Source: Elsinoe ampelina (taxonomy: Eukaryota). From it: DNA of 64,000 bases. Both the position numbers and the translations under genes were made by a program. Location: NCBI GenBank assembly GCA_010093995.1, contig ML992516.1, positions 123,413 to 187,412 of the forward strand, written 5' to 3'. The notes under the pieces were generated by a model. The model ran no database searches. It was given only the letters and a program-made list of their open reading frames with translations, and was not told the DNA's origin. Below are positions 1 to 64,000 of this stretch, piece after piece (the first letter of the stretch is position 1; each line of letters opens with the position of its first letter).

Positions 1-145
1 ATCTATATTAAGATAATTACTTATATTAAAAGTAATCTTAGCTTTAAAATTAAATTCCTTAGGAGTAACAATAAGAGAGCCTTTAGCCTTAAATTTACTA
101 TCTTTCTAGATAGTAAAGGAATCTATTATAAGCTATCTACTCCCT

Positions 146-609
146 TGTTACGAACCGTCCAAACATAGCCTACGTTAGTAGTCTAAGCTAAGCTAAGAAC
201 GAGGTAGTTCTACTTCTATAGCAGTATAGTACTAAGGTAAGAGTCGGAGAAGATATATCTTATAGATAATAAAGTACAATTAGATAGTATTACAAAGGCT
301 AGCCTTAGTAATACTAGTGTTCGCTATCTAGACGAGGTTAACTATAGTACTTATATAAGGTAAGGACTGTTCCTATATATATGTGTTCTTTACTATATAC
401 TCTATATACTCTACGTACTTCGTAGTAGAGCCGCTAGAGAAGATAGAGTATACGCCCGCTAGTAACCTATGCGCTCTATAGTCTCTAGGGCAGAGCTACT
501 AGAGAAGATAGAGAACTAGGTAAATATCGAGCTAGGTCGCGTAATAACCTTAGTAGTTTAATTAGTCCTAATGTCTCTATACTCTAGCTTGTCCTACTAG
601 TTCGTAACA
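146..609 (-). repeat. 3' LTR of Gypsy element A (464 bp)
   Basis: Co-linear with 6705-7168, differing by transitions; TG...CA inverted termini. Confidence 0.97.
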
Positions 610-683
610 TTACTCTTCTCCTTTAATCGAGTTGTCCTAACGAGTAAGTATTCTTCTCTATCTTTACGCGCTATGTACTAAAT

Positions 684-1231
684 ATGCCTCCTAGTCGTTA
701 AAGGCATAGTAAATCTAGCATATCTATACGAAAGAATCTCTTAGAGTTTATCGAACTATTCGGAACTAATATGCTATAGGCTTATTCTTGTTATAAATCG
801 AAGGGGCTAGACTATAAGGTCTATGTTCGGTTAGGTATCTATAGCTAGTATATTGTAAGTAACTACTCTAGTTGTAATATTTAGGTAACAAAATCGAAAT
901 AGTAGCATCTCTAGTCTAAGTATATTCGTTTACGAAAGGAATTAGTTATAGCTAAGGCTACTAGAAAGAAAGCTAAAGAAGCTTATAAAAAGGCAAAAGA
1001 GGCTTATTAAAGAGCTATAGGCAATAAGCTTCGCCTATATAAAGAGATATAAAAGTTAGAGAATAAGGTGGAGAAAGTAATCTCTCTAGAGGAGACTTGT
1101 ATTTAAGTCTTAGAGTAGGAGGAAATGCTATCGTTAGTAGATCTCGTCCTACTATAGGACTAGCGATTATTTATGCCTAACTCCGACTAGAGTTCCTTAT
1201 TTAGCAACGATTAGGGTACTTCTATTGGCTA
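684..1231 (+). pseudogene. Antisense ORF in Gypsy A: Zn2Cys6-like cluster plus coiled coil, RIP-disrupted (3' end approximate)
   Basis: ATG at 684. The frame reads MPPSR*...AYSCYKSKGLDYKVYVRLGIYS*YIVSNYSSCNI*VTKSK**...LRKELVIAKATRKKAKEAYKKAKEAY*RA...KLENKVEKVISLEE. Reading TAT as pre-RIP TGT gives C-x2-C-x6-C-x8-C-x2-C-x7-C. Confidence 0.7.
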
Positions 1232-1289
1232 AGTAGTCTTCCTTAGGCATTCTTGTTTTTGTTTAGTGTTAGTAGCGTTAGGTCCGCCT

Positions 1290-4200
1290 AGTCGGTTTAC
1301 TTAGGATAGGTTTTTAGTTTAGTAATCTAGAATTGCTTACGAGGTAAGGTATTTCTCTAGTTCCTATATTGCCTTACTATACTAATGTTCTTTCTAGTAG
1401 ATAAGATAGTAGCGTTTTTCTTTTATAAGTTTATAACGTAAAACCCTTTCTATTTTATACTATAGCTCCTATGTTTCTTTATCTAGTTTAATAGGTCTAG
1501 GTATAGCGTTTTATAGTGCTTTCTCTAGTAGTAATATATAAAAGACTAAATAGATCCTTATATGTCTCGGTAGTTCTAGTTTATATACGTTCTTGTTTTT
1601 CTTTTCTAGGATCCTAAAGAGTTCTAGTTTAGTGTAGTTAAGTTTCTTACTCGGTTATTTCGTTTTAATGTTTTTACTAAGGAGGTAAACTTTCTCTCTC
1701 TCCTTTAGAATTAGTCCTATAATTCTCTTCTAGTTAGCAAATTCTACTATTCTTTATAATATAAATGCTATATTATAGTATAGCTAGTCGTGTAGTTTCT
1801 TAATGTTAGTAACTAGTATATTAGCGTCCTTAGATACTAGCTTAATTCTAAGTATGTCGTAGTATAGATCTAGGTATATCCTATAGTTTATATAGAATAG
1901 TAAAACTTTATTCGCGGACTTTCTATTGTTAATAGCAAGCTTTGCGAGCAGTAATAGCGTCGCCTATAAGTCTTACTTATAGTTTAGATAGCATCGTAGG
2001 TACTACTCTAGTACTTAATTTACCTATTTAGTTTGTCCGTCCGTTTATAGATAAAAGGAGGTTAATAGCTTATATTTAACTTCTAGTAGATCTATAAATA
2101 ATTGCTAGAATTATAACGTAAATAGCTTATCTCTATTAGTTATTAGGTCTCGTAGTACTCTATGTTATAAAACAATTATTCGGAGGAAGGTAAAGACTAT
2201 ATCCTCGGTAGTTGCTATTGTCTTATATAGTATAAAGTAGTAATACTTTATAAACCTATCTACTAGGACTAGAATACTATTGTACTTTACACCTATAAGA
2301 GGTTCTTCTAATAGCAGTAGAGGTCCTATAAAGTCCATTGTAACTAATTACTATAGCTTATCTAGTAGTAGTAAGGGTTATAGTAGGCTATATAGCTTAT
2401 GTCGTAAGTGCTTAGACTTATAGTATATATTACATGTAGTGACGTACGTCTTAATATTATTTCGGAGTCCTTTCTATAGGTAGTTTTATGTAATAAGTTT
2501 AATAGTCTTATTAATCCTACTATGTCCCGTAGTTAGGTTATTATAGTGTATTTAAATAACTTCTTTTTTCTATTCTTGCGTAAGCTCCTAGGTAAGGCTA
2601 TATAATTGCTCTACCTTCGGGTACTTATAGACTAAAGCGCTGTCTTACTACTTTAGCATAGAGGCCTCTATTATTGTTATATTCTTTAAGTAGTCTAGTT
2701 GTTAGCTAAGAGTATCTACTTCGCCGTTCTCTAATCTCTTAACATAGTAAATCTAAAAGTTATAGCTTATAAGTGTTTCTAACTATTAAACCTGTTGTCT
2801 ATTAAGAACCTTAGTTATTGTCTAATATAATAGGTTCTTATAGTCGGTATAGACTTATATAGGTAAGGTTATTCCTTCTAGGTATATATGCTATTTACGG
2901 AATACTTCTATAATCGTAAGTAATTCCTTATTATATATATCGTAGTTAAGTTTAGGCCTAGTCATTTTTCGTAAGTAGTATATAATTAGGCAGCGTCGTC
3001 CCTATACGTCTTTCTACGCTAGATACGCTTCTATTGTAAAGTCTAAGGTATCTATTTCTAGTAGTACTTATTAGTCTAAGTCGAAGAGTGCTAGGATAGG
3101 TACTATCGTAAGTCTAAGCTTTAGCTTCTTAAAGGCCTATCTATATCTTTTGTTAAAGACAAAGCTAGTTTTCTTTTTCGTAAGGTTAGATATTAGCGTA
3201 GCTACCTTAGAGAATTCTTTAACAAACTTATAGTAGTAGTTAAAGAACCCTAGTAGCGCTTAAACCTCCTTAACTGTCGTAGGTTCCGGCTAGTTATTTA
3301 CTAACTTAATCTTCTTCAGATCAGGTTTAATACTATTAGTAGATATAATATAGCTTAGAAATTGTATCTTATGCTTATAGAACTTATACTTAGAGAGTTT
3401 TACTAGTAGGTCTTTCTCTTTTAGTTTCTATAGCACTTTATAAATATGTCCTATATGTTTGTTATATATCTTTAAGAAAATAATAATATTGTCTAAATAT
3501 ACTAAGATAAAGTCGTTAAGGTATTCTTATAGAGTGTTATTAATTAACTCTTAGAAGGTTACGGGAGTATTAGTTAACTTAAAGAGTATAACGAGGTATT
3601 TATATAGACTCTATTATGTCCTAAAAGCCGTTTTCTACTCCTTACTCTCCTTTATTTATACTTTATAATAGGCATCCCTAATGTTAATTATAGTGAACTA
3701 TTTAGCTCTAAGTAGTTAGTCTTAGAGTTTGTTAATTCTAGGTAGGGGATAGCGATTCTTCCGGGTAAGTATATTAAGTTTCTAGTAATTAATATATATT
3801 TATAACGTCCTATCCTTCTTAGGTGCGAAAAGCACTCTGTACGTAATAGGTAATTTCAATAGTTGTATAAATTCTTTAAGTAAGTAATTATCAATGTAGT
3901 TCTTAAGGACGTCCTCTTCTTGTTTTAATAGTAGTATTAGACCTTAATAGTGTATCGAGGATTTACCTTCTTCAAAAGGTATTTCGTAATTCTATAGTTT
4001 ATGTTAGAGTAAGGCTATAATACCTTCCCTTTCTATAAATAAGTCCTTGAAGTCTTTATATTCTAGCGGAAGTGCTTAATTACTTACGCTAGCGATAGCC
4101 CTAACTATTAGTTGTACCTATACTATTCTTATAGTTAGTATTCGCAGAGCTAATTATACTTCCTACATCCTATAATTATACTTAGAGAATTCGAGTGTTC

Positions 4201-6650
4201 CTTTAATCTAGTCTACGTCTAGATTATATTATTAAAGCTAGTCTATGCTAAGTACTATATTATACTATATGTTAACTATATCGATTAATTGTTTTTCTAT
4301 ATATGTCTCGATTTTAATTATAACGTTTCGTAGTTCCTAAGTAACTTTCCTATTCTTCTCTATAGGGGTTCTATCTACTATAGTAAGTAGGTAAGGTAAC
4401 TCCTTCTAATATTAATAAGGTTTAAGCTATTTAGTAACTATTATAGAGATATAGCTATAGTTAGCTCCTAAATCTATTATTACTCTTACCTTATTTCCTT
4501 ATATCTAGGCTTCTAGTATAAAGTAATTTAACATATAGATCTTTATTATATTAAGGCTTTAGCTAGTATTGTTGTCTTACCTTATTAGGCGACAACTAGC
4601 TAGTTTTTTGTCATTGTAGCTCCTTAGATAAGTAGCTAATTCCTTCCTACGCGTATCTACTATTAGTACTATATCTATTAGGCAAGTTATATTTTATCGT
4701 TGTTTAATATAGCGAGGTAAACTTCTAGTACTTACGTTCCTTAATAACTATAAAGTCTAATAATTCTCTACTAGTTATACCGAGTAGTATTATATACCTA
4801 TACTAGTATAACTATCCCCTCCGGGTATAGCTAGGTATTAGCGTTAAAGACAAACGCGAGTTAAGTAGATTTGTCTTATTATGTTCTATTCTAGTAGTAG
4901 GTGTATATTATTATATAGTTTCTCTATATCCCTATAAAGTATACCTTAAGTCGTCCGCCTAGTAGTAGTACGTCGTCGTCTTTGTTGTTAGATAAGTCTT
5001 TATCTATGTTATTATATTATAGTTATTTAGTGTATTCTTCGTTATATTCCTCTTCGTCGCTACTACCCCTAGTATAGTTATAGTTAGTAAGGCTACACTA
5101 AGTACATTCCCGTACTTAGCTATAGAGAATAGTACTACCTATTTTAATTACCGAGAAGTCCGTAGTGTATTTAAGACTAATAGTCTCTTCTCTAAGTACA
5201 TTATATAAGTAAATATTATAGTACTATTCGTAATCTAGATTTGTACATTTCTAGAGCGATATATAATATACCTTTCCTTATAGTTTACTATAAGGGCTAA
5301 AGGTAAGGCTACTATATTGTCGTATAGCACTTATATCCTAATACTTCGTCTTGATAATCGTATATTAGTAATTGTCGCTAACTACCTTCTAAGGTTAGTT
5401 AATGTTACTACTAATTATAGAGAGCTCTTCTAGGTTAGGTTCCTAGTCTAGCTATTTCGTTAGTTGCCTACGCTTAGATAGCTTATATAGAAACTAACTA
5501 GATCCCTGCTTGTCTAATAAGTAAATATAATAAGAGTTATCGTAATATACTATCTATAATAGCGTTACGTATTAGCTTTGTTATTTGCTATTAGTTATAG
5601 AGATGTTAAGTATAACATCTAGAGAGGATTCTATTACCTCTCGAGTCGTCGTAGACTCCTTCTATATTTCCTTATCTACGCTAAAGGTCGTTAGGTCTTC
5701 TATAGTAGTGTTAGCCTTTTTCTCTACTAGCCCGGCAACTATTATATATAATTTATCGGCTAGCGCCCCTTATTAGTAGTCTCTAGCCCGATGCCTAGGT
5801 CTTTTACACTTAAAATATAGGTTGTCTTATCTATACTTCTCTCTCTCTTTTCTACTAAGGAACTTTCCTCTATAACTTTAGCCTTATACCTATAAGGGGC
5901 AACCTTCGCGTATAGCGTTAAGTTCTATAGGGTCTCTATAGTTTCGAGAGAAACGCGTGTATCTAGTGTTTACCTTATATCCTCTATAACGTTCTATACG
6001 TCGTTCGTAAAGTCGGTTATTAATAGCAATTGTAGTATCTACTAGTTCTTAGAGGCTATTAGGCGGCTTAGGTATTATTTAGTCCTTGACTAAGTCGCTT
6101 AGTCCTTAGTAGAATACTAAATGTTTAGTACTATTATTCTAGTCTAGGTGTATTACAAGTTATTAGAACTAGGAGTAGTACTAGGCTATAGACCTACGTT
6201 ATTATAGTTGTTAGATCTTCGTCGTAGTAATACATTCCTTATTAGATACGTTAAAGACTTGCTTAATCTTTGCCTAGAAGATGCTAAAGCTCTTAAAGAT
6301 AGCCTTTATATCTAGGCCTAGTTATCTATCTAGGTAGCTACTTATATAAGGCTCGAACTACCTAAAGGTAGCGCCTTTAAGGTATATCCCGGCATAGAGG
6401 ACCTTTACTGCGTTATTAGCGTACTTGTTCTTCTCTAGAGCAAAGAAGGCTTTAAGTTAAATAAGAAAGCGCCTTAAGTAGGCGTAGTCCCTATAGAAGA
6501 GTTCCACTTCTAACTTAGGCTTACTCTATCTCTCCCCTATACTAAGAGACCTTCTATATTTGCCCGAGGTTAAACTAGTAGTAGATATGTCGTTAATAGT
6601 AAGCTTTCCTAGCTTACTAGCGATTGAAGATACTAATAGTAACTTAGAGC
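1290..6650 (-). pseudogene. gag-pol of Gypsy element A (boundaries approximate)
   Basis: Recognisable PR-RT-RH-IN-chromodomain motifs with many TAA/TAG stops of RIP type. Confidence 0.85.
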
Positions 6651-6704
6651 GAGAGTTACTTATTAACCTCGTAGCGTACTATACTATAGTAAGGGTAGTT
6701 AAAA

Positions 6705-7168
6705 TGTTACGAACTGTCTAAACATAGCCTACGTTAGTAGTCTAAGCTAAGCCAAGAACGAGGTAGTTTTACTTCTATAGTAGTATAGCACTAAGGTAAG
6801 AGTTAGAGAAGGTATGTCTTATAGATAATAAAGTATAATTAGATAGTATTATAAAGGCTAGCCTTAGTAATACTAGTGTTTACTATCTAGACGAGGTTAA
6901 CTATAGTACTTACATAAGGTAAGGACTGTTCCTATATATATGTGTTCTTTACTACGTACCTTGTATGCTCTATATGCTCCGTAGTAGAGCCGCTAGAGAA
7001 GACAAAGTACACGCCCGCTAGTAACCTACGCGCTCTATAGTCTCCGGGGTAGAGCCGCTAGAGAAGATAGAGAACCGGGTAAACGTCGGGCCAGGTTACG
7101 TAATAACCTTAGCAGTTTAATTAGTCCTAACGTCTCCGCGCTCTAGCTTGTTCTACTAGTTCGTAACA
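6705..7168 (-). repeat. 5' LTR of Gypsy element A (464 bp)
   Basis: Matches 146-609; retains more C/G in 6950-7140. Confidence 0.97.
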
Positions 7169-7441
7169 TCCCTATACTTAAGCTTAGAATAGTTATAATA
7201 AAAAGATAAAAGCTATACTATTAAGGAGAGTAAGATTAATTACTATCTTTACTAATCTACTAAGAGAATTATACTCTAAACTATATAGATTAGTAGCCTA
7301 TCTAATTAATAGAACACCTCTTAAGAAGCTAGACTAAAAGACTCCTTTTAAGCTAATTTATAAATGCCCTCTATTAGTTACTTATCTTAGGCTACTTAGA
7401 TGTAAAGCTTATACTTTAGATAAGCTTATTATAAGTAGTAA

Positions 7442-7860
7442 NNNNNNNNNNNNNNNNNNNNNNNNNNNNNNNNNNNNNNNNNNNNNNNNNNNNNNNNNNN
7501 NNNNNNNNNNNNNNNNNNNNNNNNNNNNNNNNNNNNNNNNNNNNNNNNNNNNNNNNNNNNNNNNNNNNNNNNNNNNNNNNNNNNNNNNNNNNNNNNNNNN
7601 NNNNNNNNNNNNNNNNNNNNNNNNNNNNNNNNNNNNNNNNNNNNNNNNNNNNNNNNNNNNNNNNNNNNNNNNNNNNNNNNNNNNNNNNNNNNNNNNNNNN
7701 NNNNNNNNNNNNNNNNNNNNNNNNNNNNNNNNNNNNNNNNNNNNNNNNNNNNNNNNNNNNNNNNNNNNNNNNNNNNNNNNNNNNNNNNNNNNNNNNNNNN
7801 NNNNNNNNNNNNNNNNNNNNNNNNNNNNNNNNNNNNNNNNNNNNNNNNNNNNNNNNNNNN
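7442..7860. other. Assembly gap (N run)
   Basis: Run of N; further gaps at 8777-8786 and 25946-26000. Confidence 1.
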
Positions 7861-7930
7861 ATCTAGTTTAGTATCTAGTTTAGAGTCTAGTTTAATATCT
7901 AGTTTAGAATCTAGTTTAGAGTCTATCTTA
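7861..7930 (+). repeat. 12-bp tandem repeat (ATCTAGTTTAGN-like) in the Copia IN-RT linker
   Basis: About 5-6 imperfect 12-nt units, continuing into the gap. Confidence 0.8.
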
Positions 7931-9247
7931 GCCTCTAATATAGACTAAGACTCTAGCTAAGGATCTAGCTTAAGGGCTAAGCCTATCTTAGTTACTAGTT
8001 TATAAGCCTTATAATTCTTATTTACTAGTGTAATTAGCACTAAATCCGCTATCCCTAGATCTAAGCCCGGCTTAGATTAAGGATAGTACCTTAGTAGACT
8101 AGTTCTTTAATGCTCTAGCCTTACCTCTATTAATAGTAATATAGCTATCTCCTCTACTAATAGGAGGAGTTAAAGCTAAGAGGAATAAGGAGAAAGGTTA
8201 AACTAAAGAGGTAGTTAAAGCCTAACCTAAGTAACCCCCTTAAAGAATTGCTACTAGGTTAGCTAACCTTCTTCCTAAGTATATTTTTACTATAAGAAGA
8301 ACAAGGAAGCTAAGGAGGTAGACATATATTACTACCCTTATATAAACTAATAAGGCTCCTAGATATTACTAAGCCTTTAATGCTTATCTATTAATAAAGC
8401 TAATATAGCCTAAGCTAGAATTAAGAGATAATCTTCCTCTACTACTAGCTAATATTAAAGAGCTTAAAGCTTACCCTTATAGAAAGTAATTTTAAGAAGC
8501 TATAAAGGCTAAATTGCTTACTTTATACTTAAAACACACATGGACTATTATGCTAGCTACTTAAGCAATAGGTAAGCCTATCTCTTTAATATAGGTATTT
8601 ACCTATAAAGTTAATAATAAAGGAGAGGTTATAAAGTATAAAGTAAGAATCTATATAAGAGGTAATCTCTAATTAATAGAATTAGAGACTTATATAGTAA
8701 CTCTAGTAGCTAAGATCTTTAGAATGCTTATAGCTCTACTTGCTTATAAAGATATAGAGGCTATCTAGATAGATATNNNNNNNNNNCTTATAGCTCTACT
8801 TGCTTATAAAGATATAGAGGCTATCTAGATAGATATTATTAATGCCTATATTAATAGCTCTATTAATAAGACTACCTACTACACTATTCCTTAAGATAAA
8901 GGTACTTAGAGATCTAAGCTAGTTTCTAGCTATCTAAGTTATAAGGGATAGAGCAACTAAGAAGCTATAGCTTAGTTAAGCCTAGTATATATAGTAGATA
9001 TATAGTAAATTTATTATAGAGCTAATAAGGCTAATATTAATACTACTCCTAATTAAGATACTCTAGCCTTATAAAGGCTAAGTATTACTATAAGAGATCT
9101 ACCTATACTAGTAGAAGGTTAGATCTATTAACTTTATAGCTGTTATTATAAGGCCTAATATTGCCTTTGCTACTTCTAGATTATTAGAGCACTTAACTAA
9201 TCTATTACTAACTTACTAGAGGCTAGTAAATAGAGTAATCTAGTATC

Positions 9248-9446
9248 TAATTACAACTAGTAAGATAAGAGGTTAATTACGTCTATTTATTAAGATATTA
9301 AGACTTAGAAGAAGAAGAAAACTAGTGTACAAAGCACGCGTAATATTAAGGGCGAAGTAGCTAGAAGCCTAGGCCGTAATACTAAGATTATATAACTAAT
9401 CTAAACTAGATCCTAACTAAATCTAGTTTATATCTATCTTATATTA
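9248..9446 (-). repeat. 3' LTR of Gypsy element B (199 bp)
   Basis: Co-linear with 23137-23335. Confidence 0.93.
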
Positions 9447-12400
9447 CTACCTTCTCTCTTAAGCGCGTTTACTCTTAAACGCTATTATATATTATTTATT
9501 AATCTATTTCGGCCTTAGCTTATCTATGTAAGAGTCTAGATAGTTACGTAGTATGTCGGCTACTCCTTTAAGATTATTAATTAGCCACTAGGTAAGATCC
9601 TTTAGATAGCTCTTCTAGCTTATATAAGTAACTAGCTTCTCTTATAGTATATGTATATTAATTACATTATCTACCTTATACTCTTCCTTACTATCGACCT
9701 CTACTAGAGGTAGTTCCTTAAAGGCTTAGCCTAGTAGAGGGTTATTTAGGTGCTTAGTAAGGAGGTTAGTATAGAATATAGAGTAAATCCTTTATAGAGT
9801 AGCTAGTAGATTAAGCTTATATACTAATAGCGACTGTTTTTTAAGGATCTTATAAGGACTAATATACTTTAGTAGTAGCTTTAAATTACCTAGTAACCGG
9901 AGGTTCTTTATTAATAGCTAAACTAAATTACTTACCTCGAACTCTATTAGCTAGTAGTATCTATTAGCTTGCTCTACTATTCGTAATTAGGCGATAGCGA
10001 GGTTAGCCTTAGTAATAGCTAGCGCTTCTTCTAGTTACTTAGTAAGGGCGCGAATGTTAGTCTTATTTAGCTTAGCTCTCGTTAATAGTATGTTAGAAGG
10101 GAGCTAGAAGCTTAGCCTAGGCTTATATTCCCTAGTAACCTCGAATAGTAATAGCTTTATACTTTCTAATAGGCTAGTATTAGTAGAGAACTCTACTACT
10201 AGTAGAACAAGAGTCTAATTACTAAAACGTACAAATAACTCGCTTAAACTTGTAATTTATAACCTCTAATTAGCTATCTATTTATAGGTGCCCTATAGTA
10301 GATAGTTTAGTAGTAATCTTTAGGATTTAGTAGAGCCTTTTCTATACGTCGCTAACGAACTAAGGGCCGTAGTTAGAGGTAATACTATCTAGTAGGCTAT
10401 ATAGTCTCTAAACGTAGAAGAATAATAACTTAGTAGTCTTAAACGCTAAGGTGCCTCCTTCTCTAGAGAAGTAAGAGACTAAGTATCGTTCCTTAGATAA
10501 GCGATCGACAATATATAGTACTACGTTATAGCTATCTACTAAGAGTAGGCTAGTAATAAAGTCTATAGTAATATATTACTAAGGCCTTTCCGGAATAGGT
10601 AATAGCGATAAGAGGCCGGCTAGTAAACTATAATAAGCCTTTAAACGCTTATAGTTATAATAGTTAGCAATAAACCTCTTAACGTTGCTATCGTATCTAG
10701 AGATATAGAAAGTAGACTTTATTATAGTAGCTATCTTAGTAGCTCCTACGTGTATATAATTCTTCGATGTATAAACTTCTTAGATAACCTTCGCAGCTAT
10801 AGAGAAAGGCACAATTAGTCGGCTATTAGCCTATAGTATTCCCTTTTTAATTGTGACATTAGTTAATAGTAGCTATTTTCTCTTTAGGAAGGCTTCTATT
10901 ATATAGTAGATACTACGAACTGTCTCGAAATTAGAGTCTCGTAGGTTAGCTTTAGCTACTTCGTTAAAAAGAGATAAAGGCTCTTCTATAGCTAAGATAG
11001 GTACTACGTAGATACCTAGTTTAGCAGCCGAAATAGGCGCTAATATAGGTAGCGAAATAGAAGGCAAACTAGATAGCGAACTAGTTCGCGAACTAGATGC
11101 TAAACTAGATCTTAGTTCGGCTTAGATTAGTAATCTAGTTTAGATGCGACCTAGATTTAGTTTGTTAATAATACGCTAATCTAGCACCTTATATAGTAGT
11201 AGTGTCTAGCGTAGATTAGAGTCTTCTTTCGAATGTAGTACGTCTCTATTCCTCCTTATAAGTGTATTAGCTTTGCTATTAGTAGTGCTAGGCCTATATA
11301 TAATCTTAAAGTTAAACTACGTAAGGTAGAGAGCCTAGCGGGCTTAGTAGCGTAATAGCTTCTAAGTCTTTATAAAGTGCATTAAGGATTAGTAGTCGAT
11401 AAGAACGTAGATAGCCTTATTAGATTAAGTGCTTATAAGCTTAGGGGCCTACTTCTCGAAGGCTTAGATAATAGCTAGTAGTTCCTTGTCGTAGATAGCG
11501 TAATTACGTTCGGCTTTATTTATAGATTTACTAAAAAAGGTAATAGGCTAAAGAACGTTAGACTTATTATATTATAATAGAATTCTAGCGGTAGTAGTAT
11601 TAGAGGTGTCTATCTTAAGGACTATCTATTTTAAGCAATTAAAGTACGTAAGGATAGGCACGCTTATAATAGTATACTTTATATAATTAAACGTAGTAGT
11701 ATACTTGTTATTCTATAGTATAGTGTCCTTCTTAAGTAGATTGTTTAGCAGCTTAGCAATAGTGCTAAATCCCTTAATAAAGCAACAATAGTAGCTATAG
11801 AAGCTAATAAAGCTCCTTACCTAAGTAGTGTTACTAGGGGCTAGCTATTTCTACGCTTATATAGCTTCTACCTTCTTAGGATCTATCTTAACTCTATCTT
11901 AGCTAACAATAATACTAAGGTACTTTACCTCTATTAGGTAGAACTTACTCTTCTTAATGTCGGCGTTTAGGCCTAATTTATAGAGCCTCTAGAGCACGAG
12001 CTTAATATGCTTAGCGTGCTTTTAGTAAGTACCGTTAGTATAGATAAGAATATTATCTAGATAGATCGATATAAAGCGCTCTAGTATATTAACGAAGTTA
12101 TAATTTATAAACCTCTACTAGACTATAGAGGCGTTAGTAAGGCTAAAAGGTATTACTAACTACTTAAAGTTACTTATATATATAGAGAACATAGTTAGAT
12201 CCTTACTATTAATAGAGTTATAGAGGCGATAGAAGGCTTAATAGATATTAATCTTACTAAACTATTTAGCCTTACTTATATATATAAGTGTTTCTTCGAT
12301 AAGAAGTAGTAGATAGATATCTTACTTAGTTACCTTATTAAGGCTATAGTAATCGATATAGAGGTAGAGACCTCTACCTAGCTTACGAATAAAGAGAATA

Positions 12401-13390
12401 GGTAATAAGTAGCTAGTAGAGCTTAGCGTAACAAAGCCTTTATTAAGGTATTTATAGATAAATTACTCTACTATATTAAGCTCCTCGGGGGATAGGTGCT
12501 ATAGGGGTTCTATATATAGTAGTTTAGTACTATTCTTAAGTATAATCTAGTTGTCGAATCCCGGCCGATATAGAGGAAGAGTATTAGATTATTCTTTAGA
12601 GAAGACATTAGTAAATTCGTATAGCTCTTCTAGAAGAACTACTATAGGATCTAGTTCTAGCTTAGAGACTATCTAGTAGTAGTCCTCGATATTCTTTACT
12701 AAGATTATAAACACCTCGTTCTTTTAGTATTTAGCTACTAATATAAAGGCAGCTACGCCGATAAAGGTAATAGTTAGCTCTTTCTATTTAGCGTTACTTA
12801 CGTAGGCAAGTAAGTAGAAGAACTTATATATTAACTAAGTACTATAGGAGATTAGCTTAAACTCTCTCTAATTTAGCTTAAAGTTCGACCTAAAAGCTAG
12901 TAGCTAATATAGTCTAGTTCGTCCTAACTTAGTAGCTAAGCTAGAACTAGTGTAACTATTAGGGCAGAGTTAGGGCGGCTAAAGGCCGACTCCGGTGCTA
13001 GTACAGAGCTATTCTTAGCGAGTTAGCACCTAGTGCTAAACTAAATAGCACTAGCTCTATACTCTACTATATTAGCACTAGTACTAGTACTACGCTAAGC
13101 TATACTAGTACTAGCACCGCACCGTAGTTAAGTAAGAATAGTACTACACTATAATAGCGCTATACTATACTACGATAGTACTATACTAAATTAGCACCGG
13201 GGTTAAATCCTAGTATTATACTACGTTATAGTACTACGCCTTAGTTAGGCTTTAAGGCGACTATAGTTACTATACTATACTTTAGTATTATAATAAGTCT
13301 ATAGAAAGGAAATTTAATAGTCTAGTCTATGTAAAAATACACCTATCTATTTCTTATAGTCTATTCTTATAGCATTATAGAGGAGAGGTT

Positions 13391-13975
13391 TTACTAATTA
13401 GAGAAAGTAAGTAGGTAGTACTTATTATAATATTTCCTAGTAAGCTAAGAGTCTTTCTATATAATAGTATAACGCTTAGTATAGATAGCGTTAAGATTAT
13501 AGTCTACTATAGTTATTAGTATAAAGTATTATATATTCTAAATGTATAGTTAATATACCTTCGAAATATTCTACTAGTATTACCTTACTTGCTTCCTAGA
13601 GATACTTAATAGCATCTAGTATAAAGTATAAATCTTTACTTATAAGTGTTAACTTAATATCTTATATAATGTTATAAACAATATAGAAGAAGAGAAGCTT
13701 ATATATAAGAAGTTTAGTTATCTTCTAGTAGTAACAAATCTCTTAGAGAGTAATAGCTATATTATATTAGATATAAGACTATAAGAATTTACTATAAGAA
13801 ACTAACTACCTAGCTTAAACCTATAGCTCTTTACCTAGCAAATTTGTCTAGTTAATACTAGTCTAAATTTTGTTATATAACTACCTATAGTAGGCTTTTT
13901 AGTAGCAGTTTTCTTAGTGCTTTACTTTCTTAGCTTTACTCTTTTTAGAGGTGTTACTTGCTTCTTATAAGCTAT
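13391..13975 (-). pseudogene. Histone H3-like gene carried by the hAT element, RIP-disrupted, at least 2 introns (13757-13806, 13504-13558); stop position approximate
   Basis: Spliced translation: IAYKKQ...VKSYRFKLG/TITL*EICYY*KITKLLIYKLLFFYIVYNII*DIKLTLISKDLYFILDAIKYL*EASKVILVEYFE/DYNLNAIYTKRYTII*KDS*LTRK. It aligns along the whole histone fold with H3 ([31 protein letters not shown]...DLRF...[36 protein letters not shown]). Many mismatches are RIP-type transitions. Confidence 0.93.
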
Positions 13976-14349
13976 AGCTACGTAAATTTGTTAAATTAAT
14001 TATTAAAATTTATTTATAAAGGTAGAGAAGAGTAAGGCAAAAATACTAAGAGTAAGATATTAAGCCTTATTAAGGAATTTATAATAGTATATAGAATATA
14101 AATTTCGTATTGTTATTCTTTACTATAATAACTTTATATTAACAATATTAACAACTTTATATTAGTATAATAATAGGATTAATATCTATTATTACTTATA
14201 TTTCTAGCTACTCTATTTACTATATATATAAGGAATACTAAATTCTTCTTTTCTTATCTTCTCCTTATAAAACTTATATCTTATATCTTACTCCTTGTTA
14301 TACTTAATATTCTACCTTCTCTTATAAATTACTACTAATTCTCGATCTA

Positions 14350-15623
14350 TAATATCTACTAATCCTATAGATTAGTAAACCTTTAGTAAAGAGGAAGAGA
14401 TAACTAATGCTCTAGTAATTAAGACTAAAGAAATAACTAAGGAAGAGAAAGTAATCCTCGCTATAATAGAAGTAATTCTTATAGATACTTCTTATAGTTA
14501 AATACTAACTAGACTATAGGGTTTTAATTCCGAGGCTAATAAGATTAAATACTAGATTAAAAATCGCTCTTAGAATACTAAAACTTCTTACTATAGCTAC
14601 CCCCTTAGAATTCTATAGTAGAAAGTATAGCTTAGTAATACCTAGTAAGCTATTTAGTAAAGAGATTATACTATATAAGCTAGTATAAAGGAGAAAGCCC
14701 TTACTACTACTAGTAATACTAATTACTCTATAAAACATATACTTAAGACAAAACTTAAGAACTCTAAGGAATTCTAAGTAATATCTAATAAGGAGAAAGA
14801 AGCTACCTTCGATATAGTATATAAGAAGATAGTAGAGACTTACTATTATACCTAGTAGAGTAGTATATTTCTTATAGTACATTCTTATAGTATATCTACT
14901 AATTCTATATAGGGGAATAGTTAAAGGATAAGTTTATATCTATTTACTAAAAATAAAGTAGTATCTATAAAGCTAATACTCTTCTTTACTATAAGTAACT
15001 CCTTGCTAATTATATAAAGAAGATACTCTATAACAAGATAAACATATTCCTAAATTGCTAAGTAAAACGTCTTCTTAGCACTAGTAGAATTCTTAAGAAA
15101 TAGATCTATAAGATCTACTATAATAGTGTTAACTTACTATATAATACTAGTAACTATAACAATAGTAACTAAGCTAAGTTTAAGAAGTTTATTAAGAATA
15201 TAACACTTACTAAACTCTAAGTAGTATAAGTAGATAATTAAGTATATATTATTTCTTATAGTTGTTTCTTATAGTTATATACTAATCTATTAAAGCAAAT
15301 ATAAACCTACTTCTAAATTAGAATTTAAGTATAAGAATAATAATATTTTACTTAAATCTAATAATTACTATATTAAGTATAGTAATAACAAGGTTAAAGA
15401 AGAAGTTAAGAACAACTCTAAGATTAAAAACCTCTTTAATAAGAAACCTAACAAGTATAAGACTAAGGAAGTAGCTAAAATATACTATAAGGTAGTTACT
15501 ACTAGGGACTTTAATAATTCTAATAAAGAGAATTAGGATAAAGATAATAATAAGGCAATAGATAAGAGTAATAATAATAATAAGGAAAGTAAAAGTAAGA
15601 ACAATATAGATAAGAATAAATAG
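14350..15623 (+). pseudogene. Second hAT cargo gene, unknown function, three GT-AG introns (~14472-14519, ~14860-14912, ~15242-15295), N/K-rich (probably D/E-rich pre-RIP) C-terminus; start approximate
   Basis: Coding-like purine-rich frames separated by ~50-nt segments with a GT donor, CTAAY branch site and AG acceptor. Divergent from the H3-like gene. Confidence 0.6.
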
Positions 15624-15799
15624 ATTAACCTTAAGTTAGGAAAATTAAACTATAGTTTTAGTAGCTTTCTAGTTCTACACTATTAAAATTTTTTTAATCT
15701 ATAAATTAAGAGTAGCTAACGGATTATTATAGAGTATTTTTATAGTCTTCTACTCCTTGTTATATAGCTAGTAATATTCTATATTTCTACTTTTAAAAT

Positions 15800-18430
15800 G
15801 TTAGTATTTAATAAAGACTTAGTTAATTCTTAACTATAGATACTCTTAGAAGTTATTACGCTACTACTATCTCTCTCCTACGAGCTTAAAGAGTTCTATA
15901 TTAATTACTAGAATAATCTATTCTCTACTTAATTCTATAAAACTATTAAAATTATTAGCTGTCTATCCTACTAACTAGATATACTACTCGAAGAATAGCT
16001 AGCTATATAAGCCTAGAAAACATAGTAGTCTATAATATTAATAGGTAGCAAATTAAGAGTTAGCGGAATACGAAACCTACTAAACTAGAATTCTATAACC
16101 CGCTATAGAGTTATTTAAGCTAACTTTAATAAAGGTGCTAAGCTTACTAATAGAACACCTCTTATGTATTGTCTCTACTATAGTAGAGCTTTATAACACC
16201 TAACAACAAACTCGATTAGTAATAAACACCTAATAAAACATCTTAGACGCTAAAGCTACTAGAATATAAAATCTCCTAGCTATAAATAATTAGTAGCTTA
16301 GATAGCTCTAACATAATTAAAAGTAAACGCTACTAGTACTATATTCTATATACTATAATTCTCCCTAGAACAATTTAAAAAAGAGCTTATTAAGGTCCTT
16401 ATTAATTGTAATTAGTTATTCTAAACAGTTAATAATTTCTCCTTTCTCTAATTTATATATTTCTTCTAGCTATATACTAATATTCTAGGTTAGACGCGAG
16501 CCTTAGAGCTATTAAAAGAGCACTATAAGGACATTTAGTCTAATCTTCTTACTAATCTTAGTAGTTAGACAAAAGTTTTAATTACGCTAGATAGCTAGTC
16601 TACGAATAACTATCTAAGTTTTATAGCTATAAAGGTATACTATATTAATAACAACTAGTAAGTATATAAGTACCTACTAGATTTTGTACTAATTAGTAGA
16701 TAGTATACTAGAGTTATACTCGGCACGGAACTACTAAGAGTTCTAAATAAAAAAAAGATTAATATATATCTTCTCGCTATTATAATAAACAATATAAGTA
16801 ATAATAACACTCTATAATCTAAAGTATAATAAGGTCTTAAGAAGAAGAGTATATACTAGTTCTCTATTAAGAATATAATTCTATATCTAGCTTATGTAAT
16901 TAATCTTATTATATAAGATATTATTTAAGCCCTATAGCTAGAAACTACCGAGGACGATAAGAAAGCTAATAAGCTTAAGAAGTAGTATCTCTATAACATC
17001 TAAATAACTCTATTAGTTCTAAATTCCCTCTATAAAGTAAGTTATATTTCTTATAGTTCTTTCTTATAGTTTTTTAACTAATTTTAAAGCTCTATATAAT
17101 TTATATTATAATTAACTAATCCCCTTAACGCTACTAATACTTTAAATCCCTTTAAGTATATCTACCTCCTTATAAATAACTCTTAGTCGTTTAAGACATT
17201 TACACCTATTAGAACTTAATATATAATATATATAAGCGAGCTATTAAACTTTAACTAATTATTAATAAATAGCTTAACGTAGAGATTATAATTGCATATA
17301 AGCCCTAAACTAACAAAGCGCTAGCTAATTAAGACATAGCATCTATTAATTATATAGATATAAAACGCCTTTGCCTCGGCTATACCGAATAGGCATATCT
17401 AAAGATTGTCGTCTAAATACTAGAGAATTTTAAGGATATAACTAACTAGCTAAGTTAGTCTTACACGCTATTAGTACAATATATATAGCTTATATATAAT
17501 ACTCTTTTTAACTTTCTTAATATAGTTAAGTCTACTTAGAAAGAGAATAATAACTTAGACTAGCTATTAGTTATACAAAATGTAGCGAAAGCTAGTTATA
17601 CTAAGCTTTCTAAGTATTATAAGTAAACGAGTAGAGGTTAAAGTTTCTTATTTAATTACGGTATAATCTTAGATTTAACTTAGAAACTTAGTACGTACGA
17701 GTATGCTTTATAGGAACTACATTTTAAATCGCTTTACTATAAATAGTTCCTTAACTACCTTAATTACTATAATAATAACTACTCTTCTTAAACTACTCTT
17801 CTACCTCCTCTACTAGCCTTGTCTATTACTTACTAGTTTAAGAAGTCTTTCTTATTAAACACGAGGAGTAGCTTTATACCTCTAGTATTTAGCTAAGATA
17901 ATATACTTTTATAAGAGTAGAGTAATATCTATATAATAAGGATAGAAGGGGAGAATTACCTTAGAACTTTACCTATATAGGAAATATTAGAATTTAATAT
18001 TCTTTCTTAGTAGAAAGAAAATAAGCACTTATTCCTATAACTAGCTTATATTACTTGTAATGTTCTTATAATACTAATCGCTAGCGTAGGTGTTAAATAT
18101 ATTTTTAATATAGCGAAGAATATTATTAGTAATTAAAGGTATAGACTACTTCCGTAGATAATTTAACAAATTATAGTCTCTAAGCTAGTAGAAAACAATC
18201 TTTAAAACATCTAATCGGCTAAGACGGACAATTTTACTACTACTAATAATAATACTAATAGCGGAATAGATAGTATAAGTAACAACTTTAGAGATATTAC
18301 TACCTATAGTTTAAGCGATAAAGAGGTTAATAAGGAAGAAGAGTATAATAAGGACAAAGATCTACTATATAACGTTACTAAGGTTAGAGGCTAGTATTCT
18401 AAGCGTATCTAGTTAATAGCCTCTAAGCAA
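15800..18430 (+). pseudogene. hAT transposase, RIP-disrupted (boundaries approximate; intron 17037-17089)
   Basis: BED-finger-like region at ~16160-16250. ITLDS*STNNYLSFIAI (first catalytic D, ~16580), LAIIINNISNN (TDNASNN, ~16775), ILYLAYVINL (CxxH, ~16880), V*DIYTY*NL (DxxTRWNST, ~17190), **KENKHLFL*LA...IASVGVKYIFN (C-terminal dimerisation domain, ~18010-18110). Confidence 0.93.
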
Positions 18431-19887
18431 TAACGCTCTTATAGTATCTATACTAATATCTACTCTAAAGCACTTCCGCGCGTACCTTCCCTATTACTAT
18501 ATATAATTCTACCTACTAATACTAATAGTCTCCCTTTGTTAGCTACTCTAAGGAAGCTTATTCCCTTACCCGCTAGTATCTTTAATATAACTATATTCGT
18601 ATCTACGTTAGTTGTGCTAGATCCGCTTATAAAAACGTTAATAAGGAAATTATATAGATCAACTATAATATAAAGGCTAAAGCTATAACTAATCTCCGCG
18701 CTACTCTCCTTATTATTGACCTTAATAACTACCTCCGCTACGGCACCTATAACCTTAGCTAACTTATTACTAATACTACTCTCTATACTATTACTAATAT
18801 CTACCTTATTATGCTTCTAACTTTCTTACTAGGTTTAAGCCCGATAATAGTTAAGTTACTTTCTAGAATAACACTAATAGTAAAGGGAATAACGAGGGAG
18901 ATACTTCTACTACTAGTACTAATAGTGCTACCTAGAGTAGTAATATAACTACTAGTGTAGCTAGAGGTAATATAAACACTTCTACTTTAAGAGCTTATAT
19001 ACGCTGTTATTATAGTTAATTTTAGTCACTTATAGAAAGAGGCAATGTAATTAAGTCTTTATAAAGTATAAGTCTATATTATTAATAACTATCTAAAGCT
19101 ATTAGCCTACTAACACTTTAACTACACTACCTTAATTAGATTAGTTATTAGAAGAAACACTATTATTACTATCGTCGATATAATCTAACTCCTCCTACTT
19201 ACGTTTAATATTATAGCGTATAGTAAAGAGCAAGAGTAGATCTACTCTTCTGCCGAGAATAAGACAATTAATAGTACGCTATATATTAATTAGGTTAAAG
19301 ATGTTATTAGTCTATAAGATATTATACTAATATTTATTAGATTATAGAGAAAGATTAGATTAGAAACACTTATAAAGTTATAAGGGGTATTATAAGTATA
19401 GTAGGCTTTATAGCGAAGTACCGAACCTCTATAGTTATTATAGATATATTTGGCTTAGATTTTGTAGTTATTATTAAAGTTAAGATATATAAGAGTTATA
19501 TAGCGGATATAGGCTTTATACTAACGTAGGTATAAAGGCCTAGTATAGTTACTAGAAGTTATCTTATAAGGCTAAAAGGGAATTAGATCTACTAGGTCGA
19601 GGTAAAGTTAAGTATAAGAAGAAGGCATTATAGAAGGAGGTATTAAACGACAAGAAAGAGAAGTTTAAGAGGAAGAAGGAGAAATAGTAACTAAAAGATA
19701 TATATATCTAGCGTTACCTATTATAAGAACAACAATATAGATAATAGCTATTATCTATTATAAAAAAACAACAATACTAATAATAGCTATTATTTAATAA
19801 TAGCTATTATTATACTAAGGAATATAAGTAGATTATTAGCTAAGTTACTTCTTTCTCTCCTTAGAAACATTTAAACAACTATCTAGT

Positions 19888-20370
19888 ATGCCTTTACGTT
19901 GCTATAGTATAACTTATACTAACAGTTACTAGAATTTAAGCAAATCTACTACTATGTCTACTACTTGCCTCTCTATTATTTATTAGGCTAATATTACTTA
20001 CTATAAATTTATTAACAACCTTTAGGCAGAGATTAAGGCCCTAGACGGCCTTATACTTACTATTAACTAGTAATCTAATAGTATTAAGGCAATCTATAAC
20101 TATACTATAAGTTAGTAGAAAGGCTAAACTACCTAGAACTAATTATTCTAGTCTTAGACTCTACCTAATAGCTTTAGTACTCCGGTTTACTAGTTAAGAG
20201 TTATAATTTATATAAGGGTAAACTTACTAAGGATAGAATATCCTCCGGATAAAGTAGATAATAAAATAATAAGGTATTAGTTCTAGGTAGTGTATAGCTT
20301 GCTAGCTAAGTATATAAAATGGACTTATAGGGGTTATATAGATAATGTTAATTAGGTTAATCTTCTATAA
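19888..20370 (+). pseudogene. Possible additional hAT cargo ORF, unknown function
   Basis: ATG at 19888 and a ~160-codon frame interrupted only by TAA/TAG stops compatible with RIP; no recognisable homology. Confidence 0.35.
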
Positions 20371-23136
20371 ATCACTATTAGGTTATAATTGTATATAAGG
20401 GTTAATAATTAATAACTTTTGCTTCTCTCTAGTATTCTTTACCTACTATAACTTTAAGCGTTTAGAGCAGAAAAGTAATAAGAGTTATAGGATATAGTAG
20501 CTACTATAAGAATTTACTATAAGAATAGCAACCCTAGTATAGTGCTAGTAAGAGTACACTAAGGACTTAATAGTACTACACTACTTATCTACCGACCTAA
20601 CCTAGCACTATACTACGTCTAGAATATATACGACCCAACCTGCACCTAGTGCTAGTGTAGTACTATTATAGCTATAGTACAGAGCTAGTACTAGTACTAC
20701 TAGGCCCTTAGTAGCACTACGCTAGCTAGAGGCCGACCTAAACCCTAGTATAGTACTAAACCTAAAGGGGCTAACCTTGCCCTAATAGTTACACTAGCTA
20801 GAACTTAGTTTACGAGTTAGACTAGAACCGAACTAGTTCTAAACTAGGGCGGCGACTTTACTAAGCTAGATTCCTAGATCCGAGCTAGACTTAGATCTAG
20901 ATTCTAGCCTTTTAATTAGCTATAGTAGCTTCTACTTAATAACTGTTAGCGAAAATTCTTCTTTATATATAACTTAGCTATGCTTATAGTTAATAGTAGC
21001 CCTATTAGCCTTAAGCTAGCCGAGGCTAAGAATAATATCGAATCGGCTAATATTTATAATATAAAAGGTACTAAGGTTATTTAGCTTACTAGAAACGGTA
21101 GTAGTAAGAGGAACGCTATATATAACTTACTCTATTAGAACACTATTATAGGCTTAAAGCTAAATAGAACTAGCTAGTGCTACGGGGCAGCCGAAGCTCT
21201 TTAGCTTATTAAGAACATTATAATTAACTATAGCGCTAATAAGCGCGCTAGTGTTAATAAAGGCTTAAAGTATAATAGTGCAAGAGTAGTTATAAGAGTT
21301 GTAAATAGTAATAGGAGTTATAATGGCGGGGATATAGTAGCTAACGACGCTATTTAGTAACTATATATCTCTAGATCTATCTCGAATTACTCTTATTCTA
21401 CTAGAGAATAGAACTTGTCCTCTAGCTACTTATTTCTCTAGCTAGAGTAGCTAGTAGACTTATAGTCTATTTCGGGGTTAAATTAAGGCTAAACTAAATC
21501 TAGTTCGTAGGCCGAACTAGTATTAACCTAGTTACTTAATTTAGCTAAGCGATTCTAAAGCTACTATATCTCCTCTATAGCGCTAATACATATAGAGCGT
21601 ATAGTAGCGTAAGTAGCCTTCTCTAAGGTGCTAGCTATATACTTAGTAGAGATATGTCTAGGCTTGCCGCATATATAATAGGTAAGTACTAGAGCTAAAT
21701 AGAAAGGCTATAGAGCACCTCTAGTAATAGAGTAGAAGGTAGGCGGAGCTATAGGCGTAAAGGTAGAATAAGGTACGTAAGTAGGTATAGTAGCGGCGTA
21801 GCTTATAGCTAGTATAGAATATAAAGCCTAAGTGCACTTAGTAATAAGGTTATTCTATCGAATGTTATAGTTAGTAGCGTAGGCCTTAGTAATAAAGGCA
21901 ATAAGGTTATTAGTTTCGTAGTTAACTAGAGCATTACGTAGCTTGTTAGATATCTTCTAATAGATCTAGTATAGCTACTCCTCTTTAGCAATCTTAGCGT
22001 AAAGGGCGTACTTATTAAACTTGCTAATAAAGAAGTTAAACGTGCTATTACGCTAGAAGAGGTTAGTAAACTAAGTATATATAGTGGCCCTATAGTTAGG
22101 ATCCTTAAAGCGCTAAACTAGAAGAGTAAGAACCTCTTCGACGCTAATAACGTTATTACTAGCTAAGTCTATAACAAGAGTATAGGCTTCTCTAGAGAGG
22201 CGTAAGTATAGATAGGTAAACTAGGTATCCCTTATAGAGAAACAATCTACGTTAGTACGTATCTTATTCCTTATCTAGTGCTTAAAGACCTTAAACTACT
22301 CCGGTGTACCCGTGCTAAAGATAGTAGAGTCTAGTATCTTTTCTAACAAGGTAGAGCTACGTATAGAAAGGGCTAGTATACTACGCTTTATCTTGTTTCT
22401 TAGTTAGTTTACCTTAGCCTTAAGCTCTTAAATTTTGTCTAGGTAGCAAGTAGCTTAGGCAGTAACGCTATTAGTATAGGACTAAGATACGTCTAGTTCG
22501 GATTAGAGGTTACTAAGCTAGGCCTAAGTAGTATCTAACTTATAGTAATAGTAGAGAGCGTTAGTATAAGTGCCTTTTACCTACGTAGTTTACTTATTAT
22601 AGAAGGACTTAATATAGTTAAATACGTCTCTTAGTGCCTATATACTATACTCTTCCTATAGCTTCTTAAGGAGTATAGCGTTAGAGAGAGTAAAAAGATT
22701 ATAGTAGAGAGAGTAAATAGAGGTATTATTATTATTAGGAATAGGTTAAGGTAGCTTACTTTAGTAGCGCTCTTTATTGCTATAGTTAGATCGAGCTATA
22801 CTTAGCATAGTTAGTCGTAAATAAAACAGTGTAAAACATTAATATATAACAAAGGGAATATTAAAATTTTTAGCTAGTAGTCTACTTTCTTTAAGAGTTG
22901 TCTATAACTTAACTTATTACCTTCTTCTTATATCTTTAGGGTTTATAGTATTAACCTATATAGTAGCAGCGAGGATCTATTATAGTGTACGCGGGAACTA
23001 TAGTTATAATAGCTTCTTCTTTAATTCTTTAATTCTTTATAAGTAATAGTTATTAGTAGTTACGTAAGTAGTAGAATAACTAGATAGTTTAATAGCTCTA
23101 TTGCTTAGTTACGGTTGTTTCGAAGTCTCGATATAG

Positions 23137-23335
23137 TAATTACAACTAGTAAGATAAGAGGTTAATTACGTCTATTTATTAAGATATTAAGACTTAGAAG
23201 AAGAAGAAAACTAGTGTATAAAGCACACGTAATATCGAGGGCAGAGCGGCTAGAAGCCTAGGCTACGATGCCGAGATCACGTAACTAATCTAAACTAAAT
23301 CCTAAGTGAATCTAGTTCGTATCTATCTTGTATTA
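23137..23335 (-). repeat. 5' LTR of Gypsy element B (199 bp)
   Basis: Co-linear with 9248-9446. Confidence 0.93.
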
Positions 23336-24529
23336 CTATCTCTATAAAACTAGAGATCTAGCTCTTACCTTTAATAGATTAATACTACCTCTAATCTTCT
23401 AAGCCTTATTAGATACTAGCTTTAGTAGTTACTCTTTAAGGAAGAGCCTTTAAGGCTATCTCTTTAAGATGTTCTAAGGATTAATTAACTAGAAGGCTAT
23501 AAAGTAACTAATAGTTATAACCTTAACTATAGAGGCTAAGCTACTTACTCTTATAGAAACTACTAAGTAAGCTATATAGTAGAGGAGGCTAATAGCCTCT
23601 ATTTATCCCCTTAAGCATATTAGTATTTAGTGTAATAATTAGTAAATAATTAGTCTTATTACTAATCTAATTAAAAAGCTAAATACGCGTCTTTACTATA
23701 TTAATATTTATTATTATTAGCTAAAACAAGAGATTAATTAAGCTAGAGATCTATCTAGTCCTATCTTAGTTATATAGACACTATTAGCAGACACACTAGC
23801 TAATAGATTTACTAAATTATTACTACCTAGGAGGTATAAGGCCTTCTTATAATAGCTATCCCTCGAGTTAGTAGTCTACTAACTAGCTATTATAGAGTTA
23901 TAGCTACTTAGTAAAGGGGTATATTAACCAAGGCATAAGCTAGAGCGCTAAGGAGACTCTAATTTAGTTTATCCTAAGGTTAAACTAAACACTATCTTAC
24001 TATTTTACTAATCTATAATTAAATTGGATAATTATTGTCTTAATCTGTTGCTATTAAGGAGTTCTTTTGATTTAGCTATCTTCTAGTACACTAGGTTAAG
24101 TATTTATGTAGTTACAATCTACCTCATTTTAGTGGTTCAGGCAGTAATAAATCTCTTTCTCCCCACACACAAGCTGACAAGGCCAGAGCGGAGAAAAAGC
24201 GGCGTTTAGCGTGGAGTAATAATATCAGCAAAACCCCACTCGACCTGCTGCCTTTCCAGAACATCGTCCTGCGGTTGGAGAGACATCATTTGGGGTCCAA
24301 AGGTAGGGCTGCATTCTCTTGGACCGGCTCTGACTTGTGCTCTAAATCCGCAAGTGCACAAACAGAGCTGCATATCTCTCAACGGTCGAGGCTATAAGTA
24401 CTGTCCACATCTCCTCACTTGTCTATATCATCAACATCAAACAACCTCACTTCAACACTTCAACACTTCTATCAAGTTTACAAACTCAATTACTACAGTT
24501 CAAACCACAACAGCTTCCCCCCACACACA

Positions 24530-25607
24530 ATGTCTCCTCCAACCGAGTTCTACCAGCCATACGCTGAGCTCCACAAGACACCCAATGGACCAGGCGATGG
24601 CCGTCCTACCGCCATGAAGATCATCGAAGACGAAGGTCTTATCAACAAGTGGTCAAACAAGGTCATCCTTGTCACTGGCAGCAACATTGGTCTTGGTACG
24701 GTTCAATGTTAATCATATCACCTCCAACACCACTAACACTAATCCAGGCGCCGAGACCGTGCGAGCCCTCCATGCCACAGGCGCCAAACTCTTCATGACC
24801 GTCCGCACAAAGTCCAAGGCCGAACCCGTCATCGCCGATATCCTCAAGACCTCCCCCTCGCAAGTCCCCATCGAGGTCGTCGAGATGGAGCTCTCCAACA
24901 TGGCCTCGATCCGCAAAGCAGCCGAATCCTTCCTCTCCCGCTCCTCCCAGCTCAACATCATGATCAACAACGCCGCCATCATGGCATCCCCCTTCCACAA
25001 GACCGACGACGGCTTCGAAGCCCAAATCGGCATCAACCACCTCAGCCACTTCCTCCTCTTCTCCCTCCTCAAGGACACCCTCATCAAGTCTTCCACCCCC
25101 GACTTCGCCAGCCGCGTCATCAACATCTCCTCCGCCGGCCACCGCATGAACCTCGTCGACCTCGACAACATCAACTTTGAAAAGGAAGGCTCCTACACCC
25201 CCATGGCAGGCTACGGCGCCAGCAAGACGGCCAACATCTGGTTCGCCAACGAGATCGACCGTCGCTACGGCGGCGAGGGTCTACGCGGCCTCTCCCTTCA
25301 TCCTGGCGTGATCATGGCGACGGGTCTCACGAGGCAGACGGACCCCAAGGCGTTCGAGGGGTTCGACATGTCCAAGTGGGCGCCGATCGAGAAGAGCGTC
25401 GAGCAGGGGGCGGCGACGCAGGTGTGGGCCGCTACCGCCAAGGCATTGGAGGGCAAGGGCGGTGTGTATCTCGCTGATTGTGGTGTGGCGGTACCAGCAG
25501 ACCCGTCCGGGGAGATTGGTGGTAATGATTTCTCCGACTGGGCTTACGATGAGGAGAAGGCGAAGAAGTTGTGGGAGTACAGCGAGAAGGCGGTGGGTGT
25601 GGCGTAA
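24530..25607 (+). CDS. Short-chain dehydrogenase/reductase (retinol-DH/WWOX-like); intron 24696-24747
   Basis: TGSNIGLG nucleotide-binding motif across the splice, NNAA, and catalytic YGASK; canonical intron. Confidence 0.93.
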
Positions 25608-26013
25608 GTGATGCTTGCGAGAGGTATAGAATGGTAGTTGCAATCGAGTAGCATAGCAGTATAGGCGTATAATCGTTCTCCATCAACCTGGTTGAAATCA
25701 TTTGCTTCGTGGCACTGCATCGCCGTGGTGCCAGTCTCGATAATTTCCAGTGGTGTCGGAGGCATCACTCGTCCACCCTTTCCCCGTCCCCCAATGCCAC
25801 CGGGTTACCCCCACGAACCTCATCATCCGGCTGTCCCCCCGTCGTGAATCCACCTCCCCAGCCGTCCCACCAACCGCTACTCCCGGACATCGCCTCCCCG
25901 CTCCTCTTCCCCGCGATCCCAGCGTTATCCTCACCATGACCCCGCNNNNNNNNNNNNNNNNNNNNNNNNNNNNNNNNNNNNNNNNNNNNNNNNNNNNNNN
26001 AAAGTGACTTCAA

Positions 26014-27660
26014 TCATGGCCGGTGAGCCGTATGGTCATCATAACCAGGCAACCCCCTCCCCTCCACCTCGCCTAGACACAGTCCCCCAGGTCCCGTCCA
26101 CGAAAGCAAGTCCGGGTCGACGCGGATGCTGCCTCGCCAGCGACCGTACGCGGGCGGAGGGGGGTGGATGAGGATGGAGCCTGACTCCTCTCCTTCTTCG
26201 GCCTGTGGTGCTGCTTGGGTGTGGAATTGGACGGGAGTGGAGGAGTTCAAGGGGTTGTGAGGTAGGGAGGGGCTGAGGGGTGATGGGTGAGGGTGGGTGG
26301 GGTTGAGCTGAGGATGTGGGGAGGAGGGACGGTTGGTGAAGCGGGTGCTACGGGGGGCGGAGGGGGTGAAGGTTGTAGATGGGAGGAGTTCGGGGGTGGT
26401 GGTGTTGAGTTGGGGGTGGTTGAGATGAGGAGAGAGGGTGGTTGAGAGAGCTGGGGTGGGGTGGCTGGCGTTGGGGATGGCCTGGTGGGTCGGGAGGAAC
26501 AGTGGAGGTGGGCGAAGGTCGGATTGCATCGAGCGGGGAGAGAGGGAATTCAGTTGTGTTGCCTCTGGGACGGATTCGAGGACAGATGGTCGTCTGGTAG
26601 GAGGTGATCGGACTGGTGAAGAAGGACTGGACATGGGCTTCATGTCTCGGATGTAAAACTCGCCGAGGTAGGTCGAGTGTGTTGAGGACCTGGCCGTACG
26701 AGCTGCTGGTGGAGTGTGCAGAAGATCCGCTTCTATCTGAATTGTCATAGGTGGCGGGCAGGGAGGAGCAGCTTGAGCTCGTGTCACTGGATATGCTTGC
26801 TTTGGACTAGGACGGAGAGGCGTCGGTGTTCGGAGAAGACCTGCTAAGGAGGTGATCGATGCCGCCGACGAGCATACCGAAGGAGTCGATGGCCATCGTC
26901 GACGGCTGTGACGAGACCGAACATGTCGATGCCGACGATGATGTGGTCGAACGGCCCACAGATGTCGAGGGACTGGAGCCAGCCGGGTCAAGCGAGAGGT
27001 GTAGTAGGCAAGGAGGACAGAGTTGAAGATGATGGAGACGATGAAGACTGTATGGAGTGCTGGATGGAGGTTGCGGGGTGGGACCGCTTGAGAGACATCT
27101 GGTAATGTCAGTCGAATCAGTGATGTTGACGGAATGGGAAACATACATGCTGCTACCAGAGCCGCAAGAAAGCAAGCCAGCACAATGCAAGTCATGAACC
27201 TGAATCGGGTTTCCCTGTCAACTACCCTTCTTCGCTTTGTCCTCCGGCGATATGCAATAGTTGGGATCTTCTCCTTATTCTTGTCATAAGGCGGGAATAA
27301 GACCATTCCAGTCTCGAGATCGACCTTTGGTGAGCTAGAGTAGTACTCGAGCAGACTCGGTACGTATGAGCCCTGTTTTGTGGGAGACACCACTTCTTCA
27401 TCGATGGCGGCATACTCCTCGAATACAGAGCGGCACTTGACGTCGTCATCGTATGTGCGTGCAGTTGGTGTCACATCCCGTGGGGTCCTGCATATATCCG
27501 AGTAGACCAGTCTGCCGCTAAGGGGGACATCGAGGAGAAGGTGCCGCACGTCGTCCTGTATGCCACTCGTGTTCGGAGCACGTGAGTCGAGAATCAAGCC
27601 AGCCTCCAAGGCGCTCGAATCTGGCAAAGGGCTCTGCGCCGCCGTGTATGGTGGCAGCAT
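26014..27660 (-). CDS. Hypothetical fungal protein with two predicted TM helices and a Pro/Ser-rich tail (probable in-frame intron ~27100-27145)
   Basis: 548-aa ORF; hydrophobic segments FMTCIVLACFLAALVAA and VFIVSIIFNSVLLAYY; C-terminal PPPPAYGRWRGSIRVDPDLL motif. Confidence 0.7.
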   Translation of the reverse strand: MLPPYTAAQSPLPDSSALEAGLILDSRAPNTSGIQDDVRHLLLDVPLSGRLVYSDICRTPRDVTPTARTYDDDVKCRSVFEEYAAIDEEVVSPTKQGSYVPSLLEYYSSSPKVDLETGMVLFPPYDKNKEKIPTIAYRRRTKRRRVVDRETRFRFMTCIVLACFLAALVAACMFPIPSTSLIRLTLPDVSQAVPPRNLHPALHTVFIVSIIFNSVLLAYYTSRLTRLAPVPRHLWAVRPHHRRHRHVRSRHSRRRWPSTPSVCSSAASITSLAGLLRTPTPLRPSPKQAYPVTRAQAAPPCPPPMTIQIEADLLHTPPAARTARSSTHSTYLGEFYIRDMKPMSSPSSPVRSPPTRRPSVLESVPEATQLNSLSPRSMQSDLRPPPLFLPTHQAIPNASHPTPALSTTLSPHLNHPQLNTTTPELLPSTTFTPSAPRSTRFTNRPSSPHPQLNPTHPHPSPLSPSLPHNPLNSSTPVQFHTQAAPQAEEGEESGSILIHPPPPAYGRWRGSIRVDPDLLSWTGPGGLCLGEVEGRGLPGYDDHTAHRP

Positions 27661-28344
27661 TGTGGATGGTTTTCTGAGGGAACGCGAATACGATAGAAAT
27701 AAAGTAGAAATGCTCGGGGATCATAAAGGGTATACATGATGCTCACTAGCCGGGTGTACTCACTCTAGGTACCTCCAAACATCCCAGCCTAGTTTATTTA
27801 CAGTCTACTGGTGTCATGCAAGGCATCCTGACAACAAATCATCCTGCGCCACTGCTATGGAAGGGTCCTTCGCCAGGCAGCCGAGACGTATCGTAACGTG
27901 ATCGGACGCGACGCGTACATTCACGCTCTGGAGCAACATGCCTTATGGGCTTTGTAGCCATTTTGATGCGACTCGATGCTGTCGGATGGATTTGTGTGAA
28001 GCAGAGAAGGATTGGTGGTGATGAAGTCGTTTCAGAAAGGACAATGTTTCACATCAGATGCCTACAGCCAATCAGGCTTTGCAGCCCACCAAGAACATCC
28101 TTGCATGAGAATGCACAATGGGATCCTGTCATAACTCGAGAATGGAGCAAAGAACGGTGATTTATATGTAGCGAGAGATTTGCTGTTTAGTCACCGGTAA
28201 TGGTGGATGGCATTCTGCAAAATATGGGTATAGAGCTATCAACGAGTGCGGCTGCAAGCTGTAGATGCTTGACAGCAGTGAAATCAGATCTCCTTCATGT
28301 AGAACAACAGTGAACGACTATCCTGTAATCATCAAAAAGTCCGT

Positions 28345-30571
28345 CTAAGTGGCCTTCTCGCCATCAGTGCTGCTCTTATCGCCATCATCCTTCCCACCAG
28401 CCTTGACCTCCTCCCTGACGACTTCCTCTCCCTTGAGAGTCCTCCCCTTGCCGGTAACATCCCTGTAGATCGCCCTGGTGGTTCTCATCATAGTGAACCT
28501 GCCCTCCCAGAGAGGATAAAGGCCGACGCAGAATGTGCTGATGAACAGCCAGATGAGGCCAACCACGATCCAACCAGTGAAGAATGGTCGGCTGAAAACG
28601 TAACCACTGCCGTACAGTGGCATCGGCCAAAGGATAAGAAGAGCCAATGTAAGTACCACGCAAATGACTCTTGCAATCTTCGCCGACTTGTGAAGCTTCT
28701 CCATCTCCGCCATCGCTTCCTCAGACGACTGGCTGTGCTCACCAGGGACTTGTTCGAGGTCCATTGATGCTGCCGCCGCGAGATCGCTGTCGTCGCCTTT
28801 GCGAATGGCAGCCATAGACTTCCAATCATATTTGCCAGAGGGGAAGACGAAGGTGAGGACTGGGACGAATAGCATGGGTGAGAGGAGCGCAACGACGTTG
28901 CCGACAAGCATGGGGTTGTTGGCACCTGTGACTTCGACCGTGAGTGGTCCTTCGCGGGAAGCTTGTACGAGCCAGCCTGTGAGGGAACAAGCGAGGGCCA
29001 AGGGGGGCGAGAAAGTAGCGGCTGCCCAAGACTGACGCTCCCAGAGGAGAGTGAGCGAGGCTGGAATTACGGCGCCTGAGATGATGACACCCATCAGCAG
29101 ATAAAGATAGCCCAGAGATATGCCCGCGTAATAAAGTCCGGTCGAAAAGCCTGCCATGACCGTGGCGAAAACCACGCAAGCCATGTGAGACGTCCAAATT
29201 AAGCGACGTCCGGATGCTTGGGGGTTGATGTAGGTCTGATACACGTCGTAGGTAGCAATGGATGATACTGCGATGAGCTGAGCAGACATAGCCGAGGTTA
29301 CCGCCATGAAGACGATGATGAGCACAGCGGCAGCGCCACCAGCCCCGAGAAGAGCGACAGCAGCCTCTGGTAGGACGAGACCTGCAGATACGTCTGCTGA
29401 GGCCATTCGTTCGGGGTACGTTGGCCAACTGGGGTCGCCCTCGAGAGAAAGTGCCGCCAGTCCCATGGCCGTGGCAGCCAACCAAGGAATGGCAAACCAA
29501 CTCAAACCACCCATTACGTAGCCAGGAAGTGCATTAGACACGCCCGCGGCAATCGCCTTGTTATAACAGAGGGGTTGTTAGTAGATGTGATGATTCCTTA
29601 AGGTGGTCTGAAGACTTACTAGCCATTATCCATGAAAACCGTTCCAAAGTTGCCAATGATGTTGATAACGAAGAAGATGCCACCCTCTCGTGATCTCATA
29701 GTCAAGTAGCTGCCTTGGGCATTGCCCTCGACCGGGTGTCTTTCTGCTGCCGCCCTCAGGGCGTCCCAAACCCGACCTGGGCTGCCCAGGATCGAGTTGG
29801 TGGCGTAGGTCGAGAATGAGAAGATGAAAAGAATGACCAAGATGACGACAGTGTGCACGTAGTCAGTCAGGAACGTCGCCTTGATGCCACCAAAGACTGT
29901 GTAGAGCACTACTCCAACTGGGAGGAGAAAACAAGCTGCAGCGGTCGGGACGCCGGTAAGTGAGTTGGTGACGGCAGAGCCGCCAGCGAGCAACATGGCG
30001 GTGACGAGGATATTAGTCATCAGGGCGAAGACCATAAAAACACCGTGAGTGACTGGTCCGTACCTTGCTCGGATGACTTCGAGGAAGGTGTGGGCGTTGG
30101 GAGCGCGGCGCTTGAGCTCAATCGCAATGGTAGCGAAGAGGATGATTTGGACGGTAGCACCAGAAGCATACCAGAATGGACCACTGACACCATATCTGTA
30201 CGCGACTGCGGATGATTGGAGTACTATGATACATCAGTCTGCAGTCTTTTGCCCAGCACGTGACCGGAGTTCTCACGAGTAGCGGCCCAAGTCCACGAAC
30301 TAACGACCGCGGAAGCAATCAGACCAGTCTTTACGGTACGGCCTGCAGTGCTGAAGACCTCGGAAGTCTGCAACTCGTTGTTGTATCTCCTCAAAACATA
30401 GGTGGTAAGCATCATGCCAAAGCTGTTCACATATAAGCTACAACCCACCCCAGCTCGTACCAGCACATAAACCTACGCGAACAAAAAGCCGAGGCCAACA
30501 ATAACACCGTAGCCCACCGCCTGGCTAAGTGGTGGCGGCCTGCCAGAACCTTGACCAATTCCTCCAGCCAT
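28345..30571 (-). CDS. DUR3: Urea active transporter (sodium:solute symporter family), multi-exon
   Basis: [76 protein letters not shown] motifs over several exons. Confidence 0.95.
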
Positions 30572-30768
30572 GTTGACGATTGTGACAAGAAAAGCGCAAG
30601 AAATTCCTTACTTTCACAAGCTTGCTCAACCTACCTGGGCCCTTGTCATGGTAATATAGCAGACGGCCTAAGCATGCTACCCCTCGGGCATTGAAGATGG
30701 GGTCCGCCATGCAGGGCGGGCAAAGGGACAAGAAAGCTGGGTCGTGGGGGTCAGAATGCTTGGGCTTT

Positions 30769-30880
30769 GATAAGAGGGCAGAAGCACGACAAATCGCTTG
30801 TACTGCCGAAGATAGCTTGCGTTCGGCGCGTGCATTTCAGTGGGCTGGTAGTATGCAAGTGTCAATTGAGGAAAGATAAG
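30769..30880. promoter_or_regulatory. GATAAG sites upstream of DUR3 (candidate AreA/NIT2 nitrogen regulation)
   Basis: GATAAG at 30769-30774 and 30875-30880, 200-310 bp upstream of the DUR3 ATG. Confidence 0.4.
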
Positions 30881-31334
30881 GATATGTGCCTACCGATTCT
30901 CCCCGTGAATTGACCAATCAGAGCAGGGATCTTGTTGATTGATGTGCATTCCCGATATCGGGCAGAGAGCATTTCGTGCATCGATTGTGTCAGAGCTGGT
31001 GTCTATCAATTCATGCTCACGTGGTAGTTTTGATCAGTGGGATGGCTAGTTCATGCTCGGCGGACCTGAAGATCTTGATGGCGTTACAATGGCGTTCAAT
31101 CTTCGCTACACTTTTATCGCTTTGTATGGTACTATGGTAGTCAAGCAGCCGGCCAAGAGAGATACTGCAGTAGCGGCGCAAGTGCAGGTACAGTAAGCAG
31201 ACATCTCCGATCCGGTAGAATGGTTGATTGAGACGTGACAACCTCTACTGGTCCTCCAAGCATAGACTAGTAACATGTTTTACTAGCACCAAGCCCGCCA
31301 CTGAGAAAGTGCCATCCTCGCATGCAAGTAAAGT

Positions 31335-32595
31335 TCAGGTCGCCCACTTCCAGACGGTGGTGCTGCACTCCACCTCGTTCGGCGCATCGTCGCTGCCCCA
31401 ATCATCAAGACCTATCTCTTTCTCCTCAAGGAGAAGTCTGAGCCCAATCGATTTCATCTGTTCAGTGAACAATGTCCTTTCCTCAACGTAAGCTTCGCGA
31501 ATAGGAATGCCAATGATGACCCTCGCGTCGGGTGTTCGTTTCAGATGATATTTGATGGCGTTCACTAGTAGGACAGGGTGATCCATGGAGTAGATGGGAT
31601 CTGCAGCCACTATCACCAATGCTTCCAAGCTGGTGGTAGGCTTGGCTGCAGCGTGGGTGAACTGCTCGTGGGTGTACCCTTCATCCTGCACCTGCAGGAG
31701 ATTTTCGGGTTGCGACCAATCCAAAACAGCCACATCTGCAGAGGCACCCGCAGCTTTGACTATGTCAGAGTTGTCTCTGACATTGCGCGCTAGATTCGAC
31801 GCTATCAATGGGAGATCTGTGAGAAGGATCCGCACACCTAGTACAGCAGCAGCAGCGATACCCACAAGCCCAGTGCCACCGCCCAACTCCAACATCAACT
31901 CTGGATGGGCAGCATGGCCAGGTCGACACAACTGCACAGCGGGGATCTTGGTTGCAAGACTTGCCCAGTTCCGTGCTAGAACGTATGATGCCGCCCATGT
32001 TTTAAACCCAAGATTGTCGGCGGTGAGAGCAGGCTCATGGATGGAAATCTCGACTTGTGGAGCTTCCTCTGCTGCGATCGCTTCGTGACTTCCGGAGTCC
32101 CCTTCTACACTTCCAACCAGCTGTGCAGACAGTGGTACCAAGAAAGTCCTTGTGAATGAGCCCATGGCTGTCCGTCCTGACCTCTCGCTCAACCTCACAG
32201 CTGCCGTGTCCCATATCTTTTCTTTCTCTGCATCATCTTGTATCCACGCGAGCCGGCTGGAGACGATCTTCGTCAAATATTGTGGTACCCCATCCGCCTG
32301 GACTTTTCTCTTGGGGACTCGTGCCGGTGTGGTGGTTCCACTTGCGGGTTTAGGAGTTGCTCTACCGGGTGTCCGAGGAGGTGTCACATCCCATGATCGA
32401 GACTCGATGCTCAATAAAGCTAATGTGTCGAGCAGAGATTTTGCAGTCGGTCGGTTGTGTATCTGGGGTAGATCATGGACTGTATGGGGCAGTCAGTGTC
32501 CCATTCCTACTCCTGATAGTACTTAACTCACCATGCAACGGCTCCTCCTCGAGAGCATCCAAGCCAAGATCCTCTCGAGTCAATCGCTGCTCCAT
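31335..32595 (-). CDS. SAM-dependent protein-lysine methyltransferase (Rrg1/METTL21-like); one 5' intron
   Basis: LSERSGRTA, IHEPALTADNLGFKTWAAS, LELGGGTGLVG motif I, TDLP, LDW, AADPIY. Confidence 0.85.
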
Positions 32596-32788
32596 ACGAT
32601 GGTACGTGACAATGTCTGATTGCCATTGACTGGTCGAGCCGCAATCTCCTTGATGCATCTCGCGGGGTCAAGGAAATTTTGAGCACGGACCATACGTTCT
32701 CGACCACTGAATCTATGCGGGATGCATATGCCACACGTCCAGGACTCCATGCAAGACGGACTTGAAGGTTGGCTGGAAGCTCCAAATC

Positions 32789-33611
32789 TCATCCTAGGAC
32801 TGACTTGAAACCATTGTAGGCTTGTTCCATGTCGAGTTTGAGCTCTCTAGCCTGCTCAGGGCTCAGTTCCTCTGCAGCTCGCATCTGATTCAAAGTGATA
32901 AGCCATTGGACGATCTTGCCCTTGTTCTCGAAATCATGATCGGTGACTCGATTGACAGCTTGAATCGCTTCGACCAGAATGGGATGTAGAGTATCCTTCG
33001 AAAGCATGTTCATCTGAATGGCGTCAAGCAAGGTGATGAAATTCTCCGAGGCGGCGACAATATGTGTAGCTGCAGCATTACCTCCGCCACCACCAGAGGA
33101 TTGATTTGCGGATCGCCCAGAAGGAGCTTCGACTGTAGCGGGGAGTCCAATCTTGAGCCGCTCAGTGGCACGTGGGGCATCCAGCTAATGCATGTCAGTC
33201 AGAGCGATGGGACTCGACGTGAGATTACTGACATCCCATTCTTCCTTGAAGCTATCGAGATCTCTGAAAGCTCTGGACACGTTGTCATCCGAGAGGTTGG
33301 ACTTGTACTGCTTGAGAAGACGGCTACATGTTTCTGTGTACTCGTTCTCGGCTACAGAGTCCTTAAGGTAGGCCTTCTCCAGTGCTTCAAGCGTAACTAT
33401 AATACTGTATATCTCTGCGAGAGATTCATATAGATCGCGCTCGGCTGCATTGGTGGCAAGTTTGACTTCCTGTTGGGTATGAGAGGCGGCCACCAAGTCT
33501 CCGTTGAGGTTGACCCACCTCGTCCGGATTTATGGTCACTGACAAGTTGCTCGGTGTATAGCTGTATGGGGTCGGAGCGTACGCCAGTTGCTGTGGGTGC
33601 TGGGAATACAT
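32789..33611 (-). CDS. VPS28: ESCRT-I subunit Vps28 (two introns)
   Basis: ERDLYESLAEIYSIIVTLEALEKAYLKD, SKDTLHPIL, KIVQWLITLNQMRAAEEL. Confidence 0.96.
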
Positions 33612-33857
33612 GTCCGTGAGCACGCGAATTTAAGATGGAGGAAGAGGCACACCAAGGCGAAGAAGAGAGGAGGCCAGTGCTTTCTCAACACAGGCGTGCG
33701 GGGCTTGTCCGCAGAGCCGCCTCGGAGATGCCAAGGATCTGCGGAGTTTGCGAAATAATTTTTGGGTCCATGAGCAGATGGAGATTTTCATACTGACTGT
33801 TTGTCATCGCATATCCCTTCCCTTCCCCGTTGCCTATAACGACGGTCGACGCTCAAA

Positions 33858-36146
33858 ATGGCACAGAGCAAGGCAACAAAGAAGTTCGAGAGAAATCATC
33901 TCAAGGACACGATCAAAAAACGAAAGGACTCCGCGAAAATCAAACAGCGACATGCGGTCAACGCAAAGAAGAAAGCCCGGAGAGCTGCTGATACTCGAGG
34001 CGGTGCCGAAGAAGAGGAGTCAGCCAACGGTGCGCGTTCCAGGAAGCAAATCAAGGACGCAAAAGATGCCGCGGACTTTGAGAACATGAACATGGACGAT
34101 TTCTTTCAGAGTGGACTAGAGCTTGAGTCAACGACAGATAAAAGCTCGAAAGGGAAGAAGAGGAAGCGAGGGGACGAAAACGGCACGACAGTCGTAACGC
34201 CACAGTCCGACAGTGAGGCTGGATCGGATTCGGAAGACGAACAGGATCTTGAAGGTCACAAGGATCAGCTAAAAGGTCTAGCAGAGAAGGATCCCGACTT
34301 CTACAAATATCTCGAGGAGAACGACCCCGAGCTGCTCGACTTGGAGCAGGCCGACTTTAACGACCTAGAACTCAGCGCAGACGAGGAAGAAGATGAGTCG
34401 ACCTCCAGAAAGAAGCCAAAGGGCGAAGAGCTAGTCGTGGATAGCGGTGAGGTATCAAAAGCTTTGCTCAAAAAGTGGGAGAAATCTCTGGTCGAGCAAC
34501 ACTCCCTCAGAGCTTCGAGAGAGGTTGTACTGGCATTTCGAGCAGCAGCACATTCAGCCGATGAAGAAGACAAGTCGTTCAAATACAGCGTGTCTAGCCC
34601 AGAGGTCTACCATGAACTGCTGGTATTGGCGCTCAGTCGGGTTCCAGAGGTACTTCAACATCATCTGCCAGTCAAGGAGTCTGCTTCTGGGAAGATTCGT
34701 CTCTCGACTGAATCAAAGAAATTCAGCACGCTCAGTCCCTTGATCAAATCATATCTTTCGTCTCTGGTCTATTTACTCGGATATCTCACGGATGCATTGA
34801 CCCTACGATTGACTCTCACATCGATTGAGACGTTACTGCCTTACACACTTTCGTTCAAGAAGCTGGTCCGAGATCTCACAAAGAGTGTGGTCAATATTTG
34901 GGCAACATCATCATTCGCAGACTCGAGTCGATTGGCAGCATTCCTGGTCCTTCGAAAATTGATTGTGATCGGTGACCCAAGCATTCGAGAGAATGTGCTC
35001 AAAGCAATCTACCAAGGATTCGTCAAAGGCGCTCGGAACACAACAGTGCATACACTGTCGGGAATCAATCTTATGAAGAATTCGGCAGCAGAACTGTGGG
35101 GTCTCGACTCAGGTATAGGGTACACATCAGGGTTCAACTTCATCCGACAGCTTGCTGTACATCTGCGTAGTACCATCACCAACAATTCCAACGACTCTTA
35201 CAAGCTAGTCTACAACTGGCAATATGTCCACTCGCTGGACTTTTGGTCTCGCGTCCTCTCCATGCACTGCGACAGTCTGACGGAAGCAAAAAAGGGCCAG
35301 ACTTCCCCTCTTCGACCACTCATCTATCCCGTCGTGCAAGTCACTCTCGGCGCACTCCGTCTGATCCCAACAGCAGCCTACTTTCCTCTCCGCTTCCACC
35401 TCACCCGCTCTCTACTCCGCATATCCTCCGCCACAGGCACTTACATTCCTATGGCAGCCACGATGCATGAGGTACTCCAATCCGGCGAAATGCGCAAACC
35501 TCCCAAGGGTAGCTCACTCAAAGCTCTTGATTTCGCCGTCACTATTCGCGCAGCCAAATCCTACCTTGGCACACGCGTGTATCAAGACGGGATAGGCGAG
35601 CAAGTCCAAGAACTACTCGGCGAGTTCTTCGTTCTCTGGGCGAAGAATGTTGCTTTTCCGGAGCTGAGCCTCCCTGTCATCATCTTGCTGAAGCGATGGC
35701 TCAAGGAGATTGGACCGCACAGTAAACACCCCAACCAGAACAGTAAAGTAAGCGGCATGATCGGATTACTGGTGCAGAAGCTGGACGCAAATTGCAAGTG
35801 GGTAGAAGAGAAGAGGGCAAAGGTGGAATTTGCCCCGAACAACAGGTCAGGTGTGGAGGGCTTCTTGAGGGAAGTCGAATGGGACAAGACTCCCCTGGGA
35901 GCATTTGTTAAGGGCCAGAGGAGGGTAAGGGACGAGAGGGCGAAGGTCATGGAGCAGGCACGGAAGGAGGAAGAGAAGAGTCGAATGGAGGAGCGGAACG
36001 GAGGAAACGAGAAGGGCGTGAATGGAGGGAAGAAGGGGCGAAAGGCAACGGGTGCCAGCGATGATGAGGGTGACGAGGAGGATGCAAGTGACGACGCGCT
36101 TGAGGAGGATGACGAAGACAAGACGATGGATGATGATAGCGAGTAG
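33858..36146 (+). CDS. NOC2: Nucleolar complex protein 2 (60S biogenesis)
   Basis: KATKKFERNHL N-terminus, LAEKDPDFYKYL, YNWQYVHSLDFW, FPLRFH, AFPEL; divergent from VPS28. Confidence 0.96.
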   Translation: MAQSKATKKFERNHLKDTIKKRKDSAKIKQRHAVNAKKKARRAADTRGGAEEEESANGARSRKQIKDAKDAADFENMNMDDFFQSGLELESTTDKSSKGKKRKRGDENGTTVVTPQSDSEAGSDSEDEQDLEGHKDQLKGLAEKDPDFYKYLEENDPELLDLEQADFNDLELSADEEEDESTSRKKPKGEELVVDSGEVSKALLKKWEKSLVEQHSLRASREVVLAFRAAAHSADEEDKSFKYSVSSPEVYHELLVLALSRVPEVLQHHLPVKESASGKIRLSTESKKFSTLSPLIKSYLSSLVYLLGYLTDALTLRLTLTSIETLLPYTLSFKKLVRDLTKSVVNIWATSSFADSSRLAAFLVLRKLIVIGDPSIRENVLKAIYQGFVKGARNTTVHTLSGINLMKNSAAELWGLDSGIGYTSGFNFIRQLAVHLRSTITNNSNDSYKLVYNWQYVHSLDFWSRVLSMHCDSLTEAKKGQTSPLRPLIYPVVQVTLGALRLIPTAAYFPLRFHLTRSLLRISSATGTYIPMAATMHEVLQSGEMRKPPKGSSLKALDFAVTIRAAKSYLGTRVYQDGIGEQVQELLGEFFVLWAKNVAFPELSLPVIILLKRWLKEIGPHSKHPNQNSKVSGMIGLLVQKLDANCKWVEEKRAKVEFAPNNRSGVEGFLREVEWDKTPLGAFVKGQRRVRDERAKVMEQARKEEEKSRMEERNGGNEKGVNGGKKGRKATGASDDEGDEEDASDDALEEDDEDKTMDDDSE

Positions 36147-37893
36147 ATGTCGCAAGTGGAGGAGCAATTATCTGTTGTACTCTGCCGAGCCATATCGGCA
36201 GGGGTTCTAAGAGAGGACATTGCGCACCCGCGATGCTTGCGTGCGCGGTCGGTGACCCCTGAGGTTCACGCCAAGTGATGCAAAAAAGATTGTCGGTGCT
36301 GCACAATCTGGCATTGTGTGATGATACCTTGCAACAAGCTTGTCGCGTCTGCTGTCAGACGTCCATAATTTCCCCTCAATCATGGGCGAGAATAAAATTT
36401 CCCTGGCTCGATATGCGGCTCCTGTAACATCGCTCTTGACAGTCGCCTCAATCGAAAACACGTGCCACGATGCTTCTCAAAGACCAAAGACGTCGAATGT
36501 AGAGTCATTGGAAGGTTTATTGTTCCTCCCTAGTGGCCGCCACGCGATTAGGGGTCATCGTACAGTATAAAAAGCTTCCGGCCGGGATTCGCTATTCTCG
36601 GCGCCGAGATGCAAAGGCAGAGTGTTGCTCGCGCCAAAAACGTGTCGAGCCCTAAGGTCGTAAGCAGCAGAGATCGACAGCGAGGAATGGAGAAAGGGAA
36701 ACAAGACGCGTGGGACAGGCATGATCTGCTCCCCACAAAGCGCCGATCAGGAGATCCAGACAACAACAGGCTTTGGATGTTTGGAGACGAATTTTCTTTT
36801 GTGAACCTGATGTTATGTACATCCTCATGATGAGGAGAAATACCTACCAGCTCATAGGAGGGAAAGACATTGTAAAGACTTGCGACTCGAGAAGCATCTT
36901 GGAGAAGGCACTTTCGCAGATTCCAGGCACAAGGGTCGATTTGTCCGGGTGAATTACTGCCCACGTTTTGCCCGTGCTTCCCGTCCATTTCCACAACCGA
37001 GACTGGCAATTTTCCGAACGTGAACGCTTTGCTTGGTAGTTCTTTGAAGAAAGAATGTTTGTGCAGTGGCGAGCATCACGATGATCGCAACAGTCAGACG
37101 GGGATGAATAGATGACCATCGATCGATCCCATACCACCAAGACTCTACCCCTCTCTTAAGCATATCTCGTAAAGGCCGTACCAGGTACAATTAACACTTG
37201 CGGCTCTAACGGGAGGAAGAATTTTGGGGGTGTGGCGAACGGACAAGCTAACCACTAGCCTAAACACAGTTTGGTGCTGCCACGCCTGGAAAGAGTCAAG
37301 AAGAAAGAGGACCGTTGCACTTTCAACTCCAATGCTCTTGTCCTTCCTGTTCACTCTTGCGCCCTCCCTCGCCCTCGACGTTCACTCCCTGCATGAGTTT
37401 GCCGTTCCTTTCGGGGCAAGACCGACTGGAAAGACTCGGACATCAGCCAATTGCCATACGTTTCTGCCGCCACGCACGCTAATGCAGGTCGACCGCTTCT
37501 GCTGAGTTGTGCAACTTTCACTGGACTGTTCTGCCAATATTATCCTCGGCGTCAACCCTTCGACTGCTCTGTCAGCTTTCCCTTATTCTGGTTTCTGCAC
37601 TTCACTCCTTCGACTCTTGGTGGCTTGATCGCTCGATAATACTTCTATCCAACGTGTGGCCTGGTTCCTCAGACATGGGCTTGGTGATTGCGACACAATC
37701 AACATTAATCTCTGGACCGTTGGTCAACGGCGTTTAGCTGATCTCGTGGTACGCGAGAGTCTGACACTCGAGTTTTGATCATCAGTGTTACACAGACAAG
37801 GCAGCGTAGCACACGGGTCACATATACCATCGCAAGAGTGGCTATTCTCGATTCAGGAGCCCTTTGGGCATAGAGTTCGTACTTCGGTCGAAC

Positions 37894-40800
37894 ATGAGGA
37901 TACCTATCAGAGAGCAGCTGGCGGCTTTGCTACTGCTCGCTTCGGGCGTGGGACTTGGTGTCATTGCAATTGCGACATGGGTAAGTTATTGAAGCGCTGG
38001 AATACAGGTCATGGCTGATACTTTTCAGTACACCAACTACAACTTTGTCCTCGGCGTACGCGCTACTCGACTTGCTATATCAGCTTCACTAAAGGCTTCC
38101 CAACTAGCCTCAAACCTTGCCCTTCTCGAGAATAGCGTCCAATTCACGGCGAGTCGCCTTTTGGTTCAAGACGCTCTCCAGCGCTACAATGACGATGATG
38201 ATAACAGTGCAACGAATTGGGAGCGAGCAATACCGGATATGCAGGCGGCAATAGGTGGGCCTGCTTCTGGCGGTGCTGTTGGAAACTCACTTCTTCTTCA
38301 ATCTCAGATCCGACCGAGAACGAATACGGGTTCAGCTGGGAATGCACCAGTCATCAACACCACAAGTCAGGAAATAGTCGGTCGAGTCAAACTTCCTTGG
38401 ACCTACCCGAACGGATCCGATGTCTATCTTGGAGACGATGATTTGGGCTATCCGCCGAACCTTTACCCGAATTTCACATACGGAAACATTGTAACGTCAG
38501 ATGGTACCGAAGTTGCTACGGCGGATTATCAAGGCGATGTGATAAGTCCAGTCAGGAATCAGGCTCTACTCCTTGGTCCATGGCAGATCAATTCGACCTA
38601 TTCGATACTTTCACTCACGCTACCGATTATCAACAACACTTCTTCGCTTCAAGTCCTTGGTTGGATATCTGTTTTGATGGACGCAAGGCTTATCTCGAAT
38701 GTTATCAACATGCGGCAAGGGCTGGATCGAACAGGACAACTACTCTTGATCCGACCAGTCAACGAAACCAACCAATATCCGCCTGGCGTGATGTACGACA
38801 GCGGCCCTGATGCGAGTATCTACAACAGCGAACAAGTCCAATTCATCCTCCCACTGAGTGCCAATTCGACGAGGCATCCCGGTCGAACACAAGGCACTGG
38901 TAATCCGCCTTTCCAGATGTCCGACTTTCCCTCATTAGTGCAAGCGGTCACGAAACAGCAGAATAGCGAGAACAATGCCGGATCAATCATTGCTGCAAAG
39001 AACGAAGCTGGTCTACCAGTATCTTGCGGATTTGCCATGGTCAACGTGCCTTTTGTAGACTGGGCAGTTATGGTCGAACAGGATCGAGAAGAAGTCTGGA
39101 CACCAATCGACAGATTACGGAACGTCATCATTGCGTGCTTCTTCGGTACTATGGGTGCCATGGTTCTAATTGCATGGCCCCTTGCGCATTTTGCCAGCAA
39201 GCCTATTCGAGATCTCAAAGTGGCGACACAAAAGACAGTCATGCCCGCTGGGTACACCGATAGTAGCGAAACACTGGGAGGGTCCGAGTATGACGATGAT
39301 ATGGACGGGTCAAGTCCGCAAGCAAATGAGATAGACGCTGCAGTCGCCCGGAAGGAAGGATTCTTTGCAGCAGTTTTGAGAAGACGGAAGCGATCAAGAT
39401 CAGATAATACCGAGGAGCGAAGGCGACGACATTTCCGAATACCTGGCAAGGTTCCGGACCGCAAACATCTTGTCAAGGACGAGTTATCAGATTTGACAGG
39501 GACATTCAACGAGATGTCCGACGAGTTGATGATGCAATACGAACGACTAGAAGAAAGAGTACGGACGAGGACTGCCGAATTGGAATTGAGCAAGAAGGCC
39601 GCCGAAGCTGCAAATGAGAGCAAGACATTGTTCATCGCCAACATCTCGCATGAGCTCAAAACACCATTGAATGGTATTTTGGGCATGTGTGCAGTATGCA
39701 TGCAAGAGGACGATCCGATTAGGCTGAAGAGATCGCTTGGGATCATTTACAAGAGCGGAGATCTGTTGCTGAATCTGCTGACAGATCTCTTGACTTTTAG
39801 GTATGCTTCATAGTAAGGAGACATGAGACTGTACTGACATATGAACAGCAAGAATCAGGTCGGCCAACAACTTTCACTGGACGAAAAGGAGTTTCGACTT
39901 CGTGACATCAGCTCACAAGTGCTCGCTATCTTCGACAAACAAGCAAAGGACAATCAAATCGACCTCAGCGTTCAGTTCCAAAACAGCCTAGGCGAGATCG
40001 AGGGCAAAAATGCAGTCGGGAACAGAGTAAAGGACATGATCTTGTGGGGCGACACGCATCGCATTCTCCAAGTCATCATCAACCTGGTATCGAACAGTTT
40101 GAAATTCACTCCGGCACAAGGCAAGGTCACATTGACAGTACGATGCTTGGGGGAAACATCAGATGTCGGCAGCCGCAAGACGAGTCTGGGGTCTAGGACA
40201 TCTCGACGGAACAGGAATCGTCTCTCCGACTTGTCTGGGCCAGGTGGAAGGACATCTGGATCTGCTGAGGGTGGCTCCTACAGTGGTGGTGCCTTCCAAC
40301 GTATCATCGACGTGGACCGAGCAACACCTCCTCCTGGAAAGACATTCATGTTCGAGTTTGAAGTGGTCGACACCGGTCCTGGTATCCCGGAGAATCTCCA
40401 CCAACGTATCTTCGAGCCTTTTGTTCAAGGAGATCTCGGTCTCTCGAAGAAGTATGGGGGTACAGGTCTTGGTCTCAGCATCTGCTCTCAACTGGCTGGA
40501 CTGATGCACGGAGCTATGAGCTTACAATCGGAAGTCGGACAAGGCAGCACGTTTATGATGCGTATTCCTCTTCGACATCTGGTATCGAGAGCAGACAGCA
40601 CAGCATCAAGCAATGTGTCGCAGAATGGTGACGCCATCTCATTCTCGGGAAGCTTTGGTGGAGGAGATGGGTTTGGCACTCCCAAGCGACAAAGCATGCT
40701 CATCGATAATGCTTCGGTATCATCCATCCCCGGGAACCTCGGCCCTTCGCCACAAGCACAGCAAAAAGACCACTTTGATCAATCCAATCAGCCTAGGCTA

Positions 40801-41574
40801 ATTGGCTTGTCACAACCCTTCTTTGCATCCAACCAGCCAATGGAATCACCTGCGTCACAACCGGCAGCGATGGAGCAAATGAAAGCGGCAGCGTCATCAG
40901 CGGGTAGGATCCGGGTTCTCGTCGCAGAGGACAACAAGGTCAACCAGGAGGTGGTTCTCCGCATGTTGAAGCTCGAGGACATCTACGATGTGACGGTCGC
41001 AAAGGACGGTCAGGAGGCTCTGGATTTCGTCAAGGAGTCCATGAGCACACCTGATCCCGAAGACCCGAACAGTCTGGCAAGCAAGGGACCGTTCAACTTG
41101 ATCTTCATGGACGTCCAAATGCCAAATCTGGACGGACTTCAAAGCACGAAGCTCATTCGAGAGACCGGATTCGACAAGCCGATTGTCGCACTTACGGCCT
41201 TTGCTGAAGAGAGCAACGTCAAAGACTGTCTCGACAGCGGCATGAATTACTTTTTGAGCAAGCCTATCCGACGGCCCGCGCTGAAAAAGGTGCTCAAGGA
41301 GTATTGCGCACCAATCATGGAAGAAGACGAGGGTCAACCCAGCCCAACAGAGAAAAGAACAGACAAGTCAAACCCTGCTAGTCTCGGCGGAAGCACTGTC
41401 GTAGACGTCAAGGGTAAAGGCAGCCTGAGCACAATGGGAAGCGAGGAAGCAAAGGCAGCCACGAGCAAGCGGCACTCGACAGAAGGCGTCGACCTCGGCA
41501 TGCCGAACACTGGTAATACCACGGTCGTCATATTAAGCCGACCCAACAGTGCGGAGATACCCAGAAAGGAATAA
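37894..41574 (+). CDS. SLN1: Membrane hybrid histidine kinase, Sln1/TcsB type; introns 37981-38028 and 39801-39848
   Basis: MRIPIREQL + TM1, extracellular loop, TM2, H-box FIANISHELKTPLNG, N/G1/F/G2 boxes, receiver domain (AEDN...FMDVQMP...SKP). Confidence 0.93.
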
Positions 41575-42383
41575 GAAGGGGGACATTATTCCCCTGAATC
41601 CTTTCCATTTGCTTTGGAATATCATGCATTTGGCAGCACCTGCAGCATTTTCACCTTTGAGCGACGGCGTTTGGGGATACCAAGGGGCATATCTTGGGAA
41701 CGGGAAAGAGCACACGCATTCGACTACTGGGGACTTTATCAGTTTCCTATCCCTTTGCTCGTCCGTGGCGTAAAAGCATGGATTTTCTAGACAGAGACGT
41801 GTAATGGCATGAACGACTCCTCTTTCATCACCGTTGTCATGCGCGTGATACTACCAGCGTGACCTCTTGCCTCCATCTCGTACAGCTCCAACCCGCCTTA
41901 TGGCAGCATCAGTATTCCCACAGGATGCCTCCAATCAAAGCATCCATTACATGCCCATGTGCTGGCATCGTGGCAAACCTCTCTTCTGCAGACTGCACCG
42001 GACGTTTTCCCCCCAACCGTTGTCCCGCACTGCGGGGTCCAATGCTCGCCCGGCTCCTGCGCTAGTGGAGCTTGAAGCTATTAAAGGGGACGGTGCTGAT
42101 CTGCGTTCCTGCATCTTTCGTTCTTCTTTCTCCGCTTTTGTACTTGTATTTCAACACTGGGGTTGCAATTGTGGACACAAAAGGCTGGGATTGTGTCGGT
42201 TCGGGACTCATTTCTGTGGAATCGTGAGGTGAAGAGCGGAGGAGGACTGTTTTGGAGGGGACGTGACGTCGCTCGACAGGGGAGGGCGAGTGGAGCTCTA
42301 GCACTGGACGTCTTGCAAGGTAGTGTCGAGATCGGGGGGTAGACTGGGATCAAGTGAGGGGAAGACAGGAGGAATAAGTAGCC

Positions 42384-45300
42384 ATGCCTGTCCGGAGACT
42401 GGCCAGACGGCCTTTGAGGGTGTTGGCGCTGGCTTTGGTGGCGCTGGTACTTGTTCTTATATTCGAGACGCCACGGCATGAGAAGAGAACAGGTATGAGG
42501 TCTTCACTGTGGACTAGGTCGACGGTGGGGTTGGGGCTTTGGGGGTCGCAGAGTGTGCTTGCTGAGTCGAAGGGGGATGCAGTGTCTCCTGGGAGGGGGA
42601 GGGGTACGACAAGAACGACGACTGCGACCATCGGTGGGGTGGAGACGACGTATCGTCCTCAATTGACGCCGGATGCGAGTATAGCTTTGGGAGCGGAGCT
42701 GCTGCCTAACATAATGGATCCAGAGGCGGTGGATGCGCAGACTGTCTGTCCTGGATACACGGCGGAGAATGTGCGGAAGACGAAACATGGGTTGCATGCG
42801 AGATTGGTTCTGGATGGGAAGCCAGTAATGAAGACTATGGAGCCTATAAGATGCAGAGCTGACTTGTACAGTGCAATGTATATGGTACGGATGTTGAGGA
42901 GCTGGTTCTGACGGTCGACTACCAGACTGCCAATCGCTTGTCTGTCAATATCAAGCCTGCTTACATTGGTGCGAACAATCAATCTTGGTTTGAGATCCCA
43001 GATGGTTTCGTGCTTCAGCCAGAGCATGGGAAACCATTGGACAACTCGGAAGACACTGATCTTAAGCTGTCATGGTCGAACGATCCAACCTTCTCCTTTA
43101 CTGTCTCCAGGGATTCGACAGGGGACATCCTCTTCTCGACCTTGGGAAGCAAGCTGATCTACGAGGATCAATTCATAGAGTTCGTCACCAGCTTACCCGA
43201 AAACTACAACATGTACGGTATGGGTGAGCACTTCCATGCGTTGAGACTCGGAAACAACTACACCGCCACATTTTATGCTGCGGACAATGGTAACCCAATT
43301 GACCCCAACTTGTATGGGTCTCATCCTTTCTACCTGGAGACCAGGTACTACGAGGTCGACCACAAGAGTGGCAAACGTGTCTTACTCACTGGTGACGCCA
43401 GCCCAGATGCTAGTTATCAGTCGAAAAGTCACGGTCTGTTCTATCGCAATGCTCATCCACTTGAAGCTCGACTCAACCCGACCAATTTGACATGGCGAGC
43501 ACTGGGTGGTAGTATCGACCTATACTTCTTCGACGGTCCGACTCAGCCCGAGGTGACCAGACAATACCAAGAAGCTGTTGGCTTTCCAGCGATGCAACAG
43601 TATTGGACACTAGGCTTCCACCAGTGTCGCTGGGGGTACAAGAACTGGTCAATGCTCGAAGACGTGGTCACAAACTTTAAGGATGCTCAGATCCCACTAG
43701 AGACCATCTGGACGGACATTGACTACATGTTGCAGTACAGAGACTTTGAAAACGATCCAAACACCTTTCCATACGATACCGGCCGAGACTTCTTGAAACG
43801 TCTGCACGCGAATGGACAGCACTATGTCCCTATTGTTGACTCGGCCATCTACATTCCAAATCCAGACAATGCATCAGACGCCTATCCTACCTACGACCGG
43901 GGACACGAGCTGGACGTATACATGAAGAATCCAGACGGGTCAGAGTACATTGGCGCTGTTTGGCCCGGATTCACAGTCTTCCCTGATTGGCTTGCCTCGA
44001 ATGTCACCAAGTGGTGGACTGAACAGATGACTTCTCACTACTCAAAGGTTGACTGGGATGGTATCTGGATCGACATGTCAGAGGTCGCTTCCTTCTGTAC
44101 TGGCTCTTGCGGATCAGACAGCGTTTCGCTCAATCCGTCGCATCCTCCATTCAGCCTACCAGGTGAACCTGGACAATTGCAAGTCGACTATCCAGAACAA
44201 TTCAATATCACGAATGTCACAGAGGCTGCATCTGCGTCTGCCCTGTCTGCTTCTCAGGCGGTTGCCGCTTCAGCAACAGCAGTGTCCAATGGTGTATCCG
44301 CTACTGTCGACTACATCCGTACAACTGTCACACCGGGCGTTCGGCAGGTCGTATACCCTCCCTACGTGATCAACAACGTCCTCGGAGAATTAGGCGCTCA
44401 TGCCGTCTCTCCAAATGCCACACACGCTTCCGGCGTCCAAGAATACGACATTCACAATCTATTCGGGCACTCAATCTTGCAGGCAACGTACAAAGCCCTC
44501 CAATCCATCTCACCCACAAAGCGCCCCTTCATCATCGGCCGCAGCACTTTTGCCGGCTCGGGTCGCTACGCAGGTCACTGGGGAGGCGACAACAACAGCA
44601 AATTCTACAGCATGTTCTTCTCCATCTCACAAGCGCTGAGTATGTCTCTCTTCGGTATCCCAATGTTTGGGCCCGACGTCTGCGGTTTCAGCGGCAATGC
44701 CGATAAAGAGCTCTGCGCTCGGTGGATGGAAGTCGGCGCCTTCTTTCCCTTCTACCGAAACCATAACATCCTGTCCGCTATTGACCAGGAGCCATACGGT
44801 ACGTTCAATACCTCCTCACTCACTCTTTCCAATCCCCGTCCCCCCCTCCCTCTCATACGCATATCCATACTCATTTCCCTCTTTTCCCCTCCTCCTGTCC
44901 CCCACTGACCCCCTCCCAGTCTGGGCCGACGTCGCCCTCGCCTCCCGCTCCGCCATGACCACCCGCTACCGCCTCCTCCCCTACACGTACACCCTGCTCC
45001 ACCTCGCCTCCCTCCGCGGCGACACGGTCATGCGCGCACTAGCCTGGGAATTCCCCCACGACCCCAGCCTCGCCTCGACGGACACGCAATTCCTCCTCGG
45101 CCCCGCCATCCTCGTCACCCCCGTCCTCGAACCCAACGTGCGCGCCGTCCGCGGCGTCTTCCCCGGCTTGGACAAAGGGGAGGTGTGGTATGATTGGCGC
45201 AATGGGTCGAGGGTGATGGCTCGCCCCGGGGAGAACGTCACGCTGAGGGCCGAGTTGGCGGAGATTAACGTCCATTTGAGAGGGGGGTATGTGTTGGCTT

Positions 45301-45683
45301 TGCAGGGGGCGGGGATGACGACGAGGGAGAGTAGGGGGTTGCCGTGGGAGGTGGTGGTTGCGTTGGACGGGAGGGGGAGGGCGAAGGGGGGCGTGTATGT
45401 GGATGACGGGGAGAGTGTGGTTCAGGAGAGGACGTTGTGGGTTGAGTTTCGGGCGGGGGAGGGGAGGGTGCAGGTGAGGGCTGAGGGGGAGTGGGTGGAG
45501 AGGCAGGCGTTGGGGAATGTGACTGTCTTGGGGGTGGGGAGGAGGCCGAAGGAAGTTAGGTTTGAGGGGAGGGAGGTGGGGTTTGAGTATGATAGGGATG
45601 TTGGGAAGTTGGTGGTTGGTGGGTTGGAGGAGAGGACGAAGAAGGGGGCGTTTGATAGGGATTGGGTGCTTAGTTGGGCTTGA
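42384..45683 (+). CDS. GH31 alpha-glucosidase; introns 42825-42871 and 44799-44919 (alternative ATG at 42495)
   Basis: GFHQCRWGY, WTDIDYM, WIDMSE nucleophile, HWGGDN acid/base, FPFYRNH, DDGES. Confidence 0.95.
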
Positions 45684-45787
45684 GCAGTGAGGTGGTGTAA
45701 GAAAGTGGTTCATTGAGTCATGATCGTTATGTAGCATTCTGTATACTATGCCAGTCCCCGTGGAAGCCCTGGCATCCTGAAGCGTTC

Positions 45788-46431
45788 TTACCACTGAGGA
45801 GGTTCCTGATCTGTTGGATTGGTTTCATCGGATATCTCTTCAGACCCACTGCCCGGCGGGCGAAACGGGGAATCTCCGGTGACAGGCGCCATTTCACGCT
45901 TCGCCAACGCTGGACCACGAGGATCAGGCTCGAAGTCGCCAAATGTGAAGAACGGGCCATCGTCGACTGGTTCATAAGGTGCAACCATTCTCTTAGTGTT
46001 GTCTCGCTTGATAGGTGGGCCACCCTATGCATATCAGTCACAAGCCGCTGAAAAGTAGTTCGTGACACGCTTACCGGACTCGTAGCCTTGCCCTCTGTCT
46101 TGATATTCTCCAGGTCACCATAGGCCTCATCCACAGCATCCTCGTATGCTCTCGTGTTTGGTTCGACCTTCATCGAGCCTGGGTTGACGGCACGCTTGAT
46201 TGGGCGTATGAATGCATTTGGGTCGTTGTCTTGAGCGTTCTGAAAGTCTTGGGCGATCTGGTCGAGGTCGACTACGTTTCGGGGGTCTCGTCTGGTCAAG
46301 ATCTGCTCGCCGTCAACGCTGTAGCCATCACCTCGGTTGTAGCCATTGTTGACGGCAGGGTTGATGGGACCGGCATAGATGCCGATGGAAAGAGCGGAAA
46401 GGAGCAGAAGAGATGAAGTTCCAGCCTTCAT
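45788..46431 (-). CDS. Small secreted protein with multiple Kex2 sites; intron 46025-46074
   Basis: Signal peptide MKAGTSSLLLLSALSIGIYA. A GTAAGC...CTGAT...TAG intron joins to the frame ending EPPQW*. Five dibasic sites (RR, KR x4). Confidence 0.8.
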
Positions 46432-47109
46432 GTTGTACTGAGAATGCAGAAAGAGAGGAAGAAGATTAGGGATCTATGAGTTTACCGACGGGGACGTATA
46501 AGGTCGGAATGGGCTGGAGGAGCCTACACTGTCCAGGCTCAAGGTACGGTCCCACAGGAAGATTTCTGTGACGTGAGATCCAGCGTCAAAAGTGGTCCAA
46601 GTTTGTTTGGCAGAGAAAGTCTCCGTATGGTCAGATATGATGAAGGAAACGCAGCCTCTTGAGAACGCCATTCGACACAAAGATAAGAGGAGGAATGGTT
46701 GAAACACTGCCTTTTCACCAAGGATGAAGGGGAATCAGCTACGTGGTCACAATGGAGGCGATCATATCTCAGGATGATGATGACAATGAGCAACAAACGT
46801 CAGAGGGAAGCTGAAATTGTTACAGCCAGATGTGGGTCAAAAAGGACAGATGTAAATGTAGTCGAACGCCACGTGGATGGCTGCTTAGTCACGCTGCATC
46901 ATGGACTGAGCACAACTTGACGCTGGAAACCGACATGGGACAAAGTAGGGGTGTTGCAGCTGACAAGGGGATCTCAATTGATGGTCGTGGCTAGATCTGT
47001 GACTCAAAAGCACCTCATCGTGCAAAAGACAAAATGTGCTTGCTATAGGAAATCTTCCGTCAACATCACCGCAACTGGAGGCTGATCCAGTGGACATGGA
47101 ATTGAATTC

Positions 47110-47808
47110 TCATATGGCAGCTGCTTCTCCTCCACCGACTACAGGGCTCCACTTATTCTGACTATTCTCCCCTAGCCGCGCAGTCCAGTCCGGATCAATG
47201 TATTCCTCGGACATGATAGGCTCCCGTTTCATGATGCTCATCGTATCTGCGTCCGTCGTATCAAAGAGCGGCTTTCCGTGGTCATCCACAACTGGGGTTC
47301 GCTTCGAATTCCATGCCGAGTCGATTTCCGGAATGTCGTGTACGAAGATGGTCATGGCTTCGGCGGCACGTTTCGCGGGCTTGTTCGATGATCCGACACT
47401 ACTGTCCCCAGCCTTCTCCATCTTCTGTAGGGCTGCTGCGAGAGGTAGCAGTTGAGTTGAGAAATCTACTGCCTTTGGATGTTCGGGTGCTGGCTGTTCA
47501 GAACGTTTGCGGGAAGGCGGTGGTGGAGTACCTTCGTAGCCAGGTGCTGGGGGTGGCTCGGCTTGGCTAGTCGGAGCTGCTTGACCAGATGCGCACCATT
47601 TTGTGACTACGCTGGGTGGTGGCGGAATTCCTGAGGGCGGCAGGTAGTACGACAGTGTAGTCACGTCGGGTAAGTCTGCACAAGCCTTTGAGGCATCAGG
47701 ACTTTGTGTGATCAATGGATATGGAGGATCTTCTTGTGGATGGGGTAGGGCGGTCGTTACACCCAGGACGAGGGCCACGACTGGTAATAGAAACGCTCGT
47801 GTGTACAT
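47110..47808 (-). CDS. Secreted Pro-rich protein with four KR sites
   Basis: Signal peptide MYTRAFLLPVVALVLGVTTA-LP; sites SRKR, PAKR, NSKR, IMKR. Confidence 0.8.
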   Translation of the reverse strand: MYTRAFLLPVVALVLGVTTALPHPQEDPPYPLITQSPDASKACADLPDVTTLSYYLPPSGIPPPPSVVTKWCASGQAAPTSQAEPPPAPGYEGTPPPPSRKRSEQPAPEHPKAVDFSTQLLPLAAALQKMEKAGDSSVGSSNKPAKRAAEAMTIFVHDIPEIDSAWNSKRTPVVDDHGKPLFDTTDADTMSIMKREPIMSEEYIDPDWTARLGENSQNKWSPVVGGGEAAAI

Positions 47809-48571
47809 GTTGTGTCGTCTTGCATTGGAAAAGATGGAAGAGGAGTAAGGACTGGGAGAAATTGAGACGGTGTTGACACGACCTACTCTTAACACATTTG
47901 ATCATCCTTCGAGATGCCTAGTGGAAGCCATGTTGGGCCCGCGATAAAAGCTGACCCGTCCATTTGAGAAGTCAACATTGCTCTATGAGGAAACAGCTTC
48001 CGGTCAGACACGTCGATGGGTTTCAGCTTGGCTGCATAGTGGCGTTGTTACATTGAAAAGTTTCGATAGCGCTACTTGGTGCGGTGGTTTGCACGGGCGA
48101 CTAGCAGGATGAGGACACCTTCACCGGTGCGGGAATGTTGGGATGGATGAAAGAAGAAGTCAAGCTGGCCTGGCCGGAAGAAGAAGCCACAGCCCCGCTG
48201 AACAGCCAACCTTACCTAATCAACCTCGGTTACAGCCATCACCTCACCTTGTCCGTTCTGGTGCCCTCAAACATGTCCTCGTTTGTACATGACTTCGAAA
48301 GGCCTGGCTCCTGCTTCAGATGCGTCGACAGTGTGACACCGGCAGGCGATGATGACTTTGCTGCTGCATTCGCCGAATCAGCATCCCCTCCTCTCGATCT
48401 TGACACACGATCTACAAAGCGGGGAAGTGAACAGCCCGAACGTGAGTACATGATTACATTCGAGTGGTCGTTCCATTGTTGCTCCCTACCAATTTACATG
48501 GTACTTGTATCGACGGCTAGCAGACAGTGACTGCCCTGAAAATTGCACGCTGAAAGAGTCGACTGAGCATC

Positions 48572-49705
48572 ATGTCACATCTCTCGAGCGGCCTTTTTGG
48601 ATCCCAGAACATCTATGATCCATATTTCACTACCAATCCAGTGACTAGGCTTTCGTTCCTACGACAATCGAACACATTGCTTCACAAGGCTTCCCAGCAT
48701 CCGTCAGCAAAGTATCTCTGTCTGCAAAATTTCAATCCGTTGAGGTCTAAGGAAGGCTCCCTCGAATACCTGCCTTACGATGCCGTTCGACCCATCATAG
48801 GAGATCCATACTCACAGTCCGAGGCGGATGAGACAAAGTATTTTAGCAGCTCCAGTAGGAAGCCGATTCTTGTCTTTCTCGGACTCGACTTGGAAGCCAA
48901 AGCCACTGGCGTGGATTTAGACTCATACTCTGGCGTCCCCTACTTCGCTATCGATGTCTCTCGTCAGGACGAGGCCATCATCTCATCTTTAGCATCTTCG
49001 GGATCGAGTTTTGTCCCCACCAGAGTAGAGCTCGGTTTCTCATACCAAGAGTCGTCCATCTACGCCCAAGCACGCTCATTCATAGACTGGAATCAGCGGA
49101 ACGCCTTCTGCTCTTCTTCCGGATCTCCAACTCTCTCGATCCATGGAGGTGCCAAGATCATTTGTCCACCGACAGACGATGGAGTGAAGCGTGGATCTTG
49201 CCCAACTCGCATCGGCCTGCACAATACTGCTTTCCCTCGGACCGACCCCACTCTGATCGCTGCTCCTGTCTCTGCGGACGGCAAGCGTGTGCTCTTAGGA
49301 CGAGGCAAGCGTTGGCCAACAAACTACTTTTCCTGCCTATCTGGTTTTGTCGAACCCGCCGAGTCACTCGAATCCGCGACGCGCAGAGAAGTCTACGAAG
49401 AGGCTGGTGTCAGAGTCGGGGACGTGCAAATCCACAGCAGTCAGGCGTGGCCCTACCCTAGCACTCTGCTTGTCGGTACCATCGGGCAATGCAAAGAGGC
49501 AAGTGACGAGAAGATCACTTATCCCGAGCAGGAATTGGATGAAGCGAAGTGGTTTGAATTTGGTGAGGTCAAAGAGGCGCTGGATCATGGTCATGCCATG
49601 TGGGAGGATCCACCAAAGGGATATACGGGGATCAGGGTGCCTGGGGATAAACTCATGGCTCATAGGACTTTAAGAGGTGTGCTGAAGCTTTTCGCCAGGA
49701 GGTAG
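48572..49705 (+). CDS. NPY1: NADH pyrophosphatase (Nudix, NudC family)
   Basis: AQARSFIDWNQRNAFC, FPRTDP, Nudix box GFVEPAESLESATRREVYEEAGV, SQAWPYP. Confidence 0.92.
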   Translation: MSHLSSGLFGSQNIYDPYFTTNPVTRLSFLRQSNTLLHKASQHPSAKYLCLQNFNPLRSKEGSLEYLPYDAVRPIIGDPYSQSEADETKYFSSSSRKPILVFLGLDLEAKATGVDLDSYSGVPYFAIDVSRQDEAIISSLASSGSSFVPTRVELGFSYQESSIYAQARSFIDWNQRNAFCSSSGSPTLSIHGGAKIICPPTDDGVKRGSCPTRIGLHNTAFPRTDPTLIAAPVSADGKRVLLGRGKRWPTNYFSCLSGFVEPAESLESATRREVYEEAGVRVGDVQIHSSQAWPYPSTLLVGTIGQCKEASDEKITYPEQELDEAKWFEFGEVKEALDHGHAMWEDPPKGYTGIRVPGDKLMAHRTLRGVLKLFARR

Positions 49706-49850
49706 AACCTTAGCAAGCGCAATAAGCTTGATACAGCAATAGTCAGAATTCGACTCCCGACGAGAAGCGCAATGGTAATGAAATTCATTCGGTTCATAAA
49801 TCATCGTCGGTGCCTCTCAAGACATCCGAGCCGTCCTTCCCTGACCGCTC

Positions 49851-51260
49851 CTAGCTTTCGTATCCCGTCGTGGGGTTGAAGCCTGAAGCATGTCCATAGT
49901 AGCCGAACGCCCCATTGCCGCTGCCAGAAGCTGACCAGTCGCCCTTCGGCGGGCCCTTCGGAGGCGATCCAGGCAGGCCTCTCTTTCTGAACCCGCCTCG
50001 TCCTCCACCAAAGCCTCCTGGACCACCGCCAAAAGGTCCCTGCCCATGCCCATTCGGTCCTCCAGGCCCAGGTCCACCACCATGGCCGCCACCATGACCT
50101 CCCCATCCTCCGCCCTCTCCGCCGCCGTGACTCCCCGGCGACCTCTTCCCATGTCCTCCCCGTCCCCCACCGAGGCCCCAAGAATGGCCCTGACCAGGTC
50201 CATGCTCACCTCCAGGCCCGCCACCATGCCCACCACCAAACCCTCCCGGCCCCCCTCCGTTCCCTCCCATACCATGGCCTCCCCCAGGGGACCTCTTCCC
50301 AAACCCGCCCCTCCCACCACCAAAACCCCCAGGCGGTCCATGATGCCCCTCCCCTCCTCCCGGCGGCCCATGTTGGCCCCCACCAAACCCACCACCTGCC
50401 CCTCCCCAACCCCCTCCACCGCCTCCCATCCCATGCCCACCAGGCGACCTCTTCTCGACCCCGCCCGCAGGAAAGGGGGATCGGCTGTCATCGTCGTGTT
50501 TAACCGCCAGAGTGCCCTGTGATGGCGGGCTACCTGGTGGACCGCCGCCGCCATGCGATCGTTTCACAGGGGCAGTGCGACCGAGATCGTGACCGTTGTA
50601 CGAGCCACCATGCGTGATGCCGTACGGGGAGGGACTAGGGCCGGTGCCATGGGGCCCACCGCCGCCCATGATTTGGTCGCTGCCTCCTGCTCGCTTTGCG
50701 TGGTTGCCGAAGCCACCCCCGCCGAATCCTCCCCCGAAGCCGCCGGGTGGACCGTCGTGATTGCCGTGGCCTCCACCGAAGCTGGGTCCTTCGCCCGAGC
50801 CGGACTGGCCGGGTCCGCCGTGGCCATGGTTACCTGGTCCGTCTGGTCCGAATCCTCCTGGTCCTGGCCCACCGCCACCACCAAAGGCACGTCTTTCAAG
50901 CGTTTTGGATTCCTGGTCTAGCGGTTCATCCACGCGAGATGCCTGGGTTTTAACATCCTTGAGGGTGTTACCGTCGTTCATGAGCTGGTCGTGGAGTGGA
51001 GTGTTCTGAGGTGTCTTGTTGATAGGAGGTGGAATGTTAGCTTCGTCGAGGTACTCGGGTGGTTTAATGGGAGTTCGCTTGGCGATGGGCAGGTATGTAC
51101 CATCGGCACCCAGCATAGGGTTGACGTGATCGGTGTTGCATGCTGGCGCTACGCAAGCTGTAGGGTCATTTGTGCTTGTCGGGGCGGCTGAGATGGTAGG
51201 AGCGAGAGCTGCAAGGAGTAAAGGGAGAATGGTAAGGAAGAAACTGGGTTGATCTTTCAT
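49851..51260 (-). CDS. Secreted Gly/His/Pro-rich Kex2-processed repeat protein (KEP-like)
   Basis: Signal peptide, then segments delimited by KR/RR, including three ~50-aa SPG(G/S)...GGGRGG(F/H)(G/R)-KR repeats. Confidence 0.85.
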   Translation of the reverse strand: MKDQPSFFLTILPLLLAALAPTISAAPTSTNDPTACVAPACNTDHVNPMLGADGTYLPIAKRTPIKPPEYLDEANIPPPINKTPQNTPLHDQLMNDGNTLKDVKTQASRVDEPLDQESKTLERRAFGGGGGPGPGGFGPDGPGNHGHGGPGQSGSGEGPSFGGGHGNHDGPPGGFGGGFGGGGFGNHAKRAGGSDQIMGGGGPHGTGPSPSPYGITHGGSYNGHDLGRTAPVKRSHGGGGPPGSPPSQGTLAVKHDDDSRSPFPAGGVEKRSPGGHGMGGGGGGWGGAGGGFGGGQHGPPGGGEGHHGPPGGFGGGRGGFGKRSPGGGHGMGGNGGGPGGFGGGHGGGPGGEHGPGQGHSWGLGGGRGGHGKRSPGSHGGGEGGGWGGHGGGHGGGPGPGGPNGHGQGPFGGGPGGFGGGRGGFRKRGLPGSPPKGPPKGDWSASGSGNGAFGYYGHASGFNPTTGYES

Positions 51261-51845
51261 CTTGTCTGTCGTTGAAGAAAAGACGACAGCAGAGGTTGGG
51301 TTGGTACTTGCTCAATTGACTCACAGTTCACAGCGTTAGTATATAACATACACTATCAGAAAGAATGCGAATACTTGTCATCTCTAGTAGAGGAAGAGCC
51401 GCCGTCTCGTGTGGATGATGTGTGTTTGCGGAAGGGCGGACGCAGACCAGCCGGATGCCATCTGGCGAGCCTGTCCTGCGCGACTGCACGCAGCGGGAAG
51501 AACATTGTTGTAGAACGGCTCGGATAAGGTACCTCGTCCTTCCGATGAATGTAGATGATTATCTGGCCGAACCTTTGAAGTTGTCTGCAGGGAAGGAAAG
51601 AAAAAGTGGCAACGTCTGCGTTACAGTACCTATGCGGAGCGCAGCCGCATTCAAGGTTGGTTGGCCAGCCGTGGCCACCTCACACTAGTCCCAACCTCTG
51701 CACAAAGGAACAGTTTGTGAAATCAACTCAAGCTTATCCAATGGTTTAGATTGTTTGCTATAGATCTTCGAAACGTCATAATACATGCTCTCGTCAAGCC
51801 GTGCTGTACGCCGACTAATGGGTATCAAATGCTGTTGGAGAAGCG

Positions 51846-53513
51846 TCATCCATCAATACCCTTCCTTTCATCCCTATCCAAGATGTTCCTGATCCTTTGA
51901 CCCTCGATCTGCTTGCCTTCTTCCCTGACATTTTCCAATCGTTCGACGCCCATCATGATTTCACCAATGTGCATCTCGAGTGGGATCTCCTCTCTGGTGA
52001 CGCCACCCGGACCTCCGACTCCCAACACCTCAGGTCTCGCTACCCGCTCCCGCAAATCTTCCAATGATGCAGCAATGGTTTGTAACTTGATGATGGTTGT
52101 ACTGACGTGGGCGAATGCCAATTTGCGATATGCGCCGACTTCCTTCAAGACGGCAAGTTGTCTCTGCACCTTTGATACACTTGACCTGTTTCCACCAAGC
52201 TTGGTCCAGAGCAGGGCAAATAGCTCGTCCTTGCCATCTTGCACTTTGATGCCATCTCTGGTTGCAATTGATGCAATGAGATCCAGGCGGTCATCCAAAT
52301 TTTGCAGCACCATGAGTAGAGCCTGAGCCTCCATGATCAAGCCCTGAATCTGGTCTTCGACCGCGGAAGTGTGACGGATATACTGATCGTACAGAATATC
52401 TCTCGTTAGCTTCGCCGGTGCTCCCTGAAAGGGCGCAAAAATGTTCAGCCAATTTGTAACAAAAGTTGAGAGACTACCCCTATCTGCCTTGGAAGCCTCT
52501 ACACCTTCCAGGATTTGCAAAGTCCAGCGGTTGGTTGAGAGTATGCGATCAACTGCCCGACCAATGCGTGAATTGTACTTGGCGAGATCTCCAGAAGCTT
52601 GCCTTGCAGTCTCGATGAAGCCACCAAACTCAAATACGAGCTCGTTGCGAGATGGAAGAGCAGAGTATTCGACCACATGTCGGAGGTCACGGATGGAGGC
52701 CTCAGAGCGCTTCATGTCCATGGGTAGTGAAGCGCTTTCAGCCGACGTGGTCATGATCTCCTCAAACGCTGACTGAGTGCTGATGAGCTTGTCGAACTCT
52801 GGATCGCCATGCTCTTCAGTGAAGTTGACGGTGGCACAGAAGGGAAGGATGACGCTTGATCCAGGAATCTTACAGATGGGCGTGAGTGCGGACGTGACGC
52901 TGCTGAAGACCAGATTGCGTGTGACAATGAGGCCGCCGACCAGCAGGTATATAACCAAGGCGTAGGCGATGATGGGTTTCGCGAATCTGGCCGCAATGCC
53001 GAGGACTTGGAAGACATATGCCAACAGAGGGGCGAGAAAGTTGACCCAGACCAGCTCAAACATGTTCTGATCGGATTCGACCTTCGACCTACCAAGAGGT
53101 CTTCGCTGCTTCGGCTGCTTCTGTGCATCATACTTGTCTGCTCGAGACTGACGATTGGTGCCTTTCACGGGCGACGTTTCGTGACTGGATGTGTGGTCGA
53201 GAGTTGGCATGACAAAGTCTGTGGGTTCTCTCTTCCTTGGTCTGGCGATGCGGGCGCGTGGTATATCATCAACAGCACTGGTACGAGAAGCGCGCATCGA
53301 CTTGCGCATACCATTCTGTTGTAGCGAACGGTTGTCTAGCGCTTCGTTGAGATGCTCCGCTCGCGAGGCTGTCAAGTTCGCCTTTGGCATGGATCTTGAC
53401 TGCGTAATGAGCTCTTCTTCGTCTGATGTCAATTCGACAGATTCAGCACCGTCCCCCATGGAGGCCCAAGATTCGGTCAAGCCATCTCTGGGTTGATGAG
53501 CGCGATGCGCCAT
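51846..53513 (-). CDS. Hypothetical single-pass membrane protein with long helical/coiled-coil C-terminal domain
   Basis: Long ORF with hydrophobic segment(s) (FLAPLLAYVFQVLG...YALVIYLLVGGLIV), PICKIPG..LPFC motif and heptad-rich C-terminus. Confidence 0.8.
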   Translation of the reverse strand: MAHRAHQPRDGLTESWASMGDGAESVELTSDEEELITQSRSMPKANLTASRAEHLNEALDNRSLQQNGMRKSMRASRTSAVDDIPRARIARPRKREPTDFVMPTLDHTSSHETSPVKGTNRQSRADKYDAQKQPKQRRPLGRSKVESDQNMFELVWVNFLAPLLAYVFQVLGIAARFAKPIIAYALVIYLLVGGLIVTRNLVFSSVTSALTPICKIPGSSVILPFCATVNFTEEHGDPEFDKLISTQSAFEEIMTTSAESASLPMDMKRSEASIRDLRHVVEYSALPSRNELVFEFGGFIETARQASGDLAKYNSRIGRAVDRILSTNRWTLQILEGVEASKADRGSLSTFVTNWLNIFAPFQGAPAKLTRDILYDQYIRHTSAVEDQIQGLIMEAQALLMVLQNLDDRLDLIASIATRDGIKVQDGKDELFALLWTKLGGNRSSVSKVQRQLAVLKEVGAYRKLAFAHVSTTIIKLQTIAASLEDLRERVARPEVLGVGGPGGVTREEIPLEMHIGEIMMGVERLENVREEGKQIEGQRIRNILDRDERKGIDG

Positions 53514-54382
53514 AGTGAGTGGGGTGTCTCCTTTCCCGCGCAAGGCGTATCCAATACCCAAACAGCCACAGTGGTCCAGAGGTGTTAAATCGGTGGTGTA
53601 AGTATATTGTGAAACATGATTGCGTTAATTGACACTCACGAGAGAGTGATGGCTGTGATGCTGGCGACGTCACACAGGCGCGTGCTTACCACGAATCAGG
53701 TGGCGGCGTCAGGAATGCGGCTCTGCTCCACGCTAGGCTCAATCCATCGACACCACCACTGACACGTGATTTTCCGGCCATGTCTGACCCGCTTTCACAC
53801 AATTGTTCATCATCTCAACAAATCACTTGTCGAGCGACCTGATAATCGACCCCTACAGGATGCAATACGTGTATCAGATATCCAGCTCGGCTTGCATATT
53901 CCCGACTATCGATGGCCTATTTTCCATGCACTTCTCACCTCTCAATTTCTCTGGAAGAATTGGACAAATGATCTACCGACCAACTATTTTTGGACGGCCT
54001 TAAAAAACCCACACCGAGACTTTGTTGGTGCGTCTCTCTTCTGCCTTTAGCCATCAAGCGGGTCTGCCATCTCATTTCCTTGCCGTCTGCCACACAAAAT
54101 GTACTCCCAGTACCTGGCAATTGGCCTGGCCCGACCCGCTCACGTTCCTGGCTTACCTTCAACTCCTTTGGACATGGTCGCTGGACGCCCTGCAGGACGC
54201 CATTGAACAGCTTTATGCCAAGGTGCACTATTCTTCCGGTCAAGTTTTGTGTGTTCGCTTCCGAAGGGTAGGTGGTGGCGTACGATGAATCGTACAAAGG
54301 CGTCCTGCGCCCACCGAATGGTAAGCTTGTAGTTCATCCTTCCGGTCAGTCGTTCCTGTGCGTTCGCTTCTGTGCATTCGAT

Positions 54383-56369
54383 ATGTCGTACTGTAAGTGG
54401 CCGACCAAGTCGAGAAAGGCGCGTGCTGACAACCACAGTGATTAACAATTCGTCCGTCCCTTCCATCTCGCCAACTTCGACATCCGTGTTTCCTACGTCC
54501 ATCACATCCCTCGTACCAGGTGTCACGCCTCCTGGCGGATTCCCCAAGGTCGGTTGTGAGGTTCGCCTTGACCCAGCCTATGCGGTATGGAAGGTGAACA
54601 CTGCCCTCTCGCCTCCGGGGACAGTCTACATCACCGTAGATGAAACTAAGAACACAACAATCACGTCCAAGACGTGTACACAATCCATTCTCGATGAAGA
54701 TTGGACTGCTGGGATTTCGCGCACGGCCTGGTTCGGAGGCCAATATGGCGCCGACTTTGACACCAACTGCAACTGGCTCGGCAAATACATCGATTCCAGC
54801 GGACGAAACAGCAGCGTAGCCACCGCCATCTATCCCGGACCTTCCACAATCTGCGACCTTGGCGACCAACTCGGCATCAGCTTCACGCTCTCCAGCGATG
54901 CGACGAGCACCCGCGGCATCTACTGGGGCTCCTCGATCCAGGGCAAAATCCTCTACACCGACTTCTTCACCAGCGAATACAGAACGTACACCCTCCGCGA
55001 CGGGAGCATCTACTCGCAGGTCAACTTCATCATGCCCTCCCTAGCCAACTACTTCCCAGACTGGTCCGACGTGATCAAAACCTGCACATCCGTCTGGTTC
55101 AACACCTCCCCCAACACACTCACTGCCGCCAACTTCCTCACCTCCGTCACCACCATCCGCGCCGCAGAAGGCGCAGCCACGCCACCCGCAGCACCCCCCA
55201 CGTTAGTGCCCGGGGCTCCCCAATTACCCCCACCTACGCCTGAACCCACCCCAAGACCCGCTGCTCCCACACCAGCCAACCCGTCTCCATCACCGGCGCC
55301 ATGGAATCCCCAGCCACAAATGCCTGGTGGCACGGAGCCGGTCACTAGACCTACGATGGAGGCAACCAATGGAGGAGGTCTGATCCCTGCTGTGCCGAGC
55401 GCGAGACCGGCGCAGAGTCAGGGGGATAACGTGGGCGGAAATATCATCTCGTTGATCAATTCCGGTACTAAGCCGACGGTCGGGGCTGGCGGTCAGGCTG
55501 GGTCGGGATCGGGGTCGGGGTCGAATGCCGGGTCTAATGCTGGTTCCAATGCTGGATCTAACGCTGGCTCCAATGCCGGTTCTAACGCTGGATCTAATGC
55601 CGGCTCTAATGCCGGCTCCAACGCCCCCGTCATCCCCGCCCCTCTCACACCAACCTCCACCACCCTCCCCGCCCTCATAATCACCGCATCAGGCCAGACC
55701 GCCACCATCGCCCCCGGCGCCGCCCCCGTCACCATCGGCGGCCAAGTCATCTCCATCCCCGCACCCTCCGCCGCTTCACCGTCCGCCGAACCCGTCGTCG
55801 TCATCGGGAGCAAGACCGTCGCGCTGGCGGAGGCATTGAGTCCGACCGGGGCCGTGAGGGAGTTAGTCCAGGGCGCCGAGGTGAGGGGGACGAGTTTTGT
55901 TGTTGCGTTGCCTACTGCCATGCCTGGTTCTGGGTCTGGGGCTGGGGGAGGGATGGGATCGGGGGCGGGGACAGGGAGTGGGTCGGTAGGCGCGGGAAAC
56001 GCGGGGGGTTTGCAGGAGGGCGTCCCGGGGACGGGCGTGAGCAGTGGGCAGGCTGGTAGTGGGAGTGCGGGCGGGCAGGCGCAGGCGAGTTATACGCTTA
56101 CTCTGGCGCCGGGATTGGTGGTGACTGTGCCCGTGGCGACGCCGACGGTTGGCGTGGGTGGGTATGTGAATGCGGGGCTTGGAGGGCAGGCTGGATCGGG
56201 CAGTGGTGGTGTTACGACTCAGGGGGCTGGTGTAGGTCAGAATGGTGGAAGGTCGAGGAACGGGACTGTGGTGCCTTTCACTGGCGCTGCTACGAGAGTT
56301 GGGGGCATGTTGGGCTTGCTTGGGTCGGTGCTGGCGGTGGGAAGTGGCGTGTTGGCCGTCTTGCTGTAA
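54383..56369 (+). CDS. Putative GPI-anchored cell-surface protein (Cys-containing N-domain, Pro-rich and GSNA-repeat stalk); 5' exons unresolved, intron 54393-54438
   Basis: Long ORF ending FTGAATRVGGMLGLLGSVLAVGSGVLAVLL (omega-site plus hydrophobic tail); signal peptide not located. Confidence 0.7.
55518..55625 (+). repeat. Coding minisatellite, 9 x 12 bp (GSNA)n
   Basis: GGNTCNAAYGCN units with synonymous variation. Confidence 0.95.
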
Positions 56370-56420
56370 GAAGTAGTGGTGTTCTGAATGATTTAATGTA
56401 TATTATGCTGTTGATAACCC

Positions 56421-57687
56421 TCACATGACAGATTTGATGAACTCGGTGATCGCTTTGCGTCCTTGTGGCTTTTCACTTGCTTGATGGTGCAGTGCTGCGT
56501 GAATGCTGACCCTTGAAACTGCAAGACCAAGATCATGGCAGAGCTTTTCGAGGTATGCAGCGTCGGTTCTCGGGACGACCTCGTCGTCTGCTGCTGGTAG
56601 GAGTAGAATTGGTGGCACTTGTGTTCTGGAATTTTTCATCTTCCTAAGCGCCACTTCGGAATCCCAATGACTGCGTAAAAATGGCCAGAGATGACGATAT
56701 GGTAGCCATTTCTGTGGGTAAAGCTCGACCAACATGCGTCTGATGTTGACAAATGGTGTCTCCAGAATCAGGCCTTTGACATTAATCGGTTGCGCTGGAT
56801 TTGACTTGGATACATATGTGGCGAGCGCTGTGGATGCGACACCAGCGCCGATCGACTGTCCCCATATTATCACTTGTGAGGAGGGATAGATATCAGCAGC
56901 CCATGCTAGGAAGGACTGGGCATCAATCTCAATTCCAGACTGAGAGGGTGAACCGGTTGACTTCCAGTAGCCACGGTATGACAGCGCGCAAATGATGACC
57001 TTGCTATGTGTTGCATCATAAACGCTCGCAGCAGCTCGAGATAGTAGCGGGAGCCGAGGAGGCGTAGAAGATCCATTCCTGATTCGGTCAATATCATGCC
57101 ATAGTGGACAATCAGAAAATCCCCGGAGAACAGCTGAGATGAACAATGAAAGAGAATGCTTACCCTTGAAAGTAAAGGATGACTATCGACGGTTTGACCT
57201 TGTGATCAATGTCTTGGCCTATCTCACCTACAGCAATTGCTAGCCTGTAACCGTCGTTGGAGATGATTGACTCTTCTCTCCATTTGACTTTGCCGCACAT
57301 CGATTGATAGTCTTCAAGCTTCTCTCTGCGTGTATATGGAGGCAGGGAAGGCATGTAAATGATCTTGTTCTGAAACAAGACCAAGCTCATACATTTAAGC
57401 GTCCACAAAGCCAAACTTATGCCGACCAACACGCTAGGTACTACTACAAGCGCAGGCAGCTCGGATAGTACAGTGGTAGCATCATTCGAGATTGAGCATC
57501 GATGGCTCTTTATCGATATCCCTGCCCGCCTTTCTTGCGCATGAAGAGAAGGGAGACCTGTAGTCCTTGATGAAGTCGATAGAGTGCGACCAAGTAAAGG
57601 CGACCTATGTACCATCAAGGGATGTTTACAGGCAGGCGTCCCAGTAGACCGAGTCGCCAAGCTGTAGAGCCTGGACAAGCCTGACAT
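56421..57687 (-). CDS. Alpha/beta hydrolase, BEM46/ABHD13-like; one intron (~57080-57162)
   Basis: FQNKIIYMP, ILYFQG/NGSS, SYRGYW, GQSIG nucleophile elbow, LETPF, DEVVP. Confidence 0.88.
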
Positions 57688-58061
57688 AGCATGACTGACT
57701 GGTCTCGTTGTGGAGTCGTTCGCAATTTTGGTTGAATAGATCAAAACGGAAGGTCAGATGCCCTTGCTCGGCACTTGTTTAGCTCTGCTGGTCTGTCGAT
57801 AGCGACAAGTCATCGCCATGTAGCGTACATTTCAGTCATGCGCATATGTGCTTCAATTGTACGGTGACAACCTTTGTCAAGCTCGAAACATGGAAGAGGA
57901 TAACCTTGAGAAGAAGATGGTTCTGGTCGAGATCTGGTCATGAATCATGTCAGCCCCACCTGCCCTTTGCAAAAGAGCGATGACGGAACAGCGATCTGTC
58001 CCTCGATTTCCCCGCGGTCCCTACCTTATCTAGAACTTTTTTTCTCAAGCAGCATCACCTC

Positions 58062-58068
58062 TGACTCA
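58062..58068 (+). promoter_or_regulatory. Gcn4/CpcA-type site TGACTCA just upstream of the HIS4 ATG
   Basis: Exact TGACTCA; amino-acid biosynthetic genes are canonical cross-pathway targets, but the position (inside the likely 5' UTR) is atypical. Confidence 0.35.
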
Positions 58069-58074
58069 ACAAAC

Positions 58075-60777
58075 ATGGCTGCTTCATTCTTACCAGCGAT
58101 TGATGTGCAGACCTACGCCAGCCCGGCGTCAGGTCTGTCAGTCAAAGAATTGGGCTTCATCGGAAGTGCATACGCAATAGCTACCCCCGAGAACTTGGAA
58201 CGTATCTATGACTACCTGGAGGAAGTTCAATTCTCGACTTACTTGGACACAACCTTGCTGTCTTCCGCCGAGGAGATCATCTCCCTTCTGGACGCTGGGG
58301 TGGCCAAAGTCTTTGTCTCTGGTCCCCAGCTACAGCAACTACGTACCGTGGACAACTTGGACCAAAGTCGGCTCGTCTTATCACTGGCTGGACAGGCAGA
58401 TCAAGAGCTAGGACTGTTGACGGATTCTTCTGTTGGCATTTATTTGCATGGCCTCAACGATGTGTCAGCCGTTGAACAACTTCTTCAGCAGTATGGCAAA
58501 GAAAGACCTCCAGTCTATGTCTCGTTCGGCAACGCCAGCAGCGAAGCGGCATTTCAGCTCGCTAGGATACAAGCTACACCGATCATCCCAGCTGCTCAGT
58601 TGACTACCGACAGCCAGACCAATCCTCTACTTATCAATGCTGCTGCACTTCTTATGGTCAATGCCCGGACAGACCGTCCAGACGGGCTCTTTACCACTGT
58701 GGTGACAGACGAGCAAGGAATTGCCCTCGGGCTTGTATACAGTAGCGCCGAGAGTGTAGCGGAGAGTCTCAGAACAGGGCAAGGAGTCTACTTCAGTCGC
58801 GAGCGAGGTTTATGGTACAAAGGTCAGACAAGCGGGGATACACAGGAACTGGTGCAGGTCAGCTTCGATTGCGACCAGGATTGCCTCGTCTTCAAAGTCA
58901 AGCAGCACGGTCGAGGCTTTTGTCACTTGGCTCGGTCAACATGCTTCGGAGAATACAAGGGACTGGCCAAACTTCAAAAGACCCTACAAAGTCGGAAGCG
59001 ATCCGCGCCAGCTGGCTCTTACACGGCACGCCTCTTCAGCGATTCCAAATTGCTACAGGCCAAGATCATCGAAGAAGCAAATGAGTTGGCCGAGGCGCAG
59101 ACCAAAGCCGAGATCGCCGCCGAAGCCGCAGACGTTCTCTACTTTGCTCTTGCCAAGTGCATTGCAGCCGATGTTTCGCTCGAGGATGTTGAGCGCAATC
59201 TGGATGCAAAGAATCGCAAGGTCAAGCGGAGAAAGGGTGATGCGAAACCACAGTACGCAGAGAAGGTCGGTCTCAATGGCACTACTAATGGTACTGCCAA
59301 TGGAGCACCAAAGACGAATGGCGAGCTTGTCAAGGAAGCAGCATCCGTACCAAAGAGCAAAGAAGATCCTGCCGGCACCATCAATGGCAAAATCGAAATG
59401 CGCCGTTACATCACATCAGAAGTCTCGTCAGCAGAGGTTGAGGATGTCCTGCAAAGACCGTCCCAAAAGTCTACCGATAGGATCATGGGCATCGTCAAGC
59501 CGATTGTGGACGAGGTCCGGACGAGAGGAGACTCAGCTCTGCTGGAATACACTCACAAGTTCGAAAAGGCCACATCACTCTCGTCACCTGTTCTCAAAGC
59601 ACCTTTCCCAAAGAACCTCCTGCAACTGCCTCCTGAGACTATTGAAGCCATTGATATCTCATTCGAGAACATCCGCAAGTTCCACGCCGCACAGAAGGAA
59701 GATAAGCCGCTGATCGTGGAGACAATGCCGGGTGTCGTCTGCAGCAGATTCGCAAGGCCGATCGAGCGAGTGGGTCTGTACGTCCCTGGTGGTACTGCAG
59801 TCCTACCTTCAACCACTTTGATGCTGGGTGTCCCCGCGCAGGTCGCAGGATGCAAGAAAATTGTTATCGCATCTCCTCCTCGTTCTGATGGCAGCATCAA
59901 TCCCGAGATTGTGTACGTTGCTCACAAGGTGGGAGCCGAGAGTATCGTCCTGGCTGGTGGTGCTCAGGCAGTTGCGGCTATGGCATACGGTACAGAAAGT
60001 GTTACAAAGGTCGACAAGATTCTTGGTCCTGGCAACCAGTTTGTGACGGCGGCGAAAATGCTTGTCAGCAATGACACTAGCGCAGGTGTCAGTATTGATA
60101 TGCCGGCAGGACCTAGTGAGGTTCTGGTAGTCGCAGACAAGAGCGCGAACCCAGCATTTGTTGCAGCTGATCTCCTCAGTCAGGCTGAGCATGGTGTCGA
60201 CTCGCAGGTTGTACTAATCGCGGTTGACCTCTCAGAGCAAGAGCTCCAAGCTATTGAGGACGAGCTTCACACTCAAGCCAATGCTTTACCTCGTGTCGAC
60301 ATTGTTCGTGGAGCCATCGAGCATTCGGTTACTCTTGTGGTCAAGGACATCGAAGAGGGAATGCGCCTAAGCAATATCTATGCTCCGGAACACTTGATTC
60401 TGCAGGTTGAAGATGCCCAGAAAGTGGCTGGCATGGTCGAAAACGCAGGCAGTGTCTTCATCGGCCAGTGGACACCAGAAAGTGTCGGTGATTATTCCGC
60501 AGGAGTGAATCACTCACTTCGTAAGTACAAATCGCGAACTCCGATGTTTTACAAGACTAACAGCACGGAAGCGACATACGGCTACGCGAAGCAATATTCC
60601 GGAGTCAATTTGGCATCCTATGTCAAGCACATTACCAGTTCTAGCCTAACGGCTGAAGGTTTGCGGAACGTCGGTGGAGCGGTCATGCAGCTGGCCAAGG
60701 TCGAGGCTCTCGAAGCACACAGGAGAGCGGTCAGTATCCGTCTGGAGCACATGGACAGGACGAGTGCCGCCGCATAG
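58075..60777 (+). CDS. HIS4: Histidine biosynthesis trifunctional protein (PR-AMP cyclohydrolase / PR-ATP pyrophosphatase / histidinol dehydrogenase); intron 60521-60571
   Basis: YFSRERGLWYKGQTSG, DCDQD..FCH, GSYTARLF, GLYVPGGTA, IDMPAGPSE, SQAEHG, APEHL, GDYSAGVNHSL/PTYG. Confidence 0.98.
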   Translation: MAASFLPAIDVQTYASPASGLSVKELGFIGSAYAIATPENLERIYDYLEEVQFSTYLDTTLLSSAEEIISLLDAGVAKVFVSGPQLQQLRTVDNLDQSRLVLSLAGQADQELGLLTDSSVGIYLHGLNDVSAVEQLLQQYGKERPPVYVSFGNASSEAAFQLARIQATPIIPAAQLTTDSQTNPLLINAAALLMVNARTDRPDGLFTTVVTDEQGIALGLVYSSAESVAESLRTGQGVYFSRERGLWYKGQTSGDTQELVQVSFDCDQDCLVFKVKQHGRGFCHLARSTCFGEYKGLAKLQKTLQSRKRSAPAGSYTARLFSDSKLLQAKIIEEANELAEAQTKAEIAAEAADVLYFALAKCIAADVSLEDVERNLDAKNRKVKRRKGDAKPQYAEKVGLNGTTNGTANGAPKTNGELVKEAASVPKSKEDPAGTINGKIEMRRYITSEVSSAEVEDVLQRPSQKSTDRIMGIVKPIVDEVRTRGDSALLEYTHKFEKATSLSSPVLKAPFPKNLLQLPPETIEAIDISFENIRKFHAAQKEDKPLIVETMPGVVCSRFARPIERVGLYVPGGTAVLPSTTLMLGVPAQVAGCKKIVIASPPRSDGSINPEIVYVAHKVGAESIVLAGGAQAVAAMAYGTESVTKVDKILGPGNQFVTAAKMLVSNDTSAGVSIDMPAGPSEVLVVADKSANPAFVAADLLSQAEHGVDSQVVLIAVDLSEQELQAIEDELHTQANALPRVDIVRGAIEHSVTLVVKDIEEGMRLSNIYAPEHLILQVEDAQKVAGMVENAGSVFIGQWTPESVGDYSAGVNHSLRKYKSRTPMFYKTNSTEATYGYAKQYSGVNLASYVKHITSSSLTAEGLRNVGGAVMQLAKVEALEAHRRAVSIRLEHMDRTSAAA

Positions 60778-62184
60778 AGAGCGGTCGTCTCGGAGTCCAG
60801 TCCAAATTCTGGGGACAGCATGTACATACCCTTTCCTATAAGCTTGTGAATGCCGGGAAATAGATCCGAGGAATGAAGGATTATGCGTGACCAAGCTAAA
60901 CCGACACGATGGATGACTGCTTAGTGAGATGTAAGCGCAACAACGTGTGGTATGCGATATCGGACATGCTGCGAAGCATGCATGACTGGTAGATTGACTT
61001 TTGCACGTCACGCCCTACGCCTGTGTTGCCTGAAACACCGTGTATCAGCAATTGACAACGAGCCCTGATTGTACGGAATCCGGTTGCATCACAATCACCG
61101 CATGACAAACTCACGCGTGTTGCCATTTCTACGGACATCAACATGTGATCACGATCGTGCTGCCATGTGAAAATTTTCACACAAGTCTCAACATTCCAGA
61201 AATATCAAACGCCAACACGGTAAAATCGTGTAGGCTTAACATTAGCGGAACAAGTCCGAAATCGTGACACATAACCGGGCTGCAGTTCCTTTACACGATC
61301 TGTTCATCAAACGGATCGGACAACTTGACCCTACGAGGACACACAAGGTGGACACGATACTTTGACCGCTAGAATACCCACGTGTCTCGGTCGTGTTCAT
61401 TAACGTACCTAGGGTAAGTTATTGGTAACGGAAGCCAGTCACTCATCAGATTTCTCGTCGTGGTTGGTTTGAACTCCGTGCGAATTCCGACAGTCAGTCA
61501 CGACAGAGCACGATGTCAAACAAAAATTCCGTTTGGGCATTTCCGTGATTGAAAATCAGAGAACATCAAAAGCAATGCTCTGCCACCACCATAACGAGCA
61601 TTACAAAGCGTACCATACTGACACGAAGGTGGCTTGAGCCTTGCGATATGAATATCAGCACGCCTTCGTGGTTAGGGCGTCATAAGCCTTGCTTTCAAAC
61701 TACGAAAGTAGAGGGCTTTGTCAGCTCTGCGACCAAGGTGCCTCGATCGGGTTTAGCTTCTTCCGTTCTGGGCTAGACAACGAACTCCGTAACGCAGGGA
61801 CAGGGCGCAAACGTTCATCATCTTGATGTGGTTTGACATCCACAGCAATGGTTGGTGACTCAAGTTTTGCATCGTTTTCGTCAAAGGAGGTCCGACAAAT
61901 GATGGTTACACGCGCCCTTTGAACTCCTTGACGGAAACACTCCAGAGATACATATACCACAAGTCCCCACGGGATAGGTAGGTTCATTTTCATTCATACC
62001 AAGATTCTCCAAGATTTCCTTGTCCACTGCCAGCTTCAAACGCCCATCTACCCCTCCATCTCCGCGATATCTAGTTGCAGATCCCCGCATCCAACCATAC
62101 AGCTTCAAGCTGCGGTCACCCGATAGGGGTTGATCCGCCACACACCATCACCGACCCGTTTTATCAGCAGAGTCATTTGCAACA

Positions 62185-63805
62185 ATGGTTTACGCTTCTT
62201 CTGTTTCCTCAAATGAGGCTTCCTCCTCATCCAACAACAAGAGATCTGTTGCAGACAAACTCAGGATGAAGAGCACACGACCACAGATCCGAATCGCCAT
62301 TGATGGCGCCGAGGATTCTTGGGTCATGACATACTCGACTCTCGACAGGATTGAGGGGAAAGTCTACATCACATGCCCAGTCAAGACCAACATTGAGAGT
62401 CTGTCCATCGACTTTATCGGTACGCATAATGGTGGCGAGTGATATTCAATTTGCTAATGTTCCCACAGGCACCACAAAGACATTCGTAGAGAAGCTCAGT
62501 ACTGCGACAGCCATCAGTGGCCGAACAGAAGCCATGCACCAATTTCTCAAGCTCTCACAACCCATTCCCCAGGCTTCATGGCCCACAGGCAGAGTGCTCG
62601 AAGCCAACCAAACATACGAGTTCAAGTTCATTTTCGTTGTTCCAGCACAGTTGCTCCCACGTATCTGCCGTCACAACGTCACCAGCAGCACAGTACAACA
62701 GGAACACCTCAAGCTTCCACCTTCGCTTGGCGATCGTACCGTCTCAGGTCGGGGCAAGACACTTCTTGACGACATCAGCCCGGACATGGCGAGGATCAAG
62801 TACGGGATTGTCGTCGCCGTCCAGGAGTCCGACACTAACGGTCCCTTCTACGAGCCGGTGACCAAGATCAAAAAGGTTCGCATCGTACCTGCCGTGGACG
62901 AAGCGCCTCCTCTCACCGTCGAGGGACCCGACAACGACTACAGACTCCGTGCCGAGAAGGATATCCGCAAGAACATCTTCAAGCCCAAGCTCGGCACTCT
63001 TGTGGTCGAGGCAGCTCAGCCAAAATCCCTACGCGTGCCCTCACACAAGTCGGAAGAGGCCAGCATTGAGAGCACAGTGGCAACCATCAACCTTCGCTTC
63101 GACCCTGCCGATGCAAAGGCACAGCCTCCCAAGCTGGGCGGCCTCGGAACCAAGCTCAAGACGACAACCTTCTTCTCCAGTTCGGCCCGATGCCGAGTAC
63201 CATCCAAGAACGACATGCAGTGGGACTTCAGCCAGGGTATGCACTCGGAGAGTATCAGTCTTGCTTCTCGCTGCATGTCTATGGTCAAGTGGGACTTTCA
63301 CGAAGACACCTCCCGTCCGAACAGCCTAGAGCGCCGCGACTCAACTTCGTCTACCTCTTCTGCCCAAGCCGGTACGATCGAGGCAAGCTCGAAGTACAGG
63401 GGCAACGGCTACTACACCGCAAAGGTCCTGGTACCCATCAGCCTTCCCGCAAACAAAGCCTGGATCCCGACTTTCCACTCTTGCCTCGTCTCCCGCGTCT
63501 ACGCTCTCTACATGCACCTCAACGTTGCTTCCGGAACCATGGGCGGCATCGACCTCAAGATCCCAGTTCAGATCTCCAGCGAGGGCAACCCAGAGGTCTT
63601 GACCGAAACCCGCAACTCGCTTACCCTCGAAGAGCAGGCCATCGAGGCATTTGACGCAGACGAGTTCTTCCTCCCTAGAACCGTCAGCCCAATGGACGCG
63701 AGACTGGCACTCAACAGCAACTTGAGCAACCAAGCCTCTGCTGATCTACCTCCCGAGTACGATGCCTTTCCTAGGACTGGATCCAGGATTCCCGTCATGG
63801 TATAA
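62185..63805 (+). CDS. Arrestin-fold (ART/Bul-like) adaptor; intron 62420-62468
   Basis: YSTLDRIEGKV, HQFLKLSQP, YEFKFIFVVP, HLKLPPSLGD, PTFHSCLVSRVY and a C-terminal PPEY (PY) motif. Confidence 0.85.
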
Positions 63806-64000
63806 CTTCAGAGTGAGGAGGGAGATGATAACGAAGATAATGATGAATTTGCGATTGTTACGACACGGATATATTGATCACCTGGCGTTCTTGTCTTGAT
63901 TTACCGTCTCTTCGACATAATTATTCAATCAGCTTCTTCGTTTCAAGCGGTCATTCGACATTCTTGTTTCAGGCACACTTGAGCGATATTATCAGGATCT

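Follow-up and report, generated by a model that had tools for sequence, protein, structure and literature searches.

A hAT DNA transposon of 7,849 bp occupies positions 12948-20796 of the window, the whole 64,000-nucleotide stretch of DNA that was analysed, and it carries a spliced histone H3-like gene (H3L) in addition to its transposase gene. It is best explained, and very probably, as one RIP-inactivated copy of a once-autonomous cut-and-paste hAT transposon with an old H3L. hAT elements carrying H3L have already been published (Manning 2013, PMC3538342; Dhillon 2019, PMC6710886), and the present analysis contributes a further family, which has a new terminal inverted repeat (TIR) and occurs in at least two organisms. 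New with respect to the published material available are the introns of H3L and their repeated motif. An earlier sequence-only reading of this DNA was right in naming such elements from Pyrenophora tritici-repentis (PMC3538342) and Pseudocercospora fijiensis (PMC6710886), and the novelty that it implied was overstated because elements of this kind had been published in 2013 and 2019. The features of the element are collected in Table 1.

Table 1. Features of the hAT element and its target site (positions in the window)
Feature	Position	Strand	Remarks
Left target-site duplication, GCTAGAAC	12940..12947		same as 20797-20804
Left TIR, TAGTGTAACTATTAGGGCA	12948..12966	+	extended imperfectly up to about 12973
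Left subterminal repeats TAG[CT]ACTA, 8 copies	13031..13237		motif count
Motif-bearing intron-like unit near left end, GTAAAA..TTCTTATAGTCTATTCTTATAG..TACTAAT..AG	13330..13402	+	outside recognised genes
H3L exon 3, H3 residues about 106-135 and short extension	13394..13503	-	stop 13396-13394
H3L intron 2, 55 nt, GTATAT..TACTAAT..TAGTAG	13504..13558	-	codon 106, phase 1; without motif
H3L exon 2, H3 residues 45-105, 5-aa loop-1 insertion LTLIS	13559..13756	-	PDB, tblastn
H3L intron 1, 50 nt, GTTAGT..TTCTTATAGTAAATTCTTATAG..ATCTAAT..TATAG	13757..13806	-	codon 45, phase 1
H3L exon 1, divergent N-terminal tail	13807..13975	-	read from translation/alignment; no Pfam match alone
Putative gene X	14382..15623	+	three motif-bearing intron-like units, open stretch
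Transposase exon 1	15798..17036	+	CCHH BED-like motif near 16160-16250; RNase-H-like core; tblastn
Transposase intron, 53 nt, GTAAGT..TTCTTATAGTTCTTTCTTATAG..AACTAAT..AAAG	17037..17089	+	frame change mod 0 to mod 2
Transposase exon 2, including hAT dimerisation domain 17945-18181	17090..18394	+	Pfam; C-terminus uncertain
Internal sequence	18395..20450		including 117-codon stop-free frame 18813 to 18463, - strand
Motif-bearing intron-like unit near right end	20455..20545	-	outside recognised genes
Right subterminal repeats TAG[CT]ACTA, 7 copies	20540..20759		motif count
Right TIR	20778..20796	-	reverse complement of left end
Right target-site duplication, GCTAGAAC	20797..20804		same as 12940-12947

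The two ends of the element pair perfectly (12948-12966 with 20778-20796, 19/19), or at 24/26 positions with two transition mismatches, and are flanked by a perfect 8-bp duplication of the target site (TSD). The hAT superfamily has short TIRs starting with YARNG, and the TIR found here starts with TAGTG. With the base composition of the AT-rich block, such a combination of TIR and TSD has a chance expectation of 4e-7. The TSD, proposed earlier together with the TIRs, was also corroborated by an empty site: one contig of the public DNA run X1 joins 12940 to 20798, omitting 7,857 bases, and 8 letters at the joint agree with either flank; the joint marks an empty site, lying in a further copy of the flanking repeat. 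The TAG[CT]ACTA repeats are concentrated in the subterminal regions, as 15 of the 18 copies in the element are no more than about 400 bp away from an end, and 3 are in the 7-kb middle. A blastn comparison of the element with the window found no second copy of the element there. The same comparison brought up only the intron units and a 35-nt palindrome.

The element sits in a RIP-mutated AT-rich block, with RIP indices of 1.84 and 0.22 for the element versus 0.58 and 1.26 for the GC-rich part of the window. Pieces matching the element numbered 5,431 in run X1, 13,920 in X3 and 7,626 in X4, and covered 30/30, 29/30 and 29/30 bins of the element, respectively. They differ from the element almost exclusively by transitions, and many transition-diverged copies exist in the DNA runs of two organisms. 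The sequence-only reading would have been contradicted by the absence of H3L from other copies of the family. This does not appear to be the case: in X1, X3 and X4 the H3L stretch (bins 13382-13969) had a contig depth, taken as a rough guide, like that of the rest of the element, which places H3L in copies across the family and not in one alone. The copy in the window is dead, with 77 stops in the 850 codons of its transposase. In the proposed course of events, the transposase would have attached to the TIRs and to the TAG[CT]ACTA repeats next to them, and mobilised the unit as a whole together with its H3L; RIP, possibly triggered when the element amplified, would have changed codons for Q, R and W to stops and inactivated every gene of the copy.

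The transposase gene, in two exons on the + strand, was assigned to hAT in the earlier reading, and both domain and homology searches upheld this. The translation of 17093-18400 contains the C-terminal hAT dimerisation domain (Pfam PF05699, Dimer_Tnp_hAT; E 3.4e-8; 33.6 bits, above the cut-off of 21.4), which was also detected in 1/6 whole-element frames (E 1.9e-7) and in 5/6 of the transposase relatives scanned. Such relatives numbered 77 at E<=1e-3, 14 at <=1e-10 and 2 at <=1e-30, the best having an E of 1.3e-41. In a tblastn search residues 91-402 of P0003 matched 16089-17039 (E 2.8e-48); the predicted RNase-H-like core aligns with this protein at that E-value and with P0033 over 648 columns. 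The spliced transposase aligned with P0033 and P0067 without a gap across the splice joint. P0003 and P0033 display a C-x2-C..H-x4-H pattern, of which a RIP-mutated counterpart can be seen in the element. Among the domains for which a profile check had been suggested, hAT dimerisation was found, Histone stayed below its cut-off, and zf-BED, like DUF659, gave no Pfam match in the element or in the relatives scanned. An intron read by eye at 16430-16488 was ruled out, as this stretch aligns as coding with P0003. Word-index protein searches with transposase exon 2, the H3L region and the 18463-18813 frame gave no match, probably because RIP destroys the exact words that they need.

H3L lies 450-1,030 bp inside the left end of the element, towards which it points, and consists of three exons on the - strand (13975 to 13394). 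The spliced structure claimed earlier held, with two introns and not one. Exon 2 matched solved H3 chains in PDB over H3 residues 45-122 (E 9.4e-5), and the best 60 of the 160 PDB chains matching at E<=1 were all H3. Exon 3, with a best phmmer E of 0.21 that alone is not significant, aligned at residues 108-130, and the best 60 of its 123 matching chains (E<=10) were all H3 or CenH3. When canonical fungal H3 was compared by tblastn with all six frames of the 64-kb window, the best two matches were exon 2 (E 6.6e-5) and exon 3 (E 0.079), adjacent and colinear in different frames. Excision of intron 1 joins ..VKSYRFKLG to TITL*EI.., matching a 17-letter protein stretch, and intron 2 accounts for the frame change from exon 2 to exon 3. 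The cut-off of the Pfam Histone profile (PF00125) was reached by no H3L exon (exon 2: E 0.12, 13.1 against 26.4 bits), and a Pfam scan of the whole-element frames gave no Histone match. The PDB match shows that H3L descends from H3, although the RIP-mutated copy cannot encode a histone. Placing the N-terminal half of H3 in frame -2, upstream of the intron, proved wrong in the light of the PDB alignment. The triplet ATA at 13975-13973 in exon 1 may be a RIP-mutated ATG.

H3L intron 1 and the transposase intron have a motif in common, as the sequence-only reading had noticed. The tandem form TTCTTATAG-N3/4-TTCTTATAG occurs 7 times in the window, always within the element (chance expectation 0.00; matches in 0/100 shuffles), and none of the host-gene introns within the 40-kb GC-rich part of the window contains the motif. 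A 22-mer of the unit at 20455-20545 is identical to one in H3L intron 1. Three further intron-like units lie in putative gene X, at about 14472-14519, 14860-14912 and 15242-15295, followed by a K/N-rich open stretch (15296-15620). No consistent exon model of gene X was found; the unit 14860-14912 breaks the frame needed by the unit 15242-15295. Neither Pfam nor blastx found a family or relative for the + strand stretch 14382-15623; no relatives or families were found for the 18.4-20.5 kb stretch, and the X, Y and left-end stretches, when compared by blastx with the 77 transposase relatives, had no match below E 0.06. The multi-gene module proposed earlier was verified for two genes, and these two further stretches are without detectable relatives.

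The motif-bearing units might be scattered short tandem repeats, such as a binding site or minisatellite, which would resemble introns through the abundance of GT, CTAAT and TAG in RIP-mutated AT-rich DNA. The units at 13330-13402 and 20455-20545 do lie outside recognised genes, the available consensus sequences of Peu and Pfi have long arrays of the equivalent motif outside genes, one intron read by eye proved to be coding, and no RNA piece, run X5 included, matched the element, so that its introns are known from sequence alone. This reading is nevertheless unlikely: excising the units of H3L and the transposase restores frame and colinear homology exactly, and units occupy the same positions in the available consensus sequences of other species. 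The orthologous introns of H3L and the transposase contain a family-specific tandem motif with a period of 12-13 nt. It is TTCTTATAG here and TAGCCGGCA, TAGTCGGCA or TAGCTAGC in the published consensus sequences available, and the orthologous transposase intron in Pfi_cons has the Pfi family's own motif.

Alternatively, H3L might have arisen recently from the housekeeping H3 of the host, as a passive transduplicate or retrocopy that differs from it through RIP only. The model published for P. fijiensis, as far as the available text goes, is the capture of an H3 transcript (PMC6710886), and two H3L copies in the consensus sequences provided with it, Pfi copy 1 and Pmu copy 1, are intronless when read by eye. 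Furthermore, H3L intron 1 is only 3 nt from the intron of canonical Pezizomycotina H3 (codon 44, phase 1). The differences from H3, however, go beyond RIP, as had been suggested. In 100 columns aligned to canonical fungal H3, which stands here for a Pezizomycotina-type H3 from a metagenome contig and not for the host's own H3, 45 residues are identical, 29 differ in a way reachable by RIP, and 26 are unreachable by C>T or G>A. The 5-aa insertion in loop 1 and the longer divergent tail, both pointed out earlier, were seen against canonical H3, along with a C-terminal extension. Among metagenomic H3 genes an intron was found at codon 45 in 0/116 and at codon 106 in 0/102 that were readable, whereas both H3L intron positions recur, when read by eye, in the available Czm, Peu, Pmu copy 2 and Pfi copy 2 consensus sequences, from four species whose TIRs differ. 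Together with the coverage of H3L in two organisms, this makes a recent capture very unlikely, in agreement with the sequence-only reading. H3L appears to be an old element gene and not a recent capture because its intron positions are common to the consensus files, one of its introns contains the motif, and 26/100 residues are unreachable by RIP.

That the resemblance to H3 is a chance product of translated AT-rich DNA is hardly credible, for although the Pfam Histone profile stays below its cut-off and the individual E-values are modest, the two best canonical-H3 matches in six frames of 64 kb are neighbours in colinear order, the best 60 PDB matches listed are all H3, the stops in the part aligned to canonical H3 stand, when read by eye, opposite Q or R in 5/6 cases, and the same gene has been published from related elements.

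The elements closest to the one described here are those of P. fijiensis, P. musae, P. eumusae, Cercospora zeae-maydis, Sphaerulina musiva and S. populicola in the part of Dhillon 2019 available (PMC6710886). They are alike in having a hAT transposase and H3-like coding sequence between hAT TIRs, TIRs of about 20 bp with an 8-bp TSD, RIP mutation, confinement to AT-rich blocks, and the loop-1 insertion of H3L. By eye, the H3L intron positions, the Pfi transposase intron position and the intron motifs of 12-13 nt in supplement 2 are also alike, and in Peu_cons H3L likewise adjoins the left end on the - strand. At 7.85 kb, the element described here is shorter than that of P. fijiensis (about 9.5 kb) and has one H3L, of the intron-bearing type, against two in some of the published elements; its dimerisation domain is detectable, whereas in Pfi none was found by Dhillon 2019, and DUF659, as a further difference from the published elements, was not detected in it (PMC6710886, available part). 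The TIR has 0 occurrences in the part of supplement 2 consulted, and all seven consensus ends there differ from it (PMC6710886); relatedness therefore rests on gene content and on intron positions read by eye. The 5.6-kb hAT of Pyrenophora tritici-repentis, with H3L and a central ORF, is similar in having several genes between its TIRs, with an ORF of unknown function in addition to the transposase and H3-like genes; unlike the element here, it occurs in nearly identical copies that are free of RIP mutation and are expressed, as judged from ESTs (Manning 2013, PMC3538342, available part). It is described as having no nucleotide similarity to the Mycosphaerellaceae elements in the portion of PMC6710886 available.

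The text of Dhillon 2019, in its available part, reports no introns and no internal repeats (PMC6710886); the consensus files published with it appear to have the introns that this text denies, which bears on the retrocopy model. H3L would seem to be an element-adapted H3 variant with its own tail, loop-1 insertion and two introns, and we infer that such elements have carried it since before the published families diverged. An intron-bearing H3L common to elements with unrelated ends would point to a transposon lineage long equipped with its own histone, as against an accidental capture, and raises the question of a conflict between transposons and chromatin. H3L may have been no more than a tolerated hitch-hiker, to which we would give about an even chance; that it was kept because it is useful to the element, for example as a putative variant incorporated into element or target chromatin, is possible but somewhat doubtful. 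The anti-silencing or target-selection role suggested earlier found no support.

A joint and rather improbable reading is that H3L is an element-adapted histone variant roughly as old as the families, and no retrocopy, with introns built, like those of the transposase, on a concertedly evolving, family-specific tandem motif with a period of 12-13 nt and a CTAYAG-type core, which would be a putative cis-site or an intron-seeding minisatellite. As a cis-site, it would be read by an element-encoded DNA-binding protein and tie the splicing or expression of the genes to that protein; as a minisatellite, it would be a transposon-borne repeat seeding new spliceosomal introns. If this joint reading were true, the 2019 argument of no introns and hence a retrocopy, in the form available, would hold only for the second, intronless H3L paralogue. 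Lineage-specific tandem motifs in orthologous introns are unusual and may bear on the origin or regulation of fungal introns.

The fungi concerned are known for introner-like elements, which are near-identical introns scattered over many unrelated host genes and were reportedly described from Dothideomycetes by van der Burgt et al. in 2012. On the introner question, PMC5647799 has no mention of hAT, MITE, 'terminal inverted' or tandem. The introns described here are like introner-like elements in that several introns of different genes are similar beyond the splice signals. They differ in that all of them lie within one transposon family and are alike over a 22-nt tandem motif, not over their full length.

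Over its first 24 kb the window is AT-rich (GC content 0.20-0.36, compared to approximately 0.52 over the remainder); this block is the repeat compartment, mutated by RIP, of a filamentous ascomycete. The hAT element located there (12948-20796, 7,849 bp) gave RIP indices of 1.84 for TpA/ApT and 0.22 for (CpA+TpG)/(ApC+GpT), versus 0.58 and 1.26, respectively, in the GC-rich part. In 1-kb windows of the latter (24001-64000), GC content peaks sharply at 26-27 kb (0.61), 45-46 kb (0.60), 50-51 kb (0.67) and 55-56 kb (0.65).

RIP has inactivated the element, which belongs to a type of transposon already in the literature. Manning et al. 2013 (PMC3538342) describe a 5.6-kb hAT of P. tritici-repentis in which a transposase, a central ORF and a histone H3-like gene (H3L) occur together, and the available text of Dhillon et al. 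2019 (PMC6710886) describes, in P. fijiensis and five other Mycosphaerellaceae, RIP-mutated hAT elements of ~9.5 kb bounded by a 20-bp TIR and an 8-bp TSD and carrying one or two H3-like copies, so hAT elements carrying H3L were already known. The sequence-only reading had named both cases correctly and its call of a hAT element with TIRs, a perfect 8-bp TSD, a transposase and an H3-like gene was correct, as judged by the ends, the Pfam hit and the matches to H3 chains. None of the seven consensus ends available in supplement 2 of PMC6710886 matched the TIR.

Features of the hAT element (window coordinates)
Feature	Position	Strand	Description
Left TIR	12948-12966		TAGTGTAACTATTAGGGCA; 19/19 reverse complement of right TIR
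Right TIR	20778-20796		exact reverse complement of left TIR
TSD			GCTAGAAC, on both sides of element
H3L exon 1	13975-13807	-	
H3L intron 1	13806-13757	-	50 nt, GT..AG
H3L exon 2	13756-13559	-	
H3L intron 2	13558-13504	-	55 nt, GT..AG
H3L exon 3	13503-13394	-	
Putative gene X	14382-15623	+	three motif units; 110-codon K/N-rich frame with one stop
Transposase CDS	~15798 to ~18394	+	77 stops in 850 codons
Transposase intron	17037-17089	+	53 nt, GTAAGT...AAAG
Motif copies			H3L intron 1; transposase intron; three intron-like units of gene X
Motif copies near ends	~400 bp from left end; ~280 bp from right end		both point inward

Counting two mismatches, both transitions, the TIRs pair at 24 of 26 bases. 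By an estimate based on the composition of the AT-rich block, 0.012 inverted pairs of 19 nt were expected by chance, and 4e-7 with a perfect 8-bp direct flank as well. TAG[CT]ACTA repeats are clustered at the ends (8 in the left 400 bp and 7 in the right 400 bp, with 3 in the 7-kb middle), as expected of hAT subterminal binding sites, a function that is putative here.

Contigs of DNA runs were aligned to the window at ≥80 % likeness. One contig of X1 (organism A) joined 12940 to 20798 and left out the 7,857 bases between, with 8 letters compatible with both sides of the joint; the omitted length equals the element plus one TSD copy, and the contig hence represents an empty site in another copy of the surrounding repeat. 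The flanks (12500-12947 and 20805-21300) behave as a higher-copy repeat, with a summed X1 contig depth of ~29,600-46,000 versus ~7,000 in the element. Both the site without the insert and the approximately fourfold depth of the flanks indicate that the hAT element landed in an older repeat.

All 30 element bins were covered by X1 contigs and 29 of 30 by each of X3 and X4, two studies of organism B, so the family occurs in at least two organisms. The depth in H3L bins resembled that in the other bins in all three runs; H3L therefore belongs to the family. The contigs differed from the element almost solely by transitions (X1: 448 versus 11 transversions among the listed kinds). No contig of X5, a run presumed to be RNA, aligned on the element. 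Organism B contigs gave close to nothing at 16028-16321 and zero at 18674-18967, segments that may be diverged or missing in its copies.

Dimer_Tnp_hAT was the sole Pfam domain across the six whole-element frames (one frame, E 1.9e-7) and scored E 3.4e-8 on 17093-18400. A HMMER search with this exon, stops read as X, against 1.84 billion representatives returned 77 relatives at E≤1e-3, of which 14 reached ≤1e-10 and 2 reached ≤1e-30; the domain was present in five of the six relatives scanned. One relative, P0003 (723 aa), matched 16089-17039 in one frame and 17084-17710 in another (tblastn, E 2.8e-48). With the intron removed, the product aligned without a gap over the joint to two further relatives, P0033 (..LTLKK|LRKIAVAVNASPKR..) and P0067. 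The unmutated P0003 carries 16 extra residues (403-418, VFIFITHSYHKLTHLQ) exactly at this position, V first and Q last, as expected if a GT..AG intron had been retained in frame; the orthologous intron may have been included as coding sequence in its gene model. Another intron called by eye, 16430-16488, was rejected since it aligns as coding sequence to P0003, which makes such calls unsafe in element DNA.

The minus strand of 13400-13979, stops read as X, matched solved H3 chains over H3 residues 45-122 (E 9.4e-5), apart from a 5-residue loop-1 insertion; the best 60 of 160 chains at E≤1 were all H3. H3 residues 106-135 lie in a different frame downstream of a GT..AG stretch, and the segment encoding ..VKSYRFKLG lies upstream in the third frame beyond another, hence the model of three exons and two introns. 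For exon 3, the best 60 of 123 chains at E≤10 were all H3 or CenH3 (residues 108-130, best E 0.21). The translation of metagenome locus L016, a canonical fungal H3, had exon 2 (E 6.6e-5) and then exon 3 (E 0.079) as its top two matches in six frames of the 64-kb window, with no second H3-like copy. Pfam Histone reached 13.1 bits on H3L, under the cut-off of 26.4.

Compared with the L016-type H3, used as reference instead of the host's own H3, 45 of 100 aligned columns were identical, 29 were explicable by C>T/G>A and 26 were not. Further differences of H3L are the 5-aa insertion, an extension at the C-terminus and a tail that exceeds the canonical one by 11 residues. The claim that it differs from canonical H3 by more than RIP was thereby borne out, and an old element gene, not a recent capture, is supported. 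Within the aligned part, read by eye, five of six stops stand opposite Q or R, the signature of an ORF intact before RIP.

In the available part of supplement 2 of PMC6710886, intron-like inserts (GT..branch..AG, read by eye) occur at the two intron positions of the window H3L, codons 45 and 106, both phase 1, in H3L of Czm_cons and Peu_cons and in the second H3L of Pmu_cons and Pfi_cons. The window H3L is of this intron-bearing type and, as in Peu_cons, adjoins the left end on the minus strand. The first H3L of Pmu_cons and Pfi_cons is intronless with a 2-aa insertion after Q55, so these two elements seem to carry two paralogues, one intronless and one with two introns. The available text of PMC6710886 describes the copies solely as differing by a 16-aa insertion, and its report of no introns fits just one of the apparent paralogues, the intronless one.

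Canonical H3 genes were sampled with a degenerate H3 pattern over metagenome contigs (at least 116 loci). Eight Pezizomycotina-type genes (L020, L027, L032, L037, L038, L096, L097 and L110) have an intron at codon 44, phase 1 (..CCN G|GTAAGT..AG|GT ACC..), in agreement with site 18 in the accessible data of Yun and Nishida (PMC3029354, Table S3, Fig. S3). H3L intron 1 is in the same phase as this common fungal H3 intron but offset from it by 3 nt, and its codon-45 position was absent from all 116 loci listed; the offset may reflect intron sliding, a newly gained intron or a position specific to the host. LFEDTN was read straight through in 102 of the 116 (the other 14 being incomplete or ambiguous), and none of these 102 had a counterpart of intron 2.

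The intronic motif said to be common to H3L and the transposase was confirmed in both genes. TTCTTATAG-N3/4-TTCTTATAG has 7 copies in 64 kb, all within the element (chance expectation 0.00; no match in any of 100 shuffles). With a RIP-degenerate pattern, the GC-rich 40 kb gave no match and the element gave 9 of the 10. An identical 22-mer occurs in H3L intron 1 and in the right-end unit. In the published consensus files available, orthologous introns contain tandem units of 12-13-nt period and family-specific sequence: seven GTAGCCGGCAGC units in Pfi H3L intron 1, two TAGCCGGCA units in the Pfi transposase intron at the equivalent ..LYK|L.. joint, three units in Pmu and two in Czm. Longer arrays of these units stand elsewhere in the published elements, for which the accessible text of PMC6710886 reports no other identifiable repeats. 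Judged from these comparisons, the pattern is concerted and lineage-specific, and it is the most unusual feature observed.

As to the proposed multi-gene module, the transposase and H3L are verified and a third gene, gene X, is plausible; neither Pfam nor blastx against the 77 transposase relatives found relatives of it. The same searches and a protein word search of its frame detected no relative of 18395-20450. Within this unassigned right third, 19722-19760 is duplicated in tandem as 19761-19799 (39 nt, 82 % alike), and 19778-19812 forms a near-perfect palindrome of 35 nt (97 %).
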